Below, piece by piece: positions 1-64,000 of a DNA stretch of 64,000 nt. Position 1 is the first letter of the stretch. Every line of letters starts with the position of its first letter. Made by a program: the position numbers and the translations under genes. Below the pieces are notes generated by a model. The model had not been told where the DNA came from. It was given only the letters and a program-made list of their open reading frames with translations, and made no database searches. The stretch spans positions 864,001 through 928,000 of the forward strand of contig CBDDIJ010000003.1 in the NCBI GenBank assembly GCA_965228855.1, given 5' to 3'. Source of the stretch: Candidatus Obscuribacterales bacterium (lineage in GTDB: Bacteria > Cyanobacteriota > Vampirovibrionia > Obscuribacterales > Obscuribacteraceae).

Positions 1-96
1 CTATGGTGTCACAAACTATCTTAGCATCAGGAACTAGCTTGCCAGTAGTTTATACTCTGCAAATGATTTTGTTTCAGGTTTTCCCAAGGAACCATC

Positions 97-1725
97 GTGA
101 GTGTATTGATGAATAAACGAAGAAAGCGGGCTACTGCAATTCTGCTCGCTGCTGGATTACTTGCGGGCGTAAACACGGGTTGTTTTGCCGCTGGCCAAAC
201 TACATCTGTTCAAGGCAAGTCAAAACTGAACTCGAACAGCGAAAAGCACGTGAAGGTCAATGCCGGTTCCGGTTATTTAGAGGTGGCAATTGACACAGTT
301 GAGTTGATGGCACAGAAGGCGATCGATGATAAGACTGTCGTTGGAATGGCTGTCGCGGTGGTCAAGGACGATAAGGTCGTTTATTCCAAAGGGTTTGGCC
401 TCCGTGAGGCCGGCAAGGATGCGAAAGTGGATGGCGATACTGTTTTTCAACTGGCGTCGGTTTCAAAACCGATTAGTTCCACCGTGGTTGCGGTGCTAGT
501 CGGTGAAGGCAAAATCAACTGGGACTCGAAGATTTCAGATCTCGATGCGGGTTTTGAAATGTCTGAACCCTGGGTGACAAGGGAGATCACGCTGCGTGAT
601 TTGTACGCTCATCGTAGTGGGTGGCCGGAACATGCGGGTGATTTGTTGGAAGATATTGGATACAATCGCGAACAAGTGTTGCACCGTATGCGGTATCAAG
701 AGCCTGAAGCGAGTTTTCGCTCGCATTATGCCTACACCAATTTTGGTATCACGGAAGCCGCCGTTGCGGCCGCAAAAGCTTATGATACGACGTGGGAAAA
801 GGCATCTGAGGAGCGCCTATACAAGCCGTTGAAGATGAACTCGACGAGCTCCAGGTACAGCGATTTTGAGGGACGACCTAACAGAGCGCTGAATCACGTT
901 TCCATTAACGGAAATTGGGCGCATAAGTTTCAACGCCAACCTGATGCTCAGTCTCCGGCAGGTGGTGTGAGTTCGTCCGTTAACGACCTGGCGCAGTGGG
1001 TTCGCTTACAAATGGGTAAGGGCAAGGTTGATGGTGTGCAGGTTGTAGACGCTGCCGCATTGGCTGAAACGCATAAGCCTCATATGATGACGTCCTACAG
1101 TCCGTTGAATAATTTGCCCTGCTTCTACGGGCTGGGTATGAATGTCAACTATGACGAAAAGGCGCGTTTGCGCCTAAGTCATTCGGGCGCGTTCGCGATG
1201 GGGGCGGCGACAAATGTTTCCATGGCGCCTGAGCAGCAAGTGGGAATTGTAGTCTTGACCAATTGCTACCCAATTGGCTTCGCCGAGGCAGTTGGAAGCA
1301 CATTTATGGATGTGGCACTGGATGGCAAATCGAGCCGCGATTGGGTCGCTCTATACAAGAAAGTATTCGCGGACCCGACAACTCTGGGATTGAATCCGGA
1401 CGCGACTGATTATGGGAAGCCGCCGGCAAATGCGGTGGCGCCCATGGCTAACGACGCTTACGTTGGTACGTTTGCGAACGAGTTTTTCGGTGACGTTTCT
1501 GTTGCTACTAAGGACGGTGCTCTCGTAGTTAGGCTTGGTCCGAATGAGAGCGAACGGGCTCTGAAGCACTTCAATCGCGACGTCTTTTCTTTTGAAACCT
1601 TTGGAGAGAACGCGTCCGGTTGGACTGGTGTAACATTCACGGTGGGCGCCGATGGCAAAGCCAGTTCAGTTCAAATTGAAGCGCTGGATATTCACGGTCA
1701 GGGGAAGTTCAATCGCAAGAAATGA
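97..1725 (+). CDS. Secreted serine hydrolase (beta-lactamase class C / AmpC-like) with C-terminal DUF3471-like domain
   Basis: Signal-peptide-like N-terminus; F.LASVSK (SxxK), YTN (YxN) and HSG motifs. Start may be the ATG at 109. Confidence 0.88.
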   Translation: MSVLMNKRRKRATAILLAAGLLAGVNTGCFAAGQTTSVQGKSKLNSNSEKHVKVNAGSGYLEVAIDTVELMAQKAIDDKTVVGMAVAVVKDDKVVYSKGFGLREAGKDAKVDGDTVFQLASVSKPISSTVVAVLVGEGKINWDSKISDLDAGFEMSEPWVTREITLRDLYAHRSGWPEHAGDLLEDIGYNREQVLHRMRYQEPEASFRSHYAYTNFGITEAAVAAAKAYDTTWEKASEERLYKPLKMNSTSSRYSDFEGRPNRALNHVSINGNWAHKFQRQPDAQSPAGGVSSSVNDLAQWVRLQMGKGKVDGVQVVDAAALAETHKPHMMTSYSPLNNLPCFYGLGMNVNYDEKARLRLSHSGAFAMGAATNVSMAPEQQVGIVVLTNCYPIGFAEAVGSTFMDVALDGKSSRDWVALYKKVFADPTTLGLNPDATDYGKPPANAVAPMANDAYVGTFANEFFGDVSVATKDGALVVRLGPNESERALKHFNRDVFSFETFGENASGWTGVTFTVGADGKASSVQIEALDIHGQGKFNRKK

Positions 1726-1758
1726 GTAATAGAAGTTAGCCCTCGCGCTAATAGATGA

Positions 1759-2850
1759 ATGGAGGGCGACTTCGTGGATGGGCTGTTAGAAAAACTTGCA
1801 ATTCGCTTGCCGATTGTTCAAGCTCCTATGGCTGGTGTCTCTACGCCGGAAATGGCGGCGGCTGTTTCAAACGCGGGCGGTTTAGGTTCTATTGGAATAG
1901 GAGCGCAAACCGCAGCCCAGGCGCATGACACCATAGCAGCTACCCAAAAATTGACGTCCAACTCAATAAATGTGAACGTGTTTTGCCACCAACCGGCTTC
2001 TTCGGATTCTAGTCGCGAATCTGCATGGTTGGCTTATCTTGCCCCGTTTTTCGAGAGGTTTAATGCTCAGCCCCCTGCTCGATTGACCGAGATTTACAAA
2101 AGCTTTCTTGTTGATGATGACATGCTAAGTGTCTTGTGTGAGTTGCGTCCCAGAGTAGTTAGCTTTCACTTTGGCTTGCCTGAGCAAAGCCGAATAGAGA
2201 AGTTGCAGGAGAATGGAATCGTACTGCTTGCGACAGTTACCAACCTGGTGGAGGCGCTTGAAGCGCAGGAAGTTGGCGTTGATGCAGTTGTTGCTCAAGG
2301 CTTCGAAGCTGGTGGACATCGAGGTGTGTTTGATCCGGATGCAATCGATGATCAGATGGGTACCCTTGCATTGACTCGCTGGCTAGTTGCCAATCTGGAT
2401 GTGCCCGTAATTTCGGCAGGCGGTATCATGGATGGTGCTGGCATTGTGGCTTGTTTAAATCTTGGCGCTGCCGCTGCGCAACTTGGTACTGCATTCGTAG
2501 CTTGTCCTGAATCTGCTGCCGATGATTTTTACAAGGGGGCACTCTGTTCGGAAGCCGCGATGCATACAACGATGACTCGCGCGATCTCTGGAAGACCGGC
2601 GCGATGTCTAGCGAATGTTTTCACCGCGATAGGAAAGGAAACGGTTTCTTCCTCGATACCGGACTATCCGATTGCCTATGATGCAGGGAAGGCGTTAAAT
2701 GCCGCAGCAAAGAAAGCTGGCGAAGGCGGATACGGAGCGCAGTGGGCTGGGCAGGGAGCGCCTCTATCGCGCCCGCTCCCAGCGTCCGAGTTGATTGCGT
2801 TATTGGAAAGTGAGATGAATGACGTGCTCAAGCTCCAGTCCAGCATTTAG
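1759..2850 (+). CDS. Nitronate monooxygenase family flavoprotein
   Basis: PIVQAPMAG, VVSFHFG, QGFEAGGHRG, AGGIMDG, AQLGTAF and WAGQ motifs. Confidence 0.92.
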   Translation: MEGDFVDGLLEKLAIRLPIVQAPMAGVSTPEMAAAVSNAGGLGSIGIGAQTAAQAHDTIAATQKLTSNSINVNVFCHQPASSDSSRESAWLAYLAPFFERFNAQPPARLTEIYKSFLVDDDMLSVLCELRPRVVSFHFGLPEQSRIEKLQENGIVLLATVTNLVEALEAQEVGVDAVVAQGFEAGGHRGVFDPDAIDDQMGTLALTRWLVANLDVPVISAGGIMDGAGIVACLNLGAAAAQLGTAFVACPESAADDFYKGALCSEAAMHTTMTRAISGRPARCLANVFTAIGKETVSSSIPDYPIAYDAGKALNAAAKKAGEGGYGAQWAGQGAPLSRPLPASELIALLESEMNDVLKLQSSI

Positions 2851-2982
2851 CTCTCGATTGCGGTTTTTCTGGCGATGGTTTGGTTTTGAAATCGCCTAAA
2901 TATGGTTCAATCTATTAGTAGGCAGCGTTTCAGTTACAAGCTGCCTGGAAGCAGACGGTAGTTGGTTCAGACGTAACGGCTC

Positions 2983-4323
2983 ATGATTACGTGGGATTCC
3001 GGAAAGGTATTTCGTAAGCGAAGCACTGTGGTGGTGGTCGCTCTCTGCGGCGCGATTCTAAACAGCCAGGGCGCTTTCGCAATCGATGATAAGGATTTGC
3101 CCTCTTTCTTAAGACCGACCAAGACTGAAGAAAATGAGAGTGCAAAGGCTGACGAGATGTCTGATGCGCCGGAGGAGAAACCTTCAGAGAGGCGCGGAAA
3201 GAAAAGAAAGCGACTAAAGTCGGAAGACTCCCATGCTGAGCGGTCTTCCAGGAAAACAGGAGAGCCTATCGAGTCCGGTTCCGGTAGCGCGGAAGATGTT
3301 TCATCCGATAGAAATGGCTACGAGTCTGAGTTAGGGGCGGCATCACGGCCCGTAATGACTGCTGATCCGATTGAGACCGCGGCTGCCGGATCATCATCGA
3401 GACCGCCTTTGCAGGGTTCCGCTGAGGTGATGGAGGTAATTCTGGATGAACAACCTCTCTTCAAAGAAGCTCGTGCCTCAATCGAAAAGGAGGATTACGG
3501 CAGGGCGATTGGATATTTGCAGCAACTGGAAGCGCAGTTCGGCGAGGGCTACGAGCCGCTCAAAGCGGAGTGCATGTACTACGAAGCCGGCTGCCATCAG
3601 AAACTAAGCCGCCAGAATGCAGCAATGGACACGTATCATAAGGCGTTCGAATTGTTCGAAAAATATGACTCGTCCAATCCATTGAAGGGTAAAGCCTGGA
3701 ATGATTATTTTCGCTTGAAGCATCCGACAAAGCTCCAGGGAAATGTCGCAGAACAGGCTCCTTTAGGTATTTTGATGCCGCAGCGGGCGCAAATTGCAAT
3801 CGATCCGAACGCTGTCTTGGAAGTTAGGGACAATAATCGCGATATTCCTGTGCTCGCTGTGAATGATAAGGCGGTTCTACCGCTAATCGTCAAAGAATGC
3901 TTTTCGGACATGAATTGTTTGGAAACCGCTGAAATCGGTTCAAACGTAACCAACGCAACGCAGCGCTGGATGCCGCTCATGGTCTACGGTAAAGCAGCAG
4001 CGTTCGGCATGAATAGTTCTGGTACGGGACATCCCGCGTTCAAAGCCAAGGTGAACGGCCGCATGTACACGTTTGATGTCGTCCTCCCGAATATGGGGCA
4101 AGGCCTGCGAAAAATTTTGCTTGTGACGAACATGGAGAAGATATGCGCTGTCGATGTCGATTCTTTTGATACCTGGCTTTTGCGGATGACAAAGGCCAAG
4201 GATGGCAGAATTTTGACGGCTCGCTGGTTTAAGCTGACGCATATTAAACCGCATGTGCCTGTCGTTTCCCCTGCCGCGAATCCGCAGCAGCTCCTTCATC
4301 CCAATAGCAAAAGAAACTGGTGA
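2983..4323 (+). CDS. Hypothetical exported protein with charged linker, TPR-like helices and an unassigned C-terminal domain
   Basis: Signal peptide ending in AFA; charged low-complexity region; TPR-like pattern (YYEAGCHQKL...AMDTYHKAFEL). Confidence 0.65.
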   Translation: MITWDSGKVFRKRSTVVVVALCGAILNSQGAFAIDDKDLPSFLRPTKTEENESAKADEMSDAPEEKPSERRGKKRKRLKSEDSHAERSSRKTGEPIESGSGSAEDVSSDRNGYESELGAASRPVMTADPIETAAAGSSSRPPLQGSAEVMEVILDEQPLFKEARASIEKEDYGRAIGYLQQLEAQFGEGYEPLKAECMYYEAGCHQKLSRQNAAMDTYHKAFELFEKYDSSNPLKGKAWNDYFRLKHPTKLQGNVAEQAPLGILMPQRAQIAIDPNAVLEVRDNNRDIPVLAVNDKAVLPLIVKECFSDMNCLETAEIGSNVTNATQRWMPLMVYGKAAAFGMNSSGTGHPAFKAKVNGRMYTFDVVLPNMGQGLRKILLVTNMEKICAVDVDSFDTWLLRMTKAKDGRILTARWFKLTHIKPHVPVVSPAANPQQLLHPNSKRNW

Positions 4324-4342
4324 GGGTTTTCCGTCCAAATGT

Positions 4343-4376
4343 ATGAAAGGACAGTCCTTCGACCGTCCTTTCATTT
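4343..4376. terminator. Intrinsic terminator between convergent genes
   Basis: ATGAAAGGAC...GTCCTTTCAT inverted repeat followed by TT. Confidence 0.7.
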
Positions 4377-4464
4377 ATCGCGTGGTGCTAAGGTCGCGAT
4401 TTAACCTGTGCGCTTAATCACTGGGGTATGATTTATGAGCGCGTGCGAAGTGTTCGATTACCGG

Positions 4465-7329
4465 TCAAAGCCCGCCTCCGAGACCTCCATAGTTGTTTAT
4501 GATGAATGTTCCGACTAGGTGAGCGGCGATTGGTGCCACCAGAATTAGTATCGCTGCTTTCGCGAGGCGTTGGTTGCTGAGCGGTTTTTTCCCGTTTACA
4601 AAGAGAAATCCGACGATGCAAGCAATAACAAATGTCAGAGCGGTCGCAAACCGAGAGATATCACGGGCGGTATCATAGCCGAAATCCGCAATCTGACCGA
4701 TTTCGTTAGTCTGTCCATAGCGTGGATCGACGGGAGCCCCTACCAATCCTCCTCCTCCAAGTGTCTGCGGATGGACGTAGCTAAAGACCTTTTGTCGATT
4801 CAACTCGAATTCTCTTTGTTGTTTATCGTTTTCGAAAACGATGGCTCCTGTCGCTGGGGTCACGATGCGGTAGGTTGAGGCCAATGCTATTGCTGTGCCG
4901 TCTTCATCCTGATTGATTAGTCTCGACACTTCGTCACGTGCCCACAGCGCTGTAATTTGATTGGCAATCGTTGGATCTGCAATTAGAGTCTGAGGTTGTG
5001 CGGTCGTAACTGAACGCTGCAACACCATCGAAGAAGTTCCTCTATCTAAGCGGGAAATGAAAGTCGTCAGTTCCTTTCCGCTATGCACTGTGACTGATTC
5101 GATTGTTAGTTGATTCGAAACATCATCATTGTCGATCGAGTCGAGGAGTGCGTTTGGCTCTTTGATTGCGTTGTGGTTGACATCACGTTCCGACCTGGCA
5201 GGCGACATGCGCAAATCATACAGTCGGACGGGGTTGACTAGATCAAGTGCCTGTTTCTCCTGCGCACCGTAGGACATAGCCTGCGGACCGTGAATCCATA
5301 CGACGGCGCTGGCTGGCTTCTCTGCCGCTACCTCAAGAGCTTCTCTAAGTTGATTTCGGTTGTCCTGACCTCCGATGAATGCGTCCTCCGTGAGTTGAGC
5401 TAACGCTTGGTGTCGCGATTTGGGGACAATCTCTATTGTGTCTTGGTCTTTCTTGCTTTGTTCATGAACCAAATAAACTTTTGGATTCAGTTTCTGAGGA
5501 ATGCTGCTGAGGAGCTGCTTTATTGGCTCTATATCGGACTTGAGTGCGTCAGACATGTCGATAACTATTGACAAATTGCGGACTGCGCCGGCTGAGACCT
5601 TCTGGATCTGTTGCACTATGTATCTTTTACTTGGGGCGGTTACGTCCGGAACGGTCACCACCTGTGGTGCATCAGGGCGTCTCACTTTTATCGACTTCAT
5701 GCCCTTCAAGTTATCGTTAATCTTCAAAATTCCATTGAGTACATAATGGTTCGATTGCTTGGAACAGGTGACTCCCGGAATTTCTTCTGCAAGCATCTCT
5801 CCTGATTGCAGCGTGAAACGGTGGCGCTTTGGCTGAGAGAAATTGCTGCTCACGATGCGAGGTAAGCGCATGCTAGCTGCGTTCGCTTCAGTTGTCGTCA
5901 GGGGAAGTTTGAAACCAATCCTGATTTTCATATCTCGACCTTCGCCAGGAACCGGGAAACAGCGAACCAGAATTTTATCCTCTGCCAACATTTTGACAAG
6001 AAGTGAATCGCGTCGTGTGTTTACAATGTCCTCGGAAGCAGCCGTGGTCCGTCCAGCCGAGGCGAAAATTGCTTCTCGTTGTTTACCGTCCACCCATAGT
6101 GTCGCCTGCGATACCACGGCACCAGGAGGAAGTTCTAATTCAGCGCGTGCCTCTTGCTCGGTACCGGTTGCGTTGTGAAGAACAAGCGTCCAGCTCAAGT
6201 CTCCCGAGAGGCTTGCGGGATTCATATTTCCGGTCAACTGGGATTTCGCCAGCGCCAAGCCACTGATTTCGCTTCCGACATATTGATTGTAAGGCTGTGC
6301 ACTGTCCTCAAAGCGCGAGAGCTTGAATGGTTTACCTGTAACTCTAAAGTATAAGTTGCGGTCCAAATCTGTTGCCGCATCGAATCCGCGGTTGGGAAGC
6401 AGCATCTCTGCAAGTGCGAAACCGCTTGTGGGACTTGATGATGGACGGAGATCTTCATCGGTAGCTAATTTGCGTAAGCTCGCGATCGCTTCGATTTGTT
6501 TTTCTGTAGAACCGTTTTTCGCGTCGGACACTAGCGATTGAACATAAATTGATCGCCCCATCGGCGTGAGGACAAACAGCAGCGCAAGTAGTCCACCAAG
6601 AATCGAAAAGGTTGTTGTGATGCGGCTTATATTTGTTTCGGTTTTTCTCCAGAGTTCGATGTTTAGACAAGTGGCGGCAAATAGCAGGGCTGGGGATGCG
6701 CAAAGAAGCAGCATCCATCCTAATTTGCAGGATGGAGCGCCTGTCGTAACGAACATAGACGCTATCCAGATTAGTGTCCACGAAGCTGAGAGCCCGAGCG
6801 CGAGACCGTTCATAAGCCCGACCACGCGCGGATGCGCGATGTAGCGTTTTCGGACAGAACTCCAAACTGCAAAATTAAAGAATGGAACAATCAATAGAAG
6901 CAGCAACTTCCCCACAAGTTCAACCATGTTGCCTGGAGGCGAGGTTGCTAGAGAGAAAACGCCATAGCTCAGAAGACTGATGCCAGGAATAATAACGCCA
7001 AGCGTAAGAACAAAAACGCCTTCGAAAGGAGGGGCGAATGCATCATATTCTTTGTTCGCTCGGAATAAGAAACGCTCGGCAATTACGTGAAATGCGACAG
7101 CCAAAGCTGACAAGATCGTAAATGCTGCGAGAAAAATAACTGGTGTTTTCAGCAAACACACTGAGGTTGCGAAAAATATCGCGATAATTGAAAGGTACAG
7201 TGACGGCTCTTTGAAAATAGTTTGCTTGCCGCCTTCGTAGCCACTGATCTTGATTTCCGTGATTTCTAGATTCTCTGATGCTTCAGACGGGGTGTCAGGC
7301 TCTGATGGCTTGTCTATTGTGGTGGTCAT
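4465..7329 (-). CDS. Polytopic membrane protein with VIT domain, degenerate vWA region and C-terminal TM hairpin
   Basis: About 8 N-terminal hydrophobic segments; VIT-like EQEARAELELPPGAVVSQATLWVDG...RCFPVP; GGQDN; IVTPATGAIVFE. ATG at 7329 has a GGAGG RBS. Confidence 0.75.
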   Translation of the reverse strand: MTTTIDKPSEPDTPSEASENLEITEIKISGYEGGKQTIFKEPSLYLSIIAIFFATSVCLLKTPVIFLAAFTILSALAVAFHVIAERFLFRANKEYDAFAPPFEGVFVLTLGVIIPGISLLSYGVFSLATSPPGNMVELVGKLLLLLIVPFFNFAVWSSVRKRYIAHPRVVGLMNGLALGLSASWTLIWIASMFVTTGAPSCKLGWMLLLCASPALLFAATCLNIELWRKTETNISRITTTFSILGGLLALLFVLTPMGRSIYVQSLVSDAKNGSTEKQIEAIASLRKLATDEDLRPSSSPTSGFALAEMLLPNRGFDAATDLDRNLYFRVTGKPFKLSRFEDSAQPYNQYVGSEISGLALAKSQLTGNMNPASLSGDLSWTLVLHNATGTEQEARAELELPPGAVVSQATLWVDGKQREAIFASAGRTTAASEDIVNTRRDSLLVKMLAEDKILVRCFPVPGEGRDMKIRIGFKLPLTTTEANAASMRLPRIVSSNFSQPKRHRFTLQSGEMLAEEIPGVTCSKQSNHYVLNGILKINDNLKGMKSIKVRRPDAPQVVTVPDVTAPSKRYIVQQIQKVSAGAVRNLSIVIDMSDALKSDIEPIKQLLSSIPQKLNPKVYLVHEQSKKDQDTIEIVPKSRHQALAQLTEDAFIGGQDNRNQLREALEVAAEKPASAVVWIHGPQAMSYGAQEKQALDLVNPVRLYDLRMSPARSERDVNHNAIKEPNALLDSIDNDDVSNQLTIESVTVHSGKELTTFISRLDRGTSSMVLQRSVTTAQPQTLIADPTIANQITALWARDEVSRLINQDEDGTAIALASTYRIVTPATGAIVFENDKQQREFELNRQKVFSYVHPQTLGGGGLVGAPVDPRYGQTNEIGQIADFGYDTARDISRFATALTFVIACIVGFLFVNGKKPLSNQRLAKAAILILVAPIAAHLVGTFIINNYGGLGGGL

Positions 7330-7559
7330 TGAATATCCTCCAAATCGGAGTGAGAAACGAGGGCGCGAGTATGCCAACGCTCGATCATTTTGAGATCGGG
7401 CAAAAGCCGCACTTAGAGCTAATCTCTAAGCGTCAAATTTGAGGTGGGTGTTTGCATTATGAGTCCTGGAGGCATGTCTCGCAAGTCCGCCGCTGCGAGC
7501 CTAGTCGTATAACCCGCATGGCCAGAGAGGTTTTGCGAAGTCTATTCGCGCCTTGACGC

Positions 7560-7592
7560 GTGATTACACGATGGGCGTCGTCGTGTAATCAC
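7560..7592. promoter_or_regulatory. Perfect 12-bp inverted repeat in a divergent intergenic region
   Basis: GTGATTACACGA-N9-TCGTGTAATCAC. Confidence 0.5.
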
Positions 7593-7775
7593 TACTGATC
7601 GAACGTTGTTTGAATCGGACCGGAAGCGTTACGGATTTCTTGAACATGAGCACAAAATCATAAGTCGTTCAATGCCGCTGTGAACTGGCAATCGGGCTTA
7701 ACAGATCACATACCCCACACAATTTATTGATAAAGGAACGCGATCCTCTTTAATACTGCTACGCAGTTTGGTAGT

Positions 7776-9503
7776 ATGTCGAACCTCTGCTGGTTGGTGT
7801 TTTCGCAGATTAATATGTTGCAGTCTTCTAAAGCTTATACGCGTAGCAACTATCAACAGTCCGATCGGGTCGACTCTTCAAAACGGTCGGACCTGAAGCT
7901 CATGAGTTTGATTGTTGCCGTTGGCTGTTTGATGTTTTTACCGGGGCTGGGCGCGACCGGGATTTTGAACACCACCGATGCTTACTATGCGGAAGCTGCG
8001 CGGGAGATGTTGAATCGTGGCGATTTCATCACGCCCTATTTAAACTACCAGCCGTATTATTTCAAACCGATTTTGACCTACTGGGTGATAATCGCATCCT
8101 ACCTCACGTTTGGCATAAACACCTTCGCTTCGCGTCTGCCATCGGCCCTCTCCTGCATTGCAACCTCGCTTGCAATTTTCTCTCTGACCAAAGCTTTCAT
8201 TGGACGCAGAGCCGCTTTGATGGCAGCTCTTGCTCTGCTGTCTATGCCCTTAGTATCCGTGGTTGGTCATGTTTCAATTCCGGATACACCGCTACTTCTT
8301 CTCACGACGGTTTCCAGCTTGCTCTTGCTCGGCGCCCTCATACGTGGCGACAGCAAGGGTTTGATTCCAGCTTACGCATGCCTGGGTCTGGCAATGTTGA
8401 GCAAAGGACCGCTGGCGCTCGCGTTTGTTGGTGCGTGCGTGGGCGGCTTTCTCCTCGTAAGCAGCCGGTCCCTCGATCATTTTAAGCAGAGACTTCTGTC
8501 TCTTAAACCGATTCTCGCCGTTGCGGTATCGCTTCTGGTGGCACTTCCCTGGTTTGCCGCCGTGCATTTGTCATCTAACGGAGCTTTCACGCAATTCTTT
8601 TTCATTCAGCAAAACTTTGGGCGACTGTCCGGGCAGTTTCAATCGCACAATAATCCGGCATGGTTTTACATTCCCTATCTGGCTGGTGGCTTTCTGCCAT
8701 GGCTTCCAATGCTGCTCAGTGCGCCAGTAATTCTCCGCCCTCGATTCGAGAAGCGTCTGTCGGACAGCCCGCGAGTACAAATGACCGTAGCGTCGCTGTG
8801 CTGGTTGTTTGGAACGCTCGGGTTATTGCTTGTCTCGTCCTCGAAAGTCGCCCACTATTTGCTTCCAATCGCCTCTCCAATCGCAATTTTGAGCGGATTG
8901 TATTTTGACGCTGTTCTAAAACTCGGCCGACGCCGATTTGTTCTGTGGGTGGCACCGGTTATGGTGCTTGCTTGTGTCGGTAGCCTTTTCGCGTTCCCTC
9001 GCCTATTTGAAAACGAGGGGCAGTTGCAAACCCTCGCTTCAGTTTTTGTTTCTCTGCTCATAGTCGGCTACACCGCATATGGTGCGTTTATCTACAAATC
9101 TCAAATGCGGCTTGGCGTGGCTCTTTTGTTTGCCTGGAGTTTGCTCGACTGTGGATTGTTGGTGCCGGTTGCGATTCAGCAGACCTACCGCCGTGCTAAC
9201 GAAGAGTTTGTTTCTCTCGTAAAGCAAGCCAGTAAGGACAAGAATTCAGTAATTGCCGTTCGCGCGAATGACAGCGCTACCGCCGCTTTCTATGCGGGCA
9301 AGAAGATTTACGAGATTGAAGGACCGTTAGATTGCAAGAAAATTGTGGACACCACCCAGGGACCGCACTACTTTATTTTTGATGATAAGACGAATTCTCT
9401 TTTGCATCCATTTATCCCGGGGTCTCCTCGTGTAATCAGTACGGATGGTAAATGGAACTTGATCCTCGTTGAAAACGACTCAGCATCAACTTCTTCAAAC
9501 TGA
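7776..9503 (+). CDS. ArnT/PMT family (GT-C) glycosyltransferase
   Basis: D..YAEAAREML..GDFITPYLN, KPILTYW, RLPSAL, LSKGP and PAWFY motifs; many TM segments. Start codon uncertain. Confidence 0.88.
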   Translation: MSNLCWLVFSQINMLQSSKAYTRSNYQQSDRVDSSKRSDLKLMSLIVAVGCLMFLPGLGATGILNTTDAYYAEAAREMLNRGDFITPYLNYQPYYFKPILTYWVIIASYLTFGINTFASRLPSALSCIATSLAIFSLTKAFIGRRAALMAALALLSMPLVSVVGHVSIPDTPLLLLTTVSSLLLLGALIRGDSKGLIPAYACLGLAMLSKGPLALAFVGACVGGFLLVSSRSLDHFKQRLLSLKPILAVAVSLLVALPWFAAVHLSSNGAFTQFFFIQQNFGRLSGQFQSHNNPAWFYIPYLAGGFLPWLPMLLSAPVILRPRFEKRLSDSPRVQMTVASLCWLFGTLGLLLVSSSKVAHYLLPIASPIAILSGLYFDAVLKLGRRRFVLWVAPVMVLACVGSLFAFPRLFENEGQLQTLASVFVSLLIVGYTAYGAFIYKSQMRLGVALLFAWSLLDCGLLVPVAIQQTYRRANEEFVSLVKQASKDKNSVIAVRANDSATAAFYAGKKIYEIEGPLDCKKIVDTTQGPHYFIFDDKTNSLLHPFIPGSPRVISTDGKWNLILVENDSASTSSN

Positions 9504-9540
9504 CCCCTTCTCTTTGTTTTGGTTTCGTGTTTACCTTTCG

Positions 9541-9569
9541 TTGACAAAGGCGAGTTTCGCTCAGATACT
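9541..9569 (+). promoter_or_regulatory. Sigma70-type promoter of the serS leader
   Basis: TTGACA (9541-9546), 17-nt spacer, GATACT (9564-9569); predicted +1 coincides with the leader ATG at 9576. Confidence 0.75.
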
Positions 9570-9575
9570 GAGAAT

Positions 9576-9620
9576 ATGAACAAAGCAGCACATCGCAACT
9601 CGTCTTCCTCGTCCCCATAG
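9576..9620 (+). CDS. Putative serS leader peptide MNKAAHRNSSSSSP
   Basis: ATG...TCG TCT TCC TCG TCC CCA TAG: five consecutive Ser codons upstream of a terminator and serS. Confidence 0.8.
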   Translation: MNKAAHRNSSSSSP

Positions 9621-9661
9621 GACGCGGGAGTTTGTTCATCTAATTGTGTTATTGAACAAAG

Positions 9662-9692
9662 AAGCCCGCTTTAACCGAAAGCGAGGCTTTTT
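9662..9692 (+). terminator. Attenuator terminator hairpin upstream of serS
   Basis: AAGCC CGCTTT-AACCG-AAAGCG A GGCTT followed by TTT; its 5' arm can instead pair with GCGGG at 9624-9628. Confidence 0.8.
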
Positions 9693-9726
9693 GCATTGTA
9701 GTGCCTCGCGTATCATTGGAGGTACT

Positions 9727-10989
9727 ATGATTGATTTGGAAGAAGTAAAACGACAGCAAGCTAATTATCGAAAGGCGATTCTCAGCAAGCGAATTCCGCT
9801 CGATTTCGACACTCTTTTGCGGGTCGCAGAGGAGCGGAGGACCGCTCGCCGAGTCGTCGATGATCTCAGGCGGGAACGCAACAAGATCACTGCTCTGGTG
9901 GCAGCTGGAACTGCGCGCGCAGAGAACATCGAGAAAGGTCGTGCTGTCGGTGAAAAGCTAAAGGCGGAGGAAGCGCAACTGTTTGAATTGGAAAAAAGCT
10001 ATCGCAAATTAGCGGCGCTCTTGCCTGGAATTCCGGCTCCGGAGGTTCCAGAGGGTGAAACAGATGCGGATAACGTAGAAGTCAGAAAGCACGGAATACC
10101 AAGAGTCTTTGATTTCGAGTTTCGAGATCATCTGGAGCTGACCGCGTTGCATAAGATGGCAAACTTCGGTGGTGCCAGAGAAATTGCGGGTTCAAGAGCG
10201 TATGCGCTGATGGGAATTGGAGCGTTGCTTGAAAATGCCGTTCTGCAGTTTGCTCTGACCCACATTGTGAAGAAGGGCTTCACTGCGGTTCTTCCGCCGT
10301 TGTTGGTGAACGAAACCGCAATGTTCGGTACAGGATATTTTCCTCTCGGAGAGGACAGTGCCTATCATCTCGAAAAGGACAATCTATTTTTGACCGGCAC
10401 CTCAGAGGTCGGCGCTGTCGCGATACATGCGAATGAAACCGTCAATCAAGTCGATTTTCCACTGAGGTATGTTGGAATTTCGCCGTGTTTTCGCCGCGAG
10501 GCAGGTGCAGCAGGACGAGACACCAAGGGCTTTTATAGAGTGCATCAGTTTCAAAAAGTGGAGCAGGTTGTCTTTTGTTCAAATGATCCTGAAGTATCAC
10601 GTGTGGAGCATGATGCGCTTCTGCAAAACGCCGAGGAGATTGTGCAAGCTCTTGAGCTTCCCTATCGCGTGGTGGCAGTTTGCACAGGTGACATGGGGCT
10701 TGGTCAAGTGCGCAAGCATGACATCGAAACATGGATGCCCAGCCGAAATAGCTACGGCGAAACGCATTCATGTTCAACCTTCCATGACTTTCAGGCTCGT
10801 CGTTTGAACATTCACTATCGCGATGCCGATGGTAAGAAACACTTCGTGCATACGTTGAACAATACCGCTATCGCCTCACCTCGGATTTTGATAGCTCTCC
10901 TTGAGAATCATCAAAACAAAGATGGGACCATCAATGTGCCGAAAGCGCTCCGACCATATCTGGGTGGGACGGAATTGATGGAGCCCTAG
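9727..10989 (+). CDS. serS: Serine--tRNA ligase
   Basis: N-terminal coiled coil; GTSE, CFRREAGAAGRDTKGFYRVHQFQKVEQ and HTLNNTAIASPR motifs; ATG at 9727 follows GGAGG. Confidence 0.97.
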   Translation: MIDLEEVKRQQANYRKAILSKRIPLDFDTLLRVAEERRTARRVVDDLRRERNKITALVAAGTARAENIEKGRAVGEKLKAEEAQLFELEKSYRKLAALLPGIPAPEVPEGETDADNVEVRKHGIPRVFDFEFRDHLELTALHKMANFGGAREIAGSRAYALMGIGALLENAVLQFALTHIVKKGFTAVLPPLLVNETAMFGTGYFPLGEDSAYHLEKDNLFLTGTSEVGAVAIHANETVNQVDFPLRYVGISPCFRREAGAAGRDTKGFYRVHQFQKVEQVVFCSNDPEVSRVEHDALLQNAEEIVQALELPYRVVAVCTGDMGLGQVRKHDIETWMPSRNSYGETHSCSTFHDFQARRLNIHYRDADGKKHFVHTLNNTAIASPRILIALLENHQNKDGTINVPKALRPYLGGTELMEP

Positions 10990-11082
10990 TGTATGACGCG
11001 CCGATAACAATCAAGGGTGCTGAGGTTTGGGCTGTGATCCGCAGGGGCGCGAATGCGCGCCGACGGTCACGGCAGGGGGCAG

Positions 11083-11649
11083 CTACTGCATAAGCGAACC
11101 CAGGAACGTTAGAAAAAGCAAACCGCCACCAATGACGATGGCAACCCAATTCATCACAGAGAACTTGGAGTTGGGTTCGCCTTCACTCGTTGTCGTTGCC
11201 ACGCGGTTAATCAATTGAATTGCAGGAAGCAGAGCGATGAAGGCAAACGTTGAAAGGTGGGAAATCGGCTCCGGTGCTTTCCAGGTGAGAGTGACGATGA
11301 TCCAAGCGGCAGCCAGCATTCCAGCAGGCATAGTATTTATGACACCTCTGTCGTTTGCTACTTGTCTGATTTCTTTCAACAGTTCGTATATAAAAACGTA
11401 CGCAAAGAATGCTCTCCAGAAGGAATGTAATTTGCGACCTGTTCGTTCGCTGATAAGCTGCCAGTTTTTGTACTGCCAAAAAAGTTCGTAAAGTCCAAAT
11501 GTGCACATGGACATCACAATAAATTTCAATGGCGAGACACTGAAGAACAAACGTCCATTATATAGTTGAGGTTCAAGCGTGCCCTCCTCTCTCGATGATT
11601 GGCTTGTTTTGAGCTTTTCGCTAACCTTTTGTTCTTGCTCGTTGTCCAT
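11083..11649 (-). CDS. Small membrane protein (DUF4234-like)
   Basis: CTFGLYELFWQYKNW motif and about 4 TM segments; start uncertain (11649, 11685 or 11748). Confidence 0.65.
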   Translation of the reverse strand: MDNEQEQKVSEKLKTSQSSREEGTLEPQLYNGRLFFSVSPLKFIVMSMCTFGLYELFWQYKNWQLISERTGRKLHSFWRAFFAYVFIYELLKEIRQVANDRGVINTMPAGMLAAAWIIVTLTWKAPEPISHLSTFAFIALLPAIQLINRVATTTSEGEPNSKFSVMNWVAIVIGGGLLFLTFLGSLMQ

Positions 11650-12398
11650 GGTGGTGCCTGCTGATTTGATTTGCGTTTGGGACATTATATAAGTGTGCGC
11701 TGAAAGAGAATGTTTGATGTTCGTGCTCGTGAATGTTTTCTTCCTCATATATAGCCATGTCTCGGTGCCATGTTCCGACGAGCCGCCTGACCACGCATCG
11801 CCGAGAGCTGATATATAAGGAACACACTTGGCGTGTCGCTAGTAAGTTTTCTGAGCGTAAGTCTATTTCATTGAATGAACGCTGAAGGATGTGACCAGAT
11901 GTGCACCTTCGCGATCGGCGTGTGATCGGAACAAAAAACAAGCCTGGTAATGAAAAATGACATTCCTATTCGCCGATCGAGTAATTGCGTTAGAACGCTG
12001 GAAATTCCCAGTGGGTAAGGCTTTTGCCGCGCTTGTTGGATTCTCGCGCAATTAATATTGCTTGCTGGGATCCTTCAGAATCCGAGTACTTTAGAGGTCA
12101 AGATATATGCTGTTGCCAATTGTAAACGAGAAATTTTTCAGAACCAATTTTGATAAATCCAACAAGGGCTCAGAACAAATAGACGAAAGTTTTTTTGAAA
12201 AGGCAATTTGAATCCTTCGCTTGACGACCGGTGGTAGGAAACGGTTTAACAGCGTGTTATGTTTTGCAGCGAATTAGACGGCGGTATTCTCGAGATTCCG
12301 CCGCCCAAAAACCTTTTGATTAGCTCCCGGCGACGGGAGCCTGATTTGTATTGGCGTACTAGTCGCCGAAATCGAAGTGACACCTTAGAGGATTGAAA

Positions 12399-15300
12399 AT
12401 GAGTAAGAAAGTGGTGCGAAGTCGGGAATCCTACATCAAAAACTGGACCGCAGCTATCTGGGGATCGGTGATGGTCGTAGCGTCTGGAGCCGCAGCTCAA
12501 GCCGAAGACCATCAAAACTTCAGAGATTTCCGCGATGCGAATCCCGGTTTCGATCGTCATACGCTTCGTCAGATGTATCGCGCTGAGTTTGGTCGTGGTG
12601 GCGCAGGTGGTGCTTCAAACGTTCCTGACGCCGGCACCTTTAACATCATGCCGGTACCGAATGTACCTTCGACCAGTAACGTCACAATCACAGAGTCGCG
12701 CGGCAAGTGGGCTAACCGTCTCGAACGCAATAATGGCGTCATAAAGCAATCCGTTCAATCTAATGACAGCGGCAAGCTGGTGACACTGAATGGCGGCGTC
12801 AATCTCGACCTCACGTCACAAGCACGCAATATCACCCTCGGACAGAAGCTGTTCAGTGGTGTTTCATCAATTGAAATTCAAGTTGGCGGCGAAACCAAAA
12901 CTCTCACTGCTGGTTCACAAGTCACGGCAGCCGAGTATATCGCTGCAAAACAAGTTCTCGCAGGAACCGCTCAGAAAGTTGCAATCAGCTCTAACGGCGT
13001 TGCGACTGGCGGTGAAGTCGACCTTTCCGCTATCACCTCTCGCGGCGACGTGATGAGAGCATCCGACCTCGTCGTTCCGGTCAATGTCACCACACTCGGT
13101 GACTTCTCAAAAGGTTCCGAATTCAAACTTCAAGGTGACTTGAATAACTTTGGTACCGTTCATGCTCTGGACGGTTCCGGTAATGGACGCGGTGGCACGA
13201 TTAGAGCCGTTGATATCAACAACAATGCAAACGCTTTGATCTCATCCGACGTTGATCTCACGCTACGCGCAGACGGCCAGCTCACCAACCTCGGCAACAT
13301 TACTTCGAATGGCAGTTTGACGTTGACTTCTAGCAACGTCACTAACCGCGGCAGCATATCCTCCGCTAAAGACGTCAATTTGAATTCGCCGACCGGCGCT
13401 ATGAATGTTGACAGCGCAGGTGGCACTATCTCCGCTGCCAACAATATTAATGTCGATGTGAACGCTGACTCGACATTGGCAGGCGGTAACTACCTCAGCC
13501 AAAACCTGAACCTGAATGCTGGTGCTGGAACAATCACCGCCAATCTGGACAATGTGACCGGCACAGTCAATGGCACAGGATATGCGGTTCACTTCGCATC
13601 GCAATCCGAGACTTTGAACCTGGGCGACCTGAACTTGATCGATCCCACGTTCTACAACATTGGAAATATCAATTTCACCGGTGACGTGATAGTCGCTGGA
13701 AACGCGTTGACTATCATCGCGACCGGCAACATCACCGAGTCTGTGGTGGGACCGTTTACAGTGAGCACCGCCAATGGAGCCGGCAATGGTGGCGACCTCA
13801 CAATGATCGCTGGTGCGAATATCACAGCTGCGGGTGGTCCGGGTAACAACACCGTAGGAGCAGGTGCTCCTACACAAGTCACCTTCAATGAAGGTTCCAT
13901 CGGCGGAGGAAGCATCCTTCTTAACGAAGTCCAACTCAACACGACAGGTGCTGGCGGTGGTAATGGCGGAAACGTCCTCCTCGCTGCGTTTGCTGGCACC
14001 ACAGGTGGTTCCGGAAGAGTTGATCTCGGTGTCGGAGTTTCCACTATTCAAACTTCTGGAGACGCCGGTGTCGGTACAAACGGTAACGTAACAGTCATTG
14101 CATCGAGAGGCATAAATCTTGGCGGTGCGGGTAGTTCAATAAATGCTGACGGCGGACTTGCTGGAGCAGGAACGGGCGAAGTCCGAATCACTTCCGCTCA
14201 GCCTGTGACGGGTGGACCTGTCACGTATGCTGCTGACGGAAGTCTTGTGTCCGGTCAGGTCACAGCTGGAACAACCTTGACCAATTTCACTGTGAACGTA
14301 CCCAGCATTACGGCCAGTGGAATTGTCAGAGTGGCTTCCGGCGGCGACGTCAATGTATCTGACATCACTACAAGCGGACCTCTCGCTAACGTTGTGCTCT
14401 TGTCAGGTGTCGACCAGTTTACGCTTGCGCCTACAAACCCCTCGGCGAACCTGACCATAAACGGAGATGTAACCGCGAATGGTGCTGGTAGCCAAATCCT
14501 TGCTGCTTCCGGAAACAACCTCAGCACCGTCGATGGTGCTGACTTAGTTGCTGATGGCAATATCGGTTTCGTCGTTGGCGGCAATTTCAGCCAACTCGGA
14601 GCGATATTTGCTCAAAACGGCGCCGTCAATGGAACCGTTGATGGTGACTACACACTCGGCACTGACCTGCTTGATTTTGTCGCTGGAGCGTCCGGCGTGA
14701 CGGTCGCCGTGAACGGCGACTTGATTCAATCCGCAGTCATCGAGGCTGGTGCTGGGGCTAGCCTGGACGGTAGCGTCAACCTTCTGATCGGTGGAGACTA
14801 CACTGCGACGTCGGCAGCTGCCAGCGTGCTGGCTGGACAAGGTGATCCCGGTTATGTCGGCACTGTGACAATTTCCGCTCAGAATTTCTCAACGGCATCA
14901 GGCTCGACCATCAGAGGTCGTAACGTCACGCTGACTTCGGATAGCACCAATTTCGGTTCTTTCAATCTCAACGGTCTGGTCGACGCTAATGGAACCGGTG
15001 CGCAAGGCGTATTGACCTTGACGCAAAACGGTACTGTTCAAACGGACATGACTGATACGAACTTCTCGGGTGGTTTGCAGTCACGCCAACTGACGATCAG
15101 CAACAACACTGGTGGCAACATTCAGTTCCTCAACAACACGGCTACTTCATTCGACTTCAACAACGTCACGGCTAATGCTGGTGGCGACATCACGTTCATT
15201 GAAACCACGCTCGATGGTGATGGAAGTATCAACTTCACAGGTTCCAGCTTCGCTGGTGGTTCGTTTACCGCACTTGTCGATACTGACCTTTCAACCGATA

Positions 15301-18300
15301 TCGCTTCGATAGTTGGCGGTTCCTCGGGTGAACTCAGAAGCAGCAACGGTAACATCGGTTCGACCGGCAACTTCTTCGAGACAGATTTCGGAAGTATCAT
15401 CGTACAAGCACTGGGCGGACCATCGCCGACTGCGGGCAACGCTTACATAGGCGGCGCGAACGGTTTGAACTTCGCCGGCGGCAATTCGCAAATTACGGCT
15501 GATCTAGCCGCAGTTGCGCTCACCGGGGATATCACAACGGACGCGACTTCGACTGTCAGCGTCGGTGGAGCTGCTGATTTGGCAGCTCAAGTCGGTAACA
15601 TCGGTACTGGATTGCTGAACCCATTCCGTATCGACGTCGGTACCGGAGTTGGACAAGGCGTTCTTGCAAATGCATCGGGCGATGTGTTCCTCTATGACGC
15701 CAACGGCGCTGCTATTGCAAATGGAAGCGCTGCAACTTCGACAGCAGGAGGAACCTTCAGCTTCGTAGTCGATGGTGACCTCGCTGTCAGGAACAACGTG
15801 TCTGCTTCCACTGGTGACTTGATTCTTCAAGCAAATGCTGGTGGTGACTTGACGCTAGACCCAACAGTTCAAGTCAGCGCCGCAGGTGACGTAAACCTCG
15901 CTGGAACAAACATCTCTGGTGGCATCGATACTCTGGTCTCAGGTAACAACCTCACGGTTGAGCTCTCCGGACTGGGCAACATCTACACCAATGTGAATTC
16001 GATAAGCACCGATATTGGTGCAGGTGATTTGACCATCAATGAATATGATGGCATCACGATCGGCTCCCAATCGGTCGGCGACCTGACCGTCAATGCATCG
16101 CTTGTCTTTGGTGGAGATGTTGATACCACTGCTGACTTCACGATGGATACATTCACCGTCACCAATGACGGTGGTTACATCAACATCAACAACCAGATCA
16201 CTGCTAACACTGCTGCTTTGCTCGATACGACCGGTGGTACCGGCGGAATCGGAGGGCTGGGCACACTGTCAACTCCTCTGGCTGGTTTGTTTAGCGACAG
16301 CGGCGATATCGTTCTTACGGTCAACGGCGTCGCAGGTGGCGACACGACAGTCACAGCGCAAGCTGGCGCCGGCGGAAATGTCGACCTGACCTACGTAGGC
16401 AGCGGTACTCTGACCCTCGATGGCAGCTCCGGTAACGGTGATTACTTCGTCGCTACCACGGATGGTGCCGCTTCTGTCGAAATCTTCGATAATATCGACG
16501 GAACGGGTGTGTTGGACATCACGACTAACACACTGGCGTTCGTCAACCCTGTCACTCTCGCTTTCGACAGCGCTAGCGTTCAAAGCTTGGCTGGCAGCGG
16601 TCTAACGCTTGACGGTGGCGATGCCATCAACGGTGGTAACTTCGTGACTACCGTAGGCGGCGCTGGCGTGAGCTTCACGGCTACCGACGGCGACTTCACT
16701 GTTTTGAACAAAACCAACTTCGTTGGTGGCGATGTTTTCGTGACCCTCGCAAACAACAACGGAATCAACGCAGTTGACCTCACCGCCATGGGTGCGAACC
16801 TGAACGGTGATGCTCAGCTGTTCCCACCGGGTAACGACATCACAATTAGAGCCGCCAACATTCAAGGGAATATCGGTACTGCGATTACGAACTTCAACCA
16901 AGTAACTGTTTTGGGTAACACAATCCACAACAGCAATGGCGACGTTCTTCTGCCCACCAACCTGGTATTCTTTGGACAGAACCTCTCGATTATCGCCTCC
17001 GGCAATGTAACCGCCACTGGTGCCACATTGATTGATCTGTCATCCAACGTCGGCAACGGCGGAAGTTTGATTATCCTGGCCGGTTTCGCAAATACTCCCC
17101 CGACTGTTGGCGCCGAGAACACTGCTAACCCTGTGGTAATCACAGGATTCAGCGGAACTGGCGGTAGCGTAGATCTGACCGGGGTCAACATCATCACCAG
17201 CGCGACAGGTGTCTCCGGTGACGCCGGCGACGTGACCATCATCGCTGCAGGTGGCAGCACCCTCGGCAGTGGAGCCGTGACGGCCGGGAACATTACTGCA
17301 ACGTCAGTAAATGGTTTCGGCGGAATGGTTTCGCTTGCTGGTTCTGCTGGTGTCACCGTAGGTGATATCACCACTACTGGTGGAGTCGCTGGCGGTGACG
17401 TACTTCTAGGAGTCGGAACGGTCGCGATCATCGGAACTCCAACCATCACCAATGGTGTACTGAGCGGAGGCGGTTTCATCCCTGATGCACTCGCACCGGG
17501 CAACCTGACATATGGAGCTATCAACGCCGGCAATGGCGACGTCGCTCTGGCGGGCGCACTCACTGCTGGCGATACCGTGAGTGGTGGATTCATTCAAGCG
17601 GATAATCTTGAAGTGGCCATGGGCGACGGAACGGTTTCGCTGAATGTTGACGCTAACGAAGTTCAGGCCGATGCCACAGCTGGCGTAGGCGGCGGAACGT
17701 TGACGGTGAACGAAGCCGGCAGCATTAACGTCGATCACATCGATGGAAATCTGGATGTAAACATCAATGCCTTTGCGACCATCAACATCATTGGCAGCAT
17801 CAACGCTGGAACCGGTGCTGTTGAACTTGGCGCTCAGGACATCACCACGAATGCTTCCAAAGTCATCGCTGATAGTCTCGATCTCAATGTACTGAACAAT
17901 GCAACGGTCAACACCAGCGTGAACACGCTGACCACGACCACTGGCACTGGTTTCAGCATTGTGAACGAAGACAATGGTATCGACCTCGGTTCGCAGGCAT
18001 CCGGCGCATCGCTGGTCGTGAATGCGAGCCAAGTTGCCTCCGGTGATGTGACCACATCAGCTGATTTCGTCCTTGACTCCCTCACCGTCAGTAACGCTGG
18101 TGGTGATATCGTCATAAGCAATGACATCACCGGCACGAACGGTGTCGCACTCGACACCACTGGTGGACCTGGTGCCATCACTGGGTTGGGATCTGTTTCT
18201 TCGCCGATCATCGGACTCAATTCCGGAGCGGGCGGCATCGACCTGTCAGTCAATGGACTGCTGGATGGGGACACGAGCCTCAACGCTGCAGCTACCGGCG

Positions 18301-21300
18301 GTAACGTCAATGTCGACTATGTCGGTACCGGAGTTCTGACGCTTTCGAATAACAGCACCGGCAACGTTGATTACAACGTCTCCGCTCTTGGTGGCAGCAT
18401 CGTGATTCGTGGAGACATCGATGGAACCGGTGATGCCACTTTGACCAGTGACGATATCTCGTTCTCAGATATCAGTGCCTACTCACTGACCTTCAACGAG
18501 ATCACTCTCAACAGCGTAACTGACCTGACTGTGAGCGGCGGTGTCAATGGTGGTACGTTCAATTCGACCGTGGCCACGAACTTCAACGCCACCAATGGCG
18601 ACCTCACCACCAACGACCAATTGAACTTCAATGGTGGCGATGTCTTCGCGACATTGCTGGTCAATAACGGAAGCAATGCGTTCGTGAACAACGGAATCCT
18701 TAATGGAGATGGCGCATTTGATGGAGACCCAACGGCAAACTCGTTGACCATCACAGCTGCTCTCATCACCCCAGGAACGATTCAGAACTTCAACAATGTG
18801 TTCTTCCTCCAAGGAAACACGATCATCAACACCACCGGTGATGTAGTTCTCCCGACCAACCTGGTGTTCCAAGGTCAAGATCTCGCGATTATCGCCTCTG
18901 GCAATATCACCGCGACCGGAGCAGTATTGATCGACCTGTCTTCTACAACTGGAGACGGTGGCGATTTGCTGGTCCTGGCTGGTTATGATGCTACCGGCGT
19001 CACTGGCGGTCAGCAACAGACCCAAGACCCGGTCACCGTGACCGGCGTCAGCACGACCGGCGGAAGTGTTGACTTCACGGGAGTCAACATCATCACGAGC
19101 AGTTCGTTCGCAGGCGGCAGCGCCGGCAGTGTAACCATCATTGCAGGAAGCACCACTGGTGCTACCAACGCAGGCGATGTGACAGTCGGCAACATCACGG
19201 CTGAAGGTGACTTGAACGGTGGACTGGTAGTCGTCGGTGCATTCGGCAACGCATCTGTCGGAAACATCAGCACGATTGGAACGAACGGTCAGGGTGGATC
19301 CGTTGTTCTCGGCAGCGGTACGGCAACATTGGTCGGACCTGTAGTCGTGACAAATGGCAGTCTTACGACTGGCAGCTTCGTTCCTGGAGTGCTCTCCGGT
19401 GGTGATGTCGCTTACGGTACGATCAATGCAGGAACCGGCGACGTCGACCTGGCAGGCGCTCTGGATGCCGGCAACAGCATCGCAGGCGGTGCAATCACAG
19501 CCGACAGAATCGGTTTCGTGATCGGATCCGGAACGGCTTCAGCAACCGGCAACTTCAACAGAGTAACTGTTGATGCCACCACCTCAGCTGGTGGCAGCGT
19601 GACGGTCACTGAGAACGACGACATCATCCTGGATGACGTCTCCGGTACTCAAGTCAACGTCACGGTTAATGCGTCCGGCGATGTCTCCGTTGATGGAGAT
19701 GTGAGCTTCGGTACTGGAACACTCAACGTGAGTGCCGCCAATATCGTTCAAGGTATCGGCGGATCGGTCACAGGTTCCAACCTGAGCCTCACTGCAGTTA
19801 ACGATGCTACGTTGACAACGAATGTCACAACCCTGCTGAATAGCTCAGCTGACAATCTGACGCTATTCAATACCGGTAACTTGACGGTTAATGATTTGAC
19901 CATCGGCACGGATCTCAACCTCACCAACACAGGAACGCTTACCTTCAATGGTACGACTACCGCTGTTGATGTGAATGTCACCAACACTGGTGCACTGACG
20001 ATCGGTGATATCACGGCTACGGGTGCGATAAATGTCGACAACACCGGCGACGCCACTGTTGCTGGTGCGCTATCCGGAGCAACTGGTCTCTCCATCGATG
20101 CGTCGGGAACGTTGGCTGTGAATGCGGCTGTTTCCTCTACCCTGGATGTGAACCTGCTGGCTGATGGCAACGTCACGGTCGGAGCCGATGCCACCTCTCT
20201 AGATGGTGACCTCAACATCGTCTCCCAAGCTGGCTCTATCACCACTGCAGATGACGTCACGCTCCAGGGCAATGATTCGATTCTCATTCAGACGGTCGGT
20301 GGCGGCACAATCACGATTGGTGCAACGAACAACATCTTCACCGATGCGGCAGTGAAATCTCCCGGAATCGGAAACGTCACCATTCTGCAAGGTGCAACTC
20401 TTCCAGCTAAGACCAAAAACCTCAAAGGTAGGAACATCATCGCCATCACTCAAGATGACGGAACTGTCCTCACCGGCAGAGGTAAAGGGACCAAGAAAGT
20501 TGTGTTCAATTCCCCAGACAATACATTGTCCGGAATCGGCGCTCAACTCTTGATCGTCGCATCGGCAAAGAATGGTGTCATCATCGGCGGTGGTGCCACG
20601 ATTACAGCTGACCCACCGGTTGCAGCAGGTTCGGCTATCACAGTATCGACCTGGGGCAAGGCGGATGCAGCTCAACAAGCGGCTCCTACCACTTCAACCG
20701 AACTGCCCGCATCGCTGGCAAGCATCACCGCACCAGCAACGGTATCATCGGTCAATATGGTGACTGCAACCAACGCGACCACAACGACTGGCAAAGATGC
20801 TCTCAAGGGCACGCTTTCCAATCTGGCTTCAGCCAACAACCTCAGCATCTTCGCAGCGCAGGAAGATGACTCGACCATCACCGGTTATGCGCCGGTCGGT
20901 CAAGTGGTTGACGGTAAGGTCTGCAGCGATATCGAATTCGGTTTCGCTACAGGTGCGGCCGGTAACGGTGTTTCGACAATCAAACACAGCGACATCGTCA
21001 CTCTCGACAATGGCACCGCTCTGTTCGTACCGTCGAAGGACATGATGGTCGTAACGCCGAAGGGCAAAGTCAAACTTGGCGCTAACTCGGTAGCTGTGGT
21101 CAGCATCGACGGTAATCAACTCTCGGTGTACGACATCAACGACAACCACAAAGGCAGCGTAGTAGTTGCCGCCGGCGGTCGCGAATTGTCGCTCTCACCA
21201 GGACGTCACCTGATCGTCACCAACGATCGCGCAGCATCCTTCGCGGAAGCTAACCCGATCGAATCGATCATGCACCGCGCAGTCAGCCGTCATGAACTCG

Positions 21301-21515
21301 GCAACGGACATAGAGCATTCACCACAGAATTCTCGATTCCGTCGGCAGTTCAAACGGTCAAACCGCTCGGCGCAATGATGCATTCTAACCACGCAGCAGC
21401 CAAGAAAGTTGCTCAGAATGTCATCAAGACTTCTGCCGTTATGATGCACATCGGTGGTGCGGCTCCTTACGAGTTCCACACCAAACCGAGAACAGTTGCA
21501 ATGAACATGAACTAA
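12399..21515 (+). CDS. Giant secreted G/T/N-rich beta-solenoid-like exoprotein, paralog A (~3038 aa)
   Basis: Signal peptide ending in AQA; haemagglutinin-like GG.VT.I.A repeats; N- and C-terminal domains shared with 33418-37359 and 49244-57847; AGAGG RBS. Confidence 0.85.
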   Translation: MSKKVVRSRESYIKNWTAAIWGSVMVVASGAAAQAEDHQNFRDFRDANPGFDRHTLRQMYRAEFGRGGAGGASNVPDAGTFNIMPVPNVPSTSNVTITESRGKWANRLERNNGVIKQSVQSNDSGKLVTLNGGVNLDLTSQARNITLGQKLFSGVSSIEIQVGGETKTLTAGSQVTAAEYIAAKQVLAGTAQKVAISSNGVATGGEVDLSAITSRGDVMRASDLVVPVNVTTLGDFSKGSEFKLQGDLNNFGTVHALDGSGNGRGGTIRAVDINNNANALISSDVDLTLRADGQLTNLGNITSNGSLTLTSSNVTNRGSISSAKDVNLNSPTGAMNVDSAGGTISAANNINVDVNADSTLAGGNYLSQNLNLNAGAGTITANLDNVTGTVNGTGYAVHFASQSETLNLGDLNLIDPTFYNIGNINFTGDVIVAGNALTIIATGNITESVVGPFTVSTANGAGNGGDLTMIAGANITAAGGPGNNTVGAGAPTQVTFNEGSIGGGSILLNEVQLNTTGAGGGNGGNVLLAAFAGTTGGSGRVDLGVGVSTIQTSGDAGVGTNGNVTVIASRGINLGGAGSSINADGGLAGAGTGEVRITSAQPVTGGPVTYAADGSLVSGQVTAGTTLTNFTVNVPSITASGIVRVASGGDVNVSDITTSGPLANVVLLSGVDQFTLAPTNPSANLTINGDVTANGAGSQILAASGNNLSTVDGADLVADGNIGFVVGGNFSQLGAIFAQNGAVNGTVDGDYTLGTDLLDFVAGASGVTVAVNGDLIQSAVIEAGAGASLDGSVNLLIGGDYTATSAAASVLAGQGDPGYVGTVTISAQNFSTASGSTIRGRNVTLTSDSTNFGSFNLNGLVDANGTGAQGVLTLTQNGTVQTDMTDTNFSGGLQSRQLTISNNTGGNIQFLNNTATSFDFNNVTANAGGDITFIETTLDGDGSINFTGSSFAGGSFTALVDTDLSTDIASIVGGSSGELRSSNGNIGSTGNFFETDFGSIIVQALGGPSPTAGNAYIGGANGLNFAGGNSQITADLAAVALTGDITTDATSTVSVGGAADLAAQVGNIGTGLLNPFRIDVGTGVGQGVLANASGDVFLYDANGAAIANGSAATSTAGGTFSFVVDGDLAVRNNVSASTGDLILQANAGGDLTLDPTVQVSAAGDVNLAGTNISGGIDTLVSGNNLTVELSGLGNIYTNVNSISTDIGAGDLTINEYDGITIGSQSVGDLTVNASLVFGGDVDTTADFTMDTFTVTNDGGYININNQITANTAALLDTTGGTGGIGGLGTLSTPLAGLFSDSGDIVLTVNGVAGGDTTVTAQAGAGGNVDLTYVGSGTLTLDGSSGNGDYFVATTDGAASVEIFDNIDGTGVLDITTNTLAFVNPVTLAFDSASVQSLAGSGLTLDGGDAINGGNFVTTVGGAGVSFTATDGDFTVLNKTNFVGGDVFVTLANNNGINAVDLTAMGANLNGDAQLFPPGNDITIRAANIQGNIGTAITNFNQVTVLGNTIHNSNGDVLLPTNLVFFGQNLSIIASGNVTATGATLIDLSSNVGNGGSLIILAGFANTPPTVGAENTANPVVITGFSGTGGSVDLTGVNIITSATGVSGDAGDVTIIAAGGSTLGSGAVTAGNITATSVNGFGGMVSLAGSAGVTVGDITTTGGVAGGDVLLGVGTVAIIGTPTITNGVLSGGGFIPDALAPGNLTYGAINAGNGDVALAGALTAGDTVSGGFIQADNLEVAMGDGTVSLNVDANEVQADATAGVGGGTLTVNEAGSINVDHIDGNLDVNINAFATINIIGSINAGTGAVELGAQDITTNASKVIADSLDLNVLNNATVNTSVNTLTTTTGTGFSIVNEDNGIDLGSQASGASLVVNASQVASGDVTTSADFVLDSLTVSNAGGDIVISNDITGTNGVALDTTGGPGAITGLGSVSSPIIGLNSGAGGIDLSVNGLLDGDTSLNAAATGGNVNVDYVGTGVLTLSNNSTGNVDYNVSALGGSIVIRGDIDGTGDATLTSDDISFSDISAYSLTFNEITLNSVTDLTVSGGVNGGTFNSTVATNFNATNGDLTTNDQLNFNGGDVFATLLVNNGSNAFVNNGILNGDGAFDGDPTANSLTITAALITPGTIQNFNNVFFLQGNTIINTTGDVVLPTNLVFQGQDLAIIASGNITATGAVLIDLSSTTGDGGDLLVLAGYDATGVTGGQQQTQDPVTVTGVSTTGGSVDFTGVNIITSSSFAGGSAGSVTIIAGSTTGATNAGDVTVGNITAEGDLNGGLVVVGAFGNASVGNISTIGTNGQGGSVVLGSGTATLVGPVVVTNGSLTTGSFVPGVLSGGDVAYGTINAGTGDVDLAGALDAGNSIAGGAITADRIGFVIGSGTASATGNFNRVTVDATTSAGGSVTVTENDDIILDDVSGTQVNVTVNASGDVSVDGDVSFGTGTLNVSAANIVQGIGGSVTGSNLSLTAVNDATLTTNVTTLLNSSADNLTLFNTGNLTVNDLTIGTDLNLTNTGTLTFNGTTTAVDVNVTNTGALTIGDITATGAINVDNTGDATVAGALSGATGLSIDASGTLAVNAAVSSTLDVNLLADGNVTVGADATSLDGDLNIVSQAGSITTADDVTLQGNDSILIQTVGGGTITIGATNNIFTDAAVKSPGIGNVTILQGATLPAKTKNLKGRNIIAITQDDGTVLTGRGKGTKKVVFNSPDNTLSGIGAQLLIVASAKNGVIIGGGATITADPPVAAGSAITVSTWGKADAAQQAAPTTSTELPASLASITAPATVSSVNMVTATNATTTTGKDALKGTLSNLASANNLSIFAAQEDDSTITGYAPVGQVVDGKVCSDIEFGFATGAAGNGVSTIKHSDIVTLDNGTALFVPSKDMMVVTPKGKVKLGANSVAVVSIDGNQLSVYDINDNHKGSVVVAAGGRELSLSPGRHLIVTNDRAASFAEANPIESIMHRAVSRHELGNGHRAFTTEFSIPSAVQTVKPLGAMMHSNHAAAKKVAQNVIKTSAVMMHIGGAAPYEFHTKPRTVAMNMN
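15900..19750 (+). repeat. Internal diverged tandem duplication (~1.9 kb, ~633 aa) inside paralog A; boundaries approximate
   Basis: GNTIHNSNGDVLLPTNLVFFGQNLSIIASGN at 16914 vs GNTIINTTGDVVLPTNLVFQGQDLAIIASGN at 18813 (offset 1899 nt); flanking blocks also align. Confidence 0.8.
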
Positions 21516-21537
21516 GTTCACTGACAGCAAGCTAGTG

Positions 21538-21570
21538 GAAAGGGGCGCCGCAAGGTGCCCCTTTCTGTTT
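21538..21570 (+). terminator. Intrinsic terminator of paralog A
   Basis: GAAAGGGGCGCC-GCAA-GGTGCCCCTTTC followed by TGTTT. Confidence 0.85.
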
Positions 21571-21587
21571 GGAGTTACTTCTAATTA

Positions 21588-22865
21588 GTGGTACTCTGTC
21601 AAATTCGATTTCGGAGCGAATTTGATTTGGCTGATGACAATATAAAGCTTATCGACGGCGTGCCATTCTCATGGAAAACATATCTGCCGATTATTCTTGT
21701 TGCCGGGCTGGGATTTCTAGTCGACGTCTATGATGTATTGCTGTTTGCGATCTTGCGCGTTCCCAGTCTGAAAGACCTGGGAGTGAGCCCAGCCGATACG
21801 CTTGAAGTCGGCGTCGGTTTGTTGAACGCGCAAATGGTTGGTTTGATTCTGGGTGGTATCGTATGGGGGGCCATTGGGGACAGGAAAGGAAGAAAGGCTG
21901 CTCTTGTAGGCTCGATCCTTTGTTATTCGATTGCTTCGATTTTGAACAGTTTTATCACTGATGTTTCCATGTACGGTGTATTGCGCTTCGTGACTGGTTT
22001 TGGTCTGGCTGGTGAAGTTGGGGCTGCTATGACCATTGCAGCGGAAGTCACACCCGCTCGCTATCGCACGTATGGAACGGCCGCCGTTTCACTCATGGGA
22101 GTTCTGGGCTCTGTGCTGGCTAGTATCGTGGGTAGTGCCATCCAGTGGAGAACAGCTTACTTTATAGCCGGTGTGGCAGGTCTGGCTCTGCTTTGCATAC
22201 GAATTAAGATGAATGAAACAGCCCTATTCGAGAAGGCTAAGTCAGAAGGTGGCTTGAATCGCGACGGCTTGATGAAACTGGCTCGCCCGAAGAAGTTGCT
22301 GAAAGTATTGAGATGCGTGCTAGTCGCACTGCCTCTGTTTTTTGTGTTTGGTGTGCTGGTGACGTTTGCGCCTGAAATCATGCCAAATGGTGCGGAGGCA
22401 TCGTATCTGGTGGCGAAAATCGCAGCGTTCTATTCAATAGGAGAGGCGCTTGGAGAGGCGGTTTGTGGTGTGACTAGCCAACTTCTGCGCAGCCGCAAGA
22501 AGGCTATATTACTGTTTCAAGTTTGCGCATTGGTTTTAACTATCTTTACCGTGAGAAGCACTCCGGATGTTTACGCTTTTCTTTGTTTGCCGCTCGGTTT
22601 CTTTGTTGGATACTGGGCTATAGCCATTACAACCACTGCAGAACAATTTGGCACCAATGTCAGGTCGACTGTGACGACAGTGGTGCCGAATCTCATGCGT
22701 GCCTGTCATATTCCAATAAACTTGACGTTCGCAGCACTCGTGAAAACTTATGGAACCAATACTGCCGTTATTTCGCTCGGAATTTGCAGTTATGTTCTCG
22801 CGTTTATCTCATTGTTTTTGATGGAAGAAACATTCGCACGAGATCTGGACTTCCTGGAGTCGTAA
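21588..22865 (+). CDS. MFS transporter
   Basis: GFLVDVYD, G.IGDRKGRK (motif A), RFVTGFGLAGE, EQFGTNVR; about 12 TM segments. Start uncertain. Confidence 0.9.
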   Translation: MVLCQIRFRSEFDLADDNIKLIDGVPFSWKTYLPIILVAGLGFLVDVYDVLLFAILRVPSLKDLGVSPADTLEVGVGLLNAQMVGLILGGIVWGAIGDRKGRKAALVGSILCYSIASILNSFITDVSMYGVLRFVTGFGLAGEVGAAMTIAAEVTPARYRTYGTAAVSLMGVLGSVLASIVGSAIQWRTAYFIAGVAGLALLCIRIKMNETALFEKAKSEGGLNRDGLMKLARPKKLLKVLRCVLVALPLFFVFGVLVTFAPEIMPNGAEASYLVAKIAAFYSIGEALGEAVCGVTSQLLRSRKKAILLFQVCALVLTIFTVRSTPDVYAFLCLPLGFFVGYWAIAITTTAEQFGTNVRSTVTTVVPNLMRACHIPINLTFAALVKTYGTNTAVISLGICSYVLAFISLFLMEETFARDLDFLES

Positions 22866-22868
22866 TGA

Positions 22869-24212
22869 TCAAGGTCGCTGAACCCACAAAAAGCTCGTGA
22901 AGTTGGAATCCAAGTCCTGAAGGTTGTCTTCGATGATCTTCAAATCGTTTATTTCCGCCAGGGTGCGGCTACCCATCACTGCAATGTTCTTTGGTAGTTC
23001 GCCGCTAGCAAGTAGTTCCGCTACTTTTGCGTGATCTACCAGATCTCCTTCTCCACTAGTTTGCTTCAATTTGCTGTACTTTTGAAGTAGATTTGTGTGA
23101 CATTGCCTGAGCACTTGAGGATGCGTCATTATGGTGTCGACCTCACTGAAATCGGCTTCCTTTGAGATCATCAGAGCATGCGATATTTTAATGCCGAATT
23201 CTTCGATAATGTCGAATCGATATTTAGCTGAAGCCTGGACTGTTTCGGTAACGATACCACCGAGTGAATTGTGGATTGCAAACTGACCGCGATCCACAAC
23301 GCCTTCGTGTAAGGCGCGGAGGACGTTTTCAGTTGTGTGCAAATAATGAAGTTCGAATTTGCATTCCGGTGTCCTGCTCAGATAGTAGCGTGCTGCTTCT
23401 TCGTTAAAACTGCCACGACCACCCTGAATTCCGATTACCAGCTTGTCTTTATAGATTCTATTCGGCAAAAGTTGATCGAATATTTTGGTTTGCGCTTCCG
23501 AAATTTTCAGTCGCATCCCACGCGTGTGTGGGTTGTACGTTTGCAAGTCGACGAAGAGTTGCCAGGTATCATGACAAACTTGGGTTTTAATTTCTTGCAG
23601 TTTCTGGGCGCCTAGAGTATCAATCGAGGTTGGCTCCAAACCAAATTCGCCGAGAATCCGACCAACGAAATGCGTGACGCCCTGGCTCTGCGCGGCGAGT
23701 CGATCATGTTCGTCTGCATCCATTTCGATTACTCGCATTTGTTTTTGCGCGAAATAATTTTTCCAGAACTGGTAAATTTGCTCGCTGACCTTGAGTTTGT
23801 CTATAACAATTGGCTGGTTCGTTAAACCGTTTGAATTGACGCTGTCCGGTCCAAACATCGGGTGAGTAAGAATAGCGTGAATGCCCTCGGGCAAGTACTT
23901 TTCGAAAACAGCCTTCGGATGAAGCTTAACCGAAAGCACGTCAATGAGCGTACGGGAACCTCCTAGACGGGCGAGGATCTGGCTGTGCTCACTGATAACT
24001 TGTTCGAATGAAGAAATTGGAACGCAGTAGAAAATAGTGTCGCAGCTCAGCGCCTCCTCAAGTGATACAAGGCTGGCTCCATGCGGCGTCGCTGTCTGCG
24101 CTGCATCTGTTGAGAGGTCGAATACCTTCACCGTAAAGTCGTCTTTGAGAATCGAGGACCATAGCTGACCAAAGCGACCAAATCCGATTATTGCGACGTT
24201 GAGCTTATCCAA
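22869..24212 (-). CDS. Fused prephenate/arogenate dehydrogenase (TyrA) and prephenate dehydratase-like domain
   Basis: GFGRFG Rossmann motif, DVLSVK, HPMFGP, HD...A.SQ..TH; then QGGRGSFNEEAA, HPQVLRQC and NFTSF. No ACT domain. Confidence 0.85.
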   Translation of the reverse strand: MDKLNVAIIGFGRFGQLWSSILKDDFTVKVFDLSTDAAQTATPHGASLVSLEEALSCDTIFYCVPISSFEQVISEHSQILARLGGSRTLIDVLSVKLHPKAVFEKYLPEGIHAILTHPMFGPDSVNSNGLTNQPIVIDKLKVSEQIYQFWKNYFAQKQMRVIEMDADEHDRLAAQSQGVTHFVGRILGEFGLEPTSIDTLGAQKLQEIKTQVCHDTWQLFVDLQTYNPHTRGMRLKISEAQTKIFDQLLPNRIYKDKLVIGIQGGRGSFNEEAARYYLSRTPECKFELHYLHTTENVLRALHEGVVDRGQFAIHNSLGGIVTETVQASAKYRFDIIEEFGIKISHALMISKEADFSEVDTIMTHPQVLRQCHTNLLQKYSKLKQTSGEGDLVDHAKVAELLASGELPKNIAVMGSRTLAEINDLKIIEDNLQDLDSNFTSFLWVQRP

Positions 24213-24306
24213 GTTGTATTTTTCCAGAATTCGTCAGTAGATTCCGCCTATTTTATCAGGGGGCGGCGTAGATGTTTTGTTGGGCAACTGGCGGTTTTAA
24301 ACGGGA

Positions 24307-24708
24307 ATGAGTACGCGGATGGTAAAAGCGGTTCTGGCAGCGGTGATTTCAGTTATCGGCGCCGGAGCAATTTGCGACTCTGGGCGATGCGAAGGGTCTC
24401 GCCAATCCGTGTCCCATGAAGATTCCTTGTCAAATAGTCGGTATGTGGATACCGTCCGAGAAACGGTTCTAGAGAATTGGGCGAAGAATCAAGCCTCTTT
24501 GGCGGCTAAGCGTACGACGACAGTTTCTTTCTCCATCTCGAAAAACGGAACGGTTTCGCAACTCTCGATCAAGACTTCGTCGGGAAATTCGCACCAGGAT
24601 TATGCAGCGATCGAAACAATCATTGCTTCTTCGTTTTCCCCACTTCCAAACGATGGTCCGGATGCTGTAAGTGTTGAGATGCAAGTTGGTGCGCTGCACA
24701 AAAAGTGA
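24307..24708 (+). CDS. Exported TonB C-terminal domain protein
   Basis: Signal peptide; V.FSISKNG.V......SSG....D.AA pattern; FSPLP. Confidence 0.75.
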   Translation: MSTRMVKAVLAAVISVIGAGAICDSGRCEGSRQSVSHEDSLSNSRYVDTVRETVLENWAKNQASLAAKRTTTVSFSISKNGTVSQLSIKTSSGNSHQDYAAIETIIASSFSPLPNDGPDAVSVEMQVGALHKK

Positions 24709-24724
24709 CCATCGAACGATCAAT

Positions 24725-25138
24725 TCAGTAGTCTGCGAAACCTTCCGGACCTTGTGTAAACCTGCGCAGCAAAAAGATTTCCAATTCGGATTTGTCGTGA
24801 ATCACCGCAGGCGGTGTCGCACTCTGAAACACCGGGAGGCTCACGCCATAGATATCCTTTGATGCCTCTTCAAATTGTTCGAGAGTAACAATCTCATCAA
24901 TCTGGTGAATTCCCATCGCCGACATTTCGGTGAGATCTCCTGGACCGTCGTGGGTTGAATCGCTGAAACCTTCGTTATCTAGCCAGCCTTGGACCTTCTC
25001 GTAAGCGGTCTCCTCATCATCGGCTGCGAATAACTGACTGTGAATCGCGTAGCTCTTTTCGCTTTTCTTCAGTTTGTTTGTTTCGTCAAACCACTTATCT
25101 TCGAGCATCACGACAATTTGTGCCACGAATAATCTCAC
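24725..25138 (-). CDS. Hypothetical protein (DUF4288-like)
   Basis: LFAADDEETAYEK pattern; GGGAG RBS before the GTG start. Confidence 0.55.
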   Translation of the reverse strand: MRLFVAQIVVMLEDKWFDETNKLKKSEKSYAIHSQLFAADDEETAYEKVQGWLDNEGFSDSTHDGPGDLTEMSAMGIHQIDEIVTLEQFEEASKDIYGVSLPVFQSATPPAVIHDKSELEIFLLRRFTQGPEGFADY

Positions 25139-25416
25139 TGTGACTAGTTCTCCCTGATTGCATCCATCTTTTCGCGGGCGTTGTTGCGACCGATGTACTT
25201 GATGTGAATCAAATCCTTTCCGCTACTGCCAGTTCCGACGTTTCCAAAAATTCAACATCGGACCTCCAGATAAAAGGCCGCGCCGATTTCGGTTTCGGCG
25301 CCAGCTCGCACCGCAATCAATCTACCGTAGAATGATGCTGCGCTGCGAACGAAATGATACCACAAATGCCTCTTCGTTCCCTTCGTGTCCTTGGCTCAGG
25401 CAAGGCGTCTTGGTGA

Positions 25417-25983
25417 CTAGACTCTCAGGAGACCGCGGAAACCTCGAACGGCGTAATAAGACTGTGCACCGTTGTGGTAAACAAATACTTTGCCATAGCG
25501 ATAGTCGCAGAATAGCGCGCCGCCTAGCTTGCGAACGTCGGCAGGAGTTTTCACCCAACTGGAAGTCTTTTTGTCGAACTCACCGAGACTTTGCAGGTCT
25601 CGATATTCGTCTTCTGTCAGGAGCTCAATTCCCATTGAGACGGCGGTTTCAACGGCGCTTCCTTCGGGCTTATGCTCCTTCCTTGAATCGAGACCTTGTT
25701 TGTCGTAGCAAAGACCGCGCCGGCCAATCGGACTTTCTGGGGAGCAATCGACGAAGATTATCTCGCCACGCTCTTTGTCTTCACCGACTACATCAGGCTC
25801 CCCACCGGTTTTCTGCATTTGATTGAGCGACCAGAGTTTTTCCGGATGTGCTGAGAGTCTGGCCTCGACATTTTTCCATTCGACTTCCTTGTGACGCTTC
25901 TGATTCTTCTCGAACCGAGCCTTTAGAACTTCCAGCAGTTCTTCTTGCTGTTTCGATGTTAGCGCTTTCTGTTTACTGGACAT
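25417..25983 (-). CDS. DUF4256 family protein
   Basis: TGGEPDV, DCSPESP.GRR.LCYD, KTSSW, YHNGAQSYY..RGFRG. Confidence 0.85.
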   Translation of the reverse strand: MSSKQKALTSKQQEELLEVLKARFEKNQKRHKEVEWKNVEARLSAHPEKLWSLNQMQKTGGEPDVVGEDKERGEIIFVDCSPESPIGRRGLCYDKQGLDSRKEHKPEGSAVETAVSMGIELLTEDEYRDLQSLGEFDKKTSSWVKTPADVRKLGGALFCDYRYGKVFVYHNGAQSYYAVRGFRGLLRV

Positions 25984-26062
25984 GGTTTTCTCAAATTGGA
26001 TGCTGGTGACGTTTCTGAGTTATTATAGCGAGGTTTTCTAAACAGTCTCTGCGGGAGAACTA

Positions 26063-26869
26063 ATGGGCATCAAAGTTTGTGTTGCAGGTGTGACGGGCTG
26101 GACGGGTCAGTGTGTCGCTCGTGCGATCATTGAATCGAGCGAATTCGAACTCGTATCCGCGATCGCAAGAAAAACTGCTGGTCAGGATATTGGCGAGGCA
26201 TTGGGTCATGCTCGACTTGGTCGCTTGATTTCGGGGAGTGTCGAAGAAGCGCTTGCGGAGCCGGTGGACGTTTTTGTCGAATACACTAGCGCGACAGCGG
26301 CGAAGGGGAATGTTCTAGCGGCAATCGCAAAAAAGGTAAACGTAGTCATTGGAAGTTCTGGATTGACCGCGACGGATTATGAAGAGATTGAAAAGGCTGC
26401 AATTGCGAATAGCGTCGGCGTAATTAGTGCGGGAAACTTCTCTGTAACAGCGGCTCTTGCTAAGCGGTTTGCGCTGATGGCAGCGGAGCATCTTCCGCAG
26501 TGGGAAATAATTGATTACGCATCGTCCACAAAACCGGATGTGCCGAGTGGTACCACGCAAGAGTTAGCTGAAGAACTTGGGACGGTGCGTGAGAACAAAC
26601 AGGGCGTAGCAATCGGCGATTTGCATGGACCGAAAGAGGCGCGAGGAGCACAGATTGCAAATACTCCCGTGCATTCGTTGCGCCTGCAGAGCTATGTAAT
26701 CGCTTTCGAAACTATATTCGGTTTACCAAATGAAAGGCTGACTATTCGCCATGATGCAGGAAGTGGAGCAGAGCCTTATGTTCAAGGTACGCTGCTTGCC
26801 GTGAAGAAAGTGATGACAGTAAAGGGTTTAATTCGCGGTTTAGATAATCTACTGTTCGCGAAGTCTTAA
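26063..26869 (+). CDS. dapB: 4-hydroxy-tetrahydrodipicolinate reductase
   Basis: N-terminal Rossmann fold, GNFS, KPDVPSGT, HSLRL and LTIRHDA; divergent variant lacking the canonical HH. Confidence 0.85.
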   Translation: MGIKVCVAGVTGWTGQCVARAIIESSEFELVSAIARKTAGQDIGEALGHARLGRLISGSVEEALAEPVDVFVEYTSATAAKGNVLAAIAKKVNVVIGSSGLTATDYEEIEKAAIANSVGVISAGNFSVTAALAKRFALMAAEHLPQWEIIDYASSTKPDVPSGTTQELAEELGTVRENKQGVAIGDLHGPKEARGAQIANTPVHSLRLQSYVIAFETIFGLPNERLTIRHDAGSGAEPYVQGTLLAVKKVMTVKGLIRGLDNLLFAKS

Positions 26870-26879
26870 CGACCTCGCT

Positions 26880-27899
26880 CTAGTCCTGGTGGAGCGATTG
26901 CGATTCATCGCTCTTGAGGTTCGAAGATACTTCTGCAATAGGGTTGACAGTGGTGCGTGGTCGAACCGACGTTGCAAGCCAGTTGTTCATCACTTCGAAA
27001 ACCTCGTCGCTCGGCTTCTGGTGCTCGACAAGCAGATGTCCGCGGTTCTTTAGCACAACGAGTTCTGCTTTCTTCGTCGCCATCCTCGATACCATTTTGT
27101 GCAACTGGTTTGTCTTTTGGATTTTATCCTTTTTTCCTGCGACTATGAGAATCGGCATGGACTCGGGAAGTTGGTGAAGGTACTGCACGGTTCTGCGATT
27201 GGTGACCGCTGCTTTGATCAGATCTTCGACGCTCATTTCCTTGCAAGTATCTTCGTGTGCAAGACATTTTTTTACTAGCTGTTTATCTTCTGAGAGCGTC
27301 GGCTCCAGGTAGGGCACGATGTTCATGGGCGTCTTCGGGTGAGCCAGACCCTGGAAGAATGTTTTGACCCACAGCGGTCGAGGATGAACTGCGACTTTGT
27401 AAGAGATGCTGAACAACATTGCTCCGTCCAGAAGGTCTGGACAGGTCGAAGCTTCCCACAGGCAATAGTTTGCGCCCATGCTTTCGCCTAAACCGAAAAT
27501 CGGAACATCCGGATATTTTTCTCTGAGAGTCGAAAGCAGTTTTGATAGATCATCTTTGCTTTGAGTGAAGTGAAAGCGCTTATCGGCACCGAAGTTAGCG
27601 TTCGGCTTGAGCCATTCACCGAGCCCGCGAAGATCGATGGTGTAAACGTGGAAATTTTTCTCTGCGAAATGCTTTCCTAATTCCTCGTAGGCTTTGCCGC
27701 TGAAAACCAATCCTGGTACCGCAACTATTATGCCTTGCGGTTTTGAATCGGTATCTTTCACCCATCGGTGAACGGGCAAATTTAGCTCTTCTCCAATCGG
27801 GGCTCGCTCTTCGAACAGGCAATCCGCATGTGCTGGAGCGCCAAGACCGGCGACCAGAGCCACGATAGAGAATGCAGTTTTTAGTAAGCGTGAACTCAT
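26880..27899 (-). CDS. Secreted alpha/beta hydrolase (lysophospholipase-like)
   Basis: Signal peptide ending in AHA; DLRGLG, GESMG nucleophile elbow, GKKD and GH motifs. Confidence 0.85.
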   Translation of the reverse strand: MSSRLLKTAFSIVALVAGLGAPAHADCLFEERAPIGEELNLPVHRWVKDTDSKPQGIIVAVPGLVFSGKAYEELGKHFAEKNFHVYTIDLRGLGEWLKPNANFGADKRFHFTQSKDDLSKLLSTLREKYPDVPIFGLGESMGANYCLWEASTCPDLLDGAMLFSISYKVAVHPRPLWVKTFFQGLAHPKTPMNIVPYLEPTLSEDKQLVKKCLAHEDTCKEMSVEDLIKAAVTNRRTVQYLHQLPESMPILIVAGKKDKIQKTNQLHKMVSRMATKKAELVVLKNRGHLLVEHQKPSDEVFEVMNNWLATSVRPRTTVNPIAEVSSNLKSDESQSLHQD

Positions 27900-28344
27900 T
27901 TAGGTTTCCTCGGACCAACAAAACCGGCAGCAAAAATTTGCTGCGCAATCGCTACATGAGTCTGGTGTAGCACCTGTTTTCGGTTCATTTGCCGCAATCC
28001 GAACTCGAGGTTTGGATTAGCGGGTAGTAAATAGCTTTTGGACCGCGGACATGATACCAAGATGTGGCGTTGTTTGCAGTAGTATCTTTACGGAAACTAT
28101 GATCACAACTCGATCACGAGCTGCATGAATGCTGACCATCGCCTGCTTTCGGGACACGAAATTTCAGCGCTTGGTTACTTGTGAATTTGAAACTATCTTA
28201 ACGAATCAATCGATATCGGAAATGCTCATGAATGGCTTGGCTTTCCGACTGTGCACGATTATTTAAAACGCCGGTGAGAAGACCCCGGAGATTTGCTAAG
28301 TACACCGAGCGTTCACTGCATCAAACCTTTTGCGGACGTGGCGA

Positions 28345-28734
28345 CTACTCTTGTAAAAGCCCGAGTTCTCGACGTTTCTTTTTCGACACTCCGGAGAGTA
28401 CGATGTCGTAGGATTCTTTCAAATATTTTTTCAGTTGTGCATCGTTGAGTCCGGGTTTATCGTAATGCTGAATCCACTTCAAGCCTCGTGATGCCAGATA
28501 CGGTGCCGGGCGAAGACCTGGCTGTTCTTGAAGGACTTCAAATGCCCAGGGGCTGACCTTGAACGTGTAGGACTCATGGTCGTTCTCCCAACCGCCGATT
28601 GCGAAAACCTTCTCTGCGACTTTCCATACGTGGCATCCGCCCCATTGCATCACGTAGGTGGTGCCGGGTAACGCTTTGCAGAATTTATTGAATTCCTTGT
28701 ATTTCATCTGACCTGTCCTGACTGTGCGACTCAT
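28345..28734 (-). CDS. MmcQ/YjbR family protein
   Basis: WKVAEKVFA, RPAPYLA, KWI and SY..V....KKKR motifs; start could be the second Met. Confidence 0.85.
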   Translation of the reverse strand: MSRTVRTGQMKYKEFNKFCKALPGTTYVMQWGGCHVWKVAEKVFAIGGWENDHESYTFKVSPWAFEVLQEQPGLRPAPYLASRGLKWIQHYDKPGLNDAQLKKYLKESYDIVLSGVSKKKRRELGLLQE

Positions 28735-28785
28735 AGTCTATCAAACGAATTCGGGGGATTTCTCTCCAGGATAGGCTTGCTTGCC

Positions 28786-28920
28786 TGATGCGTTTGCATC
28801 CCCTGATTTGTCTGCATTCGCTCGTGTGTTTGCATTCCATGGCGTGTTTGCCTCAGCTGGTGTGTCTGCATCCGATGGTGTGTCTGCATCCGATGGTGTG
28901 TCTGCATCCGCTGGTGCCAT
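28786..28920. repeat. 18-bp tandem repeat, 7 units plus a partial unit
   Basis: Units start at 28786, 28804, 28822, 28840, 28858, 28876 and 28894; consensus TGGTGTGTCTGCATCCGA, degenerating leftwards. Confidence 0.9.
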
Positions 28921-28978
28921 CTTTTCGGTATAAACAGTCCTGTATTCTTGATATACTCCCGTGGAAGTGGAGAAAAAA

Positions 28979-30493
28979 ATGAAAATGCATCGTAAAAAGA
29001 CCGCGAGAGAAGTTGACGTTGTTTTGATAGGCGCTGGCATTATGAGTGCCACGCTGGCTTCGTTCCTGAAGCATTTGGATCCTAAGTTGACCATCGAGGT
29101 TTACGAAAAGCTTGATAAGGTTGCCGAGGAGAGTTCCAACGCCTGGAATAATGCAGGGACAGGTCACGCGGCGCTGTGCGAGCTTAACTATACGCCTGAG
29201 AGAAACGGAAAAATCGATATCTCGAAGGCGCTGGAGGTCAATACCGAATTTGATATCTCGAGGCAATTCTGGTCTTATCTGGTATCGCAGGGAGAAATCA
29301 AAGATCCAAAATCGTTTATCTATCCGGTCCCGCACATGAGCTTTGTGCGAGGCGCGGAAGATGTTTCATTCCTGAAGAAACGGTTTGAGGCGCTCTCGGC
29401 GCACCACTTGTATCGCGGTATGGAATTCACGCAAGATAAGACTGATATCGAAGAGTGGATTCCACTTGTTATGGAAGGGCGAAATTTTAACGAGGATGTT
29501 GCCGCGACGCGCATGGCGACCGGCACCGACGTGAACTACGGTGCGCTTACGAAATTATTGTTTGAATCACTTGTGACGAAGGATGGTTTTGCCATTCACT
29601 TGTCTCAACGTGTGGTGGACCTTGATCGAGAGGGTGCCAAGTGGAAGGTACAACTGCGCCATGAAACATTTGGGGAGCGTCAGGATGTGCTCGCCAAGTT
29701 TGTATTTATCGGTGCCGGTGGTGGCGCGATCCCCTTACTTCATAAATCTGATATCCCGGAAGCAAGAGGCTTTGCCGGATTTCCGGTGAGTGGTTTGTGG
29801 CTTCGTTGTGATAATCCCGCGCATACTGCGCGTCATAATGCGAAAGTCTACGGGAAGGCTTCGATTGGATCGCCACCAATGTCGGTGCCTCATCTTGATA
29901 GTCGACACATAGATGGAAACATTTCGCTTCTCTTCGGACCATTTGCCGGCTTCTCGACAAAGTTTTTAAAGCATGGGTCTTATCTGGATCTGTTCACATC
30001 CGTGGACCCGGACAATATTCTGCCACTACTGGCGGTGGGGCGAGACAATATGACGCTGACCGAATATCTTGTCGGTCAGGTTCTTGAAACCGACCACGAG
30101 CGCTTTCTTGCGCTGCGAGAATTTTATCCGAATGCCAGACCGCGAGACTGGAGACTTGAGGTCGCCGGTCAGCGCGTTCAAATTGTGAAGCGAGATCTTG
30201 AGCACGGTGGAATTTTGCAATTTGGAACAGAGGTGGTGAGTTCCGCTGATGGAACACTTGCTTCTCTCCTGGGAGCTTCTCCGGGTGCATCAGTTGCGGC
30301 ATGGATTATGTTGCGCGTTCTGGAGACTTGTTTCAAAACTCAGATGAATGACGGCTGGTCGAAAAGGCTAGCCGAAATGATTCCGTCTTATGGCAAGTCT
30401 ATTGCGGACGATCCGGCGCTCTGCGATAGAATTCGCTCTGAAACTGCCGCTGCACTCGGTTTGGATCAAGCAGTGCCTGCGATGACCCATTGA
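28979..30493 (+). CDS. mqo: Malate:quinone oxidoreductase
   Basis: [61 protein letters not shown]. Start uncertain (28961-28985). Confidence 0.96.
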
Positions 30494-30594
30494 TATGGAC
30501 GACTTAGATCGTGCGTATCGACTCCTAGAAGACTGCTGCGTTAGAAACAAAACACGTTCACTTCTTATTCATTTCCGAGATGTATCATTAAATT

Positions 30595-31056
30595 ATGGGC
30601 TCTCGAAAAACACTCGTGTTCAAGTGCAGAATCGCGGCTTCGGCCGAGAAGGTTTTAAAATGGCATTTCTTGCCAGAAACAATCGATAAGCTCATCCCTC
30701 CTTGGGAGAACGTGGAGGTTGTTAAAGCTGCGACAGGTCCGGAGGACGGTCAACAAGCAATTTTTCGAATGCACTTGGGACCAAGTCATTTAGACTGGGT
30801 GGCAGAACATTGTAATTACATTGAAGGTCGGCAGTTCGCTGATAAGCAGCTGCGAGGACCATTTGCGTATTGGTTGCACACGCATATTTTTCACAAGCTT
30901 TCGGATAGTGAATGTGAACTGGAAGACCGCATTGAGTACGAGGTTCCATTGGCGCCACTGACGCAAATGTTTATAGGTGGATTTGTTCGTTCGAAAATCG
31001 AACGGATGTTCGCTTACCGACATAAGGTGACAAAAACCGAATGTGAAAAGCTGTAG
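30595..31056 (+). CDS. SRPBCC/START-like family protein
   Basis: LIPPW, F.D.Q..GPF..W.H.H.F and F.YRH motifs. Confidence 0.85.
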   Translation: MGSRKTLVFKCRIAASAEKVLKWHFLPETIDKLIPPWENVEVVKAATGPEDGQQAIFRMHLGPSHLDWVAEHCNYIEGRQFADKQLRGPFAYWLHTHIFHKLSDSECELEDRIEYEVPLAPLTQMFIGGFVRSKIERMFAYRHKVTKTECEKL

Positions 31057-31078
31057 ACCGCAGGACTCTGTGTAGGTC

Positions 31079-31630
31079 TCAGCCCTCGCTCTTTACGAGC
31101 TTTGACACATCAAATCCTTCGGCTTTGGCTTTATCCACCATGGCATCGTATATGGTGCTATCCATATTTTTGTCTCGTGAAAGAATCCACAGATACTTCC
31201 GTGATGGTTCACCCACCAGTGCGTGTCTATAATTTTCATCGACGGAGATGACCGTATAATTGGCCCAAACGAATGGTATGAAGCGAAGCATCTTAGGTGC
31301 GAACGTAACTCGTAACGTGACTTCGGGGTCGGTGGCGACGTTCGCTAAGCCTGTAGCGACCTCAATCTTTCCACCTTTCTGCTTGCAACTGTTTCTTACA
31401 ATGATTTGATTGGCGCTCGTGACTTCGTATTCCGCAGTCACATCGCTCTCGCATTTTCTCTCGAACCAGTTAGGGAACCTTGCTATTTCGTACCACTTGC
31501 CTGAATACTTCGAGAGATCGATGTCTTTTCTCGCTATGAGCTTTTTCAAAGCTGCGCGGCTAGGCTGAGCACAGGCCACTGCGAGCAGAGTAAGTGCAGT
31601 TACGGCTAGAATGATCTTAGTTACTTTCAT
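31079..31630 (-). CDS. Bacterial lipocalin (Blc-like)
   Basis: YSGKWYEIAR, YLWILSR; N-terminal signal or lipobox-like sequence. Confidence 0.9.
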   Translation of the reverse strand: MKVTKIILAVTALTLLAVACAQPSRAALKKLIARKDIDLSKYSGKWYEIARFPNWFERKCESDVTAEYEVTSANQIIVRNSCKQKGGKIEVATGLANVATDPEVTLRVTFAPKMLRFIPFVWANYTVISVDENYRHALVGEPSRKYLWILSRDKNMDSTIYDAMVDKAKAEGFDVSKLVKSEG

Positions 31631-31694
31631 GCATGCAATTATATACTTGATACGAAAGTCTGTCAGACGGTTGCGACTGGGTTCCGTCGCAAAT

Positions 31695-32219
31695 TTACCG
31701 GCTGAAGTAAAACCACAGAAGTGCAGCCGTAAAGACTATGCATGCCATGCCTATTGCCGCGCCATTATTTCCGTTCGGGTGCGGTCTCTCTGAAAGCTCT
31801 CGCTCGCAGGTGGCACCATCCATAGTGGCAGCCTCAGCGACCAAAATGTCATTTGAAAAGTGCCCAGCTGCTCTGTCTCTTGCCTGTCGTACTTGCTTCT
31901 TTGTATAAGCTCGTTCGACCTCTGATTCCAGCGAATCAAGTTTGTCTTCCAGCAATTTTATTTTGGCTCTAGTTTTCGCAAGCTGTTCGAGAATCGTCGC
32001 TGATTGAGACCCTGAAGCTTGTGCGTCTTTGAGTTGTTGCGAAAGTTGTAATTCGAGGCTGCGAGTCGCGGCTAACTCTTTGCGCGTCTCAATTAACTCG
32101 ACCTGAAGTTGGTCGTAGGTTTCCTCAAGCATCATCCGGGGGTCTTCGACTTTGCCAAGAAGTGCAGACACCATGGCTTTGATGACGGATTTGAAGACAG
32201 TTGTACTTCTAGAAAACAT
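31695..32219 (-). CDS. PspA/IM30-like protein with C-terminal TM helix
   Basis: LLGKVEDPRMMLE followed by a coiled coil; hydrophobic C-terminus. Confidence 0.6.
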   Translation of the reverse strand: MFSRSTTVFKSVIKAMVSALLGKVEDPRMMLEETYDQLQVELIETRKELAATRSLELQLSQQLKDAQASGSQSATILEQLAKTRAKIKLLEDKLDSLESEVERAYTKKQVRQARDRAAGHFSNDILVAEAATMDGATCERELSERPHPNGNNGAAIGMACIVFTAALLWFYFSR

Positions 32220-32353
32220 CGGGACCCAGAGCTCATTGGGATTAAACTTACGCAGACTTCTATCCGCCAGTCTATCATGGACCCCATAAATAAGCCTTTC
32301 TAAAGCTGCGACGCGGCGACGAATATGCGGCTAGCTGCTAATGAATTCAGTCA

Positions 32354-32779
32354 CTACGCGCAGTGGCGTCTATATTCGTGTGTGTGATTGGCGTAAAAGG
32401 TTTCGAGCAATGGAATAAATTCTGGTGTGACGAGAAACAGCGCTTCACGCAGCGAGACAAATTTCGCTGAGCCGTCTTGCGGGATTCTAAGTTCGCAGGA
32501 ATGAACGTCGCGCATGTAGCCCATGATCTTGCTGTCTGCAGTCTGACGAGACTGACCCAGATAATTGAGCGTCGTAGGTAATGTGAGTTTTGATTTTGCA
32601 GCTATCGACTTCACTGTGTGTGCGACGTTGGGCGAATTGCTGTTGTCGTGGGGCAGATCCCACTTTTCGTCTTCGTTCTTCATCACTAAAACTTCGGTAG
32701 ACCAGCCAAGCTGCCGGTATAAAATTATTGCGGAGGTCCTGGTCATACTAATTGGCTCCCTGTGACTCGCGGCTGTCAC
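32354..32779 (-). CDS. Hypothetical protein, degenerate NUDIX-like
   Basis: SAIILYR...EVLV...KWDLP and FVSLREA resemble a NUDIX scaffold; the Nudix box is absent. Confidence 0.5.
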   Translation of the reverse strand: MTAASHREPISMTRTSAIILYRQLGWSTEVLVMKNEDEKWDLPHDNSNSPNVAHTVKSIAAKSKLTLPTTLNYLGQSRQTADSKIMGYMRDVHSCELRIPQDGSAKFVSLREALFLVTPEFIPLLETFYANHTHEYRRHCA

Positions 32780-32796
32780 CGCGAGAAGAATGAGAA

Positions 32797-32982
32797 CTAC
32801 GCGCAGTCTTGCGGATAGAAGATGATGACGTTGCTGTTGCTTACGTCAGCTGAACCAGAACGTTTTGCTCTTCGCGCCGCTAAAGAGTTGTCTACGTTAT
32901 TTGCACGCACTTGCGGTATTGGTTGCTTGGTTGCGAAATCAATTACGTTGTTGTCGGCAAACAATTGGATTACGTTGGACAT
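32797..32982 (-). CDS. Small hypothetical protein (61 aa) with three NVIx(x)F motifs
   Basis: Strong AGGAG RBS before ATG 32982; NVIQLF, NVIDF and NVIIF. Confidence 0.6.
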   Translation of the reverse strand: MSNVIQLFADNNVIDFATKQPIPQVRANNVDNSLAARRAKRSGSADVSNSNVIIFYPQDCA

Positions 32983-33355
32983 TTGGTTTATCTCCTCTCG
33001 ATGTAGAAAATATACCACGTCCAGTAGAAAATGCAATACAGTTTATTCGTAAATTGTAGTATTTAATCTTCTCTGGTCTTGAAGGACTGGTAAGAAGGCC
33101 CAGTGGGGGGATGGTTTGCGCGATTTCGCGGGCTGTATTCTTGAGACTACAGGTGAGGCTGGAAATCTCAAGGCAAAGATTGGCGAAGGTTTTGCTCGGC
33201 AACACCTGAGCTGTCCAGTCTCGGTGGCGATAATGCGCGCTCACCAGCAGCGCGCTCGCCGTCGTGTGCGCTAGCCAGCAGGCGCACCTTTTGCAAGTTT
33301 TAAATTCAATGGTCTACTTATATATAGGTTCAGCGACAAGGAACCCACGAAAGCG

Positions 33356-33386
33356 AAAAGAGAGGTCGTCAAAATCCGACCTCTCT
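33356..33386 (-). terminator. Intrinsic terminator of paralog B
   Basis: Minus strand AGAGAGGTCG-N8-CGACCTCTCT followed by TTT. Confidence 0.75.
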
Positions 33387-33417
33387 CTATCTGATTCCGT
33401 TAGTGGAGGCAATGTCT

Positions 33418-36400
33418 CTAGTTCAATGCGACCACACGAGGTTTCACTTGCAATTCATAGTTGCCGTTGTTGATGTGCATGAGAACTGCTGCGGTTTTCG
33501 TAAGCTTCGAAGCGAGCCTCTGTGTGTCCCTGTCTTTTGCCGAAAACATTGCCTTGAGCGGTTTTACCGTCGAGAATGCTGACGGTAACGAGAACTCAGA
33601 GCAAAAGACGGTTGCGCCATTTTGCTTTTCGACTCGCTGAATGTTTCGGTGCGGAATGGCTTCTAGCTGATTTACGTCAGTGAAGCTATCAGCGAGACTC
33701 TTGGATAAAGTTACGTGTTTGCCCGGAAGAAGTGCAATACGTTTCCCGTTCGTGACCAAACTGACACCGCCTGCATCATGCAGATTGTAGACTGACAGAT
33801 GCGCTTTCCCTGCGGACATAAGCACTACCGAACCCGCTGTGAGCTTCACCGTTCCGAAGTTCGACTCAATACTCATGTCTTTTGACGCGATAAAGAGCTT
33901 GTTGCCCTCGGATATCGCGCTACTGTCAGGCTCTACAGTGACAACATCCGCATCATATTCCAACGTCGATGGTCTTTGCAGAGATATGCATGTTTGAGAT
34001 CCTCCGAACTTCGATAACGATGTCGACACCATGGTCTGATTCTTGTTTGCTGTGATGACATTAGAGTTAGCCGCTAAGGCGTCTACTTCCATAAGGTTAA
34101 TTGCTTGAGTTGCTGCCGACATCAATGCATTGGTTTCAGGCAATGTGAGCATAGCTAGAACGGGCTGCGGCGTGGTATCGCTATTGATACCAGTTTTTTC
34201 GCCTTGGTCGTATGAGACGAAGAAGGTTGGAGTTCCTTCAATTACCGGCGGGTCCGCTGTGACCGTGACGTCGCCGTTGAATGTCATGTTGCCCGCTTTT
34301 GTGCCATTGTTCACGAATATATCTGCACCTTTCAAAACAAAATTGTTTGTCGGCGCTTTGGTTTTAAAACCGTTTCCAGTGAAGAAGGCACTGCCGCCGG
34401 CACCAGATACGGTGACATTATCAACGGGCGTGAATGTGTTGACAGATGTTGGACCAAGTGAAATCAGGATGTCACCATCGCTCGCGCTCATTGTACCGAT
34501 ATCCGCCCCTGCCGCAAAAATCATCTTTCCTTTCACATTCGGGTTAACTAATCTAAGGCTTTCGGTCGCTTGAATCGTGCCTGCGATCGTTAATGTTCCG
34601 CCAGCAATTTCGATGTCTGTTGCGTTTGCTGAAGAGTTTGTGAGACCCGTGAACGTGAGTGAACCAGCGCCGCGAATATTTATATCTGCGCCAGCATTGA
34701 TGCCGGTGAAGGTGGCGCCTTTCTTGGCGTCTAGCATATTCAAGAATGCGCCATTGGAAGAGTTGACTTCTACCTCTTTTATTCCCTGGATTGCGAACCG
34801 ATTGCCTGCGTTGGCGCCCACATTACCGTTGTCGGTAATCAGCACCAGTCGCTGGGCAGCGAAGCCGCCCAGGAATTGAGTATTTGTTATGTCTCCGGTA
34901 GCGGTTTGGAGCAGCAGTTGATCTCCAGCGATGATTTGATTCATCTGGAAGAACGTGTTGGCATAGAGACTTACGTTACCGCCAGCTTCGATAATTTGTT
35001 CTCCACCGGATGAAGTCATTACCCGACCCGGTGCCGTGATGGTGATATTACCGCTGCTCTTTGCTCCGTTGACCAACAAGCCACCAGTTCCGACGACTTC
35101 CACGTTGACTCTCTGACCGCCAGATGGAATTCGAAGCGTCTCGGTGTCGACTTTTATAGGCGCACCTTGAGCGCCGACGCTACCCTTATCGGCAGAGAGT
35201 TGTATGGAACTCGTGCCAGTAGCGCTTGCTGTGATCGCCGGTGCAGTTGCACTTTGAATAATAGAGCCAAGCGCGCTTATACCTACATCTACACGACCAG
35301 TGATGGCTCCTTCGATAAAGACGTCTCCGCCTGTTATTCCAACGCTCGCTCGACTGTTTATACTGGTCGCGTCAGCTATTGTTATACCGCCGTTTCGCTC
35401 TCCTAATGCAGTGAGTATTGAATTACTTACTCTCTGTCCGAGTGCGTTGTACTCGATTGGAATCTTTTTAATTGGGTTGTAGATCTTGGTCACATTTATT
35501 GAAATGTTGCCACCGCTGCCGGTACCGCCACTCGTGTCAATATTTCCGGTGCGGATTGCCTCGCCTTCGCTCGCGGATGCGAGAATCGTGATATCGCCAT
35601 TCGTGCCGATGAAGCCGCTGCCACCGGTACGCAGTGTTGCTCCGTCGATGAGAATTTTACCGGTCCCGTCTCCTTTCTTGGCTTCAAATGCAGACATGTT
35701 GATGTCTGCGCCATCGGTTGATCCTACCGGAGTTAGTGATGAACGCGCGGCTACAGTTACATTGTTACCAAGGTCGATGTTTCCTCCGGCAATTTTTTCA
35801 CCGAGCAGATTTGTAGTCTTGGAAGCTTTGCCTGTGAGAACAACTCCGCCTGGATTCGCTACTGTAGGTGGATTGGGTGAGTCTGATGAAGCTCCGGTGG
35901 GCGTGAACCCAGCTCCGGCTATAAATGTTATGTCGTAACCGGTGTTTACTCCATTCCCTGCGACGATGCTTATATTGTCGACACTCGTGATGTTGCCGGC
36001 AGCGACGAACACAAGCGCTTCTGCGACACTTATGTTGCCATCGATGTTGATATCACCTCTGGTATTGTAATAGGTCGGGTCGCCTGTCAGGCAAACCTCT
36101 CCGATGTTCAATACATCTGTTTGTGCTAAGACGTGAGCTGCCGTTCCAGTCTGGTTAACGGTAGCAGTGAGTGCATTTACGGCTACATCGACTGTTCCCA
36201 GTCCCGAGTTCAAGTTTAATTGCTTGCTGAACAAATCGCCGCCACTGATAGTCGAATTGAACGCATCTGCATACGAGTTGTCTCGGACGTTTATAGCGTT
36301 GCCGGCAGTAAGAGTTCCTCCACTATTATTCACTGTCAGTGCAAAACCGCTCGCGCCGTTTAAATTCAGATTTGCTCCTGTGGCAATTGAGCCACTGTTG

Positions 36401-37359
36401 TTCACACTTGCAGATGTGATGTTCACATCTCCTTTCGCGTTGACGATTCCGCTATTGTTTACTGCACCGCCTGCGGTGAGCGTCAATGACTCCTGTGACG
36501 ATATTGTGCCAGTATTGTTCAGGTTACCTGACGCGTCCAGAGTAAGAGCAACTGAGGAAGTAATGTTGGCACCGCTGAAGTTGTTAATGTCTTCTGCGCT
36601 AATTGTTCCGCCGCGTACCGACTTGCTGCTGGAGTCGGCGTGGACGGTTCCATAATTGTCGAGGTCTCCAAGCAATCGAAAATCGGAACGCTTGCCGAAA
36701 TCACCATATGTGGTGACGTCTTTTGCAACGACCAGGTTGCTTGCGCGCATCACGTCATTGTCTTGAGTTAGAGCGCTCAGATCCACCGTGCCACCGGTCG
36801 CACGCCCGGTCTTCTCGAGGACTAACTGTTGTGAGCCGCTCTCGATGACCTGTTTTACGGCGACATACTCGGCTGCCGAAACCTGGCTGCCGGCGCTCAA
36901 GGTTTTTGTATCGTTGCCAATTTTAATTTGAATCGACGATTGACCCTGGAACAGATCGCTGCCTAGCGTTATGTTTTTGACATTAGAGGTGAGGTCAAGG
37001 TCAATGCCGCGCTCAAGGCGGATCATGCGACCCGACTCAGCAAGTTGCTTTGAGTGGTTGAGAGTGCGAGTATGAACAGATGCTGAGCCAAATGCGGCGT
37101 TTGCGCCTGGCGATGCTGCTGGCGTCAGCTGCGGTATGCTAATTGTCGGCACCGGGGCGTTAGTTCGCGTTTTTGTCTCGCCTCTTAACTGCTGAAACAT
37201 CTCCCGAGCTTCGCGTCGCTGAATGTCAGGATTTTGCTGCCTGAATTCTCTGAAGTTCACACCATCTTTTGCATGCGCCATACTCGTCGAGGCGAGTAAA
37301 AGTGTTCCAGCGATCCCGATAGTCCAGGCTCTGGATTCCCTCGAATAGTTCGAATTCAT
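33418..37359 (-). CDS. Secreted G/T/N-rich exoprotein, paralog B (~1313 aa)
   Basis: Signal peptide ending in AHA; shared IDLDLTS..NITLG, CLTGDPTYYN, TADPP and EFSLPSA...VKPL...KPRVVALN blocks. Confidence 0.85.
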   Translation of the reverse strand: MNSNYSRESRAWTIGIAGTLLLASTSMAHAKDGVNFREFRQQNPDIQRREAREMFQQLRGETKTRTNAPVPTISIPQLTPAASPGANAAFGSASVHTRTLNHSKQLAESGRMIRLERGIDLDLTSNVKNITLGSDLFQGQSSIQIKIGNDTKTLSAGSQVSAAEYVAVKQVIESGSQQLVLEKTGRATGGTVDLSALTQDNDVMRASNLVVAKDVTTYGDFGKRSDFRLLGDLDNYGTVHADSSSKSVRGGTISAEDINNFSGANITSSVALTLDASGNLNNTGTISSQESLTLTAGGAVNNSGIVNAKGDVNITSASVNNSGSIATGANLNLNGASGFALTVNNSGGTLTAGNAINVRDNSYADAFNSTISGGDLFSKQLNLNSGLGTVDVAVNALTATVNQTGTAAHVLAQTDVLNIGEVCLTGDPTYYNTRGDINIDGNISVAEALVFVAAGNITSVDNISIVAGNGVNTGYDITFIAGAGFTPTGASSDSPNPPTVANPGGVVLTGKASKTTNLLGEKIAGGNIDLGNNVTVAARSSLTPVGSTDGADINMSAFEAKKGDGTGKILIDGATLRTGGSGFIGTNGDITILASASEGEAIRTGNIDTSGGTGSGGNISINVTKIYNPIKKIPIEYNALGQRVSNSILTALGERNGGITIADATSINSRASVGITGGDVFIEGAITGRVDVGISALGSIIQSATAPAITASATGTSSIQLSADKGSVGAQGAPIKVDTETLRIPSGGQRVNVEVVGTGGLLVNGAKSSGNITITAPGRVMTSSGGEQIIEAGGNVSLYANTFFQMNQIIAGDQLLLQTATGDITNTQFLGGFAAQRLVLITDNGNVGANAGNRFAIQGIKEVEVNSSNGAFLNMLDAKKGATFTGINAGADINIRGAGSLTFTGLTNSSANATDIEIAGGTLTIAGTIQATESLRLVNPNVKGKMIFAAGADIGTMSASDGDILISLGPTSVNTFTPVDNVTVSGAGGSAFFTGNGFKTKAPTNNFVLKGADIFVNNGTKAGNMTFNGDVTVTADPPVIEGTPTFFVSYDQGEKTGINSDTTPQPVLAMLTLPETNALMSAATQAINLMEVDALAANSNVITANKNQTMVSTSLSKFGGSQTCISLQRPSTLEYDADVVTVEPDSSAISEGNKLFIASKDMSIESNFGTVKLTAGSVVLMSAGKAHLSVYNLHDAGGVSLVTNGKRIALLPGKHVTLSKSLADSFTDVNQLEAIPHRNIQRVEKQNGATVFCSEFSLPSAFSTVKPLKAMFSAKDRDTQRLASKLTKTAAVLMHINNGNYELQVKPRVVALN

Positions 37360-37550
37360 TTTTGCTTTTCCCCCGAAAAACACCAGCCGCGAACGCGACA
37401 AATTTGCAACCAGGCAAAACCTGGTAGAGGGGGAAGTATACAACGCTAGCTCATGCGAATTCTGTGCGTCGGCCTGCCTCTGTGTGCATCTGGCTACAGT
37501 TCATCTGATGAACTGCACGCAGGTAGCCGACTTCAGAAGTAGATAAATTG

Positions 37551-37588
37551 AATCGGCGGAATTCAGTGGTGATCGGATTCCGCCGATT
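37551..37588 (-). terminator. Strong hairpin downstream of 37618-38871 and upstream of paralog B
   Basis: AATCGGCGGAAT-N14-ATTCCGCCGATT; the U-tract is weak. Confidence 0.55.
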
Positions 37589-37617
37589 GAATGAACGCTT
37601 GCTGTTTAATCCGTGCT

Positions 37618-38871
37618 CTAGTTGATAGGTGGATTGAAGATGTCGAATCTCGGCAGGTTATCTACCGCCGAATTGCCGGTTTTGGTATCTGAAGGGCGAA
37701 ATGCGCTCAAGGGAGGCGTGTTTTGCTGAGGAGCGCTGGTGGGTGGGGTGTTTTGCACATTTGTGCGGTCTGACCCCGTGGTGGTTGAGTCTTTGGGTGC
37801 GGCTTCAGGTTGAGTCGGTTGAGTTTCGCCTGGTGCCGGGATGTCGGGGCGTTGTTGGGGGGCGTTGTTCGCTTCCGGTGTCCTGGTAGGCGCTTCGGTG
37901 GTTGGGCTACCGTCTGACGGCTGTGTGGGCTGGTTTTGAGGCGTGTCGGTGTGAGCCTCGGGATGACTAGCTTCCGGCGAGGATGGCTGAGTTGGCGACT
38001 CCTGTGTACCGTCTGGCTTCACATCACCTGATGGATTCTGGCTTGTTGCTGCGGCTGCGGCTTCCGGAGCGGTTTGTTCCGGCGGTGTGTTTTGTGCTGC
38101 TGTTTCCGCTCCTGATGTCGTTGGTGCGTCGGGTGCGGGTTGTCCGGGTCCGTCTTGCGTTTCTTTCCTGTCGGCAGCTTGTTGGCTTGACTCAGATGGA
38201 GTTGCAGTCCCGGGCGTCAGTGGGGCATCTGTAGGTTGTGAGCCGTCCGACTGCTGAGTGCTGGGCGAATTGTCGCCGAGCGATGGTGCAGATTCAGGGC
38301 TGCTCTGTTGCGGGCTGGAATTCGGTTTGTCAGACCCTTCGGTCGTCGCCGATGGATCTTTGGGCGCGTCGGGGGACGCTGACGGCTTACCCGGATTTTC
38401 TGCGGGAGTGTCGGTAGTGGTGTCTGACTTTGGCGCCTCCGGGGCACCCTCAGCTGGTGCCTCACCAGGCGATGGTTTGCTTGGGGACTCGGAAGATTCG
38501 CCCTTGTTGGGTTCTGATGGAGCTTCTGGGCTCGACGGCTTAGTGCCGTCCTCATTCGTGCTGTCACCGTTACTTGGCGGGTTGGTATCGCCAGTCGGAC
38601 CTTGCTGGTCGGTACCGGAGTTCGCGGCCGTCTGGGCATCGGTGCCTGGAGTAGCAGGAGATTCCGGACCCATGTCTAGTTGCAAATCCGGCACTGTTCC
38701 TGCTTGAACTTCCTTCGCAGTTGCAGTTTGGCTCTCGGCTGCTCTGTCTGCACCTGTCTGGGTGGATGCTGAAAAGTTTGAAAAGTCTTGGAGATTCGAA
38801 CTGGTGTTATCTGTGGGGCGGGTTGATTCAGGCGCCTTTTCGAAGGCTCCGACGTGTTCGGTCGATCCCAT
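37618..38871 (-). CDS. Pro/Ser/Thr/Gln-rich, likely intrinsically disordered protein
   Basis: 417-aa open frame with almost no hydrophobic residues except near the termini. Confidence 0.7.
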   Translation of the reverse strand: MGSTEHVGAFEKAPESTRPTDNTSSNLQDFSNFSASTQTGADRAAESQTATAKEVQAGTVPDLQLDMGPESPATPGTDAQTAANSGTDQQGPTGDTNPPSNGDSTNEDGTKPSSPEAPSEPNKGESSESPSKPSPGEAPAEGAPEAPKSDTTTDTPAENPGKPSASPDAPKDPSATTEGSDKPNSSPQQSSPESAPSLGDNSPSTQQSDGSQPTDAPLTPGTATPSESSQQAADRKETQDGPGQPAPDAPTTSGAETAAQNTPPEQTAPEAAAAATSQNPSGDVKPDGTQESPTQPSSPEASHPEAHTDTPQNQPTQPSDGSPTTEAPTRTPEANNAPQQRPDIPAPGETQPTQPEAAPKDSTTTGSDRTNVQNTPPTSAPQQNTPPLSAFRPSDTKTGNSAVDNLPRFDIFNPPIN

Positions 38872-39546
38872 ATGTTCTTACTTCCGTGAGCGAGTGAATA
38901 GTAACGGAGAGGTGCAACGTGCGGCGCTGCGGTCGGATTAAATAAGTTAGTAAGTTGGTTCCGTCTACAATGTATATGCCCATCGTTACAGCAACGTGAC
39001 AGGTAAGTGACGTGGTCGATTTTGGCGCTTTCCAGACGAGAGTTTTTGGCGGGGGGACAGCGCAGGTGTTCCTTATATATTGTTCGCGTATTTTTCCTCG
39101 TTATCAAAATTGCCACTCACCCCATTAGCATTGCGGACGGTTTTAATTCTGAAACTCATTCTTGCTGCTTTGATCCATTCTAGTTTGTGGTGCCACTGTA
39201 TATGGTGCAACATTTGAACGAGAGTTTTTGAGTAGGTTGGGGTTGGTGATTGTTCATAGTTTCGGATCTTGGTTTTGTTGTTTCAGTAGCTTGTTTGGAT
39301 CGCAGGAAATTTATATGCCACTGTATGTAATGGCAGCGATTGTTTCAGTCTGTCAGGTGCTGGCTTCCCAGTCCGGATACCAGTCTTTAAACGCTGCACC
39401 TGTCAGGCTTTTCTAGATTTGCATTTTGGTGGAGTCTTCCGAAAAGGTTGATGTCAAGCAAAGAGTGCCGGACGAACGGATATTTTTTTCTGGACAACAG
39501 GGAGACTGATCGGTAAATTGGATGAATGGTATCATCGAATGGGCAA

Positions 39547-42500
39547 ATGACAGACCTACTGAGCACACGTCTTGATCGGTGGAAGCAGAAGCTGATCGAT
39601 CAGACACTGCACAATCCATTGCTCAATTTTAAGCCAAGCAAACTCACGACGATTTCCGTTGTCGATGGAAATCCCTCTGAAGTATTTCGCGCTCTTCAGA
39701 TTCAAGGGAAATCGATGACGTTCAGACCAGCTGTTGAAGGGCGTTCTGTTACAAAGCGATCATCGGTAGAATTTTCGCGTCACGGACAGAAGCCGTCTTC
39801 TTCAGCACCGTTCGATCTCGACCTTCAGACCAGTCTTAGTGCTGATGCCCTAAATCTGCACCTTTTGCGAATTTTCCAAAAGTCAGCCAGTCTCTTCGAG
39901 GAGCAAGGGTTTACCAGTCTGTGTTTATCGCTTGGTATGCTCGAATGGTTTGATGCCAAAGAAGGAAGTTCCATTCTCAAGGCTCCTCTGGTACTACTTC
40001 CGGTGCAGCTAGAACGCGAAACTGCCGGAAGCAAATTTATGCTGAAAGCCACGCAAGATGAGCCGGTGTTGAACCCGGCTATTTTTCAGAAACTTCGGTC
40101 TTCGCATCGCTTGAAGTTGCCGCCGCTTCCGGACAGTTTCGAAGACTTTCAACCGTTGACGTACTTCGCTATGTTTCAGCATGCGATCGAGCAGCTTCAG
40201 AATTGGCGAGTAACCGAAGACATCTTTTTGTCGTTTTTTGCATTCCAGAAGTTCGTGATGTATCGAGATCTGGAAGTTGCCGAGGATGTCTATACACAGC
40301 ACGAGATAATTCAAGCGCTAGGCACGGGAAAAGCGGAAACGTCCCAACTCGAAAGTTCCGTTGGCGAGTCCGAACATCTCGATCAAGTCTTAAAGCCGGA
40401 GACGACTTTCCAGGTACTTGATGCGGATTCTTCACAGCAGCAGGCGATTGTCGCAGTTCGCAGCGGCAAAAATCTGGTCATCGAGGGACCGCCCGGGACA
40501 GGCAAGTCTCAAACAATCACGAACATCATTGCGGAACTTCTGGCAGATGGTAAGACTGTTTTGTTTGTGAGCGAGAAAATTGCTGCGCTCGAGGTTGTTT
40601 TCAACCGCCTGGAGTCAGCCGGTTTGAAAGACTTTTGCCTGGAGCTGCACAGTAAGGGCACAAGCAAGAAGTCGGTTTATCAGGAACTGCAACGAGCGCT
40701 CGATAACTGTAGACCTCACGACCACAAAGAAGACGGTGATCTTAATCGTCTTGGTTTGTTGCGCTCATTCTTAAACGACTATGCCGAAGCCCTGCACCAG
40801 CCTTACGGCACTTTAAACATCACGCCGTTTAGAGCCATCGGAGAAATCAGCCTTTTGGAAACGGCTCCAGTTGTGAATGTCGTCTTTGATGAGATTTCTA
40901 CCTGTCAGATGGAAACGCTTGAAGAGACTTGTAGATCTTTCAAGCACCACTCTAAACTCGTTTCTGAAATCGGTCCTGTGCAAACTCATCCGTGGCGCGG
41001 CTCGGAGCTAAAAAAACTTTCTGCTGAAGAGCGAGATCATCTTTATGAGTTGATTGGCAACGCTCACTCTCTTTTATCTAAACTGAAGGGCAAAAGCGAA
41101 AAGCTGTCCGACGAACTGGGAGCGGCATGTCCGGGTACATTTGCTCAGCTCGAGATTTTGTGCGAGATCGGCTCATCTCTTGTTCGTTCACCGGGCACCA
41201 GCGAAGGGCTTTTGTTGAACGCCAGCTGGAACTCCATCAGTCCGGAAGTTGCTACGCTAATCGAGCGTGGAAAACACTACAGTGACGCATTGACTTCTGT
41301 GACAGAGTGCTTCCGCCAGGAGCTCCTAGACTTGGACTTCGAGCCGTTCTACAACTCTCACAGAGAGAAGGTTTCTAAATGGTATCGACACTTCGTTTTG
41401 AGTTACTGGAAAGAACGAATCTTCTTCCAGAAAAGATACCAGCAGAATTACAAACCTAATTCACTGGAACAGTTGCTTTCCGATATCGAGATTGCGTTGG
41501 CATGCCGAAAGTCGATGCTTCATGTTCTGGAACAGGATCGACTGGGGCACGATCTGTTTGGAGACAAATGGAAAGATCTTCATAGTGATTGGAACGAGCT
41601 GCGTGAGTTTGCAAACTGGATTGTAAATGTCCGCCGCTTCATCCTCGAAGATGCTTTGAAGCCACAGGGCATCGCGCTTGCCGCAAGCGGAACCAAGCAA
41701 AAGGACTCTATCGAAAAGAGCGTATCTGAGATTCGCGATCTTATTGATACTCTTCGCGTAAATCTCAGCAGAGTTTGCGACCTGGCGAAATTCGATATTG
41801 TGCGCGACGAGATTGTGGGACCAAATTGCAACTTGATTGAGCTTGGTCAGCGGCTCGAGGGAATGCATCAGGGCATTCGCCGAGTGCATGAGTGGATCTC
41901 ATACAATTTGTCGGTTGATGTTTGCAAATCTGGTTTTGCCGGAATATTTTTTGATAAATTCAGTGAGCAAAACCTGGACGCAACTCATCTGGAAGCATCC
42001 TTTAGAAGGTTCTTCTTCAGAAGATGGCTTGATATGGCTTTTGAAGAGCGTCCTATTCTTGGACGGTTTCAACCGATCAGGCACGAGGAGTTTATCAACG
42101 AGTTTCGCAGGCTTGATAGTCGTTCGCTCGAACTAGCGAAACAACGGCTCCGGCATAATGTCTGTCAGAGACGAGACCAACTACTTAAAACAAAGAGTTT
42201 CGAGGATGAACTGCGTATACTGCAACGGCAGATGCGCTCGCGAAGCAAACTGCCGCTTAGAAAATTGTTCAGGCAAGTTCCATCCGTCATCAAAGCAATA
42301 AAGCCATGTTTCATGATGAGCCCGATTTCTGCGGCTCAGTTTATAAACGCGACGAGTGCGCCGTTTGATGTAGTGATTTTCGACGAAGCCAGCCAAATCA
42401 CTATTGAGGATGCGCTGGGTGCGATTGTTCGTGGGCGGCAATTAATTGTTGTCGGCGATCCGAAACAGTTGCCTCCGACAGATTTCTTCCTGGGTCAAAC

Positions 42501-44325
42501 CTTCGACGAAGTGACATCTGATGAACGCGAAGACCTTCGAATGACCGATTTGGAGAGTGTGTTAGATGAGTGCATCGCTGCTTCCTTCCCCGTAAGCAAG
42601 TTGAAATGGCACTACAGAAGTCGGCACGAATCATTGATTGCGTTTTCTAACAAGAAATTCTATGACAGTGAACTTCTTACTTTCCCGGGACCGGACACTG
42701 GTGTTACAGAGCGTGGGCTGACGTTTGAATTTGTTGACGGAACCTACGAGGGGGCGGGAGTCAATCCGAAAGAGGCGTCGGCGATAGCGGACGCGGTTTG
42801 CCACCATGCAAGAACAACGCCGCATCTTTCGTTAGGCGTTGGCACTTTCAACGTAAAACAGATGATTTTGATAAAAGACGAAATCGATCGTCGTCGCCGT
42901 GAAGATCCCTCACTCGAGGCTTTCTTTTCGAAACGAGGCGAGGGCGAGTTCTTCGTTAAAAACCTGGAGACTATTCAGGGCGACGATCGAGATGTGATCT
43001 TCCTTAGTGTGACTTATGGACCCGGTGCCGATGGAAAAGTGCGATACAATTTCGGTCCAATTAACGGTCAAAATGGTTGGAGAAGACTCAACGTAATTTT
43101 GACGCGTTCAAAGCTCCGTATGCGTGTCTTCTCATCGATGCGAGCGGAAGATATCGACTTGTCGCGTGCCTCTACTGATGGTGCTAGGTATTTACGGGAG
43201 TTTCTCCATTTTGCTGAACGGGAAACTTCGATAGTTCAGGACGTGGATCAGACGCAATTAATTGAGACACCGTTTGAGCGAGCTGTTTTCGATGAGCTGA
43301 CAAAGAAAGGTCTGCGTCTGGTTCCTAAAGTAGGGCAGGCTGGATACAAAGTAGACTTCGCTGTCTTTGATGAGGAGTTTCAAGGTCGTTTCGTCATTGG
43401 TATCGAATGTGATGGCGCCACGTATCACAGCGCTGCCACTGCCAGAGATAGAGATAGGCTGCGACAACAGGTTTTGGAAGGTCTGGGTTGGCACCTGATA
43501 CGCATTTGGTCAACAGATTGGTTCCACAATCGGGATGTTCAGATTGCAAGAGTTGTTGATTTCGTCAGCAAGGTCAAAGAAGAGCTGAGAAAAGAGCCTC
43601 CAGCATTACCGCTCATTGATTTTGCACCCACTAAAGAAGATTCTTCCCAGCAATTGGAAAACATCGAATCTGTCGATTCGGCTGCGGCAAAGAATTCCGC
43701 ACCAACTGTGACAAATCAGCATAGTCCAGCGCCAGAGCCAGAACCCCAGCAGCAAGCGTCGGAACGTGAAACAATTGATTCCTATTCGATCACTCCTATC
43801 GAGATATTGGGTGATGCGCAAGCGTTCAACGCCGCGACAGATCAGACAATTGAATCAGTAATTCAAAAGGTGCTCGAGCACGAAGCTCCAATACATGGTG
43901 ACGAACTCAAGAAGCGCGTTGCGGCGCACTGGCAAATTTCGCGTGTTGGCACCAGAATTAGCTCGCGTCTAGACGGAGTTCTAATCGGATTGTTGAAAGC
44001 CAAGCAAGCGTTTTGCCGAGGCGAATTCATATGGAAGGATGAGCCGACCTCGATTGCGCCCAGGTGCCGCCGCAGTGTCGAAGGTTATTCTTTCTCGACA
44101 GAAACTATTCCGCCCGAAGAGCTCGATCAGTGCATCGAGATGATTCTTCGTGATTCAAAAGGACGGACGAAAGAGGAAATCATCTCAGACGTTTCCCGGT
44201 CAATGGGATTTAGAAGAGCCGGACAAAAATTGTCCGACAGTATTTCTCAGAGGATTCAGCGCATGATGGATCAGTCGCTGCTCGAGCCATGCAGCGCAGG
44301 ATTGAGGCTCCCTGTCACGCGATAA
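39547..44325 (+). CDS. DUF4011 - SF1 helicase - Vsr/REase-like - DUF3320 protein (Hhe-like putative anti-phage)
   Basis: WKQKLID...NPLLNF; GPPGTGKS; DEASQ; GDPKQLPP; HYRS; IQGDDRD; ECDG..YH....RDRDR.RQ..LE.LGW...RIWS.DW. Confidence 0.88.
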   Translation: MTDLLSTRLDRWKQKLIDQTLHNPLLNFKPSKLTTISVVDGNPSEVFRALQIQGKSMTFRPAVEGRSVTKRSSVEFSRHGQKPSSSAPFDLDLQTSLSADALNLHLLRIFQKSASLFEEQGFTSLCLSLGMLEWFDAKEGSSILKAPLVLLPVQLERETAGSKFMLKATQDEPVLNPAIFQKLRSSHRLKLPPLPDSFEDFQPLTYFAMFQHAIEQLQNWRVTEDIFLSFFAFQKFVMYRDLEVAEDVYTQHEIIQALGTGKAETSQLESSVGESEHLDQVLKPETTFQVLDADSSQQQAIVAVRSGKNLVIEGPPGTGKSQTITNIIAELLADGKTVLFVSEKIAALEVVFNRLESAGLKDFCLELHSKGTSKKSVYQELQRALDNCRPHDHKEDGDLNRLGLLRSFLNDYAEALHQPYGTLNITPFRAIGEISLLETAPVVNVVFDEISTCQMETLEETCRSFKHHSKLVSEIGPVQTHPWRGSELKKLSAEERDHLYELIGNAHSLLSKLKGKSEKLSDELGAACPGTFAQLEILCEIGSSLVRSPGTSEGLLLNASWNSISPEVATLIERGKHYSDALTSVTECFRQELLDLDFEPFYNSHREKVSKWYRHFVLSYWKERIFFQKRYQQNYKPNSLEQLLSDIEIALACRKSMLHVLEQDRLGHDLFGDKWKDLHSDWNELREFANWIVNVRRFILEDALKPQGIALAASGTKQKDSIEKSVSEIRDLIDTLRVNLSRVCDLAKFDIVRDEIVGPNCNLIELGQRLEGMHQGIRRVHEWISYNLSVDVCKSGFAGIFFDKFSEQNLDATHLEASFRRFFFRRWLDMAFEERPILGRFQPIRHEEFINEFRRLDSRSLELAKQRLRHNVCQRRDQLLKTKSFEDELRILQRQMRSRSKLPLRKLFRQVPSVIKAIKPCFMMSPISAAQFINATSAPFDVVIFDEASQITIEDALGAIVRGRQLIVVGDPKQLPPTDFFLGQTFDEVTSDEREDLRMTDLESVLDECIAASFPVSKLKWHYRSRHESLIAFSNKKFYDSELLTFPGPDTGVTERGLTFEFVDGTYEGAGVNPKEASAIADAVCHHARTTPHLSLGVGTFNVKQMILIKDEIDRRRREDPSLEAFFSKRGEGEFFVKNLETIQGDDRDVIFLSVTYGPGADGKVRYNFGPINGQNGWRRLNVILTRSKLRMRVFSSMRAEDIDLSRASTDGARYLREFLHFAERETSIVQDVDQTQLIETPFERAVFDELTKKGLRLVPKVGQAGYKVDFAVFDEEFQGRFVIGIECDGATYHSAATARDRDRLRQQVLEGLGWHLIRIWSTDWFHNRDVQIARVVDFVSKVKEELRKEPPALPLIDFAPTKEDSSQQLENIESVDSAAAKNSAPTVTNQHSPAPEPEPQQQASERETIDSYSITPIEILGDAQAFNAATDQTIESVIQKVLEHEAPIHGDELKKRVAAHWQISRVGTRISSRLDGVLIGLLKAKQAFCRGEFIWKDEPTSIAPRCRRSVEGYSFSTETIPPEELDQCIEMILRDSKGRTKEEIISDVSRSMGFRRAGQKLSDSISQRIQRMMDQSLLEPCSAGLRLPVTR

Positions 44326-44398
44326 TTCTTGTTGCTCTCTTTGCTGAGGAGCTTCGGGCATGTCGAAGGAAACGCAAACGGTCCTCTGCGAAGAACTG

Positions 44399-44710
44399 CT
44401 AGAACACTTTGTTCCAAACTTTCTTGGTCTCTTTCACGCCTTTTTTGATGCCACCATCGGTTTCTTTGAGTCCCTTTTTGACTCCACCTTCGGTGACTTT
44501 GACGCCTTTCTTTACTCCGCCCTCAGTTACTCGAAGACCTTTCTTGGTTCCGCCTACGGTGACACTGACTCCCTTTTTGACACCGCGTTCGCTGGCTCCG
44601 ACTGCCTTCTTCACTGCGCCGGCATGCGCAGGAAGGCTAGACGAAACTGACAGTAGTACCGCAAATAATCCAACGGTTAACACTGAGGGTTGAAGGAGTT
44701 TGTAGTTCAT
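44399..44710 (-). CDS. Small secreted Lys/Gly/Val-rich protein with six 11-residue repeats
   Basis: Signal peptide ending in AHA; GVKKGVKVTEG-type repeats with a 33-bp period. Confidence 0.75.
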   Translation of the reverse strand: MNYKLLQPSVLTVGLFAVLLSVSSSLPAHAGAVKKAVGASERGVKKGVSVTVGGTKKGLRVTEGGVKKGVKVTEGGVKKGLKETDGGIKKGVKETKKVWNKVF

Positions 44711-44781
44711 TATTGGGACCTTCAGGAAAGCTCTCTTCGTCCAATTTTAACATGGTTCTGAATTGGCCCGAACCGGCAGGT

Positions 44782-46017
44782 TCAATCCGGAGACGCTGCC
44801 AAAATCATCGAAGTGTTTGTACCGCCGAATCCAAAGCTGTTATTCATTACGATCTTGGGCGCGAAGTGCGCGTCTGTGACTGAAGGTATTTTAAATTCGA
44901 ATTCCGGACATGGGGAAGTAAGGTTGTGTGCCGGAGCTATAAACTGATGTTTCATCATGAGAACACAAAACACCGCCTCGACAGCACCGGCTGCGCCGCA
45001 AAGATGACCGGTCAGGCTCTTGGTGCTCGAAACAAATGTTTTCGTAGAGTGCTCTTTGAGTGCTTGTTTTATCGCGATGGCTTCAGTTCGGTCTCCCTGC
45101 GGTGTGCTTGTTGCATGCGCATTGATATAGTCAATACTGCTCGCGTCAAGCTCTGCCTCATCCAACGCTTCTTGCATTGCCATCAACGCACCGGCGCCTT
45201 CCGGCTGTGGGTCAGTGACATGATAGCCGTCGGAGGCAGTGCCAAAGCCTAGAATTTCCGCGTAGATTTTTGCACCACGCGCAATCGCGGAATTAAACTC
45301 TTCGAGAACCAAAATTGCTGCACCTTCTCCAAGGACAAAACCGTCTCTTTGAGAGTCAAACGGTCTGGACGCATCTTGATACTCCTCGTTTCGCTTCGAA
45401 AGTGTTCTGGCAGCAGCAAAGCCCGATATGCTCAGAACTGAAATCGGGGCTTCAGCACCTCCAGTCAGCCAAACTGTACGACGGCCAGTCTGTATTTCTC
45501 GGAATGCCTGACCGATGGCTTGGGAACCGCTAGCGCACGCAGAAGAGATTGCGTAGTTAGGACCGGTGATACCGTATTTGATGCTAATTTGTCCGCTTGC
45601 GAGATTAGAGAGGATAGATGGCACGAAGAATGGTCCGATTTTTCGGTTTCCGCGAATCTGGAGCGCAGATTCCTCTATGGTTCGCAGTCCGCCCAATCCA
45701 ACACCAAGCGAAATTCCTGCGTGCTTGAGTAGCTCTGGCGACAGGACCGAGTCTTCTACAGCTAGCTGGCTGGCAGCCAAAGCGAGTTGAATAAAGCGGT
45801 CGTTTCGTCGAATGGCTTTGCTATCCAGGAAATCTGTAGCATCAAAGTCAGATATCTCTCCTGCAAAGGTCACCGGCAAATCTTTCGTGTCAATCTGCGT
45901 AATCGGCTTGATTCCGCTTCTCGCGCCACGGAGGCTTGCAACGATATCGTCGTTTGTCGAGCCAATGGGTGTGACGGCGCCTACGCCAGTAATAACTACT
46001 CTTTTCAGGGTTCTCAT
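44782..46017 (-). CDS. fabF: Beta-ketoacyl-ACP synthase II paralog
   Basis: RVVITG.G, SACASG (Cys), NAHATST (His), KSLTGH (His), NSFGFGGTN. Confidence 0.92.
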   Translation of the reverse strand: MRTLKRVVITGVGAVTPIGSTNDDIVASLRGARSGIKPITQIDTKDLPVTFAGEISDFDATDFLDSKAIRRNDRFIQLALAASQLAVEDSVLSPELLKHAGISLGVGLGGLRTIEESALQIRGNRKIGPFFVPSILSNLASGQISIKYGITGPNYAISSACASGSQAIGQAFREIQTGRRTVWLTGGAEAPISVLSISGFAAARTLSKRNEEYQDASRPFDSQRDGFVLGEGAAILVLEEFNSAIARGAKIYAEILGFGTASDGYHVTDPQPEGAGALMAMQEALDEAELDASSIDYINAHATSTPQGDRTEAIAIKQALKEHSTKTFVSSTKSLTGHLCGAAGAVEAVFCVLMMKHQFIAPAHNLTSPCPEFEFKIPSVTDAHFAPKIVMNNSFGFGGTNTSMILAASPD

Positions 46018-46092
46018 ATGTGCCAACCAAGGTGAAGTCGAGAAGGTGATCGCGATAAGATCGCATGCTCCGAAGTCCGGAAGGTAATGGGC

Positions 46093-47469
46093 TTACGAAA
46101 CGAAGCACTTACCAAACATAAGCAGGAGTCTGGGAGACCCTTTCAGTTTGATTTTTCCTGTGAGCAGAGCCAACGGCAGGTAGGTTCGGTTTGACAGGAA
46201 CTTCAACCATGCGGCACTATCGGCGGTGACAATAAGGTTGGCTTTTTCTGCTACACCATCTGTCACACTGACACGTTGATTCTTGATTGTGACGATGGCT
46301 TCACGCTGTTCCTTACCTGTGAATTTAAACTGGTACGTGACGTCAAGCCCTTTTGCCTGTTCTGGTTGGAATATTCTGCGCATGCCCGTCAAAAATCCGT
46401 TAATGCTTTGAGGCCTTATGCCGTTGTGGACGCGCTTAACTGTCTTGTGCGGAAATCGTTTCTGCACATATGTTTCAGCGTCTGAGCCAGGAACAACGTA
46501 AATTGTTTCCCTTTTGTCCTGAAGAGGTTTAAGAACTTCTTTGACAAAATCCTGTCGGCGCTCCAGAAATGGTGCAATCACATCTTCCCCTGCCGGACAT
46601 GTCGCCATGCAGTATGCCGCCTTGTAATTGGCTCCGAATGATAAGCTCTGCCACATTGAGACATTCTCGCCTAGAGAGACCTTCTCACGGAAATCTTCTG
46701 GAGTTTTACTTTCAATCACGTTGTCGACCCAGTTCTGGAAGCCTCCGAGAAATTCTCGATAATTGTGCGTCAGGCACGCCGAGCCGTTGAAATAGCCATC
46801 AGGTGCGATTGCCCCGACAGGACACGCAGCAACACACAACTTGCAGCTTAAGCATGGGTTGTAATCGATGGGCTTCGTATAGGACGTAAGTGGCGTGTCG
46901 AGCAAAATAGTACCAAGCAAAATAAAGTTGCCGAACTTGGGATGGATGACATTTCGGTGGATGCCCATCTTGCCGGTTCCGGCTGCCTCCGCAACGATCT
47001 TGTGTGCAATCAGCCAGATCCGCTCTGGAAATTTATGGATCTCCATAGGAAAGCCCATCGTGACGTTGATGGCTCTGATGCCATGATCCTCTAACTGTCG
47101 GACGATTCGCCTGGCAATGTCATCGACATCGTGTCCGGCATGATGGAACTCGGTGTTGGCTATTGACCGGGCGGGATTTCTGACATCGTCCCGGTTCATC
47201 CTGCAGACAATGCTGACCAGTGACTTTGTGTGTGGAAAACATTCTAGAATCTTATCTCGCTCGGCCCCGAGTCCCTGGCTCTCGATTGGAATGAAACCGA
47301 CGTCGTCGGCACCTATTTCGAGGCACAATTCACGAAGCCACGCGGTGTCAAGACTTGTTGGCTTGTTATTGTTTGCTGAGCTATTTGATAGATAGTTCTT
47401 TACCGTTGGGTGGTCAGCAAATTGTTTAACTGTTTGCTGGAGTTGTTTTGCGTCTTCTTTTAAACTCAT
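46093..47469 (-). CDS. QueG/reductive-dehalogenase-like 4Fe-4S protein fused to an SCP2 sterol-binding domain
   Basis: GADDVG, HK..A.AAG.G.MG, CLSCKLCVAACPVGAI, CMATCP; C-terminal YQFKFTG...GKIKLKG. Confidence 0.8.
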   Translation of the reverse strand: MSLKEDAKQLQQTVKQFADHPTVKNYLSNSSANNNKPTSLDTAWLRELCLEIGADDVGFIPIESQGLGAERDKILECFPHTKSLVSIVCRMNRDDVRNPARSIANTEFHHAGHDVDDIARRIVRQLEDHGIRAINVTMGFPMEIHKFPERIWLIAHKIVAEAAGTGKMGIHRNVIHPKFGNFILLGTILLDTPLTSYTKPIDYNPCLSCKLCVAACPVGAIAPDGYFNGSACLTHNYREFLGGFQNWVDNVIESKTPEDFREKVSLGENVSMWQSLSFGANYKAAYCMATCPAGEDVIAPFLERRQDFVKEVLKPLQDKRETIYVVPGSDAETYVQKRFPHKTVKRVHNGIRPQSINGFLTGMRRIFQPEQAKGLDVTYQFKFTGKEQREAIVTIKNQRVSVTDGVAEKANLIVTADSAAWLKFLSNRTYLPLALLTGKIKLKGSPRLLLMFGKCFVS

Positions 47470-47486
47470 AAATTAGCCTTTGATGC

Positions 47487-47498
47487 GTGTATCTGCAC
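47487..47498. promoter_or_regulatory. Putative MarR operator 2
   Basis: GTGTATCTGCAC, an imperfect palindrome 10/12 identical to 47986-47997. Confidence 0.55.
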
Positions 47499-47515
47499 CT
47501 ATTGGGGAAAGAAAA

Positions 47516-47980
47516 TTACTGGATTGATGCCAAAGTCGTGACGACAGCAAGTTTCTTAGATAGCTCTGACCAATTTTGCTTTCCTAACCGTGCTAGCAGG
47601 GAATTTTGGGCTTCTTCCCACAAAGGAAACGCCTTAAGCAGTATGTCTCTTCCTGACTGGGTTACTTTCAATAGTTTGACTCGTTTATCTTTGCCTTGTT
47701 CAACTTCAGCCAAGCCGTTCTTGACGAGAACATCCACATTGCGGGTAAGGGTCGTTCTGTCCATTACGAGTTCCTCCGCCAAAGTGCTCACAGAAACCGG
47801 TCCAGCAATCGACAAGGAAACGAGAAGAGTTAATTGGGTGACCTTGAGCCCGCACTCCTCCAGTGCAGCATCGTAGTACTGCGTTATCGCTCTCGATGCC
47901 TTTCTCAATTTAAAGCATGCGCAGTTTAATGCAATCTGTCGGGCTTGGCTATCCAGAGTGTTTTTTTGCGAGTTGTCCAT
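47516..47980 (-). CDS. MarR family regulator
   Basis: CACFKLRKASRAITQYYD, LAEELVMDRTTLTRN, DKR and T..G motifs. Confidence 0.93.
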   Translation of the reverse strand: MDNSQKNTLDSQARQIALNCACFKLRKASRAITQYYDAALEECGLKVTQLTLLVSLSIAGPVSVSTLAEELVMDRTTLTRNVDVLVKNGLAEVEQGKDKRVKLLKVTQSGRDILLKAFPLWEEAQNSLLARLGKQNWSELSKKLAVVTTLASIQ

Positions 47981-47985
47981 AATGG

Positions 47986-48015
47986 GAGTATATGCACGCA
48001 AGTTGATTTTGTCAA
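47986..48015 (-). promoter_or_regulatory. marR promoter with overlapping putative operator
   Basis: Minus strand TTGACA (48015-48010), 17 nt, TATACT (47992-47987), 6 nt, ATG; palindrome GAGTATATGCAC overlaps the -10. Confidence 0.75.
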
Positions 48016-48216
48016 ATATCGGTGTCCAGGCATCGTGGTTATTGCGATGACGATTCCACCACCGCCGTGAAATTCCGAACTCGGAATTCTACAAGAGTCC
48101 GTCCGCATGCACGAGAGTTATTTGAGCGCCGTTGTCCCATCTAGAGCCTTCGGTAAAGTGCGCGTCGTCCCATTTCAATATGATCATGAATCGGATGGAA
48201 CCGGCGCGGCATATCG

Positions 48217-48864
48217 CTAAATGCGAACAATGACGTCTTCAGCCTGGAATCGCACTTTCGGAGCCTGAGCGTACTTATCATCCGAGGCTCTATAGCCTAC
48301 CGGGCAAATCACTACTGAATGGCAGCCCAGTTTTTCGAGTCCAAGAATTTTGTCATATGCTGCCGCATCGAAACCTTCCATGGGGCAGGCGTCAACTCCA
48401 AGGTGCGCAGCCGCTGTAAGCAGGGTGCCCAGGGCGATGTAGCACTGTTTCGCCGCCCAAGTTTCTTTGTCTTTTGAGTTACTCAGAAACCCTTTAATCA
48501 TGGCTGAATATGACGCGAGTGAATCGACGGTGACACCGCGAGTAGTGGCAGATGCATTGAGAAATTTATCTACAAACGCCTCGTCGAGTTCGGCAATCCT
48601 GCAAATCACAACGAGGTGCGAGCAGTCCTGTGGTTGCATTTGTCCCCACGAAACCGCCGGCAGCTGTTTCTTAATTTCCGGATCCGATACAACAACAAAC
48701 TTCCACGGCTGCAGACCGAAGCTGGAGGCGCTAAGACGAAGTGCTTCCAACAGTTTTGCCAGCGTTTCGTCATCCAGCTTTTTCTCGCTGTCAAACTTCT
48801 TGGTGGCGTAGCGCCAGTTCAAACTGTCGACTATCTCCGGAAGCACTTTTCTTGCATCAGTCAT
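48217..48864 (-). CDS. NAD(P)H-dependent nitroreductase (NfsB-like)
   Basis: WRYATKKFD, SSFGLQPW, DACPMEGFD and GYR motifs; GAGG RBS before ATG 48864. Confidence 0.92.
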   Translation of the reverse strand: MTDARKVLPEIVDSLNWRYATKKFDSEKKLDDETLAKLLEALRLSASSFGLQPWKFVVVSDPEIKKQLPAVSWGQMQPQDCSHLVVICRIAELDEAFVDKFLNASATTRGVTVDSLASYSAMIKGFLSNSKDKETWAAKQCYIALGTLLTAAAHLGVDACPMEGFDAAAYDKILGLEKLGCHSVVICPVGYRASDDKYAQAPKVRFQAEDVIVRI

Positions 48865-49243
48865 CGACGATTCCTCATTCTTTGTGTAAGCGCAATTTCT
48901 CCCTGCGCCGAGAAAGATTATGACGGCAGAGCGCCCCCAATTGCTACCGCGTGTATTGATTTTGTAATCTCGAAAAACAGTAACCGTCAGGCGTTCACTC
49001 TGAATCTCATGCAGCCCTAAACGAGCTCTAAGCGGATGTGACATCTCTTAAGTGATCGTTTCGAGTAACTTTCTGATAAAGTTATGTCTTGCCTTTGTTC
49101 CTGGAAAATAAGGGCGCCTCACGAACGCAATAAAGCAGACTTAGTGGACGGTGCGATAAATCGTTCTTTGAGTTCGTTCGCAAAAGTTTCGAAATAGATT
49201 TCCACAATTTAAATCGCAGAATCATATTGAAGGAGTTAGTTGA

Positions 49244-52200
49244 ATGAATCCGCAGTCCTCCGGAACTCCGACACATAGCATGCTTGGTGCCTCGCTCTTA
49301 GCGTGTTTACTTTCCCTCGTAGGTTCTGCTGCGCAAGCCAATCCGGGTAGAGGCGAAGACCTGTCAATTGGTCTTGCAGCCAGAGAGGCTCTGAAACTTG
49401 ATCGCCATGAAGCTCGCCTGGAGCGGCGCGAGTCTCGTATCGAGCGAGCCCTGGGCAAAGATTCATCTTCGTTCGCTCAGATGCAACGCCCCAGCAATGT
49501 TCAGTTCGCGCGACCTAACGGTGCTCGCCAACATAACGAGCTGCGTGGGATGTCTGGTGTCACTTCTTCTCTCCGTCGAGCTGAATTGTCTGGTCTGCCC
49601 GGACAGATTTCGCCCTTTAGCACCTCTAGACCAACCACCGGCAGAAGCACTTTTGACACCGAGCGAGGAAACTCTAAGCTAATTAACAGGGGACTTTCGC
49701 TCGATTTGTCGTCGACAAAGGCGAACATAACGCTAGGCGAGAACCTATTTGATGGCACTGTCACGCTTGTGATTGCAGGAGAGGAAAAGCAATTCTCAGC
49801 CGGGAGTAAAGCTACCCCTGCCGAGTTCGCCGCGATCAATCAGAAGCTTGCGACGGGTAATCAGTCTCTGACCTTGTCTGTTGGTGGCGCCGCCAGTGGT
49901 GGCAGCCTGAATCTCAATTTGGTTAGTGATAATGGCTCAACTATTAAGGCGTCAGAGTTAGTCGTACCGCAAAATGTAACGGTAGAGGGTGACTTTGGTC
50001 GGACGGCCGATGGAGTACGAGTAAACAAAGACCTCGTCAATTACGGATCTATTGTTGCGTCGTCAGCAAGCGGTGTGAGAAACACGGCGGTGATTGGTGC
50101 CAGAGACATCGTTAATGCTGAAGGCGGTTCAATAGTTTCTGTTTCCAGCCCGTCCAATCCAAACCTAAACCTTGCTCTACGTGCTGCTCGAGATCTGACC
50201 AATTCTGGTGAGATTAATAGCTCCGGTGACCTGGAACTCGCTGCGGGACGAGCAATCACCAACGTCTCTAAAGGAGTTATCGGGGCAAATGGAAACGTCC
50301 TTTTCAACGCTCCCTCGATAAACAATCAGGGCCTGATAATTGGGCAAAGCGACATCACCTTTGCGGGTCCATCGACCGAGGCTCTTACAGTAAACAATTT
50401 TGGTGGAACGGTAAGCGCCCAGAATGGCAGCATAAATCTTCGTGAAACTGATTACATTGGAACGGGAAACAGCATCATATATGGTGGCGACCTGCTATCG
50501 AAACAGCTAAATATTAACGCTGGTCAAGCCACTGGCGATGTCGTGGCAAATGACGTCACCGGTACCGTTAACTCGTCAGGTTTAGCCGCTCATGTCAGCG
50601 TTGATACTGATACGCTGGTGCTTGGAACACAATGCTTGACCGGTGACCCCACCTATTACAACACTGGCGATATCTTAATAAATGGTAGTATCTCAGTCGC
50701 AGAAGACCTCACTATTATTGCTGGACGCGATATTAGTTCTGTTTTTGGAATCACCCTTGTCGCGGTTGATGGCGCCGGCGCTGGAAAAGATATAACGCTG
50801 ATCGCCGGGGCGAATATCACGGCAGGTTCAGGACAATTGCCTCCAGCTGGAGGTCCGGCAAACTTGGCTAGCGGCGCACAGCAGGCTTTGTCAAACGTGA
50901 CGGTTTCCGGCGCCTCCGCGACGGGCGGAAATATCGTTTTGGGTAGTTCCAACTACATAAGCTCGCAAAGTAACCTCGTGACTAATGAAGATGGTGGAGA
51001 CGTTACATTAATCGCGTACTCCAACGGAAATTCACTCAAAGGACAGATTGGACCGAACTCCATTGTTATTGAAGCTCACGGGCATGGCAGCGGTAATAAC
51101 GGCAATGTCACCATTATTGGACAAGGCTCCGTTTCAATTGGTCAGATATTTTCGTACGAGGGGAACGGAACTGCGCCGGGAACTGGAACGGTATTGGTTG
51201 CTGTCGCTCCGCCGACAACAAGTGATGGTTTGCCGATCACCTATGCCACCGATGGTAGTATCGCTAGCGGAAATAGATTCGTGCCTGTTAACAGTCCTGG
51301 CAACTTAAATGCGCAGGTTTTACTTGGCCCCGTGCTTGCCAGCGGCAATGTCTCAATCATTGGCTCCTACGATATCGTGTTGGGCACCGTTGCCAGTTAT
51401 AGCGGCGATATCTCTCTTCAAACTGATAATGGCAGGTTGTTCTTCAACACAGGCGCCATACTGACTGCTGACAGTATCAGTGCCTACTCAAGTGGTATTC
51501 AGAATGTAGCTGGTACTTTCAATGCCAATCAGGTTCAGCTGAAGAGCGGAAGTAATATCACTTTTGATCAAACAACGATTAACGCTGACTCGGTAACTCT
51601 TCTTTCCAATCAGAATCTGGTGCTTAGCAATTCCACTATCAATGCCAGGGAAGGACTTCTTGCGGTTGCAGGTCAGTCAATTACTGGAGACGCCGGAGAA
51701 TGGAGTCATTTAAACGGAAGTACATCGGGCGATGCCGCCAATATCGCGTTGTTTGCCGGAGCGAGCTGGACAGACAATGGTGCAACGGTGACAATCGGTG
51801 GCTCGTCCGCCACCGGCGGCTCAATAGTCGGTGATTCACTTCAGACTATAACAACGAGCAGCACGGGCGGCGGTAGCGCTGGGGCGATCACCATGGTCGC
51901 ATTCGCACAACCAAGTAACAGTACTTCCGGTAGGGTGACGCCACAAGCGGTGACCGAGATCACTGCCAAAGGGTCAGGTGGATTGAATGGCGATGTGACA
52001 ATAGTCGCTGACGGAACCGGGAACTCTATAATAATTGATTCAATCGACGTTACCGGTGGCACTGCAGGCGGTGCCATTACCTTGTCGGTGACGAATCCCA
52101 ACGTGGGTTCAGTAAGTCCAATAAACAAGAGCGACGCTACCTATTCCGGCTCATTTGCCGGCTCCGCTCAAGGAGCTGGAGCAATCCAGGTCCTCGGTGA

Positions 52201-55200
52201 ATTGAAAGGCAATCAACTTAATTTGAACGCTGGGACAAACAGCATAACCGCCACAAATATTACTGCTTCAGGACTTAGTGGAAATCAAGACGGTGGTAGC
52301 ATCAGTATCACAGGCGGTACCGTAAGCGTTGATAGCCTGATCGCAAATGGCTTCGGCTCGGGACACGGCGGCGACATTAACATCTCTGCTAATACATTGA
52401 CCGCCGTCCAGTTCACCGCAGATGGTGGTACTTCAGGTTCCGGAGGACAAGGCGGTTCTGTTCAGGTCAATATCAATAGCGCTTCCCAATATATAGTTGG
52501 TCAAATCTCCGCTAACGGTGGTGGTTCTACAGGCGGTGCTGGTTCTATTATCGTGAGAAACACCGGATCTGGTGGCATAAGCCTCACTCCGAGTAATATT
52601 TCGCTGCTGACGGGTGGGGCTGGAGGCTCGCTCACTCTAGACGCGACTTCCGGCGCGGTGGACGGACCCATTGCAATCATGGGCAGTTTGATTAACGTCA
52701 ATGGAAATGCCGGTTTCAACAACGGACAAATTTTCCTATCCGGCTCCACAATCACAAGTTCAGGAGCATTGTCTCTGACGGCTGTTAATGGGCTCGATCA
52801 CACTGGCGTGATCGAACTCGCTGCGACTACCGGCAATATTGCAATAGCGGGCAACTTCTCTGCGTCTTCGGGATCAGCAATAACCGTTAACACTGACCAG
52901 TCAATTACGACATCAGGAACCGGCGGTAGTGTCTTACTTCAGTCGATGGATGGTTTAAATGCGGCGACAGCAAACATCATAACTTCGAGCGGAAGTCCAG
53001 CTGTTGCAGGTGGTGCAATCACTATCAATGGCAGTATCGGTAACTACAATATCGGAAATCTTTCAAGTTTGGGGACCGCCTCCCAGAGCGGAGGGAACAT
53101 AAGTCTTACTAGTGACACCGGAAGCTTCAATGTGGGCAACATTAGTGCAGATGGTGGCTCTTCTGGTGGCGGTGGTGGCAGCCTGACCATTGCCAGCAAT
53201 GCAGCGAGCATCAATTTAAAATCAATTTCGCTGAAAGGCTTTGGTTCTGCTTCCGGCGGTGACATGGATTTAAGCTCCAACAGCGGAGGCGATATCATAT
53301 TTGGTGTCAATTCGACGGTGGTGTCTGACTCATCTGCGGCCGGCGGTAATATTCAGATCTCAACGGGCACAGGCTCCGTTGTTTTTCAAGGTGGAACCTC
53401 GTCGATATCCGCGAAAGGCGGGACTGCTAACGGATCGATATCGTTCAGTCAAGTGGGCATGCTCGATCTTGGCTCTACAGATCTGACCATTGCAAATAAC
53501 GGAGTAGGTTCTGGCAGTTCCATAGACTTCTCCTCGGCACTTCCGGGGGGAAGCATATCTTCTACTGGCGGAAGTCTTTCGGTTAACGCATCTGGTTCAG
53601 TCAATTTCACTAATATGAACGGCGGCATCACCACAGGCGGTGGCGATGTGTCGCTGTCTGCTACGTCGATCAGCAATGATGGTCTAGGTCAATCAGCTCC
53701 AAGTATTGATGCTAGTGTATCCGGCGTGGGATTGGGTGGTGACATATCGATCACTGTAAACTCTAACCTCACAACAAATTCTCTCAAAGGCAACGATATA
53801 ACCATTTCGTTGCCGACTTTGACCCAACTGAGTCTCAACTCCTCTGTGGATGCGCAGGGAACTGTCATATTAAGTGCAGGTCGCGTTGTTCAGACTGCGG
53901 CTCAGACGATCAAATCAGACGCGCTTCAGCTGAATCTTTCTACGCCTGGCATGCTGACGACACTGGAGACGAATGTCAATTCGGTGACTATTGGCGGAGC
54001 GAACAACAGCGTGTCAATAGTTGAGAGTAACGACCTCTCAATTTTGAGCATCAATAATGTCTCGGACGTTAACATCACTGCCGCCGGTGGAATCACTGTT
54101 GATGCGGCTCAAAACACAATCGTGAATTACACGATCAGCGCTGGCGGATTGTTGTCGATCAATGCTCCAATTTCGACTAGCAATAGTATTTCTCTTACGT
54201 CAACAAATAGCGACGTTCAGCTTGGCGACGCTCTTACAGTCGGTTCCGCTGGTGTTATTACATTAGAAACGACCAACGGCGGTCAAATACAAGAAACTGC
54301 ATCAGGCTCGATCAATACCGGCTCAGGTGGCTTGCTTAACGTAAAGCTTCTTGGCGTTTCGTCTGGAAATGCGACACTGTCAGGAAGTAACAGTGTTTAT
54401 AGCCTCACCGGATCTGGTGGCGGTCTCATTACCCTGGATAATGCAGCAAACGCTCTGCAGATTCTCGGGTTAGGCTCCACCCAAAGCCTTAACGCGACGA
54501 CAACTGACGACGCAATGGGAATTAGCCTTGCAGGTCCAATTTCTACTTCTGGCACAGTGACCTTCAACACACCACTCTTTGTCACAGGTTCCAACAATTT
54601 GTCAGCTGCGAGCATAACGGTTCAGAGCACAGCTTCTCTGACCGTTGATTCAAACGGAGCGACTCTCACGGGCACGACTCCGCCAGCAGGCGCACCCGGC
54701 AATCCGAGCTCTCCGACTGCAATTAATTTCATCACCGCCAATGGTGAAGTCCTCACACTTGTTGGAACAATGAATTTCGGTGGAGACGTGACTCTCCGTA
54801 ATAGCGGAGGAACAACCGTTTCACAAAACAATTCGCTTTATGCCGGGTCTAACAACGTCGTATTGATTACGGCTAATTGGATGCAGCAAGGAAATGGAAA
54901 TATCACCGGAAATATTCTGTTTCCGGGAGGTGTTTCAATCGTGAATCCTGACGGAGACCTTGTCTTGGCTGGCAATCTCAAGTTCGATGGTCAGGATCTG
55001 GTGCTAGCCGCCAAAAACAATGTTATTCTCGGAAACTTTAATATAGATCTGAGCAGTTCCACGGGCGACGGAAGCGATCTGATCATTCTTGCGGGTTACA
55101 CACTTACGCCGACCGGCGGCGGTCAGCAACAAACTTCACTGCCATACACCATCGGCGCTCCAACAGTAGGTGGAGGAAGCATCTCCGGGACTGGAACAAT

Positions 55201-57847
55201 AACGACCACTAGCACCGCTCTTGGTGGCAATGGGGGAGACGTCACAATCCTCACAACTGGAACTGGGACTATCAGCCTGAATAACATTGACGCGTCGGCA
55301 ACGGATGGTCGGGGCGGTACGATTTACCTGATTGGAGCCGGTGTCACGGCAAACGAAATTACGTCCACGGGTAGCGCTCGAGCTGGAGACGTATACATCG
55401 GCGGCATAGACTCAATTCCAGTTCCGGATAACCCAATGATTCCGATGGTCATTCAAAATGGAAAGGTTACCGGAGGCACTTTTGACCTTGGAAATAATCA
55501 TGCCGGACCCATATCTGTTAAAGAAATCAATGCAGACAGCGGTTTCATCACTCTGAACAATAGAGGGGCTAACACTACTATTGATGGCACCATTAGCGCC
55601 ATTAAAGTATTTGCGTACACGGATGAGTTGGCATTCACTAACGTAAACAGTCTTAGTGTCAATCCCGATGCCGCTGGAAATGGTGGAGAGATTAGGATGG
55701 AGGTCGGTAGCGTTAAAGGTGCGACTACGGCTCCTTTCGAGTTGCGCGCTGACGGTGTGGGAACCGGTGATGGCGGCACTATTAACGTCCGGTCCCTAAC
55801 GACAAACACTTTCATTGGTACTCCCGCGAAAGCACCAAAAGGTTCGTTCACTCTACTCTCAGCTAGTGCTACCAGTGGTGCGTCTGGTGGAAACGGAGGG
55901 ATCATATCGATTTTTTCGGACGTTAGTCTGACTGTCGATACGGATTTTATCGATGCAAGTCCTCTATCAACTACCGGAAACTGGAACGGTGCATCATACG
56001 CGTTAGGAAGCGGAGCGGCTAAAGGTGCGGTCCTTCAGGTGTCGGGCGACCTCCGCGCCGACAATGTCGGTTCTGGTACCGGTGGGCAGATTTATCTCCT
56101 GTCGTTCAATAGCAAAGCGTTCACAGTCAATGCGACGAAGCTGCCAAAGTTTGGCACCACTGGAGAGTTATCCGCCGGCGCAAGTGGCTCCATAATCGTG
56201 GAGAACGTATTCGGCGGAGTGACCATCGCAAGCAATTTTGTCGATGACCCAGGAAGTTTGATATTGGGAGCCGGAGGAAAGGGTTCAATTTCAACTGGAA
56301 AGGGCGTGTCTTTGTCTGCGGTTAGCTACATCAGCCTGGCTAGTGAAACAGGAGCCATCGGGAAGAAACCGCTTATGGTCGCGGCTCCCGAACTCACGTT
56401 GATAAGCCAGGGCTCGGTGAATGTTCAAAGTACCTACACAGGAGGTGTTCTCTCGCTCATCGCACCTGTCACTAGGGCCGGAAAGTCGTTGACTCTGTCG
56501 GCATTGAGCGATGTTTTGATAGTGGACAGCATGGATGTGATGGGGGACATCGATATCTCTACTACTGGAGCAATCGTCGTTGACAACACGATAGTTACGC
56601 AAAGTGGCTCTATCGCTTTAACCGCTGGTAGTGGCACCCTCGATGTCCGCTCAAATATAACCGCAAATAATGGCGGCATAGTCCTAGCTAACCGCGATAC
56701 TGTAAACGGTGACGTCAATATTGGTGCTGTGACCGTAGCAACAGCAGGCAAGGGGGACGACGTTGTCATAGCGATTGGTGCTCCGCCCAAGAAGGGAACG
56801 AACACTCAAGCTGAGCCCGGCTTCACCGTCAATCCACATGGAACGAAGGGCGTCGCTTACTTTGGACCAGCAGGCGGTGTTGTGACGCCCGGAACTGTCG
56901 ACGTGAACGTCATAAACAAGGATGTGATTTTTAATAACCTGTCCACTGGTGGGAAACTGATGACCGTCGCCGGTGGCGCGACTATCACGGCCGACCCGCC
57001 GTCAAAGTTGGGAGGAAGTGTCGCAACTGTGTCCACGATGACGTCATCTCTTGAGAGCTCAGCTGATTCTTCACTAATTTCTATTCCGTCGAATGGGAAT
57101 ACGGGAAACACTTCAATGTTGATTGGTAGTTTGACGTTCGATCCGTCGCCGCGCCTTTCGACCTCAACTCAACTTACTGTAACCGGAACTGCTTCTAAAC
57201 TTACCGACAATGCCTGGGACAGGACTGGCTTGACTGGCGGTTCTATCTTGAATCTATCAGCGAATCGCACCGCGCCGCCCGAGCCGGAAGACTTGAAAGT
57301 TGATGCAGTGTTATGCCGTTTGGCTTCGGACAGTGCTCAGGAAGATCGCAACGTCGTCTTTGCTCCAACTTCGGACATAACTGTAAAAACGAAGCATGGA
57401 ACGGTCAGTATAAAAGCGGGCTCAGTAGCTCTTGTCATGCAGTCCGAGAGCGTCTTGTCTGTTTATGACCTTCATGATGAATGCAAGAATGCAGTCACTA
57501 TTCGTAGTGGCAACGCGCAACTGAATCTCACGCCAGGAAGACATGTTTCCATCAGCAATCAACCGCAGGCGGATTTCGTTGATGTGAATGCAGTTGAACT
57601 TGTTCAGTATCGTGGGATCAATCGGAGTCAGCTTCAGAACGGTCTGACGATATACACATCGGAGTTCTCCATTCCATCTGCGTGTTATGCGGTCAAGCCA
57701 CTTGCAAAACTATTCGGTTCAAAGGTTCCCGATGCGCGAAAGCTGACGAATCGATTACTGAAGACAACGTCCGTAGTCATGACTCTCAACCCTGATCGCG
57801 GCGATTTCATTCAGTACTTCAAACCGCGCGTCGCCGCTATGAAGTAG
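49244..57847 (+). CDS. Giant secreted G/S/T/N-rich exoprotein, paralog C (2867 aa)
   Basis: AAGGAG RBS; signal peptide ending in AQA; shared LSLDLSS..NITLG, CLTGDPTYYN, ITADPP and EFSIPSA...VKPL...KPRVAAMK blocks. Confidence 0.85.
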   Translation: MNPQSSGTPTHSMLGASLLACLLSLVGSAAQANPGRGEDLSIGLAAREALKLDRHEARLERRESRIERALGKDSSSFAQMQRPSNVQFARPNGARQHNELRGMSGVTSSLRRAELSGLPGQISPFSTSRPTTGRSTFDTERGNSKLINRGLSLDLSSTKANITLGENLFDGTVTLVIAGEEKQFSAGSKATPAEFAAINQKLATGNQSLTLSVGGAASGGSLNLNLVSDNGSTIKASELVVPQNVTVEGDFGRTADGVRVNKDLVNYGSIVASSASGVRNTAVIGARDIVNAEGGSIVSVSSPSNPNLNLALRAARDLTNSGEINSSGDLELAAGRAITNVSKGVIGANGNVLFNAPSINNQGLIIGQSDITFAGPSTEALTVNNFGGTVSAQNGSINLRETDYIGTGNSIIYGGDLLSKQLNINAGQATGDVVANDVTGTVNSSGLAAHVSVDTDTLVLGTQCLTGDPTYYNTGDILINGSISVAEDLTIIAGRDISSVFGITLVAVDGAGAGKDITLIAGANITAGSGQLPPAGGPANLASGAQQALSNVTVSGASATGGNIVLGSSNYISSQSNLVTNEDGGDVTLIAYSNGNSLKGQIGPNSIVIEAHGHGSGNNGNVTIIGQGSVSIGQIFSYEGNGTAPGTGTVLVAVAPPTTSDGLPITYATDGSIASGNRFVPVNSPGNLNAQVLLGPVLASGNVSIIGSYDIVLGTVASYSGDISLQTDNGRLFFNTGAILTADSISAYSSGIQNVAGTFNANQVQLKSGSNITFDQTTINADSVTLLSNQNLVLSNSTINAREGLLAVAGQSITGDAGEWSHLNGSTSGDAANIALFAGASWTDNGATVTIGGSSATGGSIVGDSLQTITTSSTGGGSAGAITMVAFAQPSNSTSGRVTPQAVTEITAKGSGGLNGDVTIVADGTGNSIIIDSIDVTGGTAGGAITLSVTNPNVGSVSPINKSDATYSGSFAGSAQGAGAIQVLGELKGNQLNLNAGTNSITATNITASGLSGNQDGGSISITGGTVSVDSLIANGFGSGHGGDINISANTLTAVQFTADGGTSGSGGQGGSVQVNINSASQYIVGQISANGGGSTGGAGSIIVRNTGSGGISLTPSNISLLTGGAGGSLTLDATSGAVDGPIAIMGSLINVNGNAGFNNGQIFLSGSTITSSGALSLTAVNGLDHTGVIELAATTGNIAIAGNFSASSGSAITVNTDQSITTSGTGGSVLLQSMDGLNAATANIITSSGSPAVAGGAITINGSIGNYNIGNLSSLGTASQSGGNISLTSDTGSFNVGNISADGGSSGGGGGSLTIASNAASINLKSISLKGFGSASGGDMDLSSNSGGDIIFGVNSTVVSDSSAAGGNIQISTGTGSVVFQGGTSSISAKGGTANGSISFSQVGMLDLGSTDLTIANNGVGSGSSIDFSSALPGGSISSTGGSLSVNASGSVNFTNMNGGITTGGGDVSLSATSISNDGLGQSAPSIDASVSGVGLGGDISITVNSNLTTNSLKGNDITISLPTLTQLSLNSSVDAQGTVILSAGRVVQTAAQTIKSDALQLNLSTPGMLTTLETNVNSVTIGGANNSVSIVESNDLSILSINNVSDVNITAAGGITVDAAQNTIVNYTISAGGLLSINAPISTSNSISLTSTNSDVQLGDALTVGSAGVITLETTNGGQIQETASGSINTGSGGLLNVKLLGVSSGNATLSGSNSVYSLTGSGGGLITLDNAANALQILGLGSTQSLNATTTDDAMGISLAGPISTSGTVTFNTPLFVTGSNNLSAASITVQSTASLTVDSNGATLTGTTPPAGAPGNPSSPTAINFITANGEVLTLVGTMNFGGDVTLRNSGGTTVSQNNSLYAGSNNVVLITANWMQQGNGNITGNILFPGGVSIVNPDGDLVLAGNLKFDGQDLVLAAKNNVILGNFNIDLSSSTGDGSDLIILAGYTLTPTGGGQQQTSLPYTIGAPTVGGGSISGTGTITTTSTALGGNGGDVTILTTGTGTISLNNIDASATDGRGGTIYLIGAGVTANEITSTGSARAGDVYIGGIDSIPVPDNPMIPMVIQNGKVTGGTFDLGNNHAGPISVKEINADSGFITLNNRGANTTIDGTISAIKVFAYTDELAFTNVNSLSVNPDAAGNGGEIRMEVGSVKGATTAPFELRADGVGTGDGGTINVRSLTTNTFIGTPAKAPKGSFTLLSASATSGASGGNGGIISIFSDVSLTVDTDFIDASPLSTTGNWNGASYALGSGAAKGAVLQVSGDLRADNVGSGTGGQIYLLSFNSKAFTVNATKLPKFGTTGELSAGASGSIIVENVFGGVTIASNFVDDPGSLILGAGGKGSISTGKGVSLSAVSYISLASETGAIGKKPLMVAAPELTLISQGSVNVQSTYTGGVLSLIAPVTRAGKSLTLSALSDVLIVDSMDVMGDIDISTTGAIVVDNTIVTQSGSIALTAGSGTLDVRSNITANNGGIVLANRDTVNGDVNIGAVTVATAGKGDDVVIAIGAPPKKGTNTQAEPGFTVNPHGTKGVAYFGPAGGVVTPGTVDVNVINKDVIFNNLSTGGKLMTVAGGATITADPPSKLGGSVATVSTMTSSLESSADSSLISIPSNGNTGNTSMLIGSLTFDPSPRLSTSTQLTVTGTASKLTDNAWDRTGLTGGSILNLSANRTAPPEPEDLKVDAVLCRLASDSAQEDRNVVFAPTSDITVKTKHGTVSIKAGSVALVMQSESVLSVYDLHDECKNAVTIRSGNAQLNLTPGRHVSISNQPQADFVDVNAVELVQYRGINRSQLQNGLTIYTSEFSIPSACYAVKPLAKLFGSKVPDARKLTNRLLKTTSVVMTLNPDRGDFIQYFKPRVAAMK

Positions 57848-58182
57848 CTGAAGATTATAGGTTTGCTCAATCGGTTGTTTAAAACTGCACGAGACTGACG
57901 TGAGCAGGAAGTTCAATTTTTTCACACCCAACAGTTGCTCCACTGTTGCCTTACTGCGACACGATTGCCTCGCTACAATAAAATTATGACGTACGCATGG
58001 AACTGTCCAATTCGTATCTTGTGAATCGTTGTCACCGAGAAGTTTTAGATTTGTTGTTGCAGTTTTCTCGTCTACCAAGAGGCAGATGAAAAATCAATGC
58101 GAATCTGCATCGGCAGCGGAGAGTTTATACTCGCATACAAACATCGACCGATGTTCACAAGATGTTTCTCAATGACTGGTAA

Positions 58183-59766
58183 ATGCACATGTTAGTTTCT
58201 AGATTTACGGGACGCGCAACTCTCTTCACTCTTCTGTTCTGTGTGGTAGCACCCGCGAATGCACAAAGCGTCACACTGCCAATTATCGAGGTTCGCTCCT
58301 CCGGTGATAAAGAGGATGTTTTGGACTCCTCGCATCAGGGCAAGGCCATTTTTCTGATGCAATCAGGGCAACTCGAAGAGGCCAGGCGTGAGGCAGAAAC
58401 GGCGCTGTCAGAAGCAAAAAAAGGTGATAATAAACAGGTTATCGCGAGTTGTTACTCAGTTCTCGGCAAAGTTTATCGCCGACAAAATCGATATCATGAG
58501 AGTCTGGACTATTATCAGAGAGCGCTCGACTATTGGCAAACACAACCAAAACCAGATTTCATTGTCGCCCAGATTCTCAATAACATGGGCGAGGAATACA
58601 AGTCTATGGGGGCTCTTGATAAAGCGCTCGGCCTTCTGCTTGAGGCCAAGTCAAAAATGACTGAAGACCAAGCGAATTACTGTGCGATTCTGGAAAACCT
58701 TGGAAGTGTCCATTTTTTGAAAAATAACTTTGTAGAGGCAGAGAAGAATTGGCAAGCAGCCGTGAGTGCTGCACGGAAAGGTTACGATCGAAGAAGCGAA
58801 GTCGATAGTATGAGTGGTCTGGCCGTCTTGTACAGCAAGTATGGAAAGAAAGACGAAGCAGAAGCGATGGTCAAAGAAACGATCGAAAAAGTCACTGCAT
58901 ATTTCGGCCCGTCGGATCAGAGATTGGTCAACCTCCGACGATTGGAGACGCAGAATAACGTGGTGCAAGCGAACAAAGATTCGTCAGCGTTTATAAAGCA
59001 CATGAGTGCAGGAGCCGCGGCAAATCAAAAGGGTGATGCCGCGGCAGCCGAAGCTTCATACATGGCTGCTGTCAATGAATCTGAAAAATTCGGTGACAAC
59101 TTTGAGGGTTTACCAATTGCTCTCAATAATTTGGCAACCGCATACGGACAACAAGAAAAGTTTTCGAAGGCGGTGCCAGTATACGAACGTGCGATCCGTT
59201 TAATTGAAAAGACAGCTGGAAGCAAATCAACAAAACTGGCAGAACCACTAAATGCATTGGCCATTGCTTTAGCATCGCAAAATAAATATGCGGAGGCGGA
59301 ACCCGTGATGAAGCGCGCTTTGCCGCTGCTGGAACAAACGCTGCCCAATAATTCGCCAAGGGTCGAACAATCGAGACAGTTGTACAAGTTCTTGCAGATA
59401 AAGACTGGAAAACTTCGGAAACCACCATTGAACAGCGGTCCCAAAGAATGGCGAAGTATGCTTGATGCAGGCAGTGTAGCAATGCAGAAAGGCAATTTCA
59501 CTCAAGCCGTTTCGAGCTATAAATCGGCGTTAGCGATCATTCAAAAATCGCATCCGAAGTCTAGCTTTATGGCAACAACCTTATCCCTTCTCGGAGTGGC
59601 ATATCTGCGTGCCGAACTATATAAACAAGCTGAGTCGACTTTGACTAGTGCCATTCCAATGTGTGAACAATACAATCCAGCCGATGTGCAAGCTGTTTCT
59701 CTTTTGAAAAATGCTTTGGCCGTCGCGAAGTCAAAGCAAAAGTCAATCAAATTGTTGACTGAATGA
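58183..59766 (+). CDS. Exported tetratricopeptide-repeat protein
   Basis: Signal peptide ending in ANA; repeated LNN(L/M)(G/A)..Y...G....A...Y..A motifs. Confidence 0.88.
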   Translation: MHMLVSRFTGRATLFTLLFCVVAPANAQSVTLPIIEVRSSGDKEDVLDSSHQGKAIFLMQSGQLEEARREAETALSEAKKGDNKQVIASCYSVLGKVYRRQNRYHESLDYYQRALDYWQTQPKPDFIVAQILNNMGEEYKSMGALDKALGLLLEAKSKMTEDQANYCAILENLGSVHFLKNNFVEAEKNWQAAVSAARKGYDRRSEVDSMSGLAVLYSKYGKKDEAEAMVKETIEKVTAYFGPSDQRLVNLRRLETQNNVVQANKDSSAFIKHMSAGAAANQKGDAAAAEASYMAAVNESEKFGDNFEGLPIALNNLATAYGQQEKFSKAVPVYERAIRLIEKTAGSKSTKLAEPLNALAIALASQNKYAEAEPVMKRALPLLEQTLPNNSPRVEQSRQLYKFLQIKTGKLRKPPLNSGPKEWRSMLDAGSVAMQKGNFTQAVSSYKSALAIIQKSHPKSSFMATTLSLLGVAYLRAELYKQAESTLTSAIPMCEQYNPADVQAVSLLKNALAVAKSKQKSIKLLTE

Positions 59767-59778
59767 TCGCAGGGCACT

Positions 59779-59814
59779 CTTCTTCTTCTTCTTCTTCTTC
59801 TTCTTCTTCTTCTT
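59779..59814. repeat. (CTT)12 microsatellite
   Basis: Twelve perfect CTT units directly after the TPR gene stop. Confidence 0.95.
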
Positions 59815-60441
59815 TGCCGGATGGACTACTCCAATGGAATTTTTTACGCATTCAATTAAAGCTCTACTGCATATTAGTTACGAGCCTATGATGCGTTTCT
59901 TCGAGGCTGTGACGAAAAGGCGGATAAAGCGTATCTACAAAGATGCGATTACGACAACCACAACGGAGGGACCAATTCATTCAGAAAGCAGTGGGTGACA
60001 ATCCTTACTCGTTGGTAGCCTTCCTTAATCAGGATCTCAATTCGATCCCTTTCCGGCCTTCTACTGGCGGTTAGAACCGAACTCTCACGGCAACAACTCA
60101 TCAGCTTGCGAGACTGGTATAAGGCATCTGCGCAAAAACTTTCAGGTAAAACGATCTGGTGACCATCCGCAAATTAGTCGAAGGAGGACCGACGCGACGA
60201 AAAAAAGAAAGGTCGTGTGCAGGTGTCGAAAGCTGCGCGCTTTGTATGATTAGAAAAGGTGATGTGGAGGAGATCTGATTGAAATCGGTGTTGTTTGAAA
60301 TCAGTTGCGTGCGCCAATTTCATTCGCATTGACTTTGCTAGTTTCGATACAAACTTTTTGTTGACGACGACTGCTCAGACCGAGAGACGGCTCAATTCTC
60401 CAGGCATATTTTGCGTGAGAATTGAAGTGATTGCATTTGGC

Positions 60442-61011
60442 TTAAGACTTTCGTTTGCGCCTTTTCTGAAGGACTACGGGTGCCCCGTCGATTTCAGGCT
60501 CGTTTGCATAGTTGAAGCCGGTCAGGTGTTCGAACAAGTCGACCGGAATCGAGAAGAAGTGATCCCATTGCTTGTTTAGGGGTGTGGAATCCCTTTCGGC
60601 AATAATTTGCTTTTTTATGTAATCGAAGCCTATCGGTGGTTTGCCGCAAATTTCTATATTTTCCTTACCTAGATCCCCGAAGTGAGATACTGACCATTGC
60701 AGCCTGCCGCGGTGCCACTCGCTGGTGGCGCAGTAATTGCAGTGTTCATCAATAATTGAGACGAGCAGCTTGATGCTCTTAGATGCATCTTCAAGGACGT
60801 CGGTTTTGTCTTTGTATACCGGGCCAGTAAGACCTTCAACAAACAGGTCTAGCTTTAGGTGGTCGTAAATTATATACCAGTCCGTCTTCATTCGAAAACC
60901 GCATAGCCCGCCAATCTCCGCAGCAGTTCCAGAGCTGCGCAGGTTAAGTGCATCCCAGAGGTCTTCTTCATCAATCACTTTTGCTGCTAGTGTCGCTAGT
61001 GCTATTCCCAC
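60442..61011 (-). CDS. Hypothetical protein
   Basis: 189-aa ORF with GAGGTG RBS before the GTG start; no family recognised. Confidence 0.6.
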   Translation of the reverse strand: MGIALATLAAKVIDEEDLWDALNLRSSGTAAEIGGLCGFRMKTDWYIIYDHLKLDLFVEGLTGPVYKDKTDVLEDASKSIKLLVSIIDEHCNYCATSEWHRGRLQWSVSHFGDLGKENIEICGKPPIGFDYIKKQIIAERDSTPLNKQWDHFFSIPVDLFEHLTGFNYANEPEIDGAPVVLQKRRKRKS

Positions 61012-61166
61012 GTTTCACCTCGTCAAATAAATGCTTGATTGACCCAATAAGTGCTATTCGTTTGGAGACAAGGTTGTATTGGGTATTCGGCATTTAGTCA
61101 ATCTTGATATATGCACCTTATTCAAATTTTCAAAACACAACTTCAGGCAAAAACTCACAAGAACCT

Positions 61167-64000
61167 TTAAATCTGCGTGAAGTGCACTTCCACAAAGTGT
61201 TCATTGCGGTCATCGATCAGGTTAACATGGCTGTGGTTCTGTTCTTGTCCATCAACTTTGATCGTGGTTGAAGTCTTCTTGCCTTTGGTTTGGAAGATCG
61301 TGATGTGGTAGACGGTCTCCCTATGTCGGTAGTGAATTTTGAATGTTTCCCAGTGCTCTGGCAAGCAGGGGACAAAACTCAGTTTGTTTATTTGCAAACG
61401 CAGACCGAGCAGCGATTCGACTATCAGCCGATACATCCAACCCGATGAGCCTGTGTACCAGGTCCAGCCGCCTCGCCCAGTGTGCGGTGGTGCCGCGTAA
61501 ACGTCGGCTGCCACCACATACGGTTCTACCTTGTACGTAGCAACCCCTTCCGGACAGTTGGCATGCATTACAGGATTGATCAACTGAAACAATTCCCAGG
61601 CACGCTTGTTGTCGCCCAGAGCGGCGAACGCCATCACCGTCCAAATTGCGCCGTGCGTGTATTGACCGCCATTTTCGCGCACTCCGGGGACATATCCCTT
61701 TATATAACCGGGATTCAATTCAGATTTGTCGAACGGCGGATCGAGCAGGCGAATCAGCTCGTGCTCTCTGTCGACAAGGTGTTCGTCGACCGCCTCCATC
61801 GCCTGACGCGCGCGCAAGGGATCGCCCATCGCCGAGAGAACCGACCAGCTCTGCGCAATCGCATCGATCTTGCATTCGTCATTTGACACGGAGCCGAGTG
61901 GTTGGCCGTCATCAAAATAAGCGCGTCGATACCACTGACCATCCCAACCGTTTTTCTCTATGCTGGCTTTCATCTCGGCTAATTCTTTCTGGCAGCGTTG
62001 CACGAAGTCGCCGTCACCCCGAAGTTGTGCAATCTCAGTGAAGGACGACAATACGTTGCATAAGAAGAAAGCTAACCAGACACTCTCACCTTTGCCGTCT
62101 TTGCCGACGAGATTCATGCCGTCGTTCCAATCGCAAGATCCGATTAATGGTAGTCCATGCGCGCCGCTTGTCAGACCTCTGGAAATGGCTCGCACGCAAT
62201 GTTCGTACAGGGTGCGCACTTCCTCTGAGCGCGCCGGCAAATCGTAGTACGATTCATCCTCGGGATTGACCGGACGACCCGAGAGAAAGTGAACGGGCTC
62301 ATCTAGCACACCGGTGTCGCCAGTCGTCATCACATAGCGGTGTGTGGCAAGTGGCAACCACAGAAAATCGTCGGAGCAATGCGTCCGCACACCGCGCCCC
62401 AAGGGCGGGTGCCACCAGTGTTGAACATCACCTTCTTGAAATTGGTGTTCGGCACAACGCAGCAAGTGCTCGCGCATCAATCGCGGCTCTGCATGAACGA
62501 GTGCCATAATGTCTTGCAGCTGATCGCGAAATCCGAATGCACCGCCGGACTGATAGAAACCGCTTCTCGCCCAGAGCCGGCAGGCTATGGTTTGATACAT
62601 GAGCCAGCCGTTGACCAGCATGTTCACGGAAGGGTCAGGAGTGTCCACATTGACCGCGCCGAGAGTGTGCTTCCAATATTGGCATAGTGCCTCAAACGAA
62701 TCGCGCCGGGCGCCAGATCCGCGAAACCGGTGCACGAGGTTGGTGGCATCATTTGCATCTCTGCCGACACCCAGTCGAAAGATGATTTCACGTTCCTGCC
62801 CGTCGGCCAGATCGAATGCCACTTGCATCGCTCCGCATGGATCGAGAGCGGCTCCGACTCTGCCGGAGAGGCGAGCATTGCCCAAAGCTGCCGGGTTCCT
62901 CAGCGTGCCGTTTCGTCCGATGAACTCACTGCGATCGCCGGTCACCGTGCGGTTAGGATCGTCTACGTCAAGGAACGCGACCAGATTTGCGAACTCACTA
63001 TTGTAGCGGTTATGGGCGAACAAGGCATCGGATTTGGTATCAATCTCTGTGGTCACGTGCATGGCAGATCTGGAACGCATATCACCCAGAACCCATTCCA
63101 CATAAGCGGTGGCTGAAAGTCGGCGTGCACGTCCGGATGCATTTCGTATCTTGAGTACTGAAATCTTCACCGGGTCATCTTTGGCTACGTACACTGATAA
63201 TTCTGATACGATACCGCTTTCGGTGTGCTCGAAGACGCTGTATCCAAAACCATGGCGACTGATGTAATACGAGTCTTCTCCTCGCGAAGGCAATGGCGAC
63301 GGTGACCAGAAGCGTCCACTGTCTTCATCACGCAAATAGAAGACTTCGCCCGTGGTATCGCATATAGGGTCGTTGTACCATGGCGTCAGACGAAATTCGT
63401 GGGCGTTCTCATACCAGGTGTAAGACGACCCGTTCTCTGAGATCACGCTTCCGAAAATTGGATTGGCCATAACGTTGACCCACGGAGCCGGCGTAGATTC
63501 CCCGGAAGCTGTCGTGATAACGTATTCGCGTCCATCTGGCGTGAAGCCGCCTAAACCATTGAAGAGTATGAGTTCGCGCCACGGACATTCGGCAACCGGT
63601 GTGGAGCGCGCAGTCTTGCTAGGCACCAGACGTGGTACGCGAGGATCACGGATTCGCCGCGCCAGCTGCTCCGCCAGCGTGCCTCTCTTGTCCGTGATGA
63701 CCACGCGCGCGACCGATTGGAATAGAATGCGATCCTCAGTAGATATCTGCTCTGCCGGTCTCACGAAGATACCACCAGGACGATCGAAAACATTTGCTTC
63801 GGAACTTGCCGCGATCAAACCCATGATCTGATCCTGGAGTAGCTGCCGGTATCCGGCACGATCTTCGTTCCAAATTACAAGGTCGACAGCCAGTCCCTTC
63901 AAGCGCCAGTAGGCATGGGCTTGTATGAGTTGGCGCACAAGATCGATATTGGACTGATCGTCGATCTGCAGTAGAACAATAGGCAAGTCTCCGGAGACGG
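61167..64000 (-). CDS. 3' part of a cyclic beta-1,2-glucan synthase/phosphorylase (NdvB/ChvB-like, GH94); 5' end lies outside the window
   Basis: Frame open to the window edge (VSGDLPIVLL); TPAPWVNV, YQSGGAFGFRDQLQD, DWNDGMN, ENGGQYTH, WYTGS. Confidence 0.93.
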   Translation of the reverse strand, partial: VSGDLPIVLLQIDDQSNIDLVRQLIQAHAYWRLKGLAVDLVIWNEDRAGYRQLLQDQIMGLIAASSEANVFDRPGGIFVRPAEQISTEDRILFQSVARVVITDKRGTLAEQLARRIRDPRVPRLVPSKTARSTPVAECPWRELILFNGLGGFTPDGREYVITTASGESTPAPWVNVMANPIFGSVISENGSSYTWYENAHEFRLTPWYNDPICDTTGEVFYLRDEDSGRFWSPSPLPSRGEDSYYISRHGFGYSVFEHTESGIVSELSVYVAKDDPVKISVLKIRNASGRARRLSATAYVEWVLGDMRSRSAMHVTTEIDTKSDALFAHNRYNSEFANLVAFLDVDDPNRTVTGDRSEFIGRNGTLRNPAALGNARLSGRVGAALDPCGAMQVAFDLADGQEREIIFRLGVGRDANDATNLVHRFRGSGARRDSFEALCQYWKHTLGAVNVDTPDPSVNMLVNGWLMYQTIACRLWARSGFYQSGGAFGFRDQLQDIMALVHAEPRLMREHLLRCAEHQFQEGDVQHWWHPPLGRGVRTHCSDDFLWLPLATHRYVMTTGDTGVLDEPVHFLSGRPVNPEDESYYDLPARSEEVRTLYEHCVRAISRGLTSGAHGLPLIGSCDWNDGMNLVGKDGKGESVWLAFFLCNVLSSFTEIAQLRGDGDFVQRCQKELAEMKASIEKNGWDGQWYRRAYFDDGQPLGSVSNDECKIDAIAQSWSVLSAMGDPLRARQAMEAVDEHLVDREHELIRLLDPPFDKSELNPGYIKGYVPGVRENGGQYTHGAIWTVMAFAALGDNKRAWELFQLINPVMHANCPEGVATYKVEPYVVAADVYAAPPHTGRGGWTWYTGSSGWMYRLIVESLLGLRLQINKLSFVPCLPEHWETFKIHYRHRETVYHITIFQTKGKKTSTTIKVDGQEQNHSHVNLIDDRNEHFVEVHFTQI

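Follow-up and report, generated by a model that had tools for sequence, protein, structure and literature searches.

A putative serine-sensing leader-peptide attenuator upstream of an accessory serS gene in Obscuribacterales

The serS locus and its leader

The window, a 64 000 nt stretch of a Candidatus Obscuribacterales genome (contig CBDDIJ010000003.1, positions 864 001 to 928 000), carries at 9727-10989 a gene that the earlier note had read as serS. The product scored 427 bits against the seryl-tRNA synthetase (SerRS) profile TIGR00414 (cut-off 302), which bears out that assignment. A long ORF from GTG 9646 was rejected as the start of serS because the alignment of relatives begins at ATG 9727. 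The leader and the gene consist of the following parts.

9541-9569, + strand: sigma-70-type promoter TTGACA-17-GATACT (-35 box at 9541-9546, -10 box at 9564-9569)
9576-9620, + strand: leader ORF MNKAAHRNSSSSSP*, 14 codons, without a Shine-Dalgarno (SD) motif
9600-9614, + strand: five TCN Ser codons (TCG TCT TCC TCG TCC), the putative sensor codons and protector segment 1
9620-9639, + strand: segment 2, which can partner segment 1, the 5' end (via 9631-9639) or segment 3 (via GCGGG, 9624-9628)
9631-9660, + strand: spacer hairpin, seen in the terminator and antiterminator folds alike
9662-9692, + strand: intrinsic terminator-like hairpin 3:4 (9662-9689, with a bulged A at 9684) and a U-tract reaching to 9692
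9700-9709, + strand: segment 5, which can pair with 9681-9687 (terminator 3' arm, 7 bp) or with 9719-9726 (serS ribosome-binding region, 8 bp)
9718-9722, + strand: serS SD sequence GGAGG, which pairs with segment 5 when the fold is unconstrained
9727-10989, + strand: accessory serS, 420 aa, ATG at 9727, sharing approximately 38 % identity with the housekeeping SerRS (G000:C3:2697160)

Most of the architecture drawn in the earlier note held. The promoter is present, and is the sole promoter-like match within 9200-9900, agreeing with the consensus at 10 of 12 positions; shuffled sequence yields 0.6 comparable sites, so the match by itself is not significant. The leader ORF with its five consecutive TCN codons was confirmed in the sequence, the proposed terminator was found as a hairpin with its U-tract, and every position is paired in the two protector helices (9610-9614 with 9620-9624, and 9576-9584 with 9631-9639) and in the further helix between 9681-9687 and 9703-9709. 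The proposed antiterminator stood in part. Both of its helices are complementary throughout, and GCGGG 9624-9628 pairs with CCCGC 9665-9669 as described, but the pairing of 9631-9638 with 9653-9660 forms in both folds and is not specific to the antiterminator; this hairpin is therefore better read as a spacer that would draw segments 2 and 3 together. Three features had been missed: this serS is a second, accessory copy, whose housekeeping counterpart carries no leader; the leader ORF is probably leaderless; and segment 5 is able to sequester the serS SD.

The leader as a whole (9576-9729, 154 nt) folded with a z-score of -4.77, and none of 200 shuffles was as good. An Rfam search of the window returned no family at gathering score, neither a T-box nor a leader family, and a T-box riboswitch or other known RNA family was rejected on this basis. 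A terminator belonging to the upstream gene was also rejected, as the hairpin lies downstream of the promoter and is retained where the upstream flanks differ. A contig guessed to be RNA covers the leader (9516-9710); its start lies before the promoter, and it may derive from DNA.

The two serS genes of this genome are approximately 38 % identical to each other. A serS match was present in 97 of 107 Obscuribacterales genomes, and the accessory type, with 50-100 % identity to the window gene, occupied 48 loci in 47 of the 107; a housekeeping serS was also found in 45 of these 47. Accessory and housekeeping SerRSs were split by a single branch with support of 100 in a quick tree, and in a FastTree reconstruction with a midpoint root the accessory enzyme fell apart from the native one and clustered with SerRSs from other lineages, among them Peribacteria, Planctomycetota and Bacillota. 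This suggests that accessory serS was acquired from outside; since these are a quick tree and a FastTree tree without an outgroup root, no donor is claimed. The motifs that we take to be those of class II synthetases look intact in the alignment of the accessory enzyme. A second, divergent SerRS beside a housekeeping copy, the two falling in separate tree groups, is a feature of the AbmK/SerRS2 type. No albomycin-type biosynthetic cluster was found around accessory serS, the flanks being an ArnT-like gene and an opposite-strand ORF, and a plasmid search gave no close copy of the accessory SerRS (best match 47.9 %).

The gene directly upstream (7776-9503, + strand) encodes an ArnT/PMT-like glycosyltransferase (NF009784, below cut-off). 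In most relatives it does not lie next to serS. Elsewhere in the window, a 3040-aa ORF rich in Gly, Thr, Asn and Ala (12393-21515, + strand) resembles by eye a large secreted adhesin-like protein.

Conservation of the Ser leader and sister leaders for Thr and Met

Upstream regions were compared for all 48 accessory serS loci and for 23 housekeeping serS loci, a subset of those found. In 45 of the 48 accessory genes the upstream region held a TTGAC-type box and, 34-36 nt further on, an ATG that opens a short ORF with a Ser cluster (at least three Ser in six codons). At least four Ser in six codons were reached by 43 of the 44 leaders from the first locus survey. None of the 23 housekeeping loci had four Ser in six codons, and three had three, behind poor -10 boxes. 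The earlier note had proposed looking in relatives for a conserved poly-Ser ORF and covarying helices: the in-frame run is kept at these 45 loci, and the helices covary. Runs of (TCN)5 are not rare (469 over both strands of the 8.2-Mb genome); despite this the leader is beyond chance, because promoter, ATG and Ser run recur together at 45 of 48 orthologous loci.

The Ser run is always in frame and starts at codon 9-13. The peptide ranges from 13 to 44 residues in length and is unconserved outside the run. TCN codons made up 220 of the 224 run codons in the 44 leaders, compared with 66 % of Ser codons in the long ORFs of the genome, a comparison in which related leaders are not independent; all four third bases occur among them. 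These observations bear on two alternatives to codon reading. In the first, a protein such as SerRS or a ligand would bind an RNA-only switch, with the TCN codons kept for pairing and the ORF incidental. In its favour, the 1:2 helix has the TCN codons as its 5' strand, and AGY codons could be nearly absent for that reason. However, third positions vary freely, the frame shared by the run and the ATG at the predicted transcription start is kept even as the distance between the two varies from 8 to 12 codons, no Rfam family matches the window, and sister leaders (below) switch to Thr or Met codons matching their genes, making a switch of this kind very unlikely. The second alternative, to which we give marginally less weight still, is an arrest peptide, whose amino acid sequence would let it detect an antibiotic or metabolite that binds the ribosome. 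The uORFs of arrest peptides likewise use terminator/antiterminator switches, but the peptide here is unconserved outside the run, and the run consists of the very amino acid that the downstream synthetase uses.

Three accessory copies have no intact leader. In one (L015, genome G024) the leader is degenerate: its Ser run is interrupted, and a tandem 13-nt repeat lies after the -35 box, upstream of the leader ATG. This leader has possibly decayed or been rewired. The other two (L055 and L057, in G102 and G098) are a sister pair with no leader within 480 nt; their upstream DNA is repetitive and T-rich.

Outside Obscuribacterales, two of the 51 nearest relatives for which upstream sequence was available had a short ORF with four Ser in six codons within 400 nt of the gene, neither of the design seen in the window. 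One (L112) uses mainly AGY codons and sits in what we take, from its motif, to be a T-box; the other (L120) has scattered Ser codons in a frame running to the gene start. A leader that is a general trait of this SerRS type was rejected on these grounds.

The gap between the -10 box and the leader ATG is 6-7 nt in 44 of the 45 leaders, and none of the 45 has GGAG, GAGG or AGGA at -16 to -4 of that ATG. Usual sigma-70 geometry would make the A of this ATG the first transcribed base. Given this geometry and the lack of an SD motif, transcription probably starts at 9576 and the leader ORF is probably translated leaderless.

A genome-wide scan gave seven candidates among 179 short leaderless-like ORFs. 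Three of the seven combine a TTGAC box and top run scores with a matching gene: Ser before serS, Thr before a second thrS, and Met before metB and ask. The Thr-codon leader (G000:C3:2639751, + strand) precedes the second of two thrS genes in the genome. Among the related loci (L151, L183-L189), a Thr run was found before six of seven accessory thrS genes, the seventh having only 133 nt of upstream sequence, and before none of 23 other thrS genes; a terminator was present in five of the six Thr leaders. In two Thr leaders the terminator arms resemble those of one Ser-leader class, hinting that Thr and Ser leaders share a scaffold.

The Met-codon leader (G000:C2:1924127, - strand) has a strong terminator-like hairpin and lies before metB, a cystathionine gamma-synthase gene whose product scores over the profile cut-off, and an aspartate kinase gene. 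At the metB loci (L152, L153-L182), at least three Met in seven codons were found at 20 of 30, and at least two Met at 23, of which 21 have a terminator. The genome scan detected no codon-run leader before serA, which is present in the genome. The change of codon type with the downstream gene is the best argument that the Ser run is read by the ribosome, beyond any role in pairing. Leaders with Met codons have been described before metG in Deinococcus deserti (PMC4007540) and before metN in Streptomyces lividans (PMC8079986), and no Met attenuator on biosynthetic genes was found in the literature searched.

Competing helices and modelled ribosome positions

For tests of the helices, leaders were thinned to 30 at less than 80 % identity, and 26 of these entered the segment tests; three were too divergent to anchor (L015, L018 and L054) and one had no segment 5 motif (L017). 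Duplex energies of each leader's own partners were compared with those of partners swapped between leaders, with 5000 permutations and three decoy pairs as controls. Own partners were favoured in all five helices: 1:2 (-11.5 own vs -8.0 swapped), 3:4 (-14.7 vs -11.9), 4:5 (-15.1 vs -13.5) and 5:SD (-9.4 vs -7.7), each with 0 of 5000 permutations as low, and 2:3 (-11.4 vs -10.4; 2 of 5000). The decoy pairs showed no own-partner preference (851-4853 of 5000 permutations as low). These permutation figures overstate the case, because motif-based placement of segments fixes the central pairs and because kin are not independent; for 2:3 and 4:5 the median swap was beaten in just 12 of the 26 leaders. 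Nucleotides 11-20, intended as a negative control for the 5'-end helix, also favoured their own spacer (1 of 5000). Either the 5' part may form one long protector or relatedness may inflate this result.

The overlaps expected of an attenuator are present in the sequence: the antiterminator overlaps the terminator 5' arm, the protector overlaps the sensor codons, and an intrinsic terminator-like element lies between the leader ORF and the gene. In a MAFFT alignment of 24 leaders the terminator stem was 90.6 % paired, with changes on both sides at three of eight pairs. Of 30 leaders, 28 showed a hairpin with a U-rich tract behind it, although the one chosen in L015 is not the true hairpin. The terminator carries a bulged A in approximately 20 of 26 leaders, and some leaders have a perfect stem. 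As a result of the bulge, the terminator 3' arm fits segment 5 better than it fits segment 3. The 4:5 helix has seven positions, each paired in 23-26 of 26 leaders. The 5:SD pairing is solid at just four positions, the fourth being C-G in 17 leaders, U-A in six and broken in three, and the flanking positions pair in 6-17 of 26. In the unconstrained fold of the window leader the serS SD is paired at 0.93. Segment 5 pairing with the SD is likely to form a second, translational lock.

Regulation could instead be mainly translational, through exposure of the SD as in mycobacterial polycysteine leaders, with the bulged hairpin acting as a poor terminator. The strongly paired SD, the well-kept 4:5 helix and the frequent bulge would all fit, as would the weakness of many terminator stems, which reach only -7 to -11 kcal/mol (stem without its A-U base). 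We nevertheless consider mainly translational control unlikely, since hairpin and U-rich tract are retained in nearly all leaders, the basal pairs of the terminator covary, perfect stems occur, and the 5:SD pairing is short and missing in some leaders.

The effect of ribosome position was modelled by placing a footprint on nascent RNA ending right after segment 3. Pairing of the 2:3 core was 0.20 without a ribosome, 0.48-0.77 with a ribosome on earlier codons, 0.85-0.92 with the A site at -1 to +3 of the first Ser codon, and no more than 0.08 at +8 to +15. For the window leader, pairing was 0.31 without a ribosome, rose to 0.8-1.0 with one on codons 3-13 (1.0 for the Ser codons) and fell to 0.01 with one at the stop codon. 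Ribosome position alone does not single out Ser, as the model of the window leader also favours 2:3 on codons 3-8 (0.8-1.0). Once the 3' arm was included and the ribosome was placed on the first or the middle Ser codon, equilibrium still favoured the terminator in 20-21 of 28 leaders, and the two folds of the window leader lie 0.6 kcal/mol apart (-21.8 vs -21.2 kcal/mol). In the folding check proposed in the earlier note, nascent RNA favours 2:3 with the ribosome on Ser codons, but the full terminator usually wins at equilibrium. Near-equal folds and a terminator that wins at equilibrium imply that antitermination must be kinetic, dependent on the order of folding.

Proposed mechanism, physiological role and relation to known systems

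Conservation of the in-frame Ser run, covarying exclusive helices, position-dependent folding and cognate leaders for Thr and Met support the Ser-sensing attenuator that the earlier note had proposed, with function deduced from these features. We put the probability that the leader is a ribosome-mediated attenuator which senses Ser-tRNA and gates the second serS at roughly 0.87. From the sequence, its conservation and complementarity and the gene duplication, all of which are observed, we infer a start site, translation, stalling, termination and induction along the following lines. The leader AUG would supply the first base of the transcript, and ribosomes would bind this 5' end directly, with no SD. 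When Ser-tRNA is plentiful, translation would continue as far as the stop codon, where the ribosome would sit over GCGGG; in a leader free of ribosomes, GCGGG would be hidden by the 1:2 protector. In either case the 3:4 terminator would fold, ending transcription near 9692, and in any read-through RNA the serS SD would still be masked by segment 5. With Ser-tRNA scarce, a stall on the TCN run would block segment 1, so that GCGGG could take CCCGC before the terminator 3' arm exists; the freed 3' arm would then pair with segment 5, releasing the serS SD.

The second SerRS may be kept as a backup for serine starvation or for resistance to an inhibitor. In the latter case the same stalling switch would respond when the housekeeping SerRS is inactivated or inhibited, perhaps by a mimic of seryl-adenylate (the warhead of albomycin is one), and the second SerRS would be a resistant form. 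This refines the main explanation and does not replace it. The gene is a divergent and patchily distributed second copy alongside a housekeeping one, its product groups with SerRSs of other phyla, and a second thrS is under like control. A precedent exists in Streptomyces, where, according to work by Vecchione and Sello in 2010, an auxiliary antibiotic-resistant TrpRS is reportedly under ribosome-mediated attenuation. Resistant second SerRS, IleRS and TrpRS genes with approximately 30 % identity are described in reviews (PMC9437257, PMC9032320). However, accessory serS lies outside any biosynthetic cluster, with the glycosyltransferase gene and an unassigned ORF as neighbours, a close plasmid copy was not found, and plain amino-acid sensing would account for a Met sister leader on biosynthetic genes. 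A role in resistance is accordingly a real possibility, with the odds somewhat against it. The fullest version, in which a family of leaderless attenuators has been retuned between Ser, Thr and Met, a five-segment relay operates, and a foreign-type, inhibitor-resistant SerRS is switched on only upon failure of the housekeeping enzyme, is more speculative, and we would expect it to be wrong in some part. If true, accessory serS would confer inducible resistance, with ribosome stalling as the means of detecting the inhibitor, and would point to unrecognised inhibitors of SerRS (and ThrRS) in these habitats.

The class of mechanism is a textbook one (PMC1183508), and a pheST attenuator and predicted trpS and leuS attenuators on synthetase genes have been described (PMC1262725). 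The leader shares with Escherichia coli pheST and the classical trp, his, leu, thr and ilv leaders a short ORF with a cognate run, a 1:2 protector, a 2:3 antiterminator and a 3:4 terminator, and with pheST a synthetase gene as its putative target. It differs from these in its Ser codons, probable leaderlessness, 4:5 / 5:SD relay and accessory target, and it has no sequence match to the Rfam leader families of classical attenuators. Leaderless leaders on synthetase and biosynthesis genes are listed for D. deserti (14 entries in PMC4007540, with Tyr, Thr, Trp2, Met, Asp, Leu, Cys and Phe ligases) and S. lividans (eight entries in PMC8079986, with alaS, thrS, trpS and leuS among the targets), and no Ser leader is among these 14 and eight entries. 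Like the present leader they carry cognate residues and precede synthetase genes. Their start sites were mapped to the leader AUG, whereas here a start at that position is predicted from sequence. The Streptomyces TrpRS reportedly likewise pairs a second synthetase gene with a cognate-codon attenuator, but there the amino acid is Trp and the enzyme is reported to be resistant, whereas here the codons are Ser and resistance is putative.

Mycobacterial polycysteine leaders are leaderless sORFs, as the present one probably is, ending in a homopolymeric run with a hidden downstream SD; there the codons of the run base-pair with the SD region, giving translational control with no terminator (bioRxiv 10.1101/834739), whereas here a terminator-like hairpin is present and the SD would be reached through a relay of helices. 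The serine T-box, as on Paenibacillus serine genes (PMC8002221), shares the signal of uncharged tRNA-Ser and a terminator/antiterminator output, but it binds the tRNA directly and has no ORF, and the window has no T-box match. His leaders are known on hisS paralogues in bacilli (PMC2965389). The main text of PMC4833913 mentions neither serine nor serS. The earlier note knew of no poly-Ser attenuator for serS, and none for Ser or serS was found described in open-access full-text literature. Ser specificity, probable leaderlessness, two probable layers of control and an auxiliary target are thus probably the new parts of a known mechanism.

With a Ser attenuator, serine would join the amino acids that classical leader peptides read, and attenuation would extend to non-photosynthetic relatives of cyanobacteria. 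It would also show when a duplicated synthetase is used, and the SD relay would be a compact case of one stalled ribosome governing both transcription and translation. The 154-nt leader could serve as a ready-made reporter of charged tRNA-Ser. TCN codons are the starvation-sensitive Ser codons in Bacillus subtilis (PMC3862929), and the TCN-only run would test the idea that this class is the sensitive one.

In the genome of the window (G000), ARAGORN listed tRNA-Ser anticodons CGA, GGA and GCT (twice), plus a tRNA-Sec. TCA is the commonest codon in the Ser runs of the leader family, yet tRNA-Ser TGA was not listed; its absence may be an assembly gap, as the genome is 95 % complete. One assembly (G011) contained two accessory serS genes (L011 and L049), each with its own Ser leader, in addition to a housekeeping copy.
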